From: Yuukianura sp. NJ FZ-2021
Taxonomy: Eukaryota
Direction of reading: 5' to 3'
Assembly (NCBI GenBank): GCA_046563655.1
Contig: CM102289.1
Span: 8,184,001 to 8,248,000 of the forward strand
Length of the DNA stretch: 64,000 nucleotides
The notes below the pieces were generated by a model that worked only from the letters and a program-made list of their open reading frames with translations, was not told the DNA's origin and made no database searches. The position numbers and the translations under genes are program-made. This document shows, piece after piece, positions 1 through 64,000 of the stretch; positions within the stretch are counted from its first letter, which is position 1, and every line of letters starts with the position of its first letter.

Positions 1-3
1 CAG

Positions 4-3000
4 GCTTTTGGAAATGCGAAAACAGCCCACAACAACAACTCCAGTCGCTTTGGAAAGTTTATCCAAGTTAGTTATCGTGAAAATGGAATGGTTCATGGGT
101 AAGTGACTTTTTCATCAATTCCGTTTTATTGAATTATTTTCCGCTTCATGAAATTTTGGTAAAGGAGAAGATGAATTAAAATTCAATTGTGTTTCAAGTA
201 TTTGAAGTTTGGCTTTTGATTGAAAAAGAGAAATTTTTAAATTTTCTACTTTTTTGGTTTCACTCAGATGCTTAGAGCGAAGCTGATTAACTTTTACTGT
301 GCTTCCTGATTGATGAATTGTTTTTTAAAATTAATTTGACGAAAGAAATTTTTACTAAAAGCAAAAAAGTGCCCACAGCTATGAAGTTTTTTCAGTTTAA
401 AAAAAAAGGATTTTTTGCGTTGTGCTTTTGAACCTGAGCATTAGTTGGGGAAGACGGGGATGCCCTTGGCTGGTTCCCAACTTCTTTTTTTTTAAGTGTG
501 TGAAGATGTGCAATTTTCTTTTATTGTTTTCTTTCCTTTGCCCTAATATTTTTCCTGTGGTGAGGTCAACTTAAAATCTGTGACGACTAACTCCGATTTG
601 ATCCGCACTGTGAAAAGTATGATAAAAAAAATGAGGTTGTTTTCACTTTGAAAAACAAAATGCAGTTTGGAGGATAATGCATTTTTAACAATGGGGGTGA
701 CTCGTTGCAAATTGCACACTGTGGTTCCGAATTGATTGAGGAAATATTAATTAACCGAACCTACCATACTATGGATTTATATAAGTTCTTTGTTTTTATA
801 TGAAATTGTAATTGGCTTGTTTTGTTTTTGGTGTAACTTGTAGAGCTATCGTCCAGAAGTACCTGTTGGAGAAGTCACGTATTTGTTGCCAAGCAAAGAA
901 TGAGCGGAACTATCATGTGTTCTACTATTTGCTGGCAGGAGCAAACGAGTCTGAAAGGAATTCCTTGGCACTCCTCCCTCCCAGCAGTTACCATTACCTC
1001 AATCAGGTCAGTCAACTAACCTAAACCATTGCATTGTTCGTCAATAAGGCAAATTTTAGGCTGCGCCGACTCTGTTGGTGTATATGAGTTGCCACGAGTT
1101 GGAAGTGTCAAGTTAGTAACATACTTTGCCAGTTGGCAGTGGGGGGAAGGTGGTACAAGGAACAGATCGCCTGGTAAATGTGCCACCATTGACGAAAAAG
1201 TGAATTTTCATGAATGGAGAGGTATGTGGTACAGATGAAATCAAAAATGACAATTGAGTTGTGGTGACGTTTTGTAAAGTTGATGCATGATGCAGCGGAT
1301 ACATACATTAGGATTGGTTCATTTTCATTCATTGTCAGTCAACCAAAACACAAGTAGACAACGAGTTAAGTTGGAAATGGAAGCACAAGGGGACATACAT
1401 GACTTTGTTGTCAAATTAATTGTGATGTCAATGACCATCGGAGGAGATGAGGGTGTGGTCCAGGGATGCTTGCGGCTGCTCATCTTCGTCCAAAATGAAA
1501 GTGAAGTGGAATGGCACTTGACTCCTTGTCAAATTCCTTTATCTGCAGTTGTACAGTGTTGTCTACACTAAATAGATAAAAGACACAAACAAAATCAAAT
1601 AATTTTGTGTTTGTTTGCTTTTTGTTTCCCCCCATATTTCACAACTCTTGTGAGGTAATGGGGAAATCGATTAAATAAAGATCGAGAATTATTTTTTTTT
1701 TATGTTTTTGTTTAATTGGTTTATTTGATTTGGTAGCAATTTCCCCCCATATTCATACGATTTTTTTCAAAGAAATGTCATCCCCATAAGAATTTAGTGG
1801 TGTCTACTTTTTAGGTGAACTACACTGTACATGCGATGTTTACTTCCCTGTTTATTTGGTATTGTTAAAGTGGATAATTAAATGAATTGTTTTGAAATTG
1901 GGCTTGGCCTTAGCCTGTTAACACTTTCTAAGGTGCTGAGGAAGAAGTTTCCTTGAGATGAGAATGTAAGTGTGTATTTATGTGTGTAAACGCACTTTCC
2001 ACTTTGATGATGGGTGACTTTTGACCTTTGGATAAGATCAAATTAAATGATGTAAAATAGGGAGGTTGGGTGAGGCGGGCTGCTCTGTTCACTTTCTGTT
2101 TTGAGGTTTCTCGTTTTTAATTGACGTGTAAACATTTGCACAATTTAAGTTTAAGTGGCTTTAGTAAGTTGAAAGACTTGCTGGTTGAGGTCAGCGGGGT
2201 GCAGGGGAGAGGCGGAAAAGTGGATTTGCGTGAAGCAGGAATTTCGAAAAGTAATTTTAAATTAGAAGAACAATAAAATAAATTAATTAAATTCCAATTA
2301 AAAAATTAGGTGGACAGTTAAGAGAGTTTGAATTTGCAAATTAAAGAGAAAGGCATTTGTGATTTTGCAAAAAGTATGGAAGCGTGAAAGGGCGAAAACA
2401 AGAAAATTTCACTAGTGTTTCATTTTTTTTTAGAGAAATGTTTGTGACTTTTTTGGTGACCTGGATAAATTAGTGAGGCTTCGAAGATTGTTTTTTGGAA
2501 ACAAAGTTTTAATTGGAATTTTGAGAAAATTGTTTGAAAAGGAGAAAGTTTTGAGGAAAATATAGTGAGGTGAGTCTGGAATGACATTTAGAAAATGGAG
2601 TTTACAAAGGCAAGTCGTCTGCTGGAGTAGTTAGATGTTGTTACTAAGGAAATTTTTTGAAAAGGGGATTGGATCTGTCGTTGAGTTTAGTTAGTAGTTT
2701 TTGTGCTGTTGCTGGAGAATGGGAAAGTGGAGCAGGGAATTGAGGCTTGGGAAATTGAAAAGGAAATTGACATTGGAGTCTGTTGTATGGTTTTGGTTTC
2801 CTTTTGATCTTTCTAATTCATTACGTCATCTCCCAATCCTTTCTCTCTTCCGAACTTGTGAAACGAACGTACAAGGAAGCAAGGTCAACATTTTTAGTTG
2901 TATTCAAACGGAGTTCAGTGTTAAGGGCTAGGCAAAGTCACAATAGTGACAATATAATTATGGGTTATGTTAGGACTTTTGAGTAGGCTGATGATAGTGG

Positions 3001-6000
3001 TTTTTTGACTGTGGGCGTTGTAGCTATTGGGAAATCGGGAATGATCGGGGCGGTGCTCTCAAACACTTATTGAATGGCAAGTTAAGTTTTGCCTTTTAAA
3101 ATTGAACCTACGATTTATTTGGATTGATCTCCGGACTTTATTTGGACTTGAGAAGTGAAGGAAGACGCCACCCAAAGGTCTAAGGTCATTTCACCCTTAA
3201 CTTAACGTTCCTGAACAAAATACAAAAATATCATTAGGTTTTGTTCAGAAACTTCAAGTCGAGAAGAAAGAAAAAATTTAGAAATTTAGTCGATAATAAT
3301 TAAAAACGAAACGGCGATAGAAATTTCTGCATTTTTGAGTTTTTTAAAATACGCAAGTTTTTTGGACTTTTCATCGAGTGCTAAATGGTTAAGCGTAGAC
3401 TGAGAAAATGAAAACGGAATTTAGGAGCAGGTTTACTATGATTTTTTTAAACGTAAATCCTGGTGGTTGATTTGTGACAAAGTACGTCTGAAATGTTCAA
3501 ATTCTGGTGAGTATGATGGTAAATACTGGATGCTGTGTTTTTTTAGTCATAATTGAAATTCAGTCCTATCCTAATCCCTAAGTACAGAGGAAAGGGAACA
3601 GGCTTAAAAAGTACTTAAAATCCAGAAAGTTTTTTAAAAGAGGCTCATCTCAAGATGCGTTGTGCCCATTTTATTGATGCAGTCTCGAGTAGGAGGAAGA
3701 AGATGAACTAGTAGGTTAAGGTTAGGTGGGTTAGGGACAGTAAATGGCTCAAAAGCTATTATTTCCACCGGGGAGTTACGGTTTAGAACATAATGGAATG
3801 GTAAAAACTGCTTTCCGTGGTTCTTTTGTGATGATAAAGGGAGATCATGTGGAAGATTTAAGGTCTTAAGTCGAGGACAGTCCTATGGTCATGGTCATGA
3901 CCATAATCAACGAGGCAAAGTAGTAGTAAACTCGATTTTTGGAATGTTGGAGGCTTCATTTTGTACTAAAGGTCATCTTTACCGCAGTCACGAAGCTTCT
4001 GGACACACAAAAGAGGCGTGGATCTCGTCATCTGTCTAATTTTGTTTGAATTTTCTAAACAAGTTTGTAGTTTTTAGGAAATGAATTGGGTTTTGGTGCT
4101 TGTTGAGGTAAAAAGCTTGCAACTAGACGGAACTCGTATTTTTAATTTGAATTAGATTGAGCGAGAAATATTAAATTGAAATTGACCCCAGAAAAGAAAG
4201 TTAACTTTCTGATTTGGACTTTTACAAAAATTTTGACAAAATGAAGAAGTTTTAATGGATTTTGATTTTTGAATATTTCAGAGTGGGTGCTACACACTGG
4301 AAGGAGTTGACGAAAGTTATGAGTTTTCGCGCCTCAAGCAGTCAATGGAGATGGTTGGATTTGGAGCCGATAAGCAACGGAAGCTGTTCAGCGTCTTGTC
4401 AGCCGTACTTCTACTTGGTGAGATTTCATTTCAAGATATGCTGTCTGTCGACATGCATATGTCGAGAGTAATTTTGAAAAAAAAACGATTTCCAAAATGC
4501 ATTTTTAAGAGCAAAGAACATTTTCTGCATCAGTTGTGCTCAAACGATGCAACTGTAAATGTTAAAGGTTTAAGAGAGAGGGGAAAAATTGGCAAAGCTT
4601 TGGTGAGATTTTTGACGACTTTTTCAGAGATTTGTTCAGGAATTTTAAAACTCCTGTCCTGTTCATGCCGCCAGCAAAGCTAGATTTTCTCTTTCTGATT
4701 TTTTTTGAGGGAGAAAAGTATTTTTGGGCTGGAAAGCAGGCAGGAAGAAAATTGGAAAATCAAAATGTCAAATGTCTCTTCGTCAGGATGCATTGGGGCT
4801 GAAAAGGATTTCAATGTTCCATGTTACCTTTGTTGTGCTATGCTCGTTGTTCCATTTCCTATGCCTTCCAAGTATTTCAGTACTTTTTAGTGTTTAGGAT
4901 GTTGAGATATAGCAGTATTCAGGGCAAAATTCACCGTGAAGTATGAAAAAGCTTTATTTGCTTTGCTCTAGTAAAGTCGCCTCTGCTGTCGCTGCTCTAC
5001 TTTTTCTCTTTTTGATGTTCCTGGTACTAACGTAAGCAAATCCGTGAGAAATAGAAAGGAAAAGAGGGCTGGAAGTGAACTTTGACACAAAAGCGACGTT
5101 GACATTCATTATAGTTGTGAAAAAGCGTGGAAAGGATAAGTATAGGCTTTGGATTTGTCGCCCGACCTTCAAGTAATTGAGTCATGACGTCATTTAGTAG
5201 TTGACGACAAGACTAAACTTGCGGGGTATTAGCCTTTTCAGAAGATTTTTTCATTGCTAAGCTATTTTTAGTAATTTTGGGCTCTAGAAAGATGCTAAAA
5301 GAAGAATAGAAATTTTGTAGAACATGCCGATTTGAAAAGACGCGGGTTTTAAATTGGAACGAGACGGATTAAGTGAAGCGATGAAGAGGGATGGGAAATT
5401 AAAGGCAGAATGAGCTGAGCTAGCGTCTTCTTTTTCGTATTTTTGAATGTCAAAGTGTAAAAATAAAACGAGAATTCTTTTTTGGGGACGGAGAATTTTT
5501 GTCTTCGAAAGTTCAAAAAGTTGTGACGCAAGTTTTCAAAAAATTTAGGGTTTTTGGAAATGTTAAACGTCAGCGTTACAGACTTTTTGGAAGGAGGAGA
5601 GGCTGAAGTTTTGTGTTTGATTTTAATTGACTTGGAGTAGAATTTGAGTTTTCGGGGTGTAAAACTAGTTTTGGAGCGGAAATTTGGTCTTCTGCTGGTT
5701 TGAAATTTTGGAAAGTTATTTTGTGGAAAGCAGGAGAGATTTTTGTGAAATTTTAAAGCTGTCACCTACAGTCGGGCTCAGCTTGAGCGTTTTAATACAA
5801 GGGATGACACATGTGATGAATTGGATTGATAATTCGTTAGTTGTTTTGGTTATAAAACTTACTGGTGGAGGAGTGTCGTGGAATGAAAGCTTAAAGTCAA
5901 AAGTTGTGCAGAAATGAAAACAGTTGGATTGGCAAACTGTCAAAGTGGAGCTAAGAGAGAAAACATGAGTTGTGAAGAGTTTTAGGACTTAAACTTACGG

Positions 6001-9000
6001 TTCGAACAAGATGTAAAGTGCCTCACTTACACTTTCAACTACTAAAAGCTTCTCAGAATCTCCAATCCCAAGAAAAGGGCTCCGTCTTTTTCAAATGGAA
6101 ATACGACGTGAAACGTCAAAAGTGTTTTACAAAAAATACGAAACGTCCAACGTCAAATACTAAAATCTGCTCGGTAAATAGATTTCTTGTGAATTTACTC
6201 AAAATTGTATTCTAAACTCAAAATCGATGAAGTTTTGAGCATTTTGAGAAAGAAAAAATTCACAATTTATTTTCGTGCGAAAAAAAAATCATGCGCGTCA
6301 AAACTCTCAGTGTGACTCAGGCTTAAGATAAAGGTCAGAGAAAGTGAAGTTTTTTTTTGGTAGCGAAAGGACATAGGCTGACGGCATGAGAAAATTTTGA
6401 AAATAAACTTTTTTGATGAAATTTTGTGGAAGTTGTGAAAATTTCATGGTTCGACAACTATAACTAATGTTGGAGTTGGTGGTTTTGGGGTTTAATTTTA
6501 GAAATTGAAAGTTATTTTAGAAATTGAAGCCTATTTTTGGAAGTGAGTGACACATTTGTTGGAAAAAGTTGTGCTATTTGGAGGCGGATGATTTTTTATT
6601 TAAACTTTCGAGGTGGTTCCGTTTTTACCATCATAACGTCACTGTTTTTTGTCTTTCATGGTTGAAAAGTGTTTGAGAACCTATAAGTAGCGTGAACGGC
6701 ATCACATGAAACGAAGATGGATGATGATGACATGATTCCTCAAGCTCTTGCTCTAAATTCCTTTTTTACGAGGATTGATGGTGCCAAGTTTTGTTTTCGA
6801 AACCAATTATTTTTTCGAATTTTAAAAGTCCAACTTTTTAGTACTTGTTCCTGGAAAGTTTGAAGTATTTTGAAAGTCGTTCAAAAAGTTTAAGTAGAGC
6901 GAAGCCTAAATACTTATGGGAGTGAGGCTAAATATTGAAGAATTAGGAAAACTTTTGCGAAGAATTTTGTGTTTTTTTGGTAACCTAAATTGTGTTGTGT
7001 TTTGTTACTTTTCAGGAAACGTGGAGTTTTTACCGAAAAAGTCTTCGTACCACCACGATGAGTCAGTCCTTGTTAAAAATCCTGAAGTGGTTCGTCAAAT
7101 TTCTTCACTGTTGAAAGTAACAGAAGAGACACTTACGGCAGCTCTTACGTCCAAGAGAGCTCGTGTGTCAGGAGAAATGCTAGTCATTCACTACCGTATG
7201 CCTGAGGTAAGTTTTTAAGAGTAAAATATAATAATGTTATGTAAATGAATCTAACTTGAGCAGCAAATGCCAGGAAATACAGTTGGTTATAATTAGACGT
7301 AACTGTAAATTCGGGTAACCGTAAGAGCAGAAAAGTGATTGACGCACCTTTGTTTTCAGTTTTGATTAAAACAAATGACTCAAACTTTTTTTGCTCTGGT
7401 TTTTTGAAATGTTTTAGGCGTCTTTATACTACCTGACGGCCCTGATTCACATTTGCTTTATAGACTTTTTGGTAGGGTAGAGCAGGGTACAAAATTTCTG
7501 GTTTTGGTTTAAATGATTTTTACTTTGAAAATGAAACTGAAACGAGGTAATTTTGTACCCCGTGTTTCCGATCTCATTTTTTCTGGATTTGGTGTAGTTC
7601 GTACAATGGAATTTCGAATTTGTAATTGCAATTATAAAAAAAGGCTTGTCATTTTTTCAATTTATGTTTACCACCCTAGGCGCGGATAAATGATTCTGCT
7701 GTCTGCTAGCGTTCACTAGCAATTTGTAATTGCTACTCATGATTAAAGTCACATCGTCAGGACGAGCGTCCATCTTTTCTGTAGTACTTAGCCTTGTCCA
7801 TGATTTGATCCAAGAAATTCATCATGATGCTGACAAGCTTACAAATAAATGAAACAAGGCAAAGAGCTAAGCCCGTTTTGGTATCCAACCGCTGCTGGAG
7901 AATTTTCTAATAATAGAACATATGAATCCTATTGTCATTTGTAACAAAAAAGTACTTTGAAACCCACACTTTGTTTTCTGGTCAAACAAATATCATGGGA
8001 AGAGTTGAATTTATTCCACACGCGTCTTTTGTTTCGTTGTTGAAATTTCTATTTTTGAAATGCGAGTGTCAAGTGTCTAGTCAGTCAGTCATCAATTGAC
8101 GCTGACATCGGCATGTGCAATACATACATCTCAAGATGGAAATTGAGAAAGTGCTAAATTAAATTTGTGTTTGAAATTTGAATTGTCCAAGCTATCCAAT
8201 TGCAGTGAGTAATTAACTTGTAAGGGAGTAAAATTATTGTAAAGTTATTGTTTGTTTAAAGTTTACATTATAGTCAAGTCCAAACCTGGAATTAAGTGGG
8301 TAGTTAATTGTAGGAGAGTGGAACAATGGAAATTGTTCTTCCTGTATAATGCTATTTAATTATTGAAGGTAGTGAACTACTTTGAAAAAGCGTTTGTTGA
8401 GTGCGAAAATGTTTTACTTTAGTTTGAAGTTTTAGGAAAGCAAGGAGTGTCATGAAGTAGTTAGAGTGAAGCTTATTTTGACAAGATGACAAGTCAGAGA
8501 CAGAAGTTTGACAGAATGAGTGCAGGAAGGAGAGCGTTTAGAGTCAAATTAAGTTGAATCTTTTAAATCTTTTTAGTAAACTACAGTAGAACCTCTCGTT
8601 TCGCAACATGTAGCTCCGCCTCCCCTAACGTTAGATATTGTGAAATTGAAATTTCCAGAGGGATTTTAAGTGTAAACAAAGCAAAACAAAGTTTGGGTGA
8701 TTCAAAATGTGTTAGAATTTAGAGGTTTACGGTAATCGTGAAAACTCATCTACAAATCTGCGTGTTGCGCAATGAGAGGTTTTACTGTAGTAGTAAATTA
8801 AAGTTTCCAAGTAGTTTGGTATAAATCTCGTTTAAAAAGTTGGAATTGAATTCTAAATTATGTTTTTTGTTTGGTTTTGTATAGGCGAGAGCTTCAGCAA
8901 TGTCGATGGCAAAGTGTTTATACGGAGCCCTCTTTGATTGGATTGTTCTTCAAGTGAACCATGCTCTTCTGAGTAAGAAGGATCCCACAGGGACAGAAGC

Positions 9001-12000
9001 CACTGGAAAATCAATAGGAGTTCTAGACATCTTTGGCTTTGAAGATTTTGGAAATTGCAACAGGTGAGTACTTGTGGAGAATAGTGGATGCTGCTGGTCA
9101 GGGTTGGCAAAATGACGTCTTTTTCACGAAAATGACGTCAAAAACGTTTAAAACGTTAAAAACGCGTCAAAAACGTCAGAAACGTCAGAAACCTTTCCTC
9201 CAAAAATTGAAATCTTTAATTCTAAATTGCCGGTTAACCTACATTGTAAACCTGCTAACTATTAGATTATAACGTATAACCGCTCTGGGTGTTCAGCATG
9301 TAAGAATGGCGTATTCGTAGCGTAAAAATAACGAGCCAGTTGTTTGTCAATCCTTTTCTTATACTCAGTCGAAGTAAGTGTCAGGGATGTGTCTCTCGAA
9401 AGTTTGATTTTCTGCTGTGAGCCAGACCCTGATCTTCCATGTGGTTGATTAAGTCCTAATTAATACAATCAATATTTAAATTTTGATTGAATTTCGAACT
9501 GAGTTTTAAGGTTTTAATAACATTCATTTTATTAGTGACTATGACCTGCTTAGGTTTTACCTACCTGAATTCGGCATCTGCACCGGATCGGTTAACGTCT
9601 TATGTGTACTGAAATGTGCTTTCATCCGTGCTGGCACGCCAGCATGTCTCCACTTGCAAATTCGACATTTAACAATTGGGGTACTCTGGCTGCTGGATTT
9701 GGTTCTAGATCAAATTGTTCCCAGATTGGGTCTTTTCCCCGGGGCATAACGATAAAGTAATTACTACACAATTTACGATTGACGGAAAAGTCAAAAAAAC
9801 AAAAGGAGAATTAAAACTATCCACGACAAAGTAACGACTTCTTTTGTTTGTTGTGAATTCCGCTTTCAAACCATCGAACGCCACGGGTTTTACTTAAAAA
9901 TTTGAGCGCGAATGCAAGGTTTTATAAAAAATGAATTTGACAAAAAAGACGTTTCTGACAAGGGGTCTTGTCATAAACGTTTTTGACAGACGTTTTTGAC
10001 CGACGTCATTGTCATTTTGCCAACCCTGCTGCTGGTCCAGCATCTCCAAAAGCCTCTTTGATTTTCATCATCTCGTCCCGCTGGGATGAGAGGCTTTTCT
10101 TTCCTCTGGCTTCCTATTGACTCATGCCCTGTTCCTGGAAGGACCACATTTCCAGGGATCCCATGATGAAAATTGTTATGTAATTTGGGAGTCCAAGATG
10201 GGATGGCTTCTGCACGGAATAAGGTCTAATATGTGTTGCGTTTTGTTCTTGGTTTTCAGTTTTGAGCAGTACTGTATAAATTATGCTAACGAACATCTTC
10301 AAAACTACTTCAACCAACACGTCTTCAAGTACGAGCAGGAAGAGTACAAGAAGGAGGGTATCAAATGGACAAATGTAATTCACAATTTAATATTTAGCTT
10401 AAAGTATTGCGGTTAGAGTAAGATTGTCTGCTACGCTTGTTTCGGAGTCTGCGTTTTAGGTTTTTGTAAAGATAAAGTTGAGTTATTGTGTTAGGGGGCG
10501 CACTCATCGCCGGAATGGCGGATAGAAAGTGACGAAAATCAGAAATGGACCACATACGTTTACTCTAACAGATTTTTCCTTATAAAAAACTGAAGTGAAT
10601 GAATAGAAAACCTTAGTATTATCATAATTCGTCACAGTACCAATTTGATTTTGATTTTATGAGACTTAACGCACCCCGTGGTGTCACTTTCACTAAGGTC
10701 ATACGAATCGGTTTAAACAATGCTTTAACATAACATAACGTACGACCTCAACGTAATTGTTTTACAGCATTGATTTACAAAAGAGCGTGGATTTTTATTT
10801 ATTCATTTGCTTTGCACAACCTTGATTCTTCTAAAACTGTGTTAATGGAGTGAAAATTATTTGGTTAAGCGAATGCTATTTTTTAGTAGTGTTGTTCCTA
10901 ATCAAAGCATTAATTTCGTAATGTAAGTTAACATTGCATTTTAGTTACAATTAGTTGTTAATCAAAATTTGTCTTAATTTTTATTTTTTAGGTTGGCTAC
11001 ATGGACAATACAGCATGCCTGAGTCTTATTGAAATTAAACCTAATGGTCTCAACTGTATATTGGATGATCAGTGCAAGTAAGTCAAGACAAATTATTATG
11101 TTTCTAACTTTCATAATTTTTTGATTTATGAAATACTGCAAACGATTGAAAAACTTAATTTTAATGCAACCTAATTTAAACAAAGGAGGTAAGAGACGCT
11201 ATCCGTTTTGATTTTTGGTTGAAGAAAGTATGAGCGTCTTTTGGTGAAAATGGGGTGATGAGGAGAGAGTTAAAATGAAGGAACTATGTATTGTCAACAG
11301 CGAAAGTTCATGTTTCTCGTTTCTGAAATTTCAAAGACATTGTTTTGAAAGCTCGTTTCGAATTTTGATAACTTTGAAGTGAGACGCCGCTGCTAGTATA
11401 GAAACTGGATTTTTTTTTAAAGAAAGTTGACTTATTGATTCTTTAGAGGGAGAAAGATGGATGGAAAGGAAAAGAAGGTTAGTAAATATGGTAAAGACGC
11501 AGAAAGTGAAAAGCTGCTGCTCTTGAGTTTTGAGATTTAGAAAAAAGAGAAAGCGGAGTAGATTTTGATTTTGAGAAAAGCGTGACGATATGCTTTGTTT
11601 TTCTTTGTTTCAGTTTTCCTGGGGCGACGAATGAGACGCTTTTGCAGAAGTTCAATTCAGTTCATAAAGAGCATGAATTTTATGAAGTTCCACAGAGGAG
11701 AGAGCCTGCTTTTATAATTCGACACTATGCGGGCAAAGTCAAGTACCAAGTAAGTACTTATAGTGGTTTTACTGTGTTCCGTTACTAACTGACGAGAAGT
11801 TTAACGACCAGCGGATAATTTACAATGACGGGCTGTTCTGTTTCGATGGAAGTACTGGAATGAAATGAGGTTGTAGAACTGTTAAACACGAAATTATTTT
11901 CGCTCATTGATTTTAACGGGTGCTTTCACTGTTTCACTCAAGTGTGAAACCTATAGTAGTCTCAAAGTTATCTAACTTCTAGAATTACTAAAACTGAGAA

Positions 12001-15000
12001 TGAGACCTACTGAATCATGAACCTCGTGCCAAATTTTGACTATTAACTGAGGAGATTCTGGTGAAAATTTTGATGTAACTTGAGCTTCTAGTAAAATTTG
12101 TCATCCACGGTGATACTTATTGCGACATGCGTGAAGCAGGTTTTCCACTTTAGTTTGAAGACGGATGTACTCATATCTAATTTCGTGTTTGTGACATGGC
12201 GTTAATGGCGCTTGTAGTTTTGTACTAAAGTTTTGTAACTGACTTTGTAACGAAATGAGAGGTTCCACTGTAGTTTGATTAATAGAAGTAGAGTGTAACT
12301 TAACCTCGAAAAGCATACCCGCGTCCGGTGAAAGCGAAAAGCTGCGAAATAGTTTCGGTTTTTTCAGAGATGCAACAAGTTGATACAGAAGATGATGAAA
12401 TAGGCGTGTAGGGGTTTGATGTGAAACTGACTTTGTATCGTGTTAATGTTATGTTTTTACCCTTATGTTTAGGTTATGGAATTTCGAGAGAAGAATATGG
12501 ATCTGATGCGTCACGACATTGTAAGCGTTTTGAAGAACAGCTCATTGGCGTTCGTCAGAGAACTAGTCGGAATCGACCCTGTGGCTGTTTTTCGGTGGGC
12601 AATTCTACGTGCATTTTTCAGAGCGTACTTTGCCTTCAATGAGGCTGGCTACAGATACAGAATGGCAAGAGGTAAAGAATGGAACCTATTTTAACTATGC
12701 TAATTGTAATTTTTCGTTTTACAGTTTTGTAAGAAAGAAGTGTTTTTTGAAGCATAATTGATGTGACGTTTCATTTGATGGTTTCGATTTTTATGAAATT
12801 CCTTTGTAGCTAAAAGCATGAACCGTGCTTTCTCGAGTCCTGGCCGCCGGCGCTCTTCGAATAATGAGCATCTTCTCAAGTAAGTTTTTTTCCCTCATTT
12901 TTAAACGTGTTCTGAACGTCCTTGTACTACACAAATTCTTTTCTGGTTGCTTTCGGGTTTTCAAGGAGAAAAAAAAACTTGGTTGTATATAAACTGGGAT
13001 TCTTTGGGATAAAAATTTGTGTCGGATTCTGGAAGGCGGGTTTGTTAAAAAGTCAAAAATGATACTGATGAAAGATGAAAGATGATTTTTCGTAAAAAAT
13101 GAAAGTCTGTAATATGTAACGATGTTAATTTTGAAGAGATTTTAAAATGGTGAGAGACGAGAGCAAACGCAGATGAAATTTATTAAAATAAAATTTTGGT
13201 TCTATTTCTGACTTTCTTTTCTCTCTGACTCTGCGTATTCTAGCCTGCTTGCAACAATTTCTTCCGTAAATTTACGTGTAAATCGGATTGTGTAAGTAAC
13301 TTCATCTTCTGCGTTTGTGTGAAAAAAAAAAGTTTTTCTGGAAAGAAAATTTAAGTTTTGAGATTGTTGGTACTATACGCTTGACTTTAATTTTCTTTGT
13401 GTTTTTAAAAGCTTCACCTTTGACCCCTTCTAATGCTTCCGTTTTTAAGAGTTTTTCGTTGCGGATTTTTTTTTGTTTATAAATTGTCTTTTTTTTTTGT
13501 TCGTGTGTGCTTTTGTTTCAGTGATTTGAGCAATTTGGAGGAAGTGAACAAATTGAACCAGACTGAACTGCTGGAAAGTTACAACTATGGGAAGTACAAG
13601 CCATTACGACGTATCAACCACCTCGGAACAACATACACGTACTACAATAATCAGAGAACGAGAGACAGAATCCAATCGTTTGTCAACAATGGTTCACCTA
13701 CAAAGTCACATGATCTCAAAAATGGGCTGGCCCATACTGCCTATTCAAATAGTAACGGTCACCTTGTCAACGGAGACAGCAACGGAGTGTACCAAAATGG
13801 AAATGGTCACTTGAATGGACATGGAGAAGACTCGGCTGAACATCATAACCATCAGAGTTTGTCCAAAGCCAAAGAATGTCCCTGTTGCTATCCTTCACCA
13901 CCGTCTGAGTTCAGTTACTTGTATGTTTTTCTTGATTTATTTTTAGTTTTGTTGAGGTGACCTATGACCTTTAAGGTCTCTGACGCGCGTCAAATGTCAA
14001 ATGCTTCAGCTCCCCTTTGTGACTTTGTGTTTATTTTGAATCTATTCCCAGCATCCCAGCGTCCCCTGAAGCAACAACATTCCCCTGCCGTTAGTGGTGA
14101 AAATCCGCCGAGGGATGTGGGGAAAGTTGCTTTCTCTGGAAACTCATTTCCTTACGATCCAGAAGAAAGTCATTCTGGAACCATGTCCCCTACTGGTACC
14201 GTACAGTGGAACCTCTCTTTTCGCAACTTAGCTCCGCCTTTTCTCACGGCGGGATACCGTAAAACCTAAATGTTTTGGAACGATATCACTTGTCAACAAA
14301 AGGGTTTAGGTGTTAGTTGACGGTAATGATGCGCTAGCCTTCAAAACTAATATCAAAGCTAACCAATCAGAACATGTTGCCCAATGAGAGGCTCGACTGT
14401 AGTTGGTGTACACAGGAGGACACAAAATTAGTCCTAGCGGGCTTTCTTTCTGAGTCGTTTTTTTAGCCTACGATTTTTCCCCTGGAAATGGAAAATGGAA
14501 AAGCAAAGATTTGAAACGATTCGAGGAATCGTGAGCGAACGGCAGGAAACCAAGCATAATGGAAATGAGTTTGAGAAGCGACCTTAAAGGTTTCCAAAAT
14601 AGAACGTTTATAGTTGAAAGCACAATAGGGAACAATAGGAAACATATGGAGAAAGTTGGTACGAAGGAGGAGGGAAATTTTAAAAGGTCAAAGTTACTGC
14701 TGAGACTCCCCTGCCTCCTGCCATTGTGCTTGTCATTACTTTGGATCTGGATCTGCCAGCGCGCGAATTTTCCAAGTGACAAGTTCTCATTTTGTCATCC
14801 AAATTGGAAGTTGACGTCACTCACATGTTACACGGTTAGATGTCCATAAATAGCACCGGAACTTATAGAAAGCAGTGACTTATAAAAGTTATAACGTAGG
14901 AAATGAAAGTTTTTTGGCCACGAGGCAGTTGACAGTGTATAGACAATGACAAATCAGCAGTTTTAGGTTCCTGGAGAAAGTTGGGTTACAAATGAGGCGC

Positions 15001-18000
15001 TTTTTCCGCACAACTACTAATTGGGGATATAAATGAGAAAAGCTTATGGCATCGCTGCTGAAATTCCACGTAGGCGCTAGGATTTTTTTGAAGTTAGTCG
15101 TATGTTTTAAACAACTTTTAATTAGAAAGCGTTTTTTTTTTGTGTTATTCAATTAAGTTTCTATGTTCTCACTTTCAATTTCCTGAAAATCCAAAAAACG
15201 TAACTGCGTACGTGTTGCTCGCCCTTAGGACGATGGAAGTGATTTTTTTTTCTCGAGCCTTTACTAATCCCGAAGGATTAGAAAAGCGTTTTCATTTTAG
15301 CAACGTGCTAAAGGTTTATGCAAGAAAAAGGCAATTTCAAAACAGATTTCGAGAAATTGTAGCCTGAGTCTCCCGTCACCGCTAAGAATTTCAGAATTTC
15401 CTTTAGTATGGTTTTAATCCCGGTTTTTTCATGATTCTGGTTGTTGTTGTTTTTTACCCACGTTGACGATTTACTGGAAAATGCATCAGTTTTTTTTTTA
15501 ATTTTGAAGAAAAGTATTACTATTGGTTTGTTTCCTGGCACTTTTTACTGCTTCCTTGAATTTGGTAGTTAAAAGTTTGTAAAAACAATGGGAGTGATTT
15601 TGATTATGTTTTCGCTACTTTTGTACATCTGTTTACAACATCCGTGACCCCAAACCTATGTTTACTTTTTTTTATATTCTTGAGCTGCTGGAATTGATTT
15701 TTTTCTTTGAATTGCTGATTTGTAAAGTCGTATTTTATTGCTTAAAGGCAATTGTTAATATATTTTTTATTTGTTTCAGGAAAAATCGGTCGTTTCGTTC
15801 TCAACCTCTGGTGACGCGTGGAATGAAGAATCTGCAAAGTGTAAAGACTCTTGCGAGTCATGCCGTGTCAATGGGAATCTCAAATAAGCAATACAATCCA
15901 AGGAAGCAACCGATCTCTGTGTCGGCTCAGTTCCAACAGTCACTCCACTCACTCATGATTACACTGAATCAAGCAAATCCTTTTTTTATCAGATGCATCA
16001 AATCAAATTCAGACAAGGTGAGATCAAATTACATGAAAAATGCTATTTAAAAATTGGAGGATGGATGGATATTTTGAAAATCAATAAGATCGGCAAGAGT
16101 CAGACACAAGCAAAAATGCTGCCACAAGAGCTGCCAGCATATGATAAAGGTTAGGTTATCGGCCAATGCTGACAAATTCCAACATGAACTGGATTTTTAC
16201 CGGCACGGATATTGAATGTAAATTTGGACGCGTAACGTTCGGTAAACAGAGATGCTGCGATAAGTTGGGAAATACCTCCGCAGTTTAAAATTTTGAAACA
16301 GGAAAATAAACAGCGGAAACTGATAAAGATTTTAGGGTTATTCCTCACTTTCGTTTTTTGAAATTGATGTGGGGCACGCACCGCCGACTCATCGTGTGCC
16401 ATTGTTTCGACTGAATTGTTTTTAGCTTTCATTCTATTTTTTGTATTCGTACCATAGAGATGTTAACATTTCCTGTCTGGAATTTTATATGTATCCGTTT
16501 GTAATAGCAAAGTGAATGTTTGACAAGAATCGATTTTTACGTTGAGTAAATTTTATTGTTCTTGTCTATTTCAGTCTGCGAACAACTTTGATGATGAAAT
16601 CGTTCAGCGTCAGTTGAGATACACCGGGATGCTGGAGACTGTGAGAATACGTCAAGCTGGCTATAATGTTCGGCTTGCATTTGATGAATTTAGGTAAGTT
16701 TTAAACAGCTTTCGGTTATTTTAAGCAAGTTTTTAGCGAAACACTAACATTTTTTTTGTTCGTCATCCAGGAACATTTATCGCATCCTACTTCCAAAAGG
16801 ACTTGATAGGTATACACAACTTTGGAAAATTTGAACCTTGTCAAAAGTGGGCTAATGACTAAATTGGTCTAATTTCTTACTTTACTCTTTCTTTTTCTTT
16901 TTTCAGTGATAGAAATGACATTGGAGACTTCTTATTGTCACTCACACTCAACAGAGCCAACTACCAACTAGGGAAGACAAAAATATTTTTGCGAGAAGTG
17001 GAGAAAGTCAAATTGGACTACTTTCTACATCAGCAAATCATGGCTAGCATTGTAGCGATTCAGCGTTGGTATAGAACTTCTCTGGAGAGAAGACACTTTC
17101 TCCACGTTCGAGAAGCCATCATCCGAATACAGGTGAGTTCCGAGTTTTCTTTTGGGAATAAATGTCATGGTCATATGGTTTGGTTTTCCGGTAAGTGCCT
17201 TTCTCTCCTGAGGAAGCTCAGAAGTTGTAAATTCGATTTTGAGGAGCACTTAACTTATCCATTCGTTTCTGTTGAAAGCTTTGATTTCTGTGTGCAAAAT
17301 GTTGGTCTCTCGGAGGAGAGAACTGTTCCATTTTCTGAGCAATTTTTGTAAAGTGGCTTTTTATCTTTGTTAAATTGTAGTCCTATATCCGAATGTTCAT
17401 TGCACAGAAGCTTACTGCCAATTTACGGATTTGCCATTTGGCGGCAACACACATCCAGAAAATTTGGAGAGGTTACAGAGTCCGCAAGTGGTATGAAGAC
17501 CTCCGAAGCAGTTGCATCCAGTTTCAAGCGCACTGTCGCAGGTTGGTGTAAATGACGACATTTTTTGGACTTTCTCCGAGTGAAATCGAAAATGAGTATT
17601 TCAACAAGCATTTTTTTTTGTTTTCAGTCGGATCGTCAGACAGAAGTACCAGCACGTTTTGGAACAACAGCGAAAGCTGTCTAAGCAGAAGGAGGTAAGT
17701 GATTTTATACAAATCGGAGTTACACTATGATCGGTTGTATTTCGAATGCCAAATGTAATGACTTTTTTTGGCCTTTTTTTAGAAACTTCGGATACGGATG
17801 CAAGGAGATGGAGATAGCCAATCAGCACAGTCAACTGATGAAGCATTTCTTTCGAAGGGGTCAAGTCAAGAGGAGTTGGATGAACAGCACAGAATGGTCG
17901 TGTCTGCTGATCTTGGAGATTCTGAAGGGTAAATAACAACTTTTTACTTTGCATTTTTTACGAAACAGAGTGATTTTAGGGAGTTGGATTTGCTTCCATT

Positions 18001-21000
18001 TTTTCTAGAAGCAGTGGTGTCCACGAGGATAGTGACACTGAATTTATCATGGTTGCTCCAGCGATCCCACCTCGAAAGCATGTCGGCCAGCCTCCTCCTC
18101 CTGCTACTTCTGGACAGATACCGTCACTCTCCGATTCCATGCCAGCCTTAACGCTAGCTCTCACCTCAACTCCGTTTTCGCTTGGTCGTCATTACCATTC
18201 CCTGTCTTCGTCGTCTCAGTCGACTCAACCACAACCGTCAAGTACTGCTGTCAGTGCAAGCGGGAGTGGAGGGTCACCAGGTCCTAACGAAAGGTGGGTT
18301 GGAAGAATCATCATCGTATAACCTTTATGGCAGTCTATAATTAGAAAATATCGATCGGACTTTTATTGACTATTTTTATTTGAAGGGATGCTAGTCACAA
18401 ATGGGGTTTGAACAAGAAGAAACTTTCACTCAAATTGCGAAAAGGTGAAAAGGAGGACGGCGGCAGCACTGGAAGTAAACGAGAGGATGAAGATAATGAA
18501 AATGTAGAACGGGACGAGAATGGACATGCAAATAAGAATCCGTTCCATCGTGCCAAAAAACACATCAAAACGTTGATCAGTAAGAGATGGAATTTTAGAC
18601 ATTTGCTGCACAATAAAATACTTTTGAATTGGTATGATAATTTTCTGTGTTTGAATTCTTAGCCGGGAGTAAGCAGAAGCAAGACAAACACGAGGCGATG
18701 CTCCTAGAAAGCGATGACAGTGACGCTGATGATGCTGATACGCTTACAATGAATTCAAATAGTAACTCATCTTCTACTCCATCAACCCTGACATTGGACC
18801 AGAATGAACCAGGACAACAGAATCATAGTAATCAACTTCCTCACAATAGTCGTCTCTCATTGGATTCCAAACTAAAATCACAGTCAATGGACTATCATAC
18901 GAAGGACTTCCGGCACACGAGATCCCTAAATTATCCACTTACGGGTTCATCTGCTTCCATACCAGAACACGACTACAATCCAGATGAATCTAGTCAACTT
19001 CATCAGCAAAGGTTTCATAGAAAAATTACCAGAGGGGATGACTACTCCTCTGGGAACACGCCCAGGACAAGGCATGACAGGAGAGATGAACGACGGAAAC
19101 TCATCGCAGAACGCAGTATGGACTCTCGTCATACTTTTGGGAGTTCAGGTCGGCAAGAGTCTTTGGATCGAAGGCGCAGTGAGGAGTTGATGATGTCAGA
19201 TTCTGACTACCGCCGTGGAAGTCGAGATAGCAATCAAAGTGCTGCTGGCAGTCCATCACATTCCAGTCAAGACAGTCTTTTTGACAAAGGATCCCAAAAT
19301 GTACTCAGCCAGAGCTTGTCGTATGGGTTCAGGTATGGAAAATTAATCATTAACTAGCATATAGTTATGAAAAACGTTAGTTGCAAAGTTGTTTTTTCTG
19401 ACAGTGCAAGTACCGCCACCGCAGTATTGGGAAAAACTTCGCACCGGAAAGTTCATATTCGAGAAGAAGCAACTCAACCAAAAGCGTCTAGTACACCGGA
19501 AATGATTACCGGGCGCGACGTTCGACGTACAAGATCCGTTTCAGAATCTCGTCCTGATGGACACAAGAAAGAGTATCCAGCTAATGCTGCACTAGGATCT
19601 ACCGAATTATCTTCGGAGGACATGTCATCAAGTAGTAGCATTGCTAAAAAATTTCAGAACATTCAGAATGGGCACTCACTCGAAAAGTTGACAAAATACC
19701 ACAAGGGAGAAACGTGTGTCATTTGCAGGAAGAATTTGCACGTACTCTTTGCCCCGGGTTGTCGCTGTGAGAAATGTCGCATGTTGTTTCATACAAAGTG
19801 CCTCAGTAGTGGGATCCAAGGAAGACCATGTCTTCTGCCAAGTGAAACTGCTGCTGGAGAAGGCAATGCTGATAGTAGAGGAGTGTTGCAGGGATCAGAC
19901 TCTCCTCCTTCAATGAAATCTCAAGGTGGATCGGGTAGAAAGAAGTACCGGAAACCAAGTAAAAGTACTTCTGATATTACCAAGTCTGGGAACTTTAATT
20001 TGACTGGAACTTCTGAGTTTACTGATCGCACGGATCAAATCATTTCGGGTGTGAAGGAACTTCAATTGATGCAAGAATTTATTTCCAAAAAGGTACAACG
20101 TTTATAAAATTCTGAAATGATCTTTGGCGGATGCTTTTTTACTAATTCTGTTTTTCATTTTTAGATTTTTCAAGTTCGTCACAAAGAAGGAGAGAGAGTG
20201 TCCACCGTTGACCGAGTTTTTCATCAGGCTCTATGTGAATTCAAGGAGTCCTTGGTATCTATCTTCAGCGTTTCGATCAAGCAAGGTGGTGGAATGCCAC
20301 TCAACATCAAGTACAAGGATCTCATTGGAAATTTTGCAAATATTATGGAAACGGTTTGTAAACATGAAGGAACCGCGAATGATTTTCCTACGACCATGGG
20401 CGTGAATGCCTTCAGAGGATTTTTGAATGAATTCATGAATGCCAACCGCGTAGAAGAGAAACCAAAACCCGTGAAATTACGGAAGGAAAGAGGGAAACAG
20501 AAAGGAAGCAAGCGGCAGAAAGTGGATCAGGAAGTGATTCACATGGGGCATCAATTTGTGACTATGGTCATCAACATACCGACAGCATGCGAGGTGTGTT
20601 CTTCCTTCATTATGTGGCCGATTGAAAGAGGCGTTGTATGTCAAAGTAAGTACCTCAAACATAAACTATAATTTAGTTTAGTTCAACTATAATTTAGTAC
20701 GAATGAAACTTACATTACAACCGTAACTTTGTTTGAATCCCTTTCAGAATGCAAACTTGCATGTCACAAAAAGTGTCATCTCAAGATTTTTTCGGAGTGT
20801 CACGACTCTCATGGCAGAACTGGTAGCAGTGGGTCAGAGTCTGGAATCTTTGGTGCTTCCCTCAGATCCCTCGTCAACGAGGATGTAGCCATTCCGGTTG
20901 TGGTAGAGCAACTGGTCACTGCTATTGAGTTTTATGGTTTGAGACAAGAAGGCCTTTATCGGAAGTCGGGTAAGCTAAGCACATTTTCCTGCACTTACTA

Positions 21001-22566
21001 AGATATCATATTTGTAGTTCTAATGAATTTATATCGACGTAGGTGTGAGTTCGAGAGTGCGAGAACTGAAACAGGACCTTGAAGATGGGAAGGACATCGA
21101 CTGGAATGCCTATCCTGTTCATGTGTTGACTTCTGTACTCAAATCGTTTTTTCGAGAACTTCCCGAACCACTCCTCACTTATGAACTGTATGATGAATTT
21201 CTCCGGGCTGCAGATCTCTCTCAACCCGAAGACAGAATTCATACGACTTTTACAATTCTCAAAAAGTTACCCAAACAAAATTATGATCTCATGGAAAGGC
21301 TGGTTTTCCATCTCGTCAGGTTCGTTCATCATTTTTGATTATAATAAGCTGAACCCACATAACGTGATGCATAATGCATTGTTACACAGGGTTTGTCTGT
21401 ACGAGGAGAAGAATAGGATGAATGCTAATTCGCTGGCCATAGTTTTCGCCCCATGCATCCTGGTAAGCTTTACTTTGAAAAAATCATAACTTAACACTTC
21501 GCACAATTTACAAACGGCTTTATTTTCGTTGTTTCAGCGTACAAACAAAACGCGACAAGTTCAAGATTCCTTGAACGATATAAGTCGTCAGACGCTTTGC
21601 ATTGAAACTGTGGTTTCAGAACAATTGAAGAAGGTTAAGGAAACTTTATCCAGCATCGAGTCGGTGGACTCTGCTAGACATTCCTTCTCTGTTCGTCTCA
21701 ACTCTATTAGAAGTTCAAAGGTAAAAACAATCGAATTGTAATTTGTAACAGAGATGGTAATTGACTTTTGTTGGAAATCTAGATGAAATCTCCACCAGAG
21801 CGGAAAAAGATGTCTTCCGGAAGCACCGGATCGCTTAGTGAGGGAAGCAATGAGAAGTCGATGAACGAGTCCACGACACCAGAATCAATGAGTGCAGAAG
21901 AGGAAGAAGAGTACCTTACGAGACACTTGAAACACTTACAAGATGTAATATCAATTGATATCTTCGCTAGGAATTTTGGTTTTAATATATTGCTTTTTGT
22001 GATTTCAGGAAAAGGCAATGCTGACTTCAGTTCTGCCATCACTTTCAAGGACACCTTCGGATGATGAGATGCTTTCCACCGATCCAGAAATTGATAGTCC
22101 TGGAGGCAGTGTGGATGACTTGAATCTACACAGAGAAGGACGGACTCCATCCCCAAGACAAAATCGAGCTCAGTCGCTACAATACTCAAAGTCTGACTCA
22201 CTCGTCGTCGATGCTTTCAATAGCAGTAGTCGACACAGACTTTCACCGACGCTTAGATTACCAGGTAATAACGTTTAAACAAGAATTAGCAAAAGTTTTT
22301 GAAAGTGTACATTTCTTTAGTTTCATACAGTGGTGTCTTTACTTGCATGCACAGCAACTTCGCCACTTCTCCAATTAATCAAGAACAAAGGGCCGGTGAG
22401 AAAGCCACCGTCGAGGTTTGCTCGAAATTTGGCCGTGGTTGACTTTGGAGAGGGTGAAAACGAGGAAGAGGAGGAGCACAGGGTAGATGAAGACGGAGAT
22501 GATGAAGATGATAGCGTTCATTCAGTAGAACAGCCCAGTGCTGCAGATGATGCGATAATCGTCTAG
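4..22566 (+). CDS. MYO9: Unconventional myosin class IX (motor, IQ motifs, two C1 domains, RhoGAP); multi-exon, 5' end lies upstream of the window
   Basis: Spliced exons give switch [19 protein letters not shown] (4-98), [18 protein letters not shown] (845-1006), switch [41 protein letters not shown], a long loop-2 insert starting [27 protein letters not shown] motifs (IQRWYR), C1 domains (~19670-19820 and ~20550-20800) and Rho[37 protein letters not shown]. Last exon stops at 22566. Confidence 0.96.
1554..1827. mobile_element. Degenerate Tc1/mariner-like MITE (274 bp) in a myosin IX intron
   Basis: Left end TA|cagtgttgtctacactaaatag..agacac; right end gtgtctactttttaggtgaactacactg|TA (reverse complement cagtgtagttcacctaaaaagtagacac). 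TA on both sides; internal repeated cccccatatt motifs. Confidence 0.55.
8584..8787. mobile_element. Tc1/mariner (pogo/Tigger-like) MITE, 204 bp, TA TSD
   Basis: TA|cagtagaacctctcgtttcgcaaca ... tgttgcgcaatgagaggttttactg|TA: 25-bp TIR with 3 mismatches. A second copy of the family lies at 14204-14399. Confidence 0.85.
9099..10028. mobile_element. Non-autonomous hAT-superfamily DNA transposon, 930 bp
   Basis: Perfect 18-bp TIR cagggttggcaaaatgac / gtcattttgccaaccctg; perfect 8-bp TSD ctgctggt (9091-9098 and 10029-10036); subterminal arrays of aaaacgtc-like motifs, inverted between the two ends; no transposase ORF. Confidence 0.93.
12251..12270. mobile_element. Right TIR remnant of the 8584/14204 MITE family
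   Basis: cgaaatgagaggttccactg|TA matches the family right TIR; no clean left TIR found. Confidence 0.5.
14204..14399. mobile_element. Tc1/mariner (pogo/Tigger-like) MITE, 196 bp, TA TSD; same family as 8584-8787
   Basis: TA|cagtggaacctctcttttcgcaac..tagctccgcct (shared with the 8584 copy) ... catgttgcccaatgagaggctcgactg|TA. Confidence 0.8.
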
Positions 22567-23797
22567 CAAGTTGGCAAGTATTATGCAAATACTTGCCAAC
22601 CTGGATGCTTGGAAGTTGGGCACAAGCATAACCGTGTGTCTCAAGGGTAGAGTTGAACAAAGTACTACTGCGCAACGCTTGTTTTCCAGTTGTGTAGAGA
22701 GATTTACCCGAATTAGGGTTTTTGTTTTTAGTGTAGATCAAATTATAACTTACTTGACATAAGGTGTCTTTCCTTTGTTAATTTTTTTATTTTTTGAAAC
22801 TCTTTGTGAGTTTTTTTTTGTCGTCGTAAAATCTATTTTACGAGTAATCTATCGATTGTTAAATTATTATAACTTGACTTGTTCAAGTTTGTTCAATGTG
22901 ATTCATATTGTTAATTGTTAGTCATAAAGTTAAGGTGAGGTGACGCCCGGAATCCTATAGCAAGAATTTAAATTGTTCACAGGTATTATTACTACTCAAA
23001 GATTATTATTGTCACGTCTCCATTTACCTTGTGAAGAAAATTGCAATTTAGCAATTGATTCATGATTGTAATTTAGTCGTCACAAAACCAAGTCGTTAAA
23101 TTGTACACCGAGTTTAGAACCGATTGTATTAACTGATCCCACAGAACTAAAGATTGACCGGAAAGAATTACATATTATTATTACTTATATTATTATTATT
23201 AACTATCTTTGACCTCTTGAGGATGCGCGAGAGACCCGATGTTAGAGAATTGTCTTTGTCTAAAAATTGAAAGTTTTAGGATATGGTGCCAAAGAAATTC
23301 TAAGAAAACAAAGACCGCATATCTTGTGATGAAGCGTGATTTTTAAAACTAGATTTTAGCGTCTGCGTTGTACCTCTGTAAGGATGGAACCAACATTATG
23401 AATCCTTATATTACAACTTATTCGTTGTTTTGTGAAGAATTTCCTGAAGAAATTAGAACTGAGCAAAGAGCTAAGAAAATGTGCCCTTAAATGTCAATTT
23501 AACTTCTGTGTCTGTCCATCCAATGAGCCCTTCCGCCTTTCTATTCAATGTATTAAATTTTAAATAATTATAGAAACGTGGAGTCTCTCAAAGTTTTGTT
23601 GAAGTTTGTAAAAAGTTTAAAGATTTACTTTTTATTGGATACTTATATTTGCAATGTAGAATCAAGAACCAACGGTTCTTGACTTTTGTCGTAACTGCTG
23701 ACCTCATAATCTCATTTCTTAAACTTTTCTTTCATATTTAGGGTAAGTGTTTGTAAAATCTCTAGAAAAAGTATTGTTTACAAATTAATTTTTAATT

Positions 23798-24619
23798 TCA
23801 ATTGTTTTTGATGTAGTACACCACAAAAAGGATGGAAGCCCAGAGAGAGAATTCAGTCTTCAGTTGTGAAGCTCCACCTCGTTTGACCTTGACGCAATCG
23901 TCGCTCTTCGGATCATGCAAATACCCGTCCCGGCATACGCATTGCCCAATGTTCGAATCATAATCTTCAGTAGTCCGAACAGTTTTGGGCTTACATTCAG
24001 CATTCTGAACGCAAGCACTCATCTCCTTCCGATACACGAAGAGAGTATCGGTCTTGGTGATTGTGGTGGATCCATTGACGACTTCTGTCCGAGTCTGTGA
24101 CATTTGCTTGGTCAGGTCTGGGTCAATGGCACATTTCGTTCCAATTCGACTGTAACAGGCCTTGATGGACACCGTTTTTGTTTTCTTCTTTCCCGAGGAG
24201 GAAGAACTGCTGTATCCATGGGAAGGTTGCGAAATATGGTCAACGGCCTTGTTTAGTTGGTAGGTGGCGACACCAGCGACGGCTCCAGCAGCCACTGCTT
24301 TCCCTACAGAAACTTTTCCTTTCTTTGGCGAGCGTCTTGAGCGGCTTCGTTCGGAAACTTGGAATTCCTTAGATCCGTAAATCTGGTTAGCAGGATCCTT
24401 ACACCCGCAGATTTTGCTTACGGGGGTGCACATGAGGAACTGGTCAGCATTGCAAGTATCGGGCAATATCTCGGTTCGGTTTTCTGTAGCAGTAGCTATG
24501 GTTACATTTCTAGATTCTTCGCACCGATCTTGGAAGGATGCTCCACCAATGGCTGCAGTACATTGAAGGTAAATGACCAGTAAAAGACAACAGGTTCCGA
24601 TGGCAAAGTTCTTGGCCAT
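23798..24619 (-). CDS. Uncharacterised 273-aa secreted Cys-rich protein with probable GPI-anchor signal; single coding exon
   Basis: Intact ORF with an N-terminal signal-peptide-like segment (MAKNFAIGTCCLLLVIYLQCTAA), Cys modules (CNADQFLMC..CGC; CYSRIGTKC; CVQNAEC..CVCRDGY..C) and a C-terminal GGAS + spacer + hydrophobic tail with almost no cytoplasmic part. Probable 5' UTR intron at about 24634-24683. Confidence 0.8.
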   Translation of the reverse strand: MAKNFAIGTCCLLLVIYLQCTAAIGGASFQDRCEESRNVTIATATENRTEILPDTCNADQFLMCTPVSKICGCKDPANQIYGSKEFQVSERSRSRRSPKKGKVSVGKAVAAGAVAGVATYQLNKAVDHISQPSHGYSSSSSSGKKKTKTVSIKACYSRIGTKCAIDPDLTKQMSQTRTEVVNGSTTITKTDTLFVYRKEMSACVQNAECKPKTVRTTEDYDSNIGQCVCRDGYLHDPKSDDCVKVKRGGASQLKTEFSLWASILFVVYYIKNN

Positions 24620-25554
24620 ATTGACTGGCGCTACTGAAATTTATTTAAAAACTTCTATAAGAATATTTCCAAAAAGAATTTACTTTTGGAGAGAATTGGC
24701 CAATTTCTAGACTTGCTTTTCTTGCTTGGATGTCTTTGTTGTTCTTTGTTTGTCCAGTAACTTAAAACAAGAGTTGCACGCCAAGCCAACAACGAATTTT
24801 CTTTTGTTCTGGAATGAAAAAAAAAACGAAAATAATCACCAGCACGAAATTGCCGTTGTTACTTCTAATGATCACACGCAATTCCTACCTGGATAATGAC
24901 ATTCACATGAACAATAGCTGCGACTTTAATAGCTAATGAAACCTAATTAACGAGACTGCGTCAGTAAAATTGTGTGACCCCTGACTCACCTAAGCTTTTC
25001 ACAATGTGGTGTAATTACAAAGAATATGAAATTAATGAAATGACGAGAAAACGACTAGCAGAAGTTCTTACAAAGAATTGACGGTGACGTTGCCTAATAG
25101 AAAGTCGCCTCTATTTCTTGTGCTCCGCTGAACTACTTTGGGAGAGCGATGAGGGACGATGCCACCACGGCCAAACGATGAACACCTTCCACTAAGGTCT
25201 GGTGGTTGGAGGCAATTTTGGCAATGGATACTGGCAAACTTCTGTAACAATTGAAACGAATCCCCACCCAACTCAACTTGAAATGCACACGAGTCAACGT
25301 ATGAAATACAAAAACGAATTCCAATTTGGGATAGGCTTAACTTTTACAATACGACATAGCCAGTATTTTTTAGGATTAGTATTTGTAATTCTAATAATAT
25401 CCACCCTAAATACAAAAGAAGTTGTAAATAAACACAATAAACAAAGACAAAACGATGAAAAACTTCGCTCTGACTTTTGAACCGTCGTCGACGGATGCTG
25501 CAAAAGAACTGCTAAAAACTACAAGGAATATTTCTTTGAAATTTTAAATAATAA

Positions 25555-27360
25555 AAAGTTTTTGAAAATTAAAATGAAATTTTGAAATTTTATATCTCGT
25601 GAACGGAAAGCGATTGAGTCCTAATCTCTTCGCGAAAAACTTTCAAAAAATATGAAGAATTTTTAGGAATGCTAAAAACTCCAAAAGCGAACATCAACTT
25701 TTTCGTCAAATTTTGAAAAAAACCATGGACTATAGTCCATGGATTTTTTCGAAATTTGGTCAAAATCTGAGGGTACCTTTTTATAATTTCTAAAAATACT
25801 ATATATTTTTGTGAATTCAGGGGCGAAGAGTTTACCTCTCTATCACTTTCCGTTCCTGAGATATGAATTTTGAAAGTTTTTGAAAATTAAAATGAAATTT
25901 TGAAATTTTATATCTCGTGAACGGAAAGCGATTGAGTCCTAATCTCTTCGCGAAAAACTTTCAAAAAATATGAAGAATTTTTAGGAATGCTAAAAACTCC
26001 AAAAGCGAACATCAACTTTTTCGTCAAATTTTGAAAAAAACCATGGACTATAGTCCATGGATTTTTTCGAAATTTGGTCAAAATCTGAGGGTACCTTTTT
26101 ATAATTTCTAAAAATACTATATATTTTTGTGAATTCAGGGGCGAAGAGTTTACCTCTCTATCACTTTCCGTTCCTGAGATATGAATTTTGAAAGTTTTTG
26201 AAAATTAAAATGAAATTTTGAAATTTTATATCTCGTGAACGGAAAGCGATTGAGTCCTAATCTCTTCGCGAAAAACTTTCAAAAAATATGAAGAATTTTT
26301 AGGAATGCTAAAAACTCCAAAAGCGAACATCAAGTTTTTCGTCAAATTTTGAAAAAAACCATGGACTATAGTCCATGGATTTTTTCGAAATTTGGTCAAA
26401 ATCTGAGGGTACCTTTTTATAATTTCTAAAAATACTATATATTTTTGTGAATTCAGGGGCGAAGAGTTTACCTCTCTATCACTTTCCGTTCCTGAGATAT
26501 GAATTTTGAAAGTTTTTGAAAATTAAAATGAAATTTTGAAATTTTATATCTCGTGAACGGAAAGCGATTGAGTCCTAATCTCTTCGCGAAAAACTTTCAA
26601 AAAATATGAAGAATTTTTAGGAATGCTAAAAACTCCAAAAGCGAACATCAACTTTTTCGTCAAATTTTGAAAAAAACCATGGACTATAGTCCATGGATTT
26701 TTTCGAAATTTGGTCAAAATCTGAGGGTACCTTTTTATAATTTCTAAAAATACTATATATTTTTGTGAATTCAGGGGCGAAGAGTTTACCTCTCTATCAC
26801 TTTCCGTTCCTGAGATATGAATTTTGAAAGTTTTTGAAAATTAAAATGAAATTTTGAAATTTTATATCTCGTGAACGGAAAGCGATTGAGTCCTAATCTC
26901 TTCGCGAAAAACTTTCAAAAAATATGAAGAATTTTTAGGAATGCTAAAAACTAAAAAAGCGAACATCAAGTTTTTCGTCAAATTTTGAAAAAAAACCATG
27001 GACTATAGTCCATGGATTTTTTCGAAATTTGGTCAAAATCTGAGGGTACCTATTTATAATTTCCAAAAATACTATATATTTTTGTGAATTCAGGGGCGAA
27101 GAGTTTACCTCTCTATCACTTGCCGTTCCAGAGATATGAATTTTGAAAGTTTTTGAAAATTAAAATGAAATTTTGAAATTTTATATCTCGCGAACGGGAA
27201 GCGATTGAGTCCTAATCTCTTCGCGAAAAACTTTCAAAAAATATGAAGAATTTTTAGGAATGCTAAAAACTAAAAAAGCGAACATCAACTTTTTCGTCAA
27301 ATTTTGAAAAAAACAATGGACTATAGTCCATGGATTTCCCTTCCTGAGATATGGATTTTC
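25555..27360. repeat. Tandem array of a 318-bp monomer (5 full copies plus one internally deleted copy); each monomer is an imperfect inverted repeat
   Basis: tgaaaattaaaatg recurs at 25563, 25881, 26199, 26517, 26835 and 27154 (period 318, last 319). Perfect palindrome ccatggactatagtccatgg at 25723, 26041, 26359, 26677, 26996, with a mutated copy at 27314. Confidence 0.97.
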
Positions 27361-27866
27361 CAAAAAATATAAAAGTAGTTTTAATAGATGAAAAAGTTCA
27401 GGGATTAATCCCTTCAAAAGGCATCACTTTTTTACTCAACTTTTTCACATTGACCATGAAAACAAAAATTTCAATCATCAAAATGTCGGATATCTTTCTT
27501 AAAATTTTCAGAAATACTACTTATTTTTAGAAAAGTTTAAAACTACAACTTCCATTTTAGTATTATTCAATCCTTTGGGCACGATGAAACATCACGTCCA
27601 TTTCGCAGCTTTTAATTTTCACGATAGGTTAGCACGAGAATTGCTTCTAAGGATTTCTGTGTCGTTTGATTGCAATCTGTTCCCCCATCGTAACTATTCC
27701 ATTTCCAATAACTTCATAAATTAGAGTACATACGTTGTTGCCTACACAAAATACTTGTCTACCGAGTAAAACGAATTTAGTACAGTTGTAACATTCAAAG
27801 ACGAAACTCGCATGGAAAGCGTAGCTTTCCAGTGTCGAACTATAAGAAGGTAACAAAGATTTAGGT

Positions 27867-29474
27867 ATGGAAAATCAAACAGACGTCGGCGTCACAACGT
27901 GTGGACAGTACTTGACAGGTGACACGGCTTACGTCCTCTTCAATTGCGTCATTTTGCTGTTGATGATACCGGGATTTAGCTTCTTCTACAGTGGACAAAC
28001 GCAGATAGGAAGTTCAGTTACTATTCTTGCACTACCGTTCTTGTCAATTGTTATAATTACCTTGCAATGGTGGCTGGTTGGCCATTCCTTAGCATTTAGC
28101 AAAACATCGAGTTGGTTTATCGGAGATTTCTCAAACGTATTTCTTCAAGGCGTCTATGATTGCACCAATCCAGAGGCTCCAAAGGTTCCTGAGATGGTTT
28201 TTAGCTTATACCAGTGCATTACTGCCATGATTCCTGCAGTGATCCTCATTGGAGCCGTCGCAGAGAGAGGCAGAGTGTTTCCTGCCGCCATATTCATACT
28301 GCTCTGGACGACGCTCGTCTATGATGTCGTTTGTTACTGGTCGTTGAATCCAAATGGCTGGTCATTTCGGATGGGCCGTAAGTTCAAGCATAGAGGTTTT
28401 CCTGGAATTGAAATTTTGATTTTAGTAAGATTAACTTAGCGTGTTTATAGTTTTAGATTATGGCGGGGCTAGTCCCGTTCACGTACCTGCTGGAATGACT
28501 GCCATTGCGATTACCAGAATTGTCTCCTACCCATCTAGTCAAAGCGCTGCGTGCCCACATGGAATTCGTTGTGCGAATCAAGTAGTCTTTGGAACCATAT
28601 TGATTTGGCTTGGCAGTTTTGGAAACATGGCGGGTGGCGGTTATAAACGAATCGAAATAAAAGTTTCTGAGTGGTGGAAACATCGATTTCTAATGATTTT
28701 GGTATGGTTTTTCAGCAATGTCTGCAAATTCGAGTGGAATTTTTGCTACTGTTGCTGTGGGGCTGGCAGGGAGTTCTGGAGCAATGACTTGGAGTCTCAT
28801 TGAATACTGGTGGCAAAGAAAAGCTTCAGTCCTAGGAAGTTGTAATGGTGCACTGGTCGGCTTGGCAGCGATTACTCCTTGCGGGGGTTTTATTAGTCCA
28901 AGTTCCAGCATTTCAGTTGGAGTCATCACTGCGATTGTCTGTTACGTCGCTACTCAACTGAAAGAAAAATACAAGTTCAATGACGTCATGGAAATCGTTG
29001 TTATACATGGTGTCAGCGGGGCTGTGGGCAGTATTCTAACAGTATGTCTAAACGCTTCATAAATTTCCATTAATAAGCGGAAATGATTTTCTTCCTTCGC
29101 ACAATTACCTAATTTGGAATGCGTTTAACCAGGGCATTCTATCACAAAACGTTTATGGCGGGAAGGGGCTGGAAGAGGACCAAAATGGGGGCTGGATGGA
29201 CGGAAACTGGATTCAAGTTCCAATCCAATTGCTGGACATAATCGCTGCTGGAGCCTGGAGTTTTTCGGTTTCTTACATAATTTTATTTACTTTCACTAAA
29301 ATTAAATTTTTGAAACTCCGAGTTTCCGAGCAAGTGGAATTGGCCGGCTTAGATAAGTTTGAAGCTACCGAAGATTCCTTTGAGCGTCAAATTTTCGAAA
29401 CTTTGAAATCCGAACTAATGATACGAGAGAAAACTCATTCCAAATTGCCAATAATTACGATAGAGTTAGAGTAG
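27867..29474 (+). CDS. Ammonium transporter family protein, MEP/AmtB-type (fungal-like); 4 exons, about 455 aa
   Basis: Exons 27867-28377, 28451-28639, 28716-29041 and 29133-29474 join in frame. Motifs: GDTAY..LMIPGFSFFYSG, QWWLVGHSLAFS..FIGD, GAVAERGR, NPNGWSFRMG, LDYGGASPVH, GLAAITPCGGF, VIHGVSGAVGSILTG, LRVSEQVELAGLD. Confidence 0.92.
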
Positions 29475-30923
29475 TTTGCAAAATATTTGATTCCTAAAGA
29501 CCAAGGTTTTCCAAATTCTTATCGTAAATGTTTCGAAAATTGCAATAAAATAAATAACCTCATCATGTAGTTTATCAGTTCTTTCGTTTTCCTTCCTGTT
29601 TATGATCCATCTTACTTCTTAATACTCTCTTAAAAATTGTTTCAGCGAAAACCTCGAATGATTAAAGAAAGTAGGTCAATTCGATAAGGAGGTGATGAGT
29701 TCCTATCAGTATAAGACGTGCAACGGTGGAGTCAAGGAGAAATTTGTCATTCTGTTGACTTTTTTAAGTGGTAATAGCAAATTAATTGAACAATTAATAC
29801 AATTAGCAGTTAGATAATCATTGCCACGTTCCCCATAAAAACTACCCTATCAAAATTTTAAAACAAAAGTGTTGGAAATTCAATACAGTGTGAGGTACAC
29901 GAATGACCTTATTCTGCTCTCGTACTCTTTGTGAGGAAAGTTGCTGAAGGGCAAACTTTCGCCCCGAATCATTTTGGTTATATCCCACTTTTGCTGTAAA
30001 ACCTAGGTTTTTGGGGTACTATATCGGAATTCGCAAAAAAAAATGGCAGTTATAAAAAGTTCACAAAAATTTTGCAGGAAGGTTTCGCTGTAACAAAGTT
30101 GCAAAAAATGTAGACAATTTACCGTTAAGTCACTTTAGGCGTGACACATTCAGTCGTCTTTTGTTGACGTATTTAAAGTGGATTAAACCAGCGTTACTTT
30201 AACTGAGTTCTTTTGTTTAAACATTTAACGACACCGAAGTGTGATAAAAATTTGAAACAATGGCCTTGTTAAGTTTAGTATCTTAAGAGTTCTTCCTGCG
30301 ACAAGGGTAAGTTTCTAAATAAGTTTCACAACTAAAAGTTAATGTACTTGGTAACGTTATAAAATAGTGTATGTTCAAGCGCAATTTCATGTAACTATAC
30401 ACCGGGGTGGGTCAAGTAACTCTAAACTAAACAAACTACGTTTAGCCAAAGCGTCCAAGTCGATAAACTGCAAGAATTTAATTCTGAGAAAAAATTGTAC
30501 CCAGAAACCTAATTAGTAAATTAAATTAGCGTTTCCTTGGATCCTCTAACACCATTAGTTTTTGCACTCCCAGTACATCGCCCTAGGACGTCTCAGTTCG
30601 TGGTTTGTGGTTTCGATAATTCTGTAAAGCAGAATCAGATAGACATATTTTTAACAATTTACCGCAAATCAGATCTTCCGCACTCACAGAAACTGTTATT
30701 TCAGATACCGAAAAGCCTGTGAACCCAGAAACCAAGTCACAAACAAACAATGCCAGGAAGTCATTCAACATCAGAACCAGGCTCAACAACGGAATTAGCA
30801 TTCCTTGCAGGTTCCTCTTAAATGGAGCAATTCGCACTTAAGTTACCTGCTGAAAACAACGCTACCTGGACAGTGAACAGAAACAAGGTCTAAATTGTTG
30901 CAAAAATCAACTAAATTTTCAAG

Positions 30924-33900
30924 ATGCCGGACAGAAGTACTATTTCTCAATTTCTTCGTCCAAGGAATTTACGCGTAATCGTCGTAGCTCTAGCAGTTGG
31001 ATCCCTTCTTCTTACTGTTGTTTACATTTTCGGTGGACTATTTCTAATTGAAGAATCGTCACCTACAATTCAAGCACGTCTAGAGCCAAAACTTGGTTCC
31101 ACGGAAGACGGGATTCAACTTAACGATATTTCTAGTCATAGCGTTGATTCCGTCGAAAGAGCGCGTGCTTATTGGAATGATACTGGAGACTATGACAAAC
31201 CGGGTACCTGTCGTCCAATTCCAGAGTTTACACCGGAATTGGACAGCAACAAAATTTATCCGTCTCTTGGATTTGATGTAAGACAGTTCCTAAAGACATA
31301 ACATTTTCAAAGTTGTGCAAAAATTCTAACTCATTCTAACAATTTTTAGGATAGCTGGGTAGGTGGAAAGGACTACTGGAACACATTTTTTGAAGAGAGA
31401 TACAAAAAAGTGAAGGAATCGAACGCTACGCCGTACTTGAAAGTTTTCGTAATTCCGCATTCCCATACAGATCCTGGATGGCTACTAACTTTCGAAGGCT
31501 ACTTTGAACAAAAAGTTCGCAATATCATTGACAATGCAGTGGACAAATTGGAAGAACTTCCGATGATGAAATTTCAGTTAAGTGAAATTTCATTTTTGGC
31601 TAAATGGTACAAGTATGCCCATCCTTCCAGGAGAGATACGCTTAAAAAATTAGTCAAAGAGGGGAGACTGGAAATTGCAACTGGTGGATGGACAATGACA
31701 GTAAGTCAAATATCGTTATAAACGAAAAACCAAACAACAATTCAACACCACAAAATAAATTTTGTCCAGGACGAAGCTGGAGTAAATTTGTATTCCATGA
31801 TTGACCAACTCGTAGAAGGACATCAATGGGTCAAAACACATCTAGACGTCATACCAAAAACTTCTTGGTCCATCGATCCGTTCGGTACAACCATATAAAT
31901 TTTGAAACGGGGATATCCAATGTTATAATGAATCTTCTGTGCAGGTCATGGTTCAACATTCCCGTATATTTTAAACGCTGCCGGACTGGACGGAATGATA
32001 ATTCAAGTCAGTAAACCATTCCACATTCGTTAATCAATTGGTTTAGTATAGAATATAGATTTATATGCTACTTTCTCCTACAGCGAATCCACTACGCCTG
32101 GAAGAAATACTTTGCGGAACACCAGAAAGGCGACTTTAAGTGGGTGCAGCGATGGGATTCCGGAAATAAACATAGCATACTTTGTCATAACGCTCCGTTT
32201 GACATTTACTCCATCAAACATTCATGCGTAAGAATCTCACATCAACAATAGTCGTACTTTGGAATTTTCAAAATTTAAAAAAGAAATTTTTGATTCTGTC
32301 CTTACAGGGTCCCACACCGCAAGTACGTTTTGCAAAAAAATTCTTCTATCGATCGAATGTTTTCAGAAAATCTAACACTCGTCTATTTTTGGTTCCAGAT
32401 TTGCCTGAATTTCGACTTTCGGAGCATTATTGATGAATACGCAGAAAATTCTTACATAATGCAGCCTATTACCAAGAATAATCTGAAAGATAAAGCAGAA
32501 CTTCTTTTAGAACAGTATGCAAGGGCAGCATCTCTATTTCCACATAACGTAGCTCTGGTATCGCTGGGCGACGATTTCCGCTACAACCATGCCATTGAGT
32601 GGAACCAACAGTACTACAACTATTTAGCTCTCTTTAACTACATAAATGCTCACAAGGATAAGTACAAGGCGGAACTTCAATTTGGGACAATTTCAGACTA
32701 CTTCAAGGTAACAATTGCACACAACTCTACCATATAACTGTGTTGTAAAAAGCTAAAAGTTTGCAATGACTTAGGCCGTACGCCAACGGACATCGACATT
32801 CCCAACATTTTCTGGAGACTTCTTCGTTTACAGTGACATTTTCAGCGAAGGTCGTCCAGCATACTGGAGCGGCTACTTTGGAACACGTCCCTACTGGAAG
32901 AAGTTCTACCGGGAAACTGAAAATGCTGTCCGAAGTGCTGAAATTTTGTATACCATTGCCACCGCCCATGCACGACAAAATAAACAGATCAACACCCTGG
33001 TAATCATGAATCGTGAATACGAACATTTGGAAGTTGCCAGACAATGGTTAGCTCTGTTTTCACATCACGATGCTGTTACTGGGACGAGCAAGGTACTATG
33101 ACTTTTCTGCAAAGATTCAAAAAAGAAGTTTAAAACTAAAACTGATTTGTGAAATTAGGCAAACACAATGGACGATTATGGACACAAGCTTCTGGAAGCA
33201 AAACAGAATAGCCTAAAAATTCAACAACTCGCAATAAATTCTCTCCTATTTGGTGGAAATGAACATTCTCACCTGTCCATGGATAATGAACAAGCCACAT
33301 TTGAACTGCTACCGAAAAAAGTTCCACTGAAATTGACCAACGACACTGTGCAAGAGAAGAAAGTCATTCTGTTCAACAACTTAGGCTGGAAGAGAAGTCA
33401 TTTAGCAAAGGTCATCATAACTACGCCGCACGTTAGAGTCATTGGACCTAATGGAGAACCCATAGCATCACAAGTAACGTTAACCTATCTTTAAACTTAA
33501 CAATTTCTTAACTCTGCGGTTAACTGATGCCAAGATGCCATTTTTTCAGTTAAATCCAATCATGGATCTTAGTGGCCCAACGCCGGCCATTTCCCCGTCA
33601 ACTTTTGAACTGTCGTTCATTGCCTCACTTCCACCACTGTCAATTTCAACTTTCACCATAAAGAAAACGTTACCAGGAAGTGAAAATATGGCCATTCCAG
33701 CATCTGTATACTGTGCAAATTGCACAGGGTTACGTGGTTTGTTTGAAATCAATTCCTTTGAGGTAAAAAACACTCTACAATATTTGAAATGAAATTAAAA
33801 TTTAAAACTGAGCTGAATTGTTTAAAAGGCTGGAAATATTCAACTCACAAGCGACAGAGTACAACTGCTGTTCGACCGTAGTACTGGATTTCTCCTTGGA

Positions 33901-35176
33901 ATCAAAATGCTAAACGACAACATTGCAATAAATTCAAAACTAAGTTACGGATCCTACAAATCGATTGAGTTCAGAAGCGGAGCGTATCTCTTAAAAGTGG
34001 ATACCAGAAGCGTACCAGAGGTAAGAAAATCGCAACTTAAACGATTTTAACATTACACTAATAAACTAATGGACCACTGACAATGCTTCTGGGTTGCAGC
34101 CGATTCCATTTTCAGCAGAAAGCACAAAAATCTTCATCATCTCTGGACAACTTTTCTCAGAACTGTCGGTAGCAAGTGACCCACTTCTAACTTCCACACA
34201 AATCATGCATGCCGGTGGACTTCCATTTGAAGATGGAATTTATATCCAAAACAAGATCAATCTTGGACGAAGGAAAGGCGAAATCTTTATGCGATTCGAC
34301 ACAGATCTGGATTCCAGAACGACTGCAACTGACGGCGACGTTGTTGGCCCCACTCCTACGTTCTACACAGATCAAAATGGATTTACAATTGAAAAGCGAA
34401 CAAAAGTATCAAAAATTAACCTGGAAGGAAACTATTACCCAGTCAATACGGTATCATACCTACAAGATGAGTCTCAGGGGATCCGTTTCTCAGTGCTCGT
34501 TGACAGAGCACACGGATTCTCTTCATATGAAAATGGACGTCTAGAAACGTTAATAGAACGACGTACGGTTTACGACGATGCTAGAGGAATGGGGGAAGGA
34601 GTTACGGACAACCGCGAAACGATTTCAAACTATGTGATATTGGTAGAAAAAATACTGCCATCTTCGGAACAAACCAGTGGAAATGGTTACCATAACCTAG
34701 TACCGACGATAACTGTTCATCATACCTCCCTAGCTCTAAACTATCCGCCATCTTTGTTTGTCCTGGACTATGAAAACTTCCCAAAGAAGTTCCCATTGTC
34801 ACAAGTGACGACTCTTCTATCCAAACAACTTCCTTGCGACACCCATCTAATCAATGTCAGAACAATGTCAGAGGATAAGAAATACGACGTCGACACAATT
34901 CTACCATCAAGAAAGGCGTTACTGATTGTCCAGAAATTGGCGTACTATTGCAAGTCTGGGGAAACTAATAAGAATACTACGAGTAATTGTGGTGCTGAAA
35001 ACGGAAGGAACTCTAGATTCTTCTACACAGGGACAACGTTGACCAGAGTCAACGTTCGGAAGTTGACGGAGACTGCTCTCACAGGAATTGACAACAGTAC
35101 CTTTAGAGATATTAGACGTTTAGAAGATGTGAGAGGGGACCCCTTCCAAATCAAGAGTATAATGCTTCAGTTTTAA
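30924..35176 (+). CDS. MAN2A: Golgi alpha-mannosidase II family (GH38), type II membrane protein; multi-exon
   Basis: N-terminal TM anchor; [17 protein letters not shown] (Zn ligands), [22 protein letters not shown] (nucleophile), [58 protein letters not shown]. Confidence 0.95.
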
Positions 35177-35551
35177 AGTATTTAGTTTTCATAAAAACCG
35201 TGTGAGAACGATAGTTGAATAGTAATCTATAATTCTAAGCAAAGCTAAATCCAAATATTAAGACCCTGCAAGTGCTAAGTGTGTACCTTAACCTCACAAA
35301 TAACGAGTCTCTCCAGCCTAACCATGATACAGTCGAGGAGTAATTATAATTTTAACGTTTTAACGAAAACTATAAATTAAAGAATCGTCTATGAAACTAA
35401 ACCATTGGGCCGGGCTACTCTTTCATTAATCCTTGTAAATCTAAAGGCATCACCAATCACGCAGCAGCGACCAATCATAACGCAGAGGTAAGTTAAGCAG
35501 TGTGCACAGATACTATGATGTAATCAAAAGTGTAAATACCCGTCGCCAGTT

Positions 35552-36238
35552 TTAGAAATCAGTGACTCTGCCTTTCCGTTCCCAGTCGCCGTATCTTGTA
35601 GGTTCCGGACCCCTCGGTCTAAAAAAAATATCGCTAAATTGTTGGGTACCGACGTCGTAATAGTATTAATCAGTGTTGGTATTAGTCTTACCCTCCTATT
35701 TCACCAGTTTCGGGATTAGTATTGTTTGGAAACGGTATCAGAGGTTCCTTTTCACGATATGGATGCTGTCCTTCTTCCAACTCGTCAAGTTTACCTAAAA
35801 ATGATTGTACAAAAGTGAATACGTCGTCCAGACTAAGAAATGCTAAAGAATAACGCTCCTCAAGAGTTCCCGTCGTATCAAACACTTGCTAGTAGTATAG
35901 ATACCGGCAACCGGATAACCATGTCATACCATCGCACATGTCCAATTCGCCAATTCAGAACTATTTCATAATTTTATGATTATAAACTTTATTATTCATT
36001 TACCGATTGGTGTTTTGACCTTCTTTGGCTGCTGCGACGTATTTTCAGAGCGAAGGTCACCGGATCTGGTAGTGCTGGAGGTTGACATTGACACTGCTCT
36101 TCCGGTTCCGTGTACACGTTGTAATCGTGGGAGATCCGCCGTCGTCCAGCGAAGCCTATTCAGCGAAGTCCGATGCAGTCCACTCTGGGTCCGGACGGCG
36201 ATTGAAAACGATGACCAAGCTGCCATTAAATTCACCAT
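35552..36238 (-). CDS. SDHAF4: Succinate dehydrogenase assembly factor 4 (Sirup/Sdh8 family), 134 aa, 3 exons
   Basis: Exons 36238-36004, 35794-35692 and 35618-35552 join to ...[60 protein letters not shown], the family signature C-terminus. The Arg/Ser-rich N-terminus fits a mitochondrial presequence. The last exon is missing from the ORF track. Confidence 0.95.
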
Positions 36239-36526
36239 GATTAATTGATTACCCTAAATCAAATGTGCCGTTCGTTGCCGTCCCTCCTTCCTTCCTCTTC
36301 TTCATAAAAAGATTCAACTCCGGAAACAGCTGATTAAACAGTTTACAACATCAAAAAGACAAACATTCAATAGTAAACAAAACACCTCGCAGGTGACAGA
36401 TAAGAGAGCTCACCGCGCGAGTGGTAGCGGTAAACCGTGCGCTAAAACGTAAAGTTTTGTGTGCGCATTCGCAAACTCCCGAGATACAAACAAGAGACGT
36501 ACATAAAGAATTTAACAACAGGGTAA

Positions 36527-37255
36527 AGCCTCTTTCACACCGGATACGTCGTAACAACTGCCGACGGCAGTTGTGACGGCGTATCCATTCACACCAAACC
36601 AACTCACCGCCGGTGAGTTGGACGACGGAAGAGAAAGTTGACGGCGGAAGAAGGGTGAGGTGTTCACATTGCCTCACGGCTGCCGCCGTCACATTTTACG
36701 CCGTCAACTCTTCCTACAGGAGGAGATGGGACCCCCAAAAGTTGAAAAGTTTCAACTTTTGGACCAACTCCGGACGGACAGTTCCCATCTCATCCCAGCT
36801 GATCATCCTTCCCTCCTTCTTTCTACGTAATCTGCAGTACCGAAGTAGGAAAAACAAAAGTATAACATTGTTTAAGTGTTAATTAATAGCTAATTGTGCT
36901 AATTAGCTATTAATTTGTGTTAATACATCACCCTATAGGGAAATACGTTGGCTACTCCTCCCAAAGCATGGTAATAGAGCAATTACACATGAATACTTGT
37001 AATCATTTGGTTGTTTTCAATTCATTTACTTCATTTGTCTTCCCATATGAAACTGAAAGGCGCCTTTCAAGAATTGTGACCAAATGAAGCTGTATCACAC
37101 CGAGACCGGCGTATAACTTTCCGTAGAAAAAATTTACGGCGTAAAAAGAACCGGTGGTGCAGTGTGAAACCCTTCAACAACTATCTACGGCAGTTTGTTA
37201 CGCCGGCACAACTGCCGTCGGCAGTTGTTGCGGCGTATCCAGTGTGAAAGAGGCT
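36527..37255. mobile_element. PIF/Harbinger-type MITE, 729 bp, TAA TSD
   Basis: TAA|agcctctttcacaccggatacgtcgtaacaactgccgacggcagttgtg ... cacaactgccgtcggcagttgttgcggcgtatccagtgtgaaagaggct|TAA: 49-bp TIR with 3 mismatches; TAA at 36524-36526 and 37256-37258. Confidence 0.92.
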
Positions 37256-38599
37256 TAAAGGACGGAGGAGGAAAAGGCGAAGGGTTTCATGTAAAAAAAA
37301 AGTCAAAAAGTAGCAGAGCAGAATCTTTCCATCCAACATCCAAAAAAGTATTGAATTTGATTTGTTTTTGGCTTCTCTCTGTTAAAATCTACTGAAGGGT
37401 TAGACTAACTTCACACATTTACTATCTAGTAAACTCATCTTGAAACACAGATCCACTTCTACTAACCATCGAAGAACATAAGGAATACTAATTCAGTTAA
37501 TTGGTCTAAATCACTTTCGTTTGTCTCGTCACTTGGTTGCTCGTGTAAAGGATGGAGAACTCCACGTACTATTAGCTGAATCCGTACAAGTAATCTTTTC
37601 GTAGTACGGTAGGTCACCTTTGTTATTTGGTAGTATCAATCAACTAATTTAAAGCTTAAATACTAAATACTGTACCTTGGTTTGCATTTTTGACTGGTTT
37701 TTATAGCACATTTGTGTGCAGCTTTGAAAGCTATTCACAGTGCTGTAAAAACCAGTTACTTTGTACTTGTAATAATAAGTTGTAACTTTTTCTTTGTTTT
37801 TGATAACCATATCAAACTAACAAAACAAGAAACACTTAGCTACAGTTGGTCAAAGTGTCTGAATATACCTCTGTTTTTATATGCTTATTTGTTAACTAAA
37901 CCTCAACCTCCTTTCTCTTTTTTTTATATTAGTCACCACAATCCAAGTACGAGGATTAGAATTGATCTAATTACTTCTACGGGTCTGACTATTGAAGTCC
38001 ATCCGAAAATTACATTTGTAACAACTCAGGAATCTGACCTCAACCGCACAAGGCACAAGCTCCCACCGCTACCACCACAACACCTATCACGTCACTAGTG
38101 TTTGCCCTCCTCATTGGACATCTACCGAGGAAGGGACACGGTTACGCACAGGGCACTTCCTTTCTTCATAGTTTAACTCGGATTGGCTGAGACATCGTTT
38201 CAACTAAAGTCTAGAGAGCTCACAAAGTAAGCACATTAGCTACTAATCAAAAAACAACTATGTTTTTACCTAACTACTCGCAAGTATTGACCTATCTTGT
38301 GTAACAGGTCGTCTTGCAACTTAACCGGGCAGTTATGGCACTTTGGCGGCGACTATGACTGCGCTAGTAATCGTGTCAACAACAACCTACCTTTGTACGA
38401 CTCACCGACGGTGACGTGGACGTGATTGGTCACTTCTAAGGAAAACACTCTTCCTACCACTCGTTTCCTAGGTCTACCCTCGTCGGTAGCATTCAAGTCC
38501 GTCAAAATTGGTGGATTATTTAGCAAGGATACAGCCGGAGAAAAGAGAGTACTCCTCCCAAGATCGTCGTCGTCAGTCGTAACAGATCGGGAGGTCATC

Positions 38600-40240
38600 A
38601 TGAATGGTTTAGGTTTCAGTGAGTTGTGTGGCCTCTTCTGCTGCCCACCGTTTCCGTCAAGGATAGCTGCCAAGCTTGCCTTTCTTCCACCAGAAGCTAC
38701 CTACAAAATGGTACAAGATGAAAGTGGAGCCAAATTTACGATTGAACTAAATGAGAAAGCGGAATGGCAGTATCCAGACCGAGAAAAAGAAAATCTAGAA
38801 GTATTTTACGCCCGGACTAACCGAGGAAATCGAATAGCATGTATGTATGTACGGTGTTCAACAAATAATCGTTTCACTATTCTCTTCTCACATGGAAATG
38901 CTGTGGACCTTGGTCAGATGAGTAGTTTCTACATTGGACTTGGAAGCAGAATCAATTGTAATATCTTCAGCTATGATTATTCTGGTAAATACGTTTTTAT
39001 ATACTTTTATCTTAGTTAATTATTGCTTCTTAGCTTAGTATTAGCTTAACAAGCAATAATTAACCTACCTTAACTTTATAAATGTCTAATCGTTCATTTT
39101 AGGTTTACGCGCCATCGTTACGCATTTTCAGAATCTTAGATCCCGGAGCGATGTTTATTTTTACGTACACACGTATTCATGCCACGGGTTTTGTAACTAA
39201 ATCTGTCCTCGCAGTATTCATTCTAAAGTTTTCTTATTGATTTTTCCTAGAAGACCAGCATGATATGATTACTTTTTTTACTTTCTCTTTTTATCCCCGT
39301 CGAGCTCATTTCTCACTCAGAAGAGAAAGCCGAAAATACTCAGCTTTCACTTCCGAGTTAGACGCGTCATTTATTTGCCAAAACCAGGAATTGTTTTGAC
39401 GAAAGCTTTTTTACCGGATTTTGTTTGATGTTTGATCTACTGACGCACCGGTAAATCAAACATCAAGCAAGTGCTACATATTTTCTACCTTCCTATGAGT
39501 TTTCGTGCTCTCGAGTTTTAATTTGTTTTGTAAATTACAGGGTATGGTGCAAGTGGTGGAAAACCATCAGAGAAGAATCTGTATGCCGACATTGAAGCAG
39601 CTTGGCACTCGCTGCGAACAAGATACGGAGTTTCACCGGAGAACATAATTTTGTATGGACAAAGTATTGGGACTGTTCCAACAGTGGATTTGGCCTCAAA
39701 ATATGAAGTGGGTGCCGTTATTCTTCATTCGCCGCTCATGTCTGGAATGCGCGTTGCCTTTCCAAATACACGAAGAACTTGGTTCTTTGATGCCTTTCCT
39801 AGGTAAGTCAAAAATTCCACTTTGATCACAGAAAAAAAAAACTAACCAAACCTGAAATCTCATTAAAATTTCGTTTTTTACAGTATCGACAAAGTTCCAA
39901 ATGTTCAATCTCCGGTTCTTGTGATACATGGGACAGAAGATGAAGTGATTGATTTCTCTCATGGGTTGGCTATTTACGATAAGTGTCCTCGAGCTGTTGA
40001 ACCACTTTGGGTTGAAGTAAGGCAACTTCTAATTACTATTGACACTGACATGCGCGCTAAACTATTGACAATTGTAGCTACCATTAGCCTAATAACTTAT
40101 TAAAGCTATGATTTTGAAACCTAATCGACAACTAATTGTCTTTTTTTTTTGCATAGGGTGCCGGACACAACGATGTCGAACTGTACAATCAATACTTGGA
40201 TCGACTGAAACAGTTCATCACTGTTGAACTTGTGAACTAA
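38600..40240 (+). CDS. ABHD17: Alpha/beta hydrolase ABHD17 (protein depalmitoylase), 4 coding exons
   Basis: [61 protein letters not shown] (nucleophile), [25 protein letters not shown]; stop at 40238-40240. Confidence 0.97.
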
Positions 40241-41793
40241 ACCAGAAAACCCAAGTTCCGCCAAATTCTGGAAATCTCGTTCGACTTTTGCGTCAGTGAG
40301 ACCCAGACCGCCAGAAGTAAAACGAAAATGATTACTGTGAATATTTTGAAAAGAAGTTTAACAGGCATTTTTGAAATTTGGTATTCTCAATCGAATTAGT
40401 AGCTGAACGGAACCACTTACGAAGACAACCACATTAAGGATTAATTACGGTTGTTTTGTACTTTGTGAAACCCCCCGTTTGATATTTGGATCTTTAAAGA
40501 AGCGCATGTATTTTTGTGGACCAAAATTACCAATTGAATTAATAACCACTTCAAATTCATAACCTGTTTCAAAATTCTTTTCTTACACTCACAAACTGCA
40601 AATTTTCGTTTTACCGTTTTGCTTCAGAACAAAAACCGGAATAAGAACACACATGCATTTCAGAAATTTCAGAAATCGAATTTCATACATATCCATCCCA
40701 TGTTAGAGTTTGTAGGATTAAGTTACAAAAAGTAAGTTTAATTTGTGTTCTTAACTCACAGTTAACTTCAAAACCGCGCGACCATTGGTAAATGAGTCCA
40801 GAAATTTTCCATTTGCTTCGCTTTTCGCAAACACAAGGCCAGTTTTGTTGGTTTTTTGCGAGATATGGAGCGCGGTGCGGCGGTTAATTATTGATAAACT
40901 CCCCTAAATGTAACACCCACTAATTTAAGTATAACTTTTAATTGATTAGTTAATCAGTATTAAGTGTTAGCCAATACTGATTAATGCCTAATTACAATTA
41001 ACTAATAACTTACTATCGGCGTTTTGGTTTTTCCCTTAGGTTCTAAAAATTAGGCATTTTAGTTCATTTTTTGAGAAATGGAAAAGACTGTATCCCTTAT
41101 GCTTAAAAAACTTCTAATCAAAATCCGTGCATGACCTTAATTTCATTCTTAATTAATTCGATTATTCTAAATTAATTTTATTTGTAATTAATGAAAAACG
41201 CTTTTGATTATCATTACTTCAAGCGTTCTTATTTACGAATCCTAGCAACCAATCAAGTTTAAGTTCTTTTTCCCAGGTTCATTATGATTATTATGGCCCT
41301 AAATAATTTTAACTTAATTAGTTTTTGTAATTATTTAGTGAGTTACTTAACTACCCTCATGTAACTTGTCTTATTTTACGTATTTCTGTGTGTGCAAAAG
41401 TACAATGCATAGTAGGGCTAACTTTTACTTTTACTATAATTTTAAAAGACATAAATTGAGAAAAGATTAGGATTGGTCTCATACAGAATAGGTTTTTGTC
41501 TCGTTTTGTGTCGATGATTTTAACGTTTCATTTTTAGTTAAATCTTAAATGTAAAATGTGTAAAATGATGATGTGAGAATATGAGATCTTAATTTATACT
41601 GTGGATCCAAGTCATATCCCGTCTATTATGAAAGAGAAACACTGCTAAAAACCCAATTTGTTGTTTTCTACCAATTTATAAATGAGTGTTTTAATAAAAT
41701 AAAATGGAATTGGTCATACTTATTAATCATGACTGTGAATTTAGTTAAGAATTGAGCATTTCATTGAAAAATATGCAAGTAATCAGTAGTTAG

Positions 41794-41888
41794 ACTGAAA
41801 AATTTCAGTAATTCGTAATTACGCAATATTTTCACTGAAAACATTCAGTAATTCGTAATTATCCAATTTTCACTGAAAAATTTCAGTA
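41794..41888. repeat. Short tandem repeat, 38-40 bp unit x about 2.4, with palindromic core
   Basis: actgaaaaatttcagtaattcgtaatt units start at 41794, 41834 and 41872. Confidence 0.75.
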
Positions 41889-42551
41889 CTTTGTTTTTGT
41901 AGTTATGCATTTGTGATTTAGTGTTTATTTCAGACAGTTCGACACCTTAGCCACTTTGTAAATTTCTTAATTAAACCAAATTAGGCCAATTTCATAAGGT
42001 TCAAATTTCAGTAACTGAAAATTACGAAATCTGAACCAATTACTTTTGGGCTTTGAGTTAGATAATTTCGTTTTCGTCGCCTGCTAACTTATTACAACAA
42101 AACATTCAATACGGGCGGTGGGACGTTAATTTTTTAACATTTGGGGTTGAGCAGAGATGTGGATTTTACAGACTAAAGGTCACGTATAATAATAATAACA
42201 TTATGTCGGTTTCAGTGATTTAAATCAATTAAACTTAGACTTTTAACTACAAACTGCTTAAGTTAGTTAAGTATCGTGAGAATAATTTACTATTCTGCTA
42301 ATTTCCGTTTTTGATTGTTACCACCATTTGGTTTTAAAGGCAATTAATGACACCCAAGATCAACTTAATTACCATTTACGATCTGTTGATATACTCAGCT
42401 CCCATCACCATTTCATCAGTTTTTAGCATTTTTCACGAACAGAAAATAGAAACTAATTTGCATTAAATCGAACCTATATTTTCTCTAATTTGGATCCAAG
42501 TCCATCGTTGACAAAAAGTCCAGGAATTCGAATTATAAACTTTAAACTTAC

Positions 42552-44264
<1,713 letters not shown>

Positions 44265-45441
44265 AATATTCCCAAGAATAAAAAATCAGCAGTTAAACAG
44301 ATTAGTCGTTTTCGTTCTCCAAACTGAAGTTCAACGTAGGAAAGTAGGCGGTCCGTCGGCAACCACAAAACTCAGCGTCGTACTTTCCACCCCACCTGCC
44401 AAACAAAGTAAACAATTAACGCCTCCGTCTCCCTGAATTACTTAGATTGTGGCTATGCATTGAGAAACCAACTATTTTTCGTGTTGTTTCTATACAATCA
44501 CTACATTTAATACCTAATATTTCATGTACTGTTGATCGTTATGCTCAGAGATTCCGATTTCACTCGTTCCCGTTGCCCGGGTCTTACTCTTACCCTGGAT
44601 CTACTGGAATCTGAATCTGGAGGAATCGGTTGGTGGTTGTCCTATTGCACCCGCATGTGGTAGTTTGCCTAAAATCCTCACTCGGTTTTCACAAACGTCG
44701 GAATTCGGAGTGTGATTTGATTCGGTGATCCGGAATTACCCACCTCTTTTCTCTGCTTTTTCCTACGCAAAACGCAACCAACGTCCTCTTATTACTTGCA
44801 GAAAAACCCATAAAAAGACATCTGTTTTCGATTCTTTGGTTTGCGGTGGGAAGGTGGGAAAGCACCGCCTATTTTTTACACTTTTTTTCCTGTTCTCAAA
44901 ATTTAAATTTTCGCGCTTTTCGAGAAATTCAAAAAAAAAAGAAGATAAACCCGTTTACCTTAAAGATTATTATCAATAGACTCGTTTCAGAGACTAAAAA
45001 TTGCTAAATAATTATTAAGTCGATATCCCAGTTCAATTAATTGCCAGCTTAAGTTTGCCTGCAATAATAAGAATAACCAATAACTTGTTTCCTCTTGTCG
45101 CGGCTATTCTTCCAAAAGGAAGGGAATCTGATAATTCAGGCTAGTAGTGACGACGGAATGAAACGCTGTACGGATATTTTAAGAAACTGAAAACGCGGGA
45201 AAGAAGGACCATTTGAATTTATATTTTTTATATGTTTTTTTAGATTCTGCTCAGTCTCTCGTCAGCTGTCAATTACCTCCCTATGCTGTCGAATTATTGT
45301 TTAGCGGCTTTCAATTGATTGACGTTACTCCGGATTCTGGAATCGGAGTGCGCAAACAATCGAGGACGCGGGGGACTACGACAAGACGTAACACGGCGAA
45401 GGTATTTGAGGTACACGAGCTACGCTTGTGGAGGAAATAAA

Positions 45442-46558
45442 ATGGACGACTTTGTGAAATTCAATAATCAAACGGCAGGCAGGGACAAAGTGTTCAGGTG
45501 AGGAAAGGAAGCCATTTAACCCGGTAGGGGCTGGGGAAAAGCAACAGATCAACAGGTTATAGCTTTTTAAATAAAAATGTTGCTGCTGTTTTATAGATTG
45601 GTCCAGTACTTGAGTCGAATACTGTGGCGGAGTATGGAACAAAGACGCGCTTCCAAAGAAAATGTGGATAGGGTCAGAAAGGGTAAGGTCAAAATCAAAA
45701 AAGAAACGTTGCTGGCGTTAATTGATTGAGTTGTAGAAATTGTTTGAGTAACTCGTTACTTATAACTTTTAGTTGACGAGACCCTGGCTCTTATGAGACG
45801 CTGTAAGTTAATTTCCCTGTCACTTATTTACATTTAGCAGTATAAACCGATTTGAAAGTTACAACTTTTAAACGAAGCCTTGTTTTACAGTACTCAGATT
45901 TGGACGATTCTTTGAAACGTTTCACAGTGCTCTGCCGCTCTTCTCCAGCGTGAACAACCCAATTGTACGGTTCACTTCCGCAATGTCAAGAATCTCCGGT
46001 GGGTGCTACCTACTCATGGATCATATTGTCTGTCTCGACAAGTTGGGAGTCATTTGCTTGGAAAAATCCAAATCTGCTAGCATGGACAGGCTGTCATCAA
46101 GATTTTGGCTTTACGCAATACTTCTAGGGATCATACGCGACTTCTACGAGATTGTCAGAATTTACAAAGAAGAATACCGAACAAAACGTCACGTTAAGAA
46201 GCAGCAGAGCTCCACCGTTCCAACTTTACCAAACGGTACTGGGGGATCTGCCCTTCTTAACGAATCTGCAACAATGGAGGCCGAAGTTACCAAAACGATT
46301 ATAACCCAGCAGCAATATTTTACAGAGAGAATTCACCGAAAACTAGTCTGTCTCAATCGCATTTGCCACATAATTCTGGATCATGCTGACATTATGATCG
46401 ACACTGCCAAAAACGTTTGCGATTTGTTCTTACCTCTATCCTCCATGGGCTATGTCAAGTTGAGTCCAACTTTTATTTCCTGTTTAGGAGTTTTGAGTAC
46501 TATACTAAGCACCATCCCTATGTTCAACCCGATGTTAAAGATGGTTCCCTCTACTTAA
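45442..46558 (+). CDS. PEX11: Peroxisomal membrane protein PEX11
   Basis: MDDFVKFNNQTAGRDKVFRLVQYLSR, RRLLRFGRF, YLLMDHIV, RLSSRFWLYAI, IDTAKNVCDLFLPLSSMGY and C-terminal TM..PMLKMVPS; 4 exons with GT-AG introns. Confidence 0.92.
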
Positions 46559-47566
46559 GTTTCAGTAACTGCAACTAATCGTGAGACAAACTAGCTAGCC
46601 ACTAAGTAATTGGTGATCTCATTGCAATTCAGCTCGAATGTGTTTTCAGTCTGTACTATGTAACTTAAATTCTGTTTAGTATAATTATACTAAATCACTG
46701 CAAGCTTCTAGCCGTCATTTTGTTCTGTCCGGCCTCAATTCCGAAATACAAAACGTATTCGTACAATCTTCGGTCCACTGTTTCTATTTACTTGCGTCTG
46801 CGCTGTGATATCAGGCGGCACTATCAGCGGCCAATCCGCTTTCGATGGCAACCCGTTACCCGTTCATATTACCAAATCGCTAGTAGCGGTTAATCGGAAG
46901 TAATTAAAGAGAGCATCGAGCTTACCAATTCATCTCCGGCCACAGGATGTCCGTAGTCCAATTGCATCAGATAAACATGAAAGAGTGACTAGGAATCAGT
47001 TTCATAAGATTTATTAAGCTGCGGAACGTTGTGAGTAAAAGTTTAGGGAATCAAAGTTGGAATTTGGTAACTGTGATGTGATTGGAACAATAAATTGACT
47101 ATGATTAACGGGATAAGGTACTACTCTGGGTTCTATCAGATTAAGCGGAAAGATGCGGCGTAGCCCTTGGAAGTAAAAAATTTACACTCAAGAGTCGAAA
47201 AACGGAAAATATCGACGCTATCTTTTTACAGAATACGAATAAACCGCATGTCTTTCTTGATTAAAAATTATTACACGGTTATAAAGGCTTTGTGCTCCAA
47301 ATTGTTCCGTAAGAACCATGGTTCCCATGACAATAATTACCTACATGGTACGCGTTTGTGCATTTAAAATTGGGGCATTGAATGACGTTGGTATCATGAC
47401 AGTCGATATCCGCATATCGATTTTTTTTAGATAAAAAGAGAATAGTTGCAACATGAAAAGTATAGTCAATGCGAAAGGAAAGTATTTTTAATTAATTATT
47501 GTAAATTGTATTAATTTATGTAAGGACAATTCAATGAAAAGAAAAGAAAAGTTTAGATGCGTTTGT

Positions 47567-49706
47567 TTAAAAATCATCTGGATTAGGATCAATATCATTT
47601 GGTTCACTCGCACTGAAGAGAAACGGTGGCAGTTTATATTTGTCGGCAATAAGGACAGAGTCGTGGTACTTTGTCAATTCCATGTGGTATTCAGTTTTCT
47701 GAAATAGAAAAACTTCCTTATTTAAATGTCCGAATACTTCATCTAGATTTTGTAATTATTTTGAAAGGAAGTGTTAGACTTTTAGCCTTTACTACTAATT
47801 CAACACTCACTTGCATGAAATACTGATTACTGAAGACCAGCTTTTCAAGGCGTCGTAGTTGCCCAGTTCGACTTGCGTAAATAACTGCCTTCCAGCACTT
47901 AATGTTTTCCTCAAAAAACTTCAAATGTGTCAATTCTGAAAATAAGATAAACCCAAATTTTGCCAATTCAAGACACGCCAATGTGAACGTAAAATTTTGT
48001 TTTAAATTGAATTTATAAGTTATTCCTTATTTTTCAAAAATCCAAAGTTTCAAAAATTATCAAACTATTTTATAGTAAGATATGGCACATACGCGACAAA
48101 TTCCAAAAGGAATCAATCGAATCCGACGTCTTCGCAGTTTCTGGCTCGAACTTGCAAATTTGTTTGCTCGAGATGCATTCAGCATCTCCTGTAAGGTTGT
48201 TCCAACAGTGTTGCCTTTGAAGTTTATAGTCATCCTTATTGCGATAAGGATCCATGTAAACATGGACGTGGAGTTTCTTGACCTTCGGAAATCTGAAAAT
48301 TCCCTTCAACGTTTTAGACAAGACATACAATTCTTCAACGTTTGGTAACACCAATGGCCACTGTTCACACTCTTCTTCACTTCGTGAATCGATCTTTGCG
48401 AATTTCACGTTTGGAAAAACACATCCAGCAAAACTGAAATTATCGCCGCCATTCATGTAGTCGAGCGTTGTGAGAACTGGAAATTTCGTGTGTGGAAGTA
48501 CAGGAGTGTATAGATTGTCAACCGTCAAACATTGAAGATTTGCGAGGGAATGGAGCGGCGTTGACATTGGAGCATAAGGCTCGTACCGGCCAAAGCTACG
48601 CAAGTCATGATGCTTCAGAGAAAGCTTGCGCAATGGCGCTAGCTTTTCAATCCATTTTGACAAAATTTCGCCAGTTTGAAGCAATTCGTCTGAAGTTGAC
48701 CTCAAAAACATGCACAATTTCAAATCAAGAATTGTGAATTTTGTTGAAATTGCAACTAAATTTTTAAGGTAATCCAATTTCCTCACTCTAATCTTTTGTA
48801 TGTGAAGGATTCCATTGAATTTGTGCAGTTGATGTAAAATGTTTGTTACAAAGGTTGCAGTTCCCCCATTTTCGATTGACACATTCCGGAGGTTAGGAGC
48901 TTTCTGAAGAATTTGAATCAGAAGCGGAAAAACGTCTTTGTTGTTTTCATAATCGAGGTACGTGATGGTGATGGTTTTCAAATTTCGGAGTGTGGGAATT
49001 TCAGTGACTTTGGTAATTTTTTTCTCCGCAACGACTAAGTAGTTGATTTCTTCTACGTTGTCACAGTATTCCAAGAGGATTGGAGTGTTTTTTGAAATCG
49101 AATTCTCTTCAATTCCCGTCAATTCCAATTCCGAAGGATCGCCCACAAAAGGACCTGTCCGCATAAGCTTAAGAAAGAGATAGGAGCTGGGCCCAATGGG
49201 AGTTTTGCATGGTGTGGGATAGGAGAAGTTACATGGCGATTTGCTCCCATTCATTTCTCTCATCTCAACTCCTATCTCTCGCAATGCAAAAGTTCTCGAG
49301 GGCCCAGAAATCTCTTATGCGGACATGTCCTTTTTCCAGAATTTCACATTTTTCCCAAACTGGACACAAAACTGCTTCAACGGCTCCAGGGTCACTGATT
49401 GTCGGAATCCATACTTCTCAAAGGGCACAACGGAATTATTTTCAAACATTTCCACAAACTTCACAATGTCCGAGTCCTTTTTGAAGTCCACTTGAAACAA
49501 TTTTGGTACAAATGGCGTGGCAAGGAGATTGAAGCGGCTATTCACAAGACGCAGTTTTGGAACATCTTCCTTCTTCAAATAGCCGATGATTTTAAGTAGC
49601 ATCTGCAAAATACGTAAGTTTGTTAAACATAAAGTTTAATAGTTATTACATAATTTAACAAATTAGTAATTAGGATAAACTTTACTTCATTTGGAATGTA
49701 ATCCAT
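47567..49706 (-). pseudogene. F-box / degenerate LRR protein gene with one in-frame TAA (49315-49317); pseudogene, null allele or sequencing error
   Basis: Exon 1 MDYIPNE (49706-49686) plus exon 2 MLLKIIGYLKKEDVPKLRLVNSRFN forms an F-box. The frame reads ..KDMSA*EISGPSRTFALREIG.. and continues for about 400 codons with LxxLxL repeats (LRNLKTITI, APNLRNVSI, LANLQCLTV, LPNVEELYV). Two further exons end ..NPDDF* at 47567. Confidence 0.75.
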
Positions 49707-51255
49707 GTCTCGGCTTGCAAAACAAAGTGGTGTGACGACGAAGCGATTCGTAATTCAGATTTTACACAGGAAGTTGAAGTGGGAACGGCTTATGGCGGCA
49801 GGTGAGAAACGACCCAGTGGGAACGGGAACCTATAACCAAAACAAAAAAAAGCAAAGTCAGAAGGTCATGTCAAACCACATGTAAGATCTAATTCATAGC
49901 CAACTTTAAAGTTTAGTTCGGTTTATTTACATAGGTTGAGTAACACAAACAAACAACACTTACCACTTCAGGAGCCTCTTCTGAACCGAATTCCGAGATT
50001 GTTATGCTAGGTTAATTTCTAATTTTGCAACCATACAATTCCCTAAACACCAATTTGTTCACCCCAGGCTCAATACACGGTGACGGTGGTTACTAAAATA
50101 CGGCAGTCACTGCATTGTTTACGGTTTCAGATACAGTGATGCTTTACTATAACTAATAGTATTTGCTAGGTAAGCCCTACTTCAAGTTCTCACGCCGCAC
50201 GAAAAGAATCTGACAGAATACTAAAAACATAATTCAGACGCGTCGCGTCGTCTGCTGCATAAAAGCCGACCAAACTGCATTATATAAGATGTGAGGATGT
50301 GACCTTCTACGTGTACCCGTTCACATGATTAAGTTTCCATTTATTATTGCTCTCAAGTAACCGTGACATGAATTAGCGTTCAGTAGGTAAGAACCTGAAG
50401 CTACGAACGAAAGATGACGAGGACGACACTGCATCTGCGCGGCGAAGATAAGGCGAGAGAGGTTCCGTTATAATCTCAGCTGCAGCAACAGGGCAGGGGA
50501 AACTCCGTGTCCCGTACCGCAAACTCGTCACAGATAAAGCAAAACTGTCCGTAACACGAGGAGACACACTTTTGTTTTTACAGATTTAGTCTTCTCGGTT
50601 CATCTCATCCTAAAGAAGGTCACTGATTCCTTTAATCGCTCGAAAGTCGAACACCGATTGGTAGGTTCCATTTGGCTGTGAAAACGTTTACTGATGAAAG
50701 GGGCAGCACACAGAAACTTAAAACGTCAACTTAAACTTACATCAGCTTCAGCACTACTCGAACCTACAGTTGAATCTTGTTGTTCAGTAACTCACGAACA
50801 AAATCCAGCAGTGTTCAAGTTACCATAACCGACAAACTACCGAGACCGACTTCTGTTGAACAGTTCTAAGAAAAAGACTAAAAAAAATGAAGCGTGTTAA
50901 CTAAAGCAGTGAAAAGTGACGAAGGTAAACACAAGCCGCTGCTTGTTAAATTAAAACACACTCAACTCTTGACGTGAACCTTCCTGGAATCTGATTTTCT
51001 AATAATTCCCATTTGCCAGTGACATTGGCGCAACTCCCATCGTCATACTCATAAATTAGTTAACAAAGACGGCAACAAACGCTTTAACACTGGGAGAGTC
51101 TCCACGTTCTCCGTATGTGGAGAAAATTAAAAGCTGGGTTGGTCTTCAATTGGGTTGGGATCAATGTGGTGAGATTTACTAAGCGATTTGGAGTCCGGAT
51201 CAGTTGTGCCTGTCTTTGTGTCGTCGTCTACTTATATTCATTTGGATCAAGCAAG

Positions 51256-52978
51256 ATGTCAGACGAATTGGTAGCAAAATGTTGGTCCATCGTTATCATT
51301 TTTACGGGGTCACTCGTTTTTGGACTGTTGCCGGCCTTTCGAGTGTTTTCAAGCTTTCCGAGATTTGCGCTGTCACTGACTCTGTCTTATGGCGGTGGAA
51401 TCCTTATTGCAACGTCGCTGGTCCACATTCTTCCGGAGGTAAGGAAACGTTATTTAAACGTCATAATAACGTTAAAGACATGTGCTAATTGGATTCGTTT
51501 TTCCTTAGGCACGAGAAGCCTGGCCCGAAGGCACTGGATTTACGGCAGAGATGAGTCTCTGTATCGGCATATTTATTGTTTATATCGTGGAAGAAATTGC
51601 TCACTTTTTAGTATGTCATGATCTCCATTCGCCGTTGGGCCATCCAGGTATAAACTAAAATTACAACTAAAAAGTGCCAACTAAAATTGCTCAAGTCGGT
51701 TTAGTTTTAGTTAAGATCTGATTTTTTTTGTTTTAGGGGATAGCGACGGTCATAATCATGGTGTACACGTTCATCATGACGATCCGCCGAACCGATGTGA
51801 CGAGCCAGCAGCAGTATTTTTGTTTGCAGAAGAGAAGACTAGTTCTGGTGAACACGGGCAAGGATTGAATCAGAACAATGCAAGTGGGAGATGTCAATCT
51901 CATGGCCATGGAGGAAGTGAAGATCATTCGCATAACCATCATCACCATCACACTCCGAATGGACAGGGAGATCAACATCAGGCTGCTAAACTTTTTTCAG
52001 CTGACGAGGCGGATCATGAAGCAGCCAAGGTCATGCTATCTGTTCGGAATAATAGAGTAAGTGCTTACTCAGCAATTCTTATGCAGTCATCAAGAACTTG
52101 AATTGAAAGATGTTTAAGCTTTTAAAGTTTAATTCAATTGAGTTTATGCTTTTTGTTATAATTTTAGAAAGAAGATCGGAAAACTGTTGTTGCAAGACTT
52201 CGCTCGCTGGTTGGCTTGGTGGCCCTATCTGTACATGCTGGGCTGGAAGGACTCTCTGTTGGGCTTGGGAACGACGCTTCCGATGTTTGGTATCTCTGCG
52301 GTGCCGTGGCTGCACATAAGTTTGTTATTGCATTTTGTCTCGGGATGGAAGTAAGAAATGCTTCTGCCAATGCATGTTCCTTAGTCCAGACTTCGTCAAG
52401 GTTAGAACTCAATGACATTGCATTTCTTATCAGTCGAGTATTATCTTTATGATGACAGACAATGGTTTTTACAATGGGTTATCCTTGAACTTTTTATTTC
52501 AGCGCATCCTTTAAAGTCCGTTACGTCCTGTTCTTTGCTTTAATGACTCCACTTGGAATTGCCACTGGAACGATCATCACAGAACTGTTCAGCCGTTCTG
52601 GATCAGGTTCCACTGTGGACTCAAATGTCACGTTGGTTGCTGTACTTCAGACTCTAGCAAGTGGAACCTTGCTGTATGTTGCCTTCTTCGAGGTAACATG
52701 ACTAATGCTGCCAGTATTTAAACTTATACTGTCTATAATGTCGAGATTATGAATTATATGTTATGTTGCAGGTTATTCTGAGAGAACGAGCTCGGTTTTC
52801 TGGGAAAGGACTGTTTCAACTGATATTTGTGATCATGGGATGGCTGACGATGGTACTCGTGGAAGTTTTTATTGGAGGTCATGATCACTCGGCATCTCAC
52901 CACCATCACCCCGAATGTCCATTACTTCCATCCCACTCTAACGCAATTGAAAATGCCACATTGAACTTAATAACGTAA
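51256..52978 (+). CDS. ZIP/SLC39 zinc transporter (ZIP1-3 subfamily II)
   Basis: GGGILIATSLVHILPE, His-rich cytoplasmic loop, ALSVHAGLEGLSVG (TM4), AVAAHKFVIAFCLG (TM5), MTPLGIATG, LASGTLLYVAFFEVI; 6 coding exons join in frame. Confidence 0.93.
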
Positions 52979-54780
52979 ACCCAAAATCATGAAATGTCTA
53001 TCAAGTATCCTAACTATCATACCGTGTGAAGTACCAAATTACTATTTGGCAATATTATGTGTGTTGTGTTTAAGCTGCTGCTGTTTGTGTAGAATATAAG
53101 TTCAGCTTTTCTGTCAATTGACCTAACCCACCCTTATTCAAAGTCCCACCTTACCCAAAATGTTTTAAAATGTTGTTTGCTGTGTTTGCTTATGCTAAGT
53201 CTGGCACTTCACACTTACAATTTGCAATTTAATTGCAATGGCATTGGCAATGTTATTACATATTATGTTATTGTTGTAATGTTGATATTGAGAATGTTAA
53301 TGTTCAGTATGCTGTCGTGTTTTTTTTTCTTTTGTAAAAACACTTGAATCATGTAAATGTACATGTACTACTCCCAATATTCGCGGAATCCATCCATAAT
53401 GTATATCTATTTTACCAGTGAATATTAACAGACTTAATATGCCACGAAATCTGATTTAATTTAACTATGGATGTTAATTATTTCTGTACTTAAGCTAAAC
53501 GCTACAAGTATTCCTTTGAACTTCACTAATTGAATAGACTAATATTTATGGAAACTGAAGTTTTACATCTGAACCAGTGCTACTAGTGTATGGAATTAAT
53601 TTTAGCTGGAAGATTTTTCCAGCACTTTTCACGTTGTGTGAATAAGTTCAAAAACAATTTAAAATGCACTGTTGAAGATTGTTTCAGATTTTGAATTTTG
53701 TAAAAACAAACCGTGTACTACAGGAAACAAGAGTAAAGTAGTAATTAAATTGTTATTGATCTGAAATGCATAAGTAGCAGCGATCAATTACTTAACTTTT
53801 AGCTTCAATTACTTTCAAGTTAAGTTTGTTCCTGATCGTGGCATGGAATGGTTCCATTGCTAATGTTATTGTTATTTCCAAGTAACTGTCGCCTCTCGTT
53901 CATCCTCGCACATGTACGGTAGACTCCGATTAATACAGCCTTAAAAGATGTCAATTACTTCAGAAACTATTTAAAAGTGAAGTTAAGTTAAAGAATTTAA
54001 CTGCAATTTGCAACTTACTATAGCAAGGAGCAATGCGATTCCGTAGAACATCACCGTAGACAAAATATCGCTATGGTTCAGCATTTTTTTTTCACTTCCT
54101 TCGCAAAATTTCTAACTTTTCGTAAATTTTTTTCCTGATTTCAACACGCTTAAAGTAAGACTGACTAGTTTTTGGAATTTGATGGAAAGTTTTTTCATTT
54201 TTCGGAAATTAATTACTCGTCATGAATTGAATGGGATTTGCATTTTCAGTAGTCTGTTAACGATTAATATTCATATGAGTGGTGAAGACGAAAGTAGTGG
54301 AGGAATTCTAAAACTGTGCGCAGTATAGTACTCGTTAATTAGTTTTTATTTTCTGTTAATTATTATGAACGCAAGTATTTCTATCACTTGATTTCTTAGT
54401 TAGTGTCGTTGCGTTTCTAGTTTAACCGCTTGATGCAGCGTCTTCTGGCTAATGGACAATCCAAAGATGGAAATCACAAATCTCAAATGCTTAACGCTTA
54501 ACATAACGCTAAATGGTAGTTAGTGTAAATGTGGTGTAACCGACCGGTAATATTTGTTACGTGGTAAAGATCGGCTTAAATGCTTAGAGGTAAATGCTTA
54601 CACGTTTAGCTTCTAAATTCGTAAATGCTTCAGTTGAAAATTTTCAGTAGAATTAAATCCAGTCCTACATAATTTCAAGACATCATTTCCATTTTTAGTT
54701 AAATCTCTGAACTGTTAAAAAATTAAGCGTTTGAAATGGTAGAAATGAAGGGCGGACACCACAGGGTTCTTACTTTTTAG

Positions 54781-57385
54781 TCAAGACGTTTCCAAAAATG
54801 GGTTTTTCCTGGGACCAAACATTGACTGCGGAGTGACTGACCTTGTAGGTGTAGAAGCAGATTCCAAGTGACGACGAACAGCATCTCGAGGTAATCCAGC
54901 CGCAGTTGTACTGTTGGTACTGTTACTGCTGTTATTCAGTTGACCTCTATGTTTCTTTGATGTTAACGTTGCAGCTTCAAATAGTGACTCGACAAGACTG
55001 AGCTCAGCGAGGTAGTCGTGACCTCCAGAGGTCAGAATCCGGGACTCCGTTTCTGGTTTCTTATTCGATGAATATAGAAAAACAGCGCCGAGGTGGTTAG
55101 GACTGGGTGAACTGCTGCTGAAACTTCCACGAGAACTAGTAGTGCTCATGTTCGGAGTCCGTATGCTTGCCACTTTTAGGTTCTTCCCATGAGGTTTATG
55201 TGGACTATTGACTGTCAACTTAGCTGGTGATGGGTTGAGGTCAAAAGGCATCGGGATTCGGTCTAGATAGAGTGATCTCCACAGACGAATGTTTGGCATG
55301 GCTGGGTTACAATCAAGTAGCGGGGGATGATTGTTTCTGAATGAAGACGGAGAAGGCGGGTTCAGTATATTTTTTAGTTTGTAGTAAGCGTTGAGTAGAC
55401 TTTTAGGAACAGTTTGAACAGGGTAGAGTCTTGGTTGACGTCGATAAACGTCTTCTTCCTCTGCCTCTTCTTCTGTCAACTCATCTTTAGAAAGTATCCT
55501 ATTCCAAACGTTCAGGTCTCTGCGTAGATCCTAGACAAGAAAATAAATAACGATAATTAAGAAATTCAACTGAAACTGGACGAGGCACAAATTACAAGGC
55601 TTACCAATTTCTTTCGTTGGGACGGAGTATCAAATAGAAAGGAACCCGTGGTCGGATCGAAACAGGAATCCCATATGTCACTTAGCAGAGTTTCGTTGAA
55701 TTCGAAATCAAATGGGTTTTGATGAACCAATTGATGTACACAGTCCAAGAATAACAGAAACAGTGGACTCGAATGCACAAAATTTGAGTGAAACGGATGT
55801 CCTGTTGCAATCCAGTCTTTCTGAATAAGAGTAAATAGGCCAGTGATGGTACGGAACCTTGCATCTAAAAGAATTTGACTCAAGGAACCAATCAGACAAG
55901 ACGTTTCTCGTGACTCGTTTTCTAAAAATTAAACAAACTTCAATCAAAAGCAGCTTATCAAAACTTAGTTGATTGTAAGGAGTCCAAATAGTTACCTTGG
56001 AGGATAACTACGTCATTGTGATTGACGATAGTCTTTGCCACTTCAAGTGAAATGTGTAAAACTTTAGACACCCATGAAAGCCACCTTGTATTGTCCAGAT
56101 TTATTAGAAACGACGAATCAGCATCTTCCACATGTGATAAGGATTCTGGACAGCAGAGTTGAAAGAGACGAGTCAGTGATACACGTATTTCTTTCAATGG
56201 TAGCGTGACATCCAGATTTTGAATGATAGGTGGACGTTTCTGCGGATGTGCTTTCCTCAAAGTCTCAAAAAATAGATTTTCAGCACCACTAAAACAAGAA
56301 AAGACATCGAATTTATCACTTCTTTCCAATTGATAAAAAGAAAACTCAAGTTGTATTGTTGTTTACCAATCGGCTTCATTGTGAAGTTGACTCATACGTA
56401 GAATTGCAGAACCATTGACGTCTCCCCATACCCAAAATGGTGGCCGTGACCCCTTGAGCTTCGCAGCGAGGCTAACCACTCTCACGTCTGGAACATCGGA
56501 TGGAACCACAATGCCTTCTTGTAGGCTGGAAGTAGAAATCATCTTAAAGTTAATTGAAATCAGACAATGAAAACGATATTCCAACGATTTACTTACGATT
56601 CGCAAATTTCAAAGTTCATGTTAGATGTCGAAAGTCGGTAGCCCGCTGTTCGTGAAATCTTAATTTCGCGTAACCAATCTCCGGGAATGTTGTACATAGG
56701 CACGGAACTCATACTTTGGTAATGTCTTCCTGACGTGCGACAGTAGTCCATGTAGAAGAGCTTTTCCGGTTGCGTTGGAAGTGACCAGTGCATCAAAGCA
56801 TTGCATATCTTCTGGCCACGGTCTAACAACGAGAACTTGAAGGAAACTCGCATACACCGGAAATTAGAACAGTTGACCAGTAGTTCTTGAACGCGTGTTG
56901 AAGACGAACAGAACAGAGCAGTATTGCCTGGTGACGATTCTAAAGCTTGATGTCCCAACTTCACTTTTCTTTTTATCTTTCTTCCTCCGGTTCCTTTGGG
57001 TTCTTCGTAAAAACAAAAAGTGTTGATGGCTAGGAGTGGAATTGAATCGTCAGTGGATAAATGATCTGATGAAACAAAGACTAGACGAGCGTTTGTCACA
57101 AATAGGGATCCCGATAGGCCGTTTTTCTTTGAAATTGAAGAAAACTTGAGAACGTTTTCTGCTTCGGCAATTACTATTTCTCCATCAAGGAACTTAGGCT
57201 GAAGAAATGTTCCGTTGACCGGTTTGGGTATCTAAAACAAAAGAAAATAGTTATTAACATTTAATTTTACATTGTTCTTCACTGAAGGCTCCATAAAATT
57301 AGAGATGACATAGTGTAAGTAAACAGAAGCATCTTACCTCCATTTCATATTCTTCCAGTCCCACATAGCTCCTAAATGATCCCAT
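54781..57385 (-). CDS. MTMR10: Myotubularin-related protein 10/11/12 type (catalytically inactive pseudophosphatase)
   Basis: MGSFRSYV N-terminus, PKFLDGEIVIAEAENV, GSLFVTNARL (PH-GRAM), YRLSTSNMNFEIC, LDNTRWL, P-loop replaced by LQENESRETSC, ILLDARFRTITG..LIQKDWIATGHPF, PLFLLFLDCVHQL..P.DFEFNE, IRLWRSLYL. Confidence 0.9.
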
Positions 57386-58919
57386 TTTTATCATTCTGTC
57401 AACAAGAACGATGATTAATTAACTTAAAACTAAGTGGTAATCTGGTTGGAGGGATTAGATTAGAATCCTGAATGATTGAAGTTAAAAAGGCTAGCGGTTA
57501 GTAGCCTATTAGCTGCAGAAACGGTGAAGGTTTACTCGTTTTCCTGGACGTCATCACTGAATATACTCTCTAAAAAAACAAATAGGTCAAGGTCACACAG
57601 TGGTACACTTTTAACGTATCCGCAATAACTAATAAGTGAAATGTCAGATCTTAGTAAATGACATCACGCAAATGTGTAAGTATGTGTGTACTACACTTAA
57701 TTCAGATTCAGTTTGATTACTCGTACAATTACTCGTGTATTTAAATTTGAGTTATTTGCCTTAAAATGACACACATTAGATCAGTCTGTTCCATATACGC
57801 AAAATTTGCCAAAAATGTAAAAAAAAAAACAAGTAAAGTGAAAGTATAAAGTAACAGTAAAATGTGCCTAATATTTCGGATACTTGAGTTTCTGTTGCAA
57901 ATCCTTTCAAAGTTTTTAATTGAGGTAATATTTAGTTTAGTCATTAAGCTGGGATCTTTTCTTTATCGGTCGGATGACATTAATACTCATCGTTTAAATA
58001 TGGCTGAAGTCTGGCCACTTTCTGTCGTATGGGTCATCAAAGTCACATTGGTCACAGCGGGGCATTACTGTACGTTGATTTGTGTACGATAGAACAAACA
58101 GAGACTCTTGACTACACCCGTTTTTCATAATCGCGTATGGGCATTGGAGCCACAATAATAATTAAGCAAACGACGTTTCTGTATAAAAAATACATTAAAA
58201 TATATTAACATAGTACAATTCTCAAGTAATACTTGAGTAATTAGCAGATGGTATTTTTTTTTCTGCGAAATAGCGTTCCAGTAAACAATGACAAGGCGAA
58301 AACTCATTACATTTTTATCTCGTTCCAAAATAAATAAGTAAAGATGTAAAATAAAGATTAAAATGCAGATTAACCCAATTTCGTGTAAAGATGAATTTAT
58401 TGGGAACAATTAAAGTCGCAAAAGAATTCGGTAATTCGAAGAAATCGAAGGGATTTGCACGGATACGACGATGACGAAATGTCCAGTTACTTTCCAAAAT
58501 GATTAAACCAGCTGTTTCTGTAAACACCGTGCTTCCCACGTGCCCGCTAAAATCAAATGGTGAATGATACACAGGCGCGAGATAAGCAGACAGCACAACA
58601 GCAGACGAAACAAAAGATTTTTGCGTGTTGCGATTTTTTAACGATTACTAGTATCTTAGTTATCATACGTTAGTTGTAAACTTTTAATCGTCTTTGTTTA
58701 ATATTGGTTCGTCCCGTTTTGGTAGTTGGTAACTTCAGTTCCGCCTGGGAAGACCGTTGTCATACGGTACTCGTAGAACTTTCTAGAACTCTGAAAAGAA
58801 CTCTTGTGATTGGTAAAGGCGAAGTCACTGGTTAAAAGCTGAGAATAACGTAACTACATCCAACTATACACTAAAAACTAAGGATTTTAAATCTAAATTG
58901 AATTTGGCTAATCATTTAG

Positions 58920-61900
58920 ATGGGAGGAGAAACATTGAAGTTGGAAGTACTTGACCCCGTGCTTCTAGAAGCGGAAAATGTAGGCGACATCTTGAAGATG
59001 TGGGAAGAAAAGTGTGATGCAGCTGATTTCGATCCAGTTCCGTTTCTCACACGGTAAGCTTTTGTGTCAAAGTTGATTGTAAAATATAACCTTGATGCCT
59101 TCATTTGACAAGGTACTGCGTTTGCAAAAACATTGCAGGTACCCTTTGAAATAAAACTAACTATTATTGACTTTTGTTTAGACTTGCGGAGATAGTGGAA
59201 GATGAGATTGATCAATACGTCAAATTAGATCCGGATCCGTTTGACGATCGTCATCCTTTCCGAACGCATCCACAATGTAACTATGGGCAATCTCTGAAGA
59301 CATTGTTCAAAAAGGAAATCTTTATCGACAAACTGGTTACTCACTACATGAAAGAGAAATGGGGCACAAACGACCTTGCTGTTAACACCGCTGCTTGCCG
59401 ACTTTTTATTGGAATTCTGCCTGGCCTAGAGACGTCGGCAGTGTATCAAGTAAGTCAGACAAGTACCGTAATGGTAGTGTTTCGCATTAAGATTGAATTA
59501 ACGCAAATCTAATCTTACACGCCGGATTTATCTAAACTACATCATACTTTTCTTTTTAGGAAACGGAGGATCTAGTACTGAGGCTTTTTAGATGGGCTGA
59601 AACGTCTCCTGATCCTCTACGTACCTACGCCGTAGGTTTGCTTGGAGCTTCAATGGAAGTTCCGGATGTGGCGTCGAAGTTTAGGTGAGCCTTCTATTGC
59701 ATTCACCTTGTATACTCAACAACGAGGTTACATTAATCTGTTAATTCTTCAATCTAAACATGGTTTCTCATTTTTACTGATTGCAGAGAGCACAACATGC
59801 ACTTGGTTCCACTCACTTTGTGCCGCCTGCGAGGACTTCAAGCAGAAATGATAAGTGAAGTGGAGCGTCCTTTTGGCCAGTTTTCTAAAAATACTGCACA
59901 AGATACTGCTCCGCAGAAATTCGCTACTCCAATCAAGCGTAATCCACCGACTTTAACTAACGATCTGGACTTGGAAGGTCAGTTTTCGCCAGTTCCACTT
60001 GCTGTATCTACACCAATTACTGTCTGTGGTCCTCCACTGCCGCCGACCCCTAAGAAAACAACTACACCGTCACTTCACGCATCGGCATCATCGTTATCTA
60101 CTTCAACTTCTAGTAGCTGTAATACTACAGCGTCAAGTGGAGGTGTAAAGAGGAAACGTAATGGGAATCAGGCTAACACCGCTGGAACGGACTCGCCTAG
60201 CCTGCCTGGAAGGAAAAAGAGTCGCATGGACCCAGATGAGGATGAATTATCTTGGAATAGTGACATCATAGGTAAGAACTGACGTTAATTGCAATTGTTA
60301 TATACTTATACATTCTTAGCATCAGCAAGTTATCGATGATTTTGAACGTCATTTATATGTAGTACTAGAAGGACCAGGCATAACCAGAATGATTTTATGT
60401 ACAGGTCAGGACCTCCCCTTGCCATCCCTTGAAGTCCCACATACTCCGTCGAAGCAAGTATCAGGGACGAACGAATGTAGCTCATCTTCTTGGGTTGAAA
60501 TGGAAAGCAACATTATCGGAACCGTAAAAATTTATCCATTGACTCCGGCAAGCAAACAGATTTTGTAAGTTGTTCAATACTAAACCTTACTTCTTTTACT
60601 TGCATAACTTCAGGAGGCATTGTTTACATGATATAATTTTTACTCTCACCAGGACTTTACGGTATTTAACTCCACTCGGAGAGTACCAAGAGGTAAGCTC
60701 TATGCTGTAATGCTGTATTGAGTTTACCAGTTTCCAACCTTCGAAGCTTTAGTGCTAAAATTAGTATGCATTTAATGTGTATTTCGTGTCACCACAGATG
60801 CTAAGTTTCGCATTCAAAAACAACGCCGTGGAATTGATAATGAACTATTTGGATACATTCAAAACGAAGGATTCCCGGTTAACTTTTGAAGCACTCCGGT
60901 ACCTCTCCTCCCTCTTATGCCATAAGAAGTTTGCTTTAGAGTTTATCCGCAAGGGAGGTCTACTGGTGAGTTCTATTCGTCAGAAAATAAATTTTTAATG
61001 CCAGCTATGTTAATATTTGGTTTTTACTTATTTTAGCGAATGTTGAAAATACCTCGTCCAAGTATCTCAGCCACTGGAGTATCACTCTGCCTCTACTACA
61101 TAGCATATGCCGAGGATGCAATGGAAAAAGTTTGCGCTATGCCAAAGAATGTGCTGTCGAATTTGGTCGCGTAAGTTAAATATACTTAGTTTAGCTTCCA
61201 GTGATTGAAACTAATGCTGCTCTCTGACCGTTGACCTTCATTTCATTAGATATGCAATGTGGCTATTAGAGTGTTCTCACGCATCGGGACGAAATCATGC
61301 TTTGATGTTCTTTGGAGCATCTTATCCATTCAAGGTAAAGCTTTTCCGTATTTTAAGTGTTTGCTTTTTGCTATCTCAAATAAGTGTTTTGATTTACGTT
61401 TTCAAAATATTTTCAGGTGATGCTGGATTTGTTTGACTCACAAGATGGACTTCGAGTTGTTCTCAACATTATTTCTACTCTACCGGACTTTGTTGCCGAC
61501 GAAAACGATACTGAGGAGAATCAAATGCTCACGAGACAAGTTGTGCGCCAAGTTGCCTGTAATTTGAAAAGATACTTTGAGTGTCACCTTAGCTTCCTTG
61601 CCGAGAAAATTGAAAAGACAAAACTCCAAGCTGCTCCACCACCAGCTCCTCGTGCAGAAAGTTCCTACTACAAGCCTTTGAAGCACGATCAAACTAAACT
61701 TCGAGAGCTCAATAACTTTGTTCTTCCGCTGATTCCGCTTACTGGTCGTTGGCACCCCGTTGAAAAACTAATCAAACTCGGTGGGCTCAAGTACCTCATG
61801 CAAGTGATTGCATTTGCCTATGACTGGAACTATTCTGGCAGAGCGGAAACTGTGAAGTCTGTGTTGGATGTGTTGTCAATTTGTTGTTTGATTCCTCGCG

Positions 61901-64000
61901 TGCAACTTCTTCTGACTGAAAGGATTTCACTGCAAGGCAGTAACAATCTAACGTATGGGCTAAGTATCATCCTCTCTGCAGCGGAAGGTGAAGTCGTGGC
62001 TGATCGTAAGAAAAAATAGCAACGTATTTTTGATTTTTGGTTTCATTAATAGTTTAACTAAAATGATTTGTTGTTTTTAGCTGATGTTCAACGGAATGCC
62101 CTTACTGTGATTGCCAATTGTGTGTGCGGTTCGTTGACACGGGTATGCTTTACATTAATAACTTTGATTTTGTTAAGTTATTCTTCAATATTTCCTACTT
62201 TTTGTCATAGACCGAAGGTGTGTTGGACAATTTTCAACAACCTGCAGCAGTTTCAAAAACTCCTATGCGGAAGTCCACTATCAAATCATCTGAAGATCTG
62301 CTCAACAAGACTTGGGAATGTGTTCGTGTAAACAATGGGATTCTTATTTTAACTCGCCTCCTTCTTGTCAAAACACCAATCCGAGATGCCGATTCAATTC
62401 GAGCTCTAGCTTGCTGGTGTCTAGCAGGATTAGCTCGATATCTTCCTATCCGTCAAGTACTGGAACAACTTCCTCTAATGAAAAGCGGCCTAATTCAGAT
62501 GCTCATGAGAGAACCAGTGCTTCAAGAAAACCGCCAAGAACATGCGATATTTCAAAAGCATGCCCTGGAACTAATCAAGTTAGTTTACGGCAAAGTTACG
62601 GGAGTGGAGTATGATTTGAATGTCGTTGCAATTCACAAGTCGGACCTCATTTCACAATCACGAATTCACTACAAGGAGAAGCAACTGCTGGAGCTCGTCA
62701 AAGAACATTTACTGTCGAAAGGACTTTATGAATCAGCAGCAACATTAGCCAAAGAAGCTAAACTAGAAAGAGAAGTTCCTGTTCCCGCTCTCCCATCGAC
62801 AAGCAAAGCTCAACTTGTGAATGGTTTGCCGTTGACTCCGTCGAGAAAAGGAAAAAGTTCTTACGGATTTCAAGCTGAACAGTCGATCAAGCCAAAGGAA
62901 AAGCCCGTCACGCTGGATACTATTGTAACGGAGTACTTGACCAATCAACATTCTTTGTGTAAGACTCCGATGGCGATTTGTCCAACATTTGATCTGCTTG
63001 TGCCTCATAAATGTCCTACACCGAAAGCTCGACCACCATCAATCAACTTTGCTGGGAGATTTGGAATGCCTGGGTACTACGACTGGTCAACTGCTGGCAG
63101 TATCAATAGAAAGTTTGTGTATTCAAAATTCAAACCAATCAGGTAAGATTTCGAAAAAAAAAATATATATATATTTTACTTCACTTCAAAATTGCTTCAA
63201 AAATGTAAGTTTCAAGACTAATTTTTGGCGTTCTTGTTACAGGGTTCTCCGATCACCGGAAGAAGACCACTTTTCGACAGCGGCGTTTTCGTCATGCAAT
63301 CAGTGGGCAATCGTTGGAACGCACGGTGGTGAAGTGAAGCTAATCAACATTTTGTCTGGAAACGAAGATGGAACGTATTCTTGTCACGACTCGGAAATTC
63401 ACCATGTTCAACCCAATAGGAAAGGAAATCTACTGCTGACTTCCAATATCTGGAGGCGCCCGTTATCTAAGCTGTGGAGAATGGATACGCTATTCGACAG
63501 CATCATTGAATTCGACAGAGAAGAGTACGTTGAGTTTAGTAAGCTTACACAAGACAAAGTAATTGCCACAAACATGGAACATGCAAATATCTATGACATC
63601 GAAACTCAGAAGAAACTGCTTAGTCTGGAACCTCGCATGTCTAATCAGTACACAAAGAACAGGGCAACGTTTGATCCTAACGACGAGTTGATTCTTTGTG
63701 ATGGTGTACTTTGGGACTTCAAATCTGGGTAAGGAATTACAGTTTTTTACATTGTAGTTTTACCAAAATGTTAGTAAGTTTTTCAAAAATGTAGTTGTAA
63801 CAATGTTTGTGTTTTGAAATTATTCTAGAATCGAAGTACACAAATTCGATAAGCTGAACGAGTCAATTAGCGGAGTCTTTCATCCAATGGGATTAGAAAT
63901 TATTGCGAATTCGGAAGTATGGGATGTCCGAACATTCAAGTTGCTAAGGACTGTAAGAGCACTGGATCAATGCATACCGGTTTTCACGAATGATGGAGAA
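58920..64000 (+). CDS. DCAF1: DDB1- and CUL4-associated factor 1 (VprBP/mahjong); 3' end beyond the window
   Basis: [65 protein letters not shown], LisH ([25 protein letters not shown]), [20 protein letters not shown]40 region [25 protein letters not shown]. Confidence 0.97.

Follow-up and report, generated by a model that had tools for sequence, protein, structure and literature searches.

A strongly derived MEP-type ammonium transporter gene of probable fungal origin in a springtail-like genome

A 64,000-nucleotide stretch of DNA, the whole of which we call the window, carries an intact Amt/MEP gene at 27867–29474 (+), which consists of four exons with 455 codons and three short GT..AG introns. 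Judged from its sequence and those of its relatives, the gene is a strongly derived paralogue in an old, fast-evolving arthropod branch of the MEP family of ammonium transporters, and the locus is best explained as a gene that belongs to the genome of a springtail-like hexapod and is kept there by selection. The history that we consider fairly probable is an ancient transfer from a fungus into the springtail lineage, followed by duplication and divergence, with the gene now resident and maintained by selection.

Gene structure and family assignment

Enumeration of GT..AG combinations gave 18 frame-preserving models, across which intron 3 and the acceptor of intron 2 had a single solution; the final exons were chosen by alignment to homologues and to two related genomic loci, L001 and L002. 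An acceptor at 28455 and donors at 28616 and 28634 were rejected because they remove conserved residues, including the Asp of the LDxxGG motif, or open gaps relative to the homologues, L001, and L002. The spliced 455-residue protein has no internal stops, in agreement with the intact four-exon gene described in an initial annotation of this DNA. Exon 1 (27867–28377, +) comprises the ATG, 170 codons, and one further nucleotide, encodes the N-terminus and the start of the Amt/MEP domain (PF00909, E 9e-21), and contains the derived sequences QCITA and YWSLN in place of canonical QGMFA and WTWN. Intron 1 (28378–28450, +; 73 nt, GTAAGT..TATAG, phase 1) recurs at the same position and phase in L001, L002, and the read-through fragments P0059 and P0061. 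Exon 2 (28451–28639, +; 63 codons; PF00909 E 0.0028) encodes LLDYGGASPVHV, which carries the first of the two pore His residues along with the conserved Asp; the exon also encodes IWLGSFGNMAGG, where WFGWFGFNGGS is canonical. Intron 2 (28640–28715, +; 76 nt, GTTATA..TTTCAG, phase 1) has a weak donor, yet its position and phase are kept in L001 and L002. Exon 3 (28716–29041, +; ~108 codons; PF00909 E 1e-23) encodes the second pore His (VVIHGVSG) and is followed by intron 3 (29042–29132, +; 91 nt, GTATGT..ACCAG, phase 0). Exon 4 (29133–29474, +; 113 codons and TAG; PF00909 E 8e-09) encodes the final helices and a cytoplasmic tail with LRVSEQVELAGLD. Two overlapping AATAAA hexamers ~70 nt past the stop codon (29544–29554, +) form a candidate polyadenylation signal. 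In a crude hydropathy scan, the spliced protein had ~10 strong hydrophobic segments, which is compatible with the family.

Translations of all four exons matched PF00909 (Ammonium_transp) at successive profile positions (4–143, 149–206, 223–322, and 332–396 of 399), and three of the four exceeded the Pfam gathering score, exon 2 falling below it (16.9 bits vs a cut-off of 23.2). Searches of the PDB with exons 1 and 3 each returned 28 matches at E ≤ 0.001, the top eight of which were Mep2 chains in both cases (best E 6e-21 for exon 1 and 4e-17 for exon 3); the exon 2 region was barely recognizable against Mep2 structures (E 0.02–0.03). These best solved relatives are fungal Mep2 transceptors (5aez/5aid/5af1 and 5aex), which we take to be the Candida albicans and Saccharomyces cerevisiae proteins. 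They outranked 2b2f as well as the "ammonia channel" chains of AmtB for both exons, and no Rh-named chain was present among the 28 matches for exon 1 or the 28 for exon 3. As the initial annotation had proposed, an assignment as MEP-type rather than Rh-like is supported by these sequence matches, with trees that contained no AMT1/AMT-clade or Rh sequence. All of the motifs that it had quoted in favor of this assignment (LMIPGFSFFYSG, SLAFSKTSSWFIGD, GAVAERGR, YDVVCYWSLNPNGWSFRMG, GGWMDGNWIQVPIQLLD, and LRVSEQVELAGLD) are present in the translations.

The window protein shares with Mep2 the PF00909 fold, the twin His, an LD[FY]xGG motif containing the Asp, the vestibule Trp, and a C-terminal LRxxxxxExxGxD motif, but differs in having QCITA for QGMFA and GSFGNM for GWFGFN, with replacement of both gate Phe residues, and alignment of its C-terminal tail with the fungal tails breaks off after the GLD motif. 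Prokaryotic AmtB/Amt-1 channels (the 1u7g family and 2b2f) have the same family membership and pore architecture but are more distant than Mep2 (for exon 1, E 1e-17 against 2b2f and 1e-09 against AmtB); to our knowledge, a GlnK-type partner context is not to be expected in an animal genome. In BLASTP with the spliced protein, a check that had been suggested for this gene, the best matches were mostly Mortierellomycotina transporters, including Entomortierella chlamydospora P0243 and Linnemannia elongata P0253, at 41–44% identity over about 413–448 residues. These fungal proteins differ from the window protein in retaining canonical gate residues. No fungal protein compared was more than 44% identical to the window protein, which is therefore a strongly derived copy and not the typical fungal MEP that had been supposed. 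According to PMC4814505, animals generally have genes for AMT and Rh, fungi carry MEP only, and MEP is the type of fungi and prokaryotes. Mosquito Amt and other AMT-clade proteins of animals, like the Rh glycoproteins, share with the window protein the superfamily and a presumed theme of ammonia handling (PMC4814505); they form clades of the superfamily other than MEP.

Relatives, phylogeny, and origin

Conserved MEP genes were found, among the best 120 of 4919 matches listed, in two springtails, Folsomia candida (with two genes) and Orchesella dallaii, and in a fly, Bradysia coprophila; the animal names among the best 34 and the best 120 matches listed were Folsomia, Orchesella, Bradysia, and Brachionus. 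The arthropod proteins (Folsomia P0227 and P0265, Orchesella P0228, and Bradysia P0005) are annotated as "ammonium transporter 1(-like)" but are MEP-type, are encoded on animal contigs of 1.2–15 Mb, and keep every canonical pore motif, unlike the window protein. Bradysia P0005 is 71–72% identical to P0227 and P0228 and 67% identical to P0265, and its next matches after the springtails, again among the best 120 of 4919 listed, are Mortierellomycotina proteins at 62–67%. In an ESM Atlas search with P0227, all matches were generic Amt clusters that bore the label Streptophyta or Bacteria. We found no published description of a springtail MEP lineage; the supplements of a compendium of metazoan horizontal transfers (PMC13342648) may list the Folsomia genes, and the word "ammonium" is absent from three supplementary files of the Folsomia genome paper.

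The window gene itself belongs to a divergent clade with five fragments (L001, L002, P0059, P0061, and P0204) from metagenome or run assemblies. Its closest relative is L001, with 65% identity over exon 1, and phase-1 introns interrupt the same two codons in the window gene, L001, and L002. Members of this clade are only 44–59% identical to one another, and the window protein is 39–40% identical to the conserved arthropod copies and 37–42% identical to Mucoromycota proteins; two further loci, L003 and L004, stood at 37–38% identity. The initial annotation had implied a recent transfer private to one lineage, which does not hold in light of the distance of the gene from the fungal proteins compared, the homologues in two springtail genera and a fly, the low identity within its own clade, and saturated synonymous sites. 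Nor is the window gene a lone acquisition: divergent relatives exist, and conserved MEP genes are present in Folsomia, Orchesella, and Bradysia.

A maximum-likelihood tree, which had also been suggested as a check, was computed with 40 rows, including four outgroup rows, and without AMT1 or Rh sequences. In this careful tree, the arthropod and fungal rows were split at 100/100 from the four outgroup rows, the divergent clade was supported at 100/98, and the conserved arthropod clade was supported at 99/93. These two clades were sisters at 80/86 (77 SH-aLRT in a quick tree), and support of 83/83 placed the joined arthropod clade within the fungal radiation, Basidiobolus being left outside. Because arthropod sequences are nested among fungal MEPs in this way, a fungal origin is the best explanation for the gene as far as sequence comparison can indicate. 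A polytomy forms the backbone of this tree and singles out no donor lineage, and the Mortierellomycotina form a clade at 100/100 that excludes the arthropod sequences. The stem of the divergent clade is long (0.89), and long-branch effects are therefore possible.

In the history that we favor, a MEP gene would have entered the genome of an early member of the springtail lineage, or of an earlier hexapod, by horizontal transfer from an early-diverging fungus of Mucoromycota grade. The gene would then have gained spliceosomal introns, adopted the codon usage of its host, and been duplicated. One paralogue would have stayed conservative, as in Folsomia and Orchesella and as also found in Bradysia, and the other, which includes the window gene, would have evolved very fast.

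Could the divergent and conserved clades have been acquired separately, in at least two independent transfers from related early-diverging fungi, with Bradysia perhaps marking a further event? We regard this course of events as rather unlikely. It draws on the limited support for the join between the two arthropod clades and on the first quick trees, in which Mortierellomycotina, the conserved arthropod clade, and the window gene or its clade branched from a single polytomy. In addition, Bradysia groups with Folsomia (81/52 in the careful tree) instead of falling outside the springtails, which fits poorly with simple vertical descent within hexapods. Nevertheless, the best tree unites both clades in the quick and the careful analyses, and three fragments with conservative motifs (P0099, P0145, and P0346) show read-through at the phase-1 site of intron 1 of the divergent clade, a hint that this intron is shared.

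Vertical inheritance of a MEP-type gene from the opisthokont ancestor, with retention only in springtails, a sciarid fly, and a rotifer after many losses, appears unlikely to us. AU tests did not reject trees in which all fungi form one clade with the arthropod sequences outside, either with Smittium and Brachionus included (p 0.134) or without them (p 0.060). The proposal of fungus-to-animal transfer in the initial annotation is thus upheld in part: the free maximum-likelihood tree nests the arthropod sequences inside fungi, but a tree with animals outside is left unrejected. The MEP-type protein of the rotifer Brachionus branches near the base of the tree, a point in favor of vertical descent, but it does so on a branch of 2.4 changes per column that was flagged as unreliable. 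Identity levels also speak against vertical descent. The conserved arthropod copies are 59–65% identical to Mortierella, Rhizopus, and Bifiguratus proteins, which matches the 59–68% observed between subphyla within Mucoromycota and exceeds the 40–58% between Mucoromycota and Dikarya rows. Moreover, since animals are reported in PMC4814505 to have AMT and Rh, vertical inheritance of a MEP gene would require very many losses.

Pore residues and the divergent clade

In the alignment, the two pore histidines of the window protein (in SPVHV and VIHGV), its conserved Asp (in LLDYGG), and its vestibule Trp (in CYW) all fall in the canonical columns for these residues and are thus retained; the roles assigned to the columns are those described in the AmtB literature. 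The Phe gate, by contrast with the comparison sequences, is absent: the first Phe column is Thr and the second is Asn. All comparison sequences that cover the gate columns keep Phe; the first motif contains Phe in 11 of 11, and the second reads W-[TA]-W in 10 of 11, Folsomia_b being gapped at that column. The GWFGFNxGS motif is altered as well, with Trp changed to Ser and Ser to Gly. These replacements characterize the divergent clade, in which the outer-gate Phe has become Thr or Ser, W-T-W has become W-S-L, and GWFGF has become GS[FY]G[NY]. Q-x-[IV]-[TS]-A and W-S-L-N are common to all six members (the window protein, L001, L002, P0059, P0061, and P0204), and GS[FY]G is present in the three of three whose sequence reaches the motif.

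The inner-gate Phe is essential in E. coli AmtB, and the role of the Phe gate in conduction by Amt, Mep, and Rh proteins is debated. Because both outer-gate Phe residues and their neighbors are replaced, the outer constriction of the window protein probably differs in its gating, rate, or selectivity, and loss of the inner-gate Phe could, on the alignment, mean a loss of ammonium conduction.

Taken to its extreme, this last reading would make the gene a decaying relic, a copy that has drifted since duplication and whose gate substitutions record loss of function. The replaced gate and adjacent pore residues, the sub-threshold Pfam score of exon 2, and the weak intron 2 donor would fit such decay, as would the terminal branch of the window gene, which is 3.85 changes per column when the gene stands alone in the tree, compared to a median of 0.21. 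Several observations nevertheless make decay very improbable. First, the reading frame is open across 455 codons. Second, the same derived residues recur in six of six clade members despite their low mutual identity. Third, in three pairwise comparisons within the divergent clade, pS was 0.76–0.80, which is saturated, and pN was 0.26–0.39, a contrast that indicates long-term purifying selection; dN/dS could not be computed because of this saturation, and the pN–pS contrast was the only measure of selection used for the clade. Finally, the twin His, Asp, and Trp have been kept.

Host residence and biological meaning

The gene lies between animal genes, as the initial annotation had stated. Upstream is a myosin-IX-like host gene (4273–21489, approximate boundaries, +) with Myosin_head and C1 matches on its exons, and downstream is a GH38 alpha-mannosidase II gene (30915–35176, +) with matches to the GH38 N- and C-terminal domains. 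Springtail proteins are the best matches of the latter, with Allacma fusca (48%), Folsomia candida (39%), and Orchesella dallaii (40%) as the best named matches for a GH38 exon. The transporter gene also resembles these springtail-like genes in its introns and composition: its coding sequence has a GC content of 0.45 and a GC3 of 0.44, within the range of 0.35–0.48 for 10 host exons, and its codon fractions correlate with those of the same exons at r = 0.84. Outside the gene, an array of a 318-bp satellite (25555–27337; 5.6 copies, 98% matches) ends ~530 nt upstream of the ATG. Short-read contigs break at this high-copy satellite, which separates the gene from its upstream neighbor. None of the contigs listed bridges the gene to either neighbor, and physical linkage therefore rests on the window assembly. 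In run X5, which is labelled "DNA?", two GT..AG-bounded skips were seen in neighboring genes (20645–20748 and 37607–37932), depth on the satellite was low, and one contig spans 28486–28957 with intron 2 retained.

The satellite and the missing bridge would suit an assembly artefact in which a fungal contaminant fragment was joined to an arthropod scaffold, but such a join is scarcely credible given that no fungal protein compared exceeds 44% identity, that introns, GC3, and codon usage are host-like, that the depth of the gene contig in run X1 (238.8) lies within that of the flanking-gene contigs (196.6–249.8), that positions 27985–28867 recur with no differences in run X4 from a second study, and that L001 shares its 17.5-kb contig with other eukaryotic genes that contain introns.

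By homology, the window protein is predicted to form a trimeric channel in the plasma membrane, with 11 helices in each subunit; this channel would recruit NH4+ and conduct NH3, alone or together with H+, along a pore that the twin histidines line. Its physiological role we can only infer; it may lie in how an animal that feeds on fungi and detritus excretes or otherwise handles ammonia.

A bolder reading, which we put forward tentatively and regard as more doubtful than not, is that one copy of the captured and duplicated MEP gene founded a maintained subfamily that dispensed with the otherwise universal Phe gate and kept the twin-His pore, giving an animal channel with a new mechanism of gating or selectivity. 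If true, this subfamily might be tied to nitrogen excretion in animals lacking Malpighian tubules, as springtails do, and the sciarid fly copy nested among springtails would mark a second transfer, either from arthropod to arthropod or in parallel. The divergent clade, with both Phe residues replaced under purifying selection and the twin His kept, amounts to a natural experiment on the Phe gate. If it is confirmed that springtails and a fly maintain a MEP lineage, the fungal genes that soil arthropods have domesticated, most of which encode enzymes, would come to include one for a membrane transporter, and the finding would bear on nitrogen handling in these animals.

An intact MEP-type gene in host DNA

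The Amt/MEP gene of the window is made up of four open segments at 27867-29474 (+). With a start at the ATG at 27867 and a stop at the TAG at 29472-29474, 18 combinations of GT..AG introns preserve an open frame. All 18 models agree on intron 3 (29042-29132) and on the acceptor of intron 2 (28714-28715), and alignment with homologues left a single model without junction gaps. This model has exons at 27867-28377, 28451-28639, 28716-29041, and 29133-29474 (+), introns 1-3 of 73, 76, and 91 nt (phases 1, 1, and 0; 30-34% GC), and a product of 455 residues. Translations of all four exons matched consecutive parts of Pfam PF00909, the exon-2 match being weak (16.9 bits versus a cut-off of 23.2), and contained every motif from which the initial annotation had proposed a fungal-type MEP ammonium transporter. 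Two overlapping AATAAA hexamers (+) lie ~70 nt past the stop codon.

Searched against all PDB chains, exon 1 matched 28 distinct sequences at E <= 0.001; ranks 1-8 were Mep2 chains (E 6e-21 to 2e-18), followed by 2b2f (1e-17) and then by AmtB 'ammonia channel' chains (about 1e-09). Exon 3 gave the same order, and Rh-named chains were absent from the PDB matches of both exons. Among 341 proteins, the best matches of the spliced window protein, mostly Mortierellomycotina, were 41-44% identical over about 413-448 residues, and the Orchesella protein was 41.6% identical. According to PMC4814505, AMT-clade and Rh genes form the general animal set and fungi have MEP only; by that split, it is unusual for an animal to carry a MEP-type gene.

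Several observations bear on host residence. First, ORFs upstream of the gene match Myosin_head and a C1 domain, and those downstream match the GH38 N- and C-terminal domains, with an ArfGap gene beyond. A 368-residue GH38 exon gave 20 matches, the best named ones in Allacma fusca (48%), Folsomia candida (39%), and Orchesella dallaii (40%, spanning 74% of the query), followed by crustaceans and insects, and the window therefore comes from a springtail-like hexapod not close to those three species. Second, the GC (0.45) and GC3 (0.44) of the gene are within the spread seen in ten host exons (GC3 0.35-0.48), with codon fractions correlated at r = 0.84. Third, five public sequencing runs from two studies contain the stretch. 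In run X1, depth was 238.8 on the contig carrying the gene (27341-29550) versus 196.6-249.8 on flanking-gene contigs, and 27985-28867 was present with 0 differences in X4, a run of the second study whose coded organism label differs and whose flanking genes showed 95-100% likeness. No contig among the pieces listed for these runs bridges the gene to either neighbour, the satellite breaking contigs upstream, and physical linkage thus rests on the window assembly and equal depth. Weighed against this depth and the recovery in a second study, an assembly artefact is poorly supported, and these analyses show an intact, host-embedded, MEP-type gene.

Directly upstream of the gene, 25555-27337 is occupied by an array of 5.6 copies of a 318-bp satellite (98% matches); satellite contig depth in the public runs was four to five hundred times gene depth (about 33,000-130,000 versus about 240), making this a major satellite of the genome. 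Between the array and the myosin-IX-like gene, a single-exon 280-codon ORF at 23798-24640 (-), which had no Pfam match, encodes many Cys residues between a hydrophobic segment at the N-terminus and a hydrophobic tail at the C-terminus, and may specify a lineage-specific secreted or membrane protein. Depth in X4 was very uneven, at 309 over 20000-25251 (the myosin end and this ORF) versus 3-9 for everything downstream (27813-36226). The segment 36227-37428 is high-copy (depth 3,000-5,000 in X1 and X2), and contigs of X1, X2, and X5, three runs of one sample, skip 729-737 nt (36523-37262), which suggests a polymorphic repeat or transposon insertion downstream of the mannosidase gene.

Conservative and divergent MEP lineages

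In a word-indexed search with exon 1 (34 matches among 732 candidates), a Bradysia coprophila 'ammonium transporter 1-like' protein (P0005; 45%) outranked ascomycete MEPs and a Brachionus protein. Used in full as query, P0005 found top matches in Folsomia candida (P0227, 71%; P0265, 67%) and Orchesella dallaii (P0228, 72%), each encoded on contigs of 1.2-7 Mb; next, among the best 120 of 4919 matches, came dozens of Mortierellomycotina at 62-67%, and below them other Mucoromycota, Glomeromycotina, Basidiobolus, and Ramicandelaber. An arthropod MEP lineage of conservative sequence therefore exists, represented by at least two genera of springtails and a sciarid fly. Its members, annotated in databases simply as 'ammonium transporter 1', keep all canonical pore motifs and are 59-65% identical to Mortierella, Rhizopus, and Bifiguratus proteins, a level that matches identity between Mucoromycota subphyla and exceeds that of Mucoromycota versus Dikarya rows (40-58%). 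The monogonont rotifer Brachionus calyciflorus has a MEP-type protein (P0028) with canonical gate residues, whose very long branch lies close to the base of the group formed by fungi and arthropods; the rotifer may have acquired it independently.

When exon 1 was searched exhaustively with HMMER against 1.84 billion representatives, it had 4615 matches at E <= 0.001, five of them at E <= 1e-30 and the best 52% identical. The odd residues of the window protein recur in the top fragments, P0059 and P0061, and in P0204, found later. Homology of P0059 and P0061 ends exactly at the end of window exon 1, as expected from a gene caller reading into the phase-1 intron. An alignment of clade sequences, scanned against JGI metagenome contigs, gave 86 pattern matches, from which four loci were confirmed; L001 was 65% identical over exon 1 and L002 47%. 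In their DNA, both loci have phase-1 introns at the two codons interrupted by window introns 1 and 2, and each has one extra intron. The 17.5-kb L001 contig also holds intron-bearing UDPGT-like and LamG-like ORFs.

At 1338-2898 (+) of the L001 contig, beside the gene most closely related to that of the window, is an intron-bearing glycosyltransferase; its C-terminal exon matched UDPGT, GT28, and bacterial EryCIII-like macrolide glycosyltransferase profiles to a similar degree, and it could be another foreign-derived gene. The ENA and Logan fragments P0099, P0145, and P0346 have conservative MEP motifs and a read-through end after 'GG', the phase-1 intron 1 site of the divergent clade; if they are arthropod genes, intron 1 is common to both paralogue types.

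Phylogeny and origin of the arthropod genes

As sole member of its clade in a tree of 59 rows, the window protein had a terminal branch of 3.85 changes per column (median 0.21) and no resolved position. With four partial relatives added (42 rows), a quick tree supported the divergent clade (98) and the conservative arthropod clade (97), both in a polytomy with fungal subphyla; in the quick best tree the two were already joined, with support 77. The careful tree (LG+C20+F+G4 PMSF, 40 rows, 475 columns) comprised 37 of roughly 345 proteins, the window protein, and the spliced partial L001 and L002 proteins, left out the long-branched Smittium and Brachionus, and used four outgroup rows, Methanogenium and three labelled prokaryotic by assumption. 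Support (UFBoot/SH-aLRT) was 100/98 for the divergent clade, 99/93 for the conservative arthropod clade, 80/86 for their union, 100/100 for Mortierellomycotina, 100/100 for fungi plus arthropods versus the outgroup, and 83/83 for an arthropod clade within the fungal radiation with Basidiobolus outside. Beyond these groupings the backbone is a polytomy, so that no donor can be named.

A probable fungal origin of the arthropod MEP genes is indicated by the family type, by their nesting within fungi when the tree is unconstrained, by the pattern of identities, and by a patchy distribution among animals, and the moderate tree support suggests a single old transfer followed by duplication. The two arthropod clades might instead derive from separate transfers, a rival to be set against the support for their union. 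Within the conservative clade, P0005 groups with Folsomia and not outside the springtails (81/52), a hint that the fly received the gene in a transfer of its own or kept it from a hexapod ancestor. A rival to fungal origin, vertical descent followed by massive loss, has the nesting of the arthropod clade within fungi against it; AU tests of a tree with all fungal rows in one clade and the arthropods outside returned p 0.134 (42 rows) and 0.060 (40 rows), near rejection but not rejected.

It is well known that springtail genomes contain genes from fungi and bacteria (see PMC4987106 and PMC5490193). Our literature search found no paper on MEP-type transporters in springtails or Bradysia, and 'ammonium' was absent from three supplementary files of the Folsomia genome paper; the supplements of a metazoan HGT compendium (PMC13342648) might list the genes. 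We rate the family and the phenomenon as known, and the animal MEP lineage and its gate-less subfamily as unreported.

Replaced pore residues in the divergent clade

In all six divergent-clade members, Q-x-[IV]-[TS]-A replaces Q-x-M-F-A and W-S-L-N replaces W-[TA]-W; LD[YF]GG[AG] replaces LDFAGG in the four members reaching that motif, and G-S-[FY]-G-[NY] replaces G-W-F-G-F in the three reaching the last. The Phe of the first motif is kept in 11/11 comparison sequences (four arthropod, one rotifer, five fungal, and one archaeal), and W-[TA]-W in all ten that cover the second motif, Folsomia_b being gapped there. Pairwise amino-acid identity among the window, L001, and L002 proteins is 44-59%, with synonymous proportions of 0.76-0.80 (saturated) versus non-synonymous proportions of 0.26-0.39, and the clade is therefore old and under purifying selection. 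The derived pore residues are conserved features of the clade and not random decay, and a decaying relic is a poorly supported account of a gene with replaced gate residues. The clade forms a sister lineage, divergent and maintained by selection, whose members have introns and pore substitutions in common.

Retention of the twin His, Asp, and vestibule Trp residues argues that a pore is still there, and homology suggests a channel function for the window protein. Neither gate phenylalanine is retained, and the neighbouring Trp and Ser have also changed; from these replacements, the outer constriction is predicted to be wider and more polar, which should alter gating, rate, or selectivity. E. 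coli AmtB has an essential Phe at its inner gate, which cautions against assuming ordinary ammonium conduction. Speculatively, the protein might serve in ammonia excretion or scavenging.

Follow-up and report, generated by a model that had tools for sequence, protein, structure and literature searches.

Can a member of the Amt/Mep/Rh superfamily lose the aromatic entrance to its pore and still be maintained as a gene? The question is raised by a locus in the window, the whole 64-kb stretch of DNA analysed here, for which an initial annotation had proposed that a MEP-like transporter had lost its phenylalanine (Phe) gate and its ammonium recruitment site but kept the twin histidines, and that this looked more like neofunctionalisation than decay. 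Few features of Amt/Mep/Rh proteins are as conserved as the Phe gate and the W148/S219 recruitment site. In the numbering of E. coli K-12 AmtB, our reference throughout (an offset of +22 was verified at twelve positions), excerpts of PMC10433425 describe the recruitment site S1 as S219/W148/F107, the gate as the stacked pair F107/F215, and a further site, S2, as F215/W212/H168.

The gene lies on the + strand at 27867-29474 and has four exons; its spliced coding sequence of 1368 nt comprises 455 codons plus a TAG stop (Table 1). The splice model is predicted from homology and consensus sites, and all three introns have GT..AG borders. The neighbouring genes are eukaryotic and include a GH38 mannosidase, PEX11, an ArfGAP, a C1-domain gene and ZIP, which places the gene in a eukaryotic chromosome rather than in a contaminant contig. 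An atlas look-up with the GH38 exon pointed to Eukaryota, with clusters from nematodes, arthropods and chordates; the neighbouring genes and the nearest canonical relatives suggest that the host is an animal, probably a hexapod. No second copy of the gene was detected in the 64-kb window by tblastn with three homologues as queries, and an Rfam scan of the window returned 0 matches.

Table 1. Coordinates of the exons, introns and key codons of the MEP-type gene; residues are paired with their AmtB equivalents
Feature	Position	Strand	Details
Exon 1	27867..28377	+	ATG at 27867; ends in phase 1; residues 1-170 plus first base of codon 171
Exon 1 contents			N-terminal NQT sequon, T119, L160; PF00909 E = 9e-21; Mep2 chains E = 6e-21
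T119 (AmtB F107)	28221-28223	+
L160 (AmtB W148)	28344-28346	+
Intron 1	28378..28450	+	73 nt, GTAAGT...TATAG; position and phase common to L001 and L002
Exon 2	28451..28639	+	D173, H181, S226, N229, M230, G233; Mep2 alignment weak, E = 0.02-0.03
D173 (AmtB D160)	28456-28458	+	Retained
H181 (AmtB H168)	28480-28482	+	Retained
S226 (AmtB W212)	28615-28617	+
N229 (AmtB F215)	28624-28626	+
M230 (AmtB N216)	28627-28629	+
G233 (AmtB S219)	28636-28638	+
Intron 2	28640..28715	+	76 nt, GTTATA...TTCAG; weak donor; codon and phase as in L001 and L002
Exon 3	28716..29041	+	Aligns to helices at AmtB ~220-330; T273, H331; PF00909 E = 1e-23
H331 (AmtB H318)	29006-29008	+	Retained
Intron 3	29042..29132	+	91 nt, GTATGT...ACCAG, phase 0; position also in L002
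Exon 4	29133..29474	+	LRVSEQVELAGLD C-terminal motif; TAG stop 29472-29474; PF00909 E = 8e-09
AATAAA hexamer	29544..29549	+	Possible polyadenylation signal, read from sequence, 70 nt past the stop codon

By its sequence, the 455-residue product can be assigned to the Amt/Mep/Rh superfamily. The pieces encoded by the four exons matched positions 4-143, 149-206, 223-322 and 332-396 of the 399 in the PF00909 (Ammonium_transp) profile; three of them scored above the curated cut-off, and the exon-2 piece fell below it (16.9 vs 23.2 bits; E = 0.0028). The nearest solved structures were fungal Mep2 chains (E = 6e-21 for exon 1, 0.02 for exon 2 and 4e-17 for exon 3), in PDB 5AID, 5AEZ, 5AEX and related entries, which we take to be the Mep2 ammonium transceptors of Candida albicans and Saccharomyces cerevisiae. 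Chains of E. coli AmtB matched more weakly, at E ~1e-9. Judged from the alignment, from which the helices were also taken, the protein carries no helix-sized deletion relative to AmtB and canonical MEPs, and insertions and deletions are confined to the N-terminal region, the loops (mature AmtB ~71-95, 149-151, 186-202 and 334-350), a gap near 365 and the C-terminal tail. In the phylogeny described below it groups with fungal MEPs and with canonical proteins of Bradysia and Orchesella, apart from the prokaryotic outgroup.

Residue equivalence was established from phmmer alignments to the Mep2 chains and from MAFFT alignments that included AmtB. The six replacements that the initial annotation had aligned by hand, namely F107T, W148L, W212S, F215N, N216M and S219G, were recovered identically in both formal alignments, neither of which placed an aromatic residue at any of the replaced positions. 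Pairs of window and Mep2 segments aligned by HMMER illustrate the changes: LYQCITAMI/LYQGMFAAV around F107, YWSLNPNGW/YWTWGGNGW around W148 and WLGSFGNMA/WFGWYGFNG around W212, F215 and N216. The two Phe-gate positions are thus occupied by T119 and N229, and the S1 site by T119, L160 and G233. The last of these residues had been flagged as dependent on the splice donor chosen, and it is indeed set by a weak donor at 28640 (G|GTTATA); the choice is backed by two related loci, L001 and L002 (see below), in which GTAAGA donors occupy the identical codon and phase.

The residues said to be retained (D160, H168, H318 and the C-terminal LRV..E.E..GLD) held up equally well in the formal alignments. 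Both histidines of the twin-His motif are present in the window protein, as they are in L002, and the D160 equivalent sits within LLDYGGASPVH; T273 and I110 (AmtB numbering) are retained as well. A twin-His pore is the hallmark of NH3/NH4+ handling, and D160, a helix-capping residue, is thought to be structural. The C-terminal motif LR..E.E..G.D (LRVSEQVELAGLD) is present, its L-R and G-x-D elements being found in 34/34 of the homologues aligned. In Mep2/Amt proteins the first cytoplasmic loop and the C-terminal tail serve regulation.

How unusual are these replacements? All of the first 34 homologues retrieved have tryptophan at both W148 and W212. At F107 they carry F in 30 and V in 4, at F215 F in 30 and L or V in 4, and at S219 S in 30 and Q in 4, the exceptions at these three sites coming from one bacterial group. 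A profile search, in which 8000 candidates were scored, yielded 918 proteins at E <= 1e-15; in each of the 113 full-length relatives tabulated from the best 120 of these 918 (113/113), the six sites read F, W, W, F, N and S. With exon 1 as the query, an exhaustive HMMER search returned 4615 proteins at E <= 0.001, 150 of which were listed. The combination of T or S at F107 with L or M at W148 was found in 5 of 187 homologues or fragments (P0039, P0040, P0042, P0044 and P0187). Among the relatives examined, the replacement set is unique to the clade that these fragments form with the window gene, hereafter the variant clade.

The initial annotation had also described the changes as clustered on the vestibule, a claim that stands in part. 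Against it, the protein is divergent throughout, differing at 81 of the 182 columns that are >=90% conserved in 117 canonical MEPs. In its favour, the entrance is enriched among the most constrained positions: 53 columns are invariant in those 117 proteins, the window protein differs at 18 of them, and F107, W148, W212, F215 and S219 are all among the 18 (5/5; hypergeometric P = 0.003), a test that is post hoc, as the finding had been picked for these very sites. The same five sites are all among the 13 invariant columns at which the window protein and L002 both differ (P = 0.0004, likewise post hoc). Besides these five sites, invariant columns also show the clade-wide changes G29S, T111P, A144C, G164A, R185P/L and N216M/L, of which T111P, A144C and G164A are found roughly a helical turn away from a gate or S1 residue or within the D160 loop. 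In the subclade of the window gene, the basic pair R37/K39 (AmtB 37/39) of the first cytoplasmic loop is lost.

The five matching sequences are exon-1-sized fragments on metagenome contigs, at 48-63% identity, and two of them could be extended to longer loci (53-60% identity). L002 is a complete, intact gene of 431 codons in five exons; L001 covers the first three exons and then reaches the end of its contig. The three intron positions of the window gene recur at these loci, which share one extra intron between ..ASP and VH... At the six sites, in the order F107, W148, W212, F215, N216 and S219, L002 reads S, M, S, N, M and A, and L001 reads T, L, S, N, L and A. In P0042, P0044 and P0187, for which exon 1 is available, the F107 and W148 replacements are present. 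Serine at 212 together with asparagine at 215 therefore occurs in 3/3 genes, and T or S at 107 together with L or M at 148 in 6/6 sequences. The replacements are not private to the window gene; as judged from these sequences, they are conserved in the variant clade. Outside the gene, tblastx detected no synteny of the L001 and L002 contigs with the window.

Phylogenetic analysis with IQ-TREE (LG+C20) used 34 rows, comprising fungal MEPs and a prokaryotic outgroup beside the sequences of interest, with no AMT-clade or Rh sequences in the tree. The five variant sequences formed one clade with high support (100/99) on a long stem, and this clade was sister, with moderate support (91/83), to a group of canonical MEP-like proteins from Bradysia coprophila and Orchesella dallaii. 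In the maximum-likelihood tree the two groups together were placed among the fungal MEPs, in a topology with long branches for which IQ-TREE raised long-branch warnings. We considered a position inside the fungi, with the fungal donor that it would imply, as a possible result and set it aside: constraining all fungi to be together costs 3.7 log-likelihood units and is not rejected (AU p = 0.087). A fungal origin by transfer is a reasonable idea, rather than a result. Excerpts of PMC4814505 state that the members generally present in animals are AMT and Rh, and that only fungi possess MEP alone. In the open-access library searched, we found no paper on MEP-type genes in flies or springtails, or on their transfer there. 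The present data add evidence for MEP-type transporters in animal genomes, which are usually described with only AMT and Rh (PMC4814505, in excerpt).

The claim of an intact reading frame and splice pattern was borne out: 455 codons extend over four exons, with GT..AG introns at positions common to the relatives. Between L001 and L002, dN was 0.18 and dS 1.24, giving a dN/dS of 0.15 (230 codons), not near 1. Between the window gene and L002 (53% amino-acid identity), pN was 0.30 and pS 0.79, with dS saturated. In Tajima relative-rate tests that took the canonical consensus, Bradysia or Orchesella as the outgroup, the window gene did not carry significantly more private changes than its relatives (52 v 42, 48 v 37, 47 v 36, 25 v 17, 19 v 20 and 27 v 15; p = 0.06-0.87). 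A search for sequencing runs that contain the gene returned 5 runs from 2 studies, all of DNA and none of RNA. One of them, labelled as a second organism, has a nearly identical copy on a contig of depth <5, which differs by 3 synonymous and 2 nonsynonymous changes and leaves 27800-27984 and part of exon 4 uncovered. With dS saturated, constraint on the window gene's own lineage is indicated indirectly. The comparisons of L001 and of the window gene with L002, the Tajima results and the second DNA run together argue against decay, for the clade and for the lineage, and the preference for neofunctionalisation over decay gains support from the recurrence of the replacements in relatives, the constraint between L001 and L002, the intact frame and lack of acceleration of the window gene, and the formal alignments, with no aromatic residue at these positions.

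What might a pore with such an entrance do? Work on the aromatic entrance has relied on engineered mutants, and its answers conflict by assay (PMC10433425, PMC6856177 and PMC3355798, in excerpt). The AmtB variants concerned are those of Hall & Kustu (2011), Fong et al. (2007) and Javelle et al. (2008), cited here through excerpts of the same three sources. Single replacements at F107, W148 or S219 raised activity 2-10 fold, and the triple mutant F107A/W148L/F215L grew like the wild type on low ammonium with no uptake of methylammonium (PMC3355798). Replacement of F215 by A, H, E, S or W abolished transport, and F107A/F215A was inactive (PMC10433425, PMC6856177). AmtB without the phenylalanines was partly rescued by W148L, a change that enlarges the pocket and increases methylammonium transport (PMC6856177). 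AtAMT1;2 lacking the inner Phe showed lower 15N discrimination, which was read as slippage of NH4+, and took up no K+ (PMC6856177); more broadly, Phe-less AmtB and AMT mutants conducted no K+, H+ or water (PMC6856177, PMC3355798). A recent review calls the mechanistic role of the gate 'presently not understood' (PMC10794816, in excerpt). For W212S we found no tested precedent in excerpts of the literature on AmtB gate and S1 mutants, and the open-access library searched yielded no paper on a natural Amt/Mep protein without a Phe gate.

Taken together, we see about an even chance that the window gene belongs to a selectively maintained clade of MEP-type ammonium transporters in intron-bearing eukaryotes in which the whole aromatic entrance has been remodelled. 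S1 (F107, W148, S219), the Phe gate (F107, F215) and the aromatic part of S2 (W212, F215) are replaced across the clade, and D160, the twin histidines, T273, the hydrophobic mid-pore and the C-terminal regulatory motif are kept. Pore geometry, transport properties and physiological role we infer from these side chains. With no stacked phenyl rings and no cation-pi cage, the entrance would be a wider, more polar, water-filled funnel leading to the first histidine, through which substrate would be passed to the twin-His pore with neither high-affinity recruitment nor gating. This predicts not a dead pore but an ammonium pathway of lower affinity and higher flux, in which deprotonation may be less obligatory (more NH4+ 'slippage') or methylammonium may be handled differently. 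As to origin, the tree suggests that a canonical MEP-like gene, of the kind also present in the fungus gnat and the springtail, may have been duplicated, after which rapid change along the stem would have given way to purifying selection.

The growth of AmtB F107A/W148L/F215L on low ammonium indicates that the aromatic triad is dispensable for a working twin-His pore, and Leu or Met at W148 together with the loss of both phenylalanines would then be a compensated combination; it is on this ground that we prefer an ungated entrance of lower affinity leading to an intact twin-His pore. A fuller form of this reading, which we offer tentatively and hold to be possible more than probable, is that of a natural MEP lineage that has lost the Phe gate, the cation-pi site and the S2 tryptophan and kept the twin histidines, and that would act as an ungated, low-affinity, high-flux conduit passing NH4+ largely undeprotonated, or another amine or cation; it would be the natural counterpart of the AmtB triad mutants, carried by animals whose MEP genes are maybe derived from fungi.

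Three other explanations have to be set against the ungated entrance, and we rank them behind it in the order in which they follow. The inactivity of AmtB with a replaced F215 (PMC10433425, PMC6856177, in excerpt) raises the prospect, by analogy, that Asn at 215 could mean a non-conducting pore, in which case a pore-dead or pore-altered MEP paralogue may have been kept as a sensor (transceptor) or as a regulatory subunit in heterotrimers with a canonical MEP. The loss of the basic pair in the first cytoplasmic loop and the partly changed C-terminal tail in the window's subclade point the same way, purifying selection would fit a non-transport role equally well, and Amt modules have been repurposed as receptors (PMC11152129, in excerpt). 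We nevertheless consider such a sensor or subunit unlikely: the twin histidines, T273 and the lining of the mid-pore are kept throughout the clade, which would be unexpected for a pore no longer in use (D160, thought to be structural, says less), and the protein, at 455 residues and colinear with canonical MEPs, has no fused signalling domain. Stated more generally, a MEP paralogue with some function other than transport is conceivable, given divergence that runs throughout the protein and includes the loss of R37/K39.

The entrance may instead have become a new selectivity filter, for bulkier amines, another small cation, water or a gas. All the ammonium-recruitment residues are replaced and the replacements are themselves conserved, which suggests selection for a specific new geometry, and the enlarged pocket and increased methylammonium transport of AmtB W148L (PMC6856177) would be in keeping with it. 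The failure of Phe-less AmtB and AMT mutants to conduct K+, H+ or water (PMC6856177, PMC3355798) speaks against such a change, as does the retention of the twin-His pore, the mark of NH3/NH4+ handling, and we regard a changed substrate as quite doubtful. Least probable in our estimate is relaxed constraint, with the gene becoming a pseudogene in this species. High divergence (the 81/182 conserved columns), the weak exon-2 match to Pfam and PDB, the weak GTTATA donor of intron 2 and the lack of any RNA run among those found could be taken as its signs; yet the 455-codon frame is intact over four exons, with GT..AG introns at the positions of the relatives, the same replacements occur in relatives evolving at a dN/dS of 0.15, the Tajima tests detect no lineage-specific excess of changes, and the two DNA data sets, one at low depth, differ by the 3 synonymous and 2 nonsynonymous changes noted above.

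A natural, selected clade in which the gate, W148, W212, N216 and S219 are replaced and the twin histidines kept would be a ready-made test case. It lets one ask whether the gate is needed for deprotonation or selectivity, which compensating changes permit its loss, and what niche favours an ungated entrance.

Among known systems, the window protein is closest in plan to fungal Mep2, which it resembles in length, helix order, D160, the twin histidines, the C-terminal LR..E..G.D and an N-terminal N-x-T sequon. Identity to Mep2 is only ~35-45%, and the two differ at the entrance: T, L, S, N, M and G in the window protein stand against F, W, W, F, N and a G/S-type residue in Mep2, in which S1, the Phe gate and the twin-His motif are all intact (review PMC10794816, in excerpt). 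Among the matches listed, the nearest full-length relatives are Bradysia coprophila P0005 and Orchesella dallaii P0192, at 45% identity for exon 1. These two proteins show 72% identity when compared with one another and, unlike the window protein, are canonical at every site examined; P0005 has the same length as the window protein, 455 residues. In the canonical fragments P0041 and P0087, the exon boundaries do not coincide with the introns of the variant clade.

The engineered AmtB F107A/W148L/F215L offers the closest parallel at the entrance itself, with three aromatic positions replaced together, including Leu at W148. It differs from the natural clade in having A and L where the latter has polar T/S and N, and in leaving in place W212, N216 and S219, which the clade has replaced too; and unlike these laboratory constructs, the window protein is eukaryotic and kept by selection. 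The Rh proteins NeRh50 and human RhCG likewise lack an S1 ammonium-binding site and keep the twin histidines, and in RhCG the outer Phe leaves the pore unblocked, with an 'open' entrance (PMC10433425, PMC10794816, in excerpt); functionally, they offer an analogue for a low-affinity channel of the excretory type. Unlike the window protein, the Rh proteins retain both gate phenylalanines and belong to another clade, whereas the window protein is MEP-type by its sequence and by the tree.

Changes in the variant clade, which comprises the window's MEP-type transporter and the relatives sharing its replaced gate and binding site, extend to the first cytoplasmic loop. The conserved basic pair of this loop (R37 and K39 in E. 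coli AmtB numbering, used throughout) has been lost in the window's subclade; in the window's own protein the canonical ..ARSKSA.. is ..QTQIGSS.. (window 27990-28010, residues 42-48). The R.K pattern is still present in the deeper exon-1 fragments P0042 and P0044. Gene structure also varies within the clade. At the junction of ..ASP and VH.., the two metagenome loci, L001 and L002, are interrupted by an additional phase-1 intron absent from the window's gene, a gain or loss inside the variant clade. The exon boundaries implied by the canonical fragments P0041 and P0087 are unlike those of the variant clade. In P0043, a 276-aa relative, the LDFAGGTP motif is joined directly to the last helices; most likely the gene is truncated or its predicted model spans a deletion.

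Upstream of the transporter, a 318-bp unit is repeated in tandem (5.6 copies, 98% matches, window 25555-27337), and the array ends ~530 bp before the start codon. The contig from the best-matching DNA run differs from the window at 29513 (T for A) and 29520 (G for T), both mismatches lying no more than 40 bases from the end of that contig.

Neighbouring genes in the window and positions of the extra intron in the variant clade
Feature	Position	Strand	Remark
GH38 alpha-mannosidase	30915-35176	+	multi-exon; same strand as transporter, immediately 3' of it
ArfGAP	window about 42883-44051	-	
PEX11	window 45872-46558		
ZIP transporter	window about 51088		
Extra phase-1 intron, L001	6566-6656		
Extra phase-1 intron, L002	1013-1106		
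Matching intronless site	window 28474-28479		

According to a review (PMC4814505), AMT and Rh are usually the sole members of the family credited to animals. Canonical MEPs of fungal type are annotated in the fly Bradysia coprophila (P0005) and the springtail Orchesella dallaii (P0192); the two proteins share 72% identity and cluster with fungal MEPs in the tree. Their source may possibly have been a fungus-to-animal transfer, the AU test (fungi held as one clade, p = 0.087, not rejected) being compatible with another origin too. The rotifer protein P0028 is placed close to them as well, and its branch is long.

Replacement of the Phe gate was also found in a group of prokaryote-like, full-length Amt proteins (P0031, P0033, P0034, P0037 and P0110), in which F107 is replaced by V, F215 by L or V, and S219 by Q or N, with W148, W212 and both histidines retained. 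Judging from these residues, the group appears to be another natural lineage that lacks the Phe gate.
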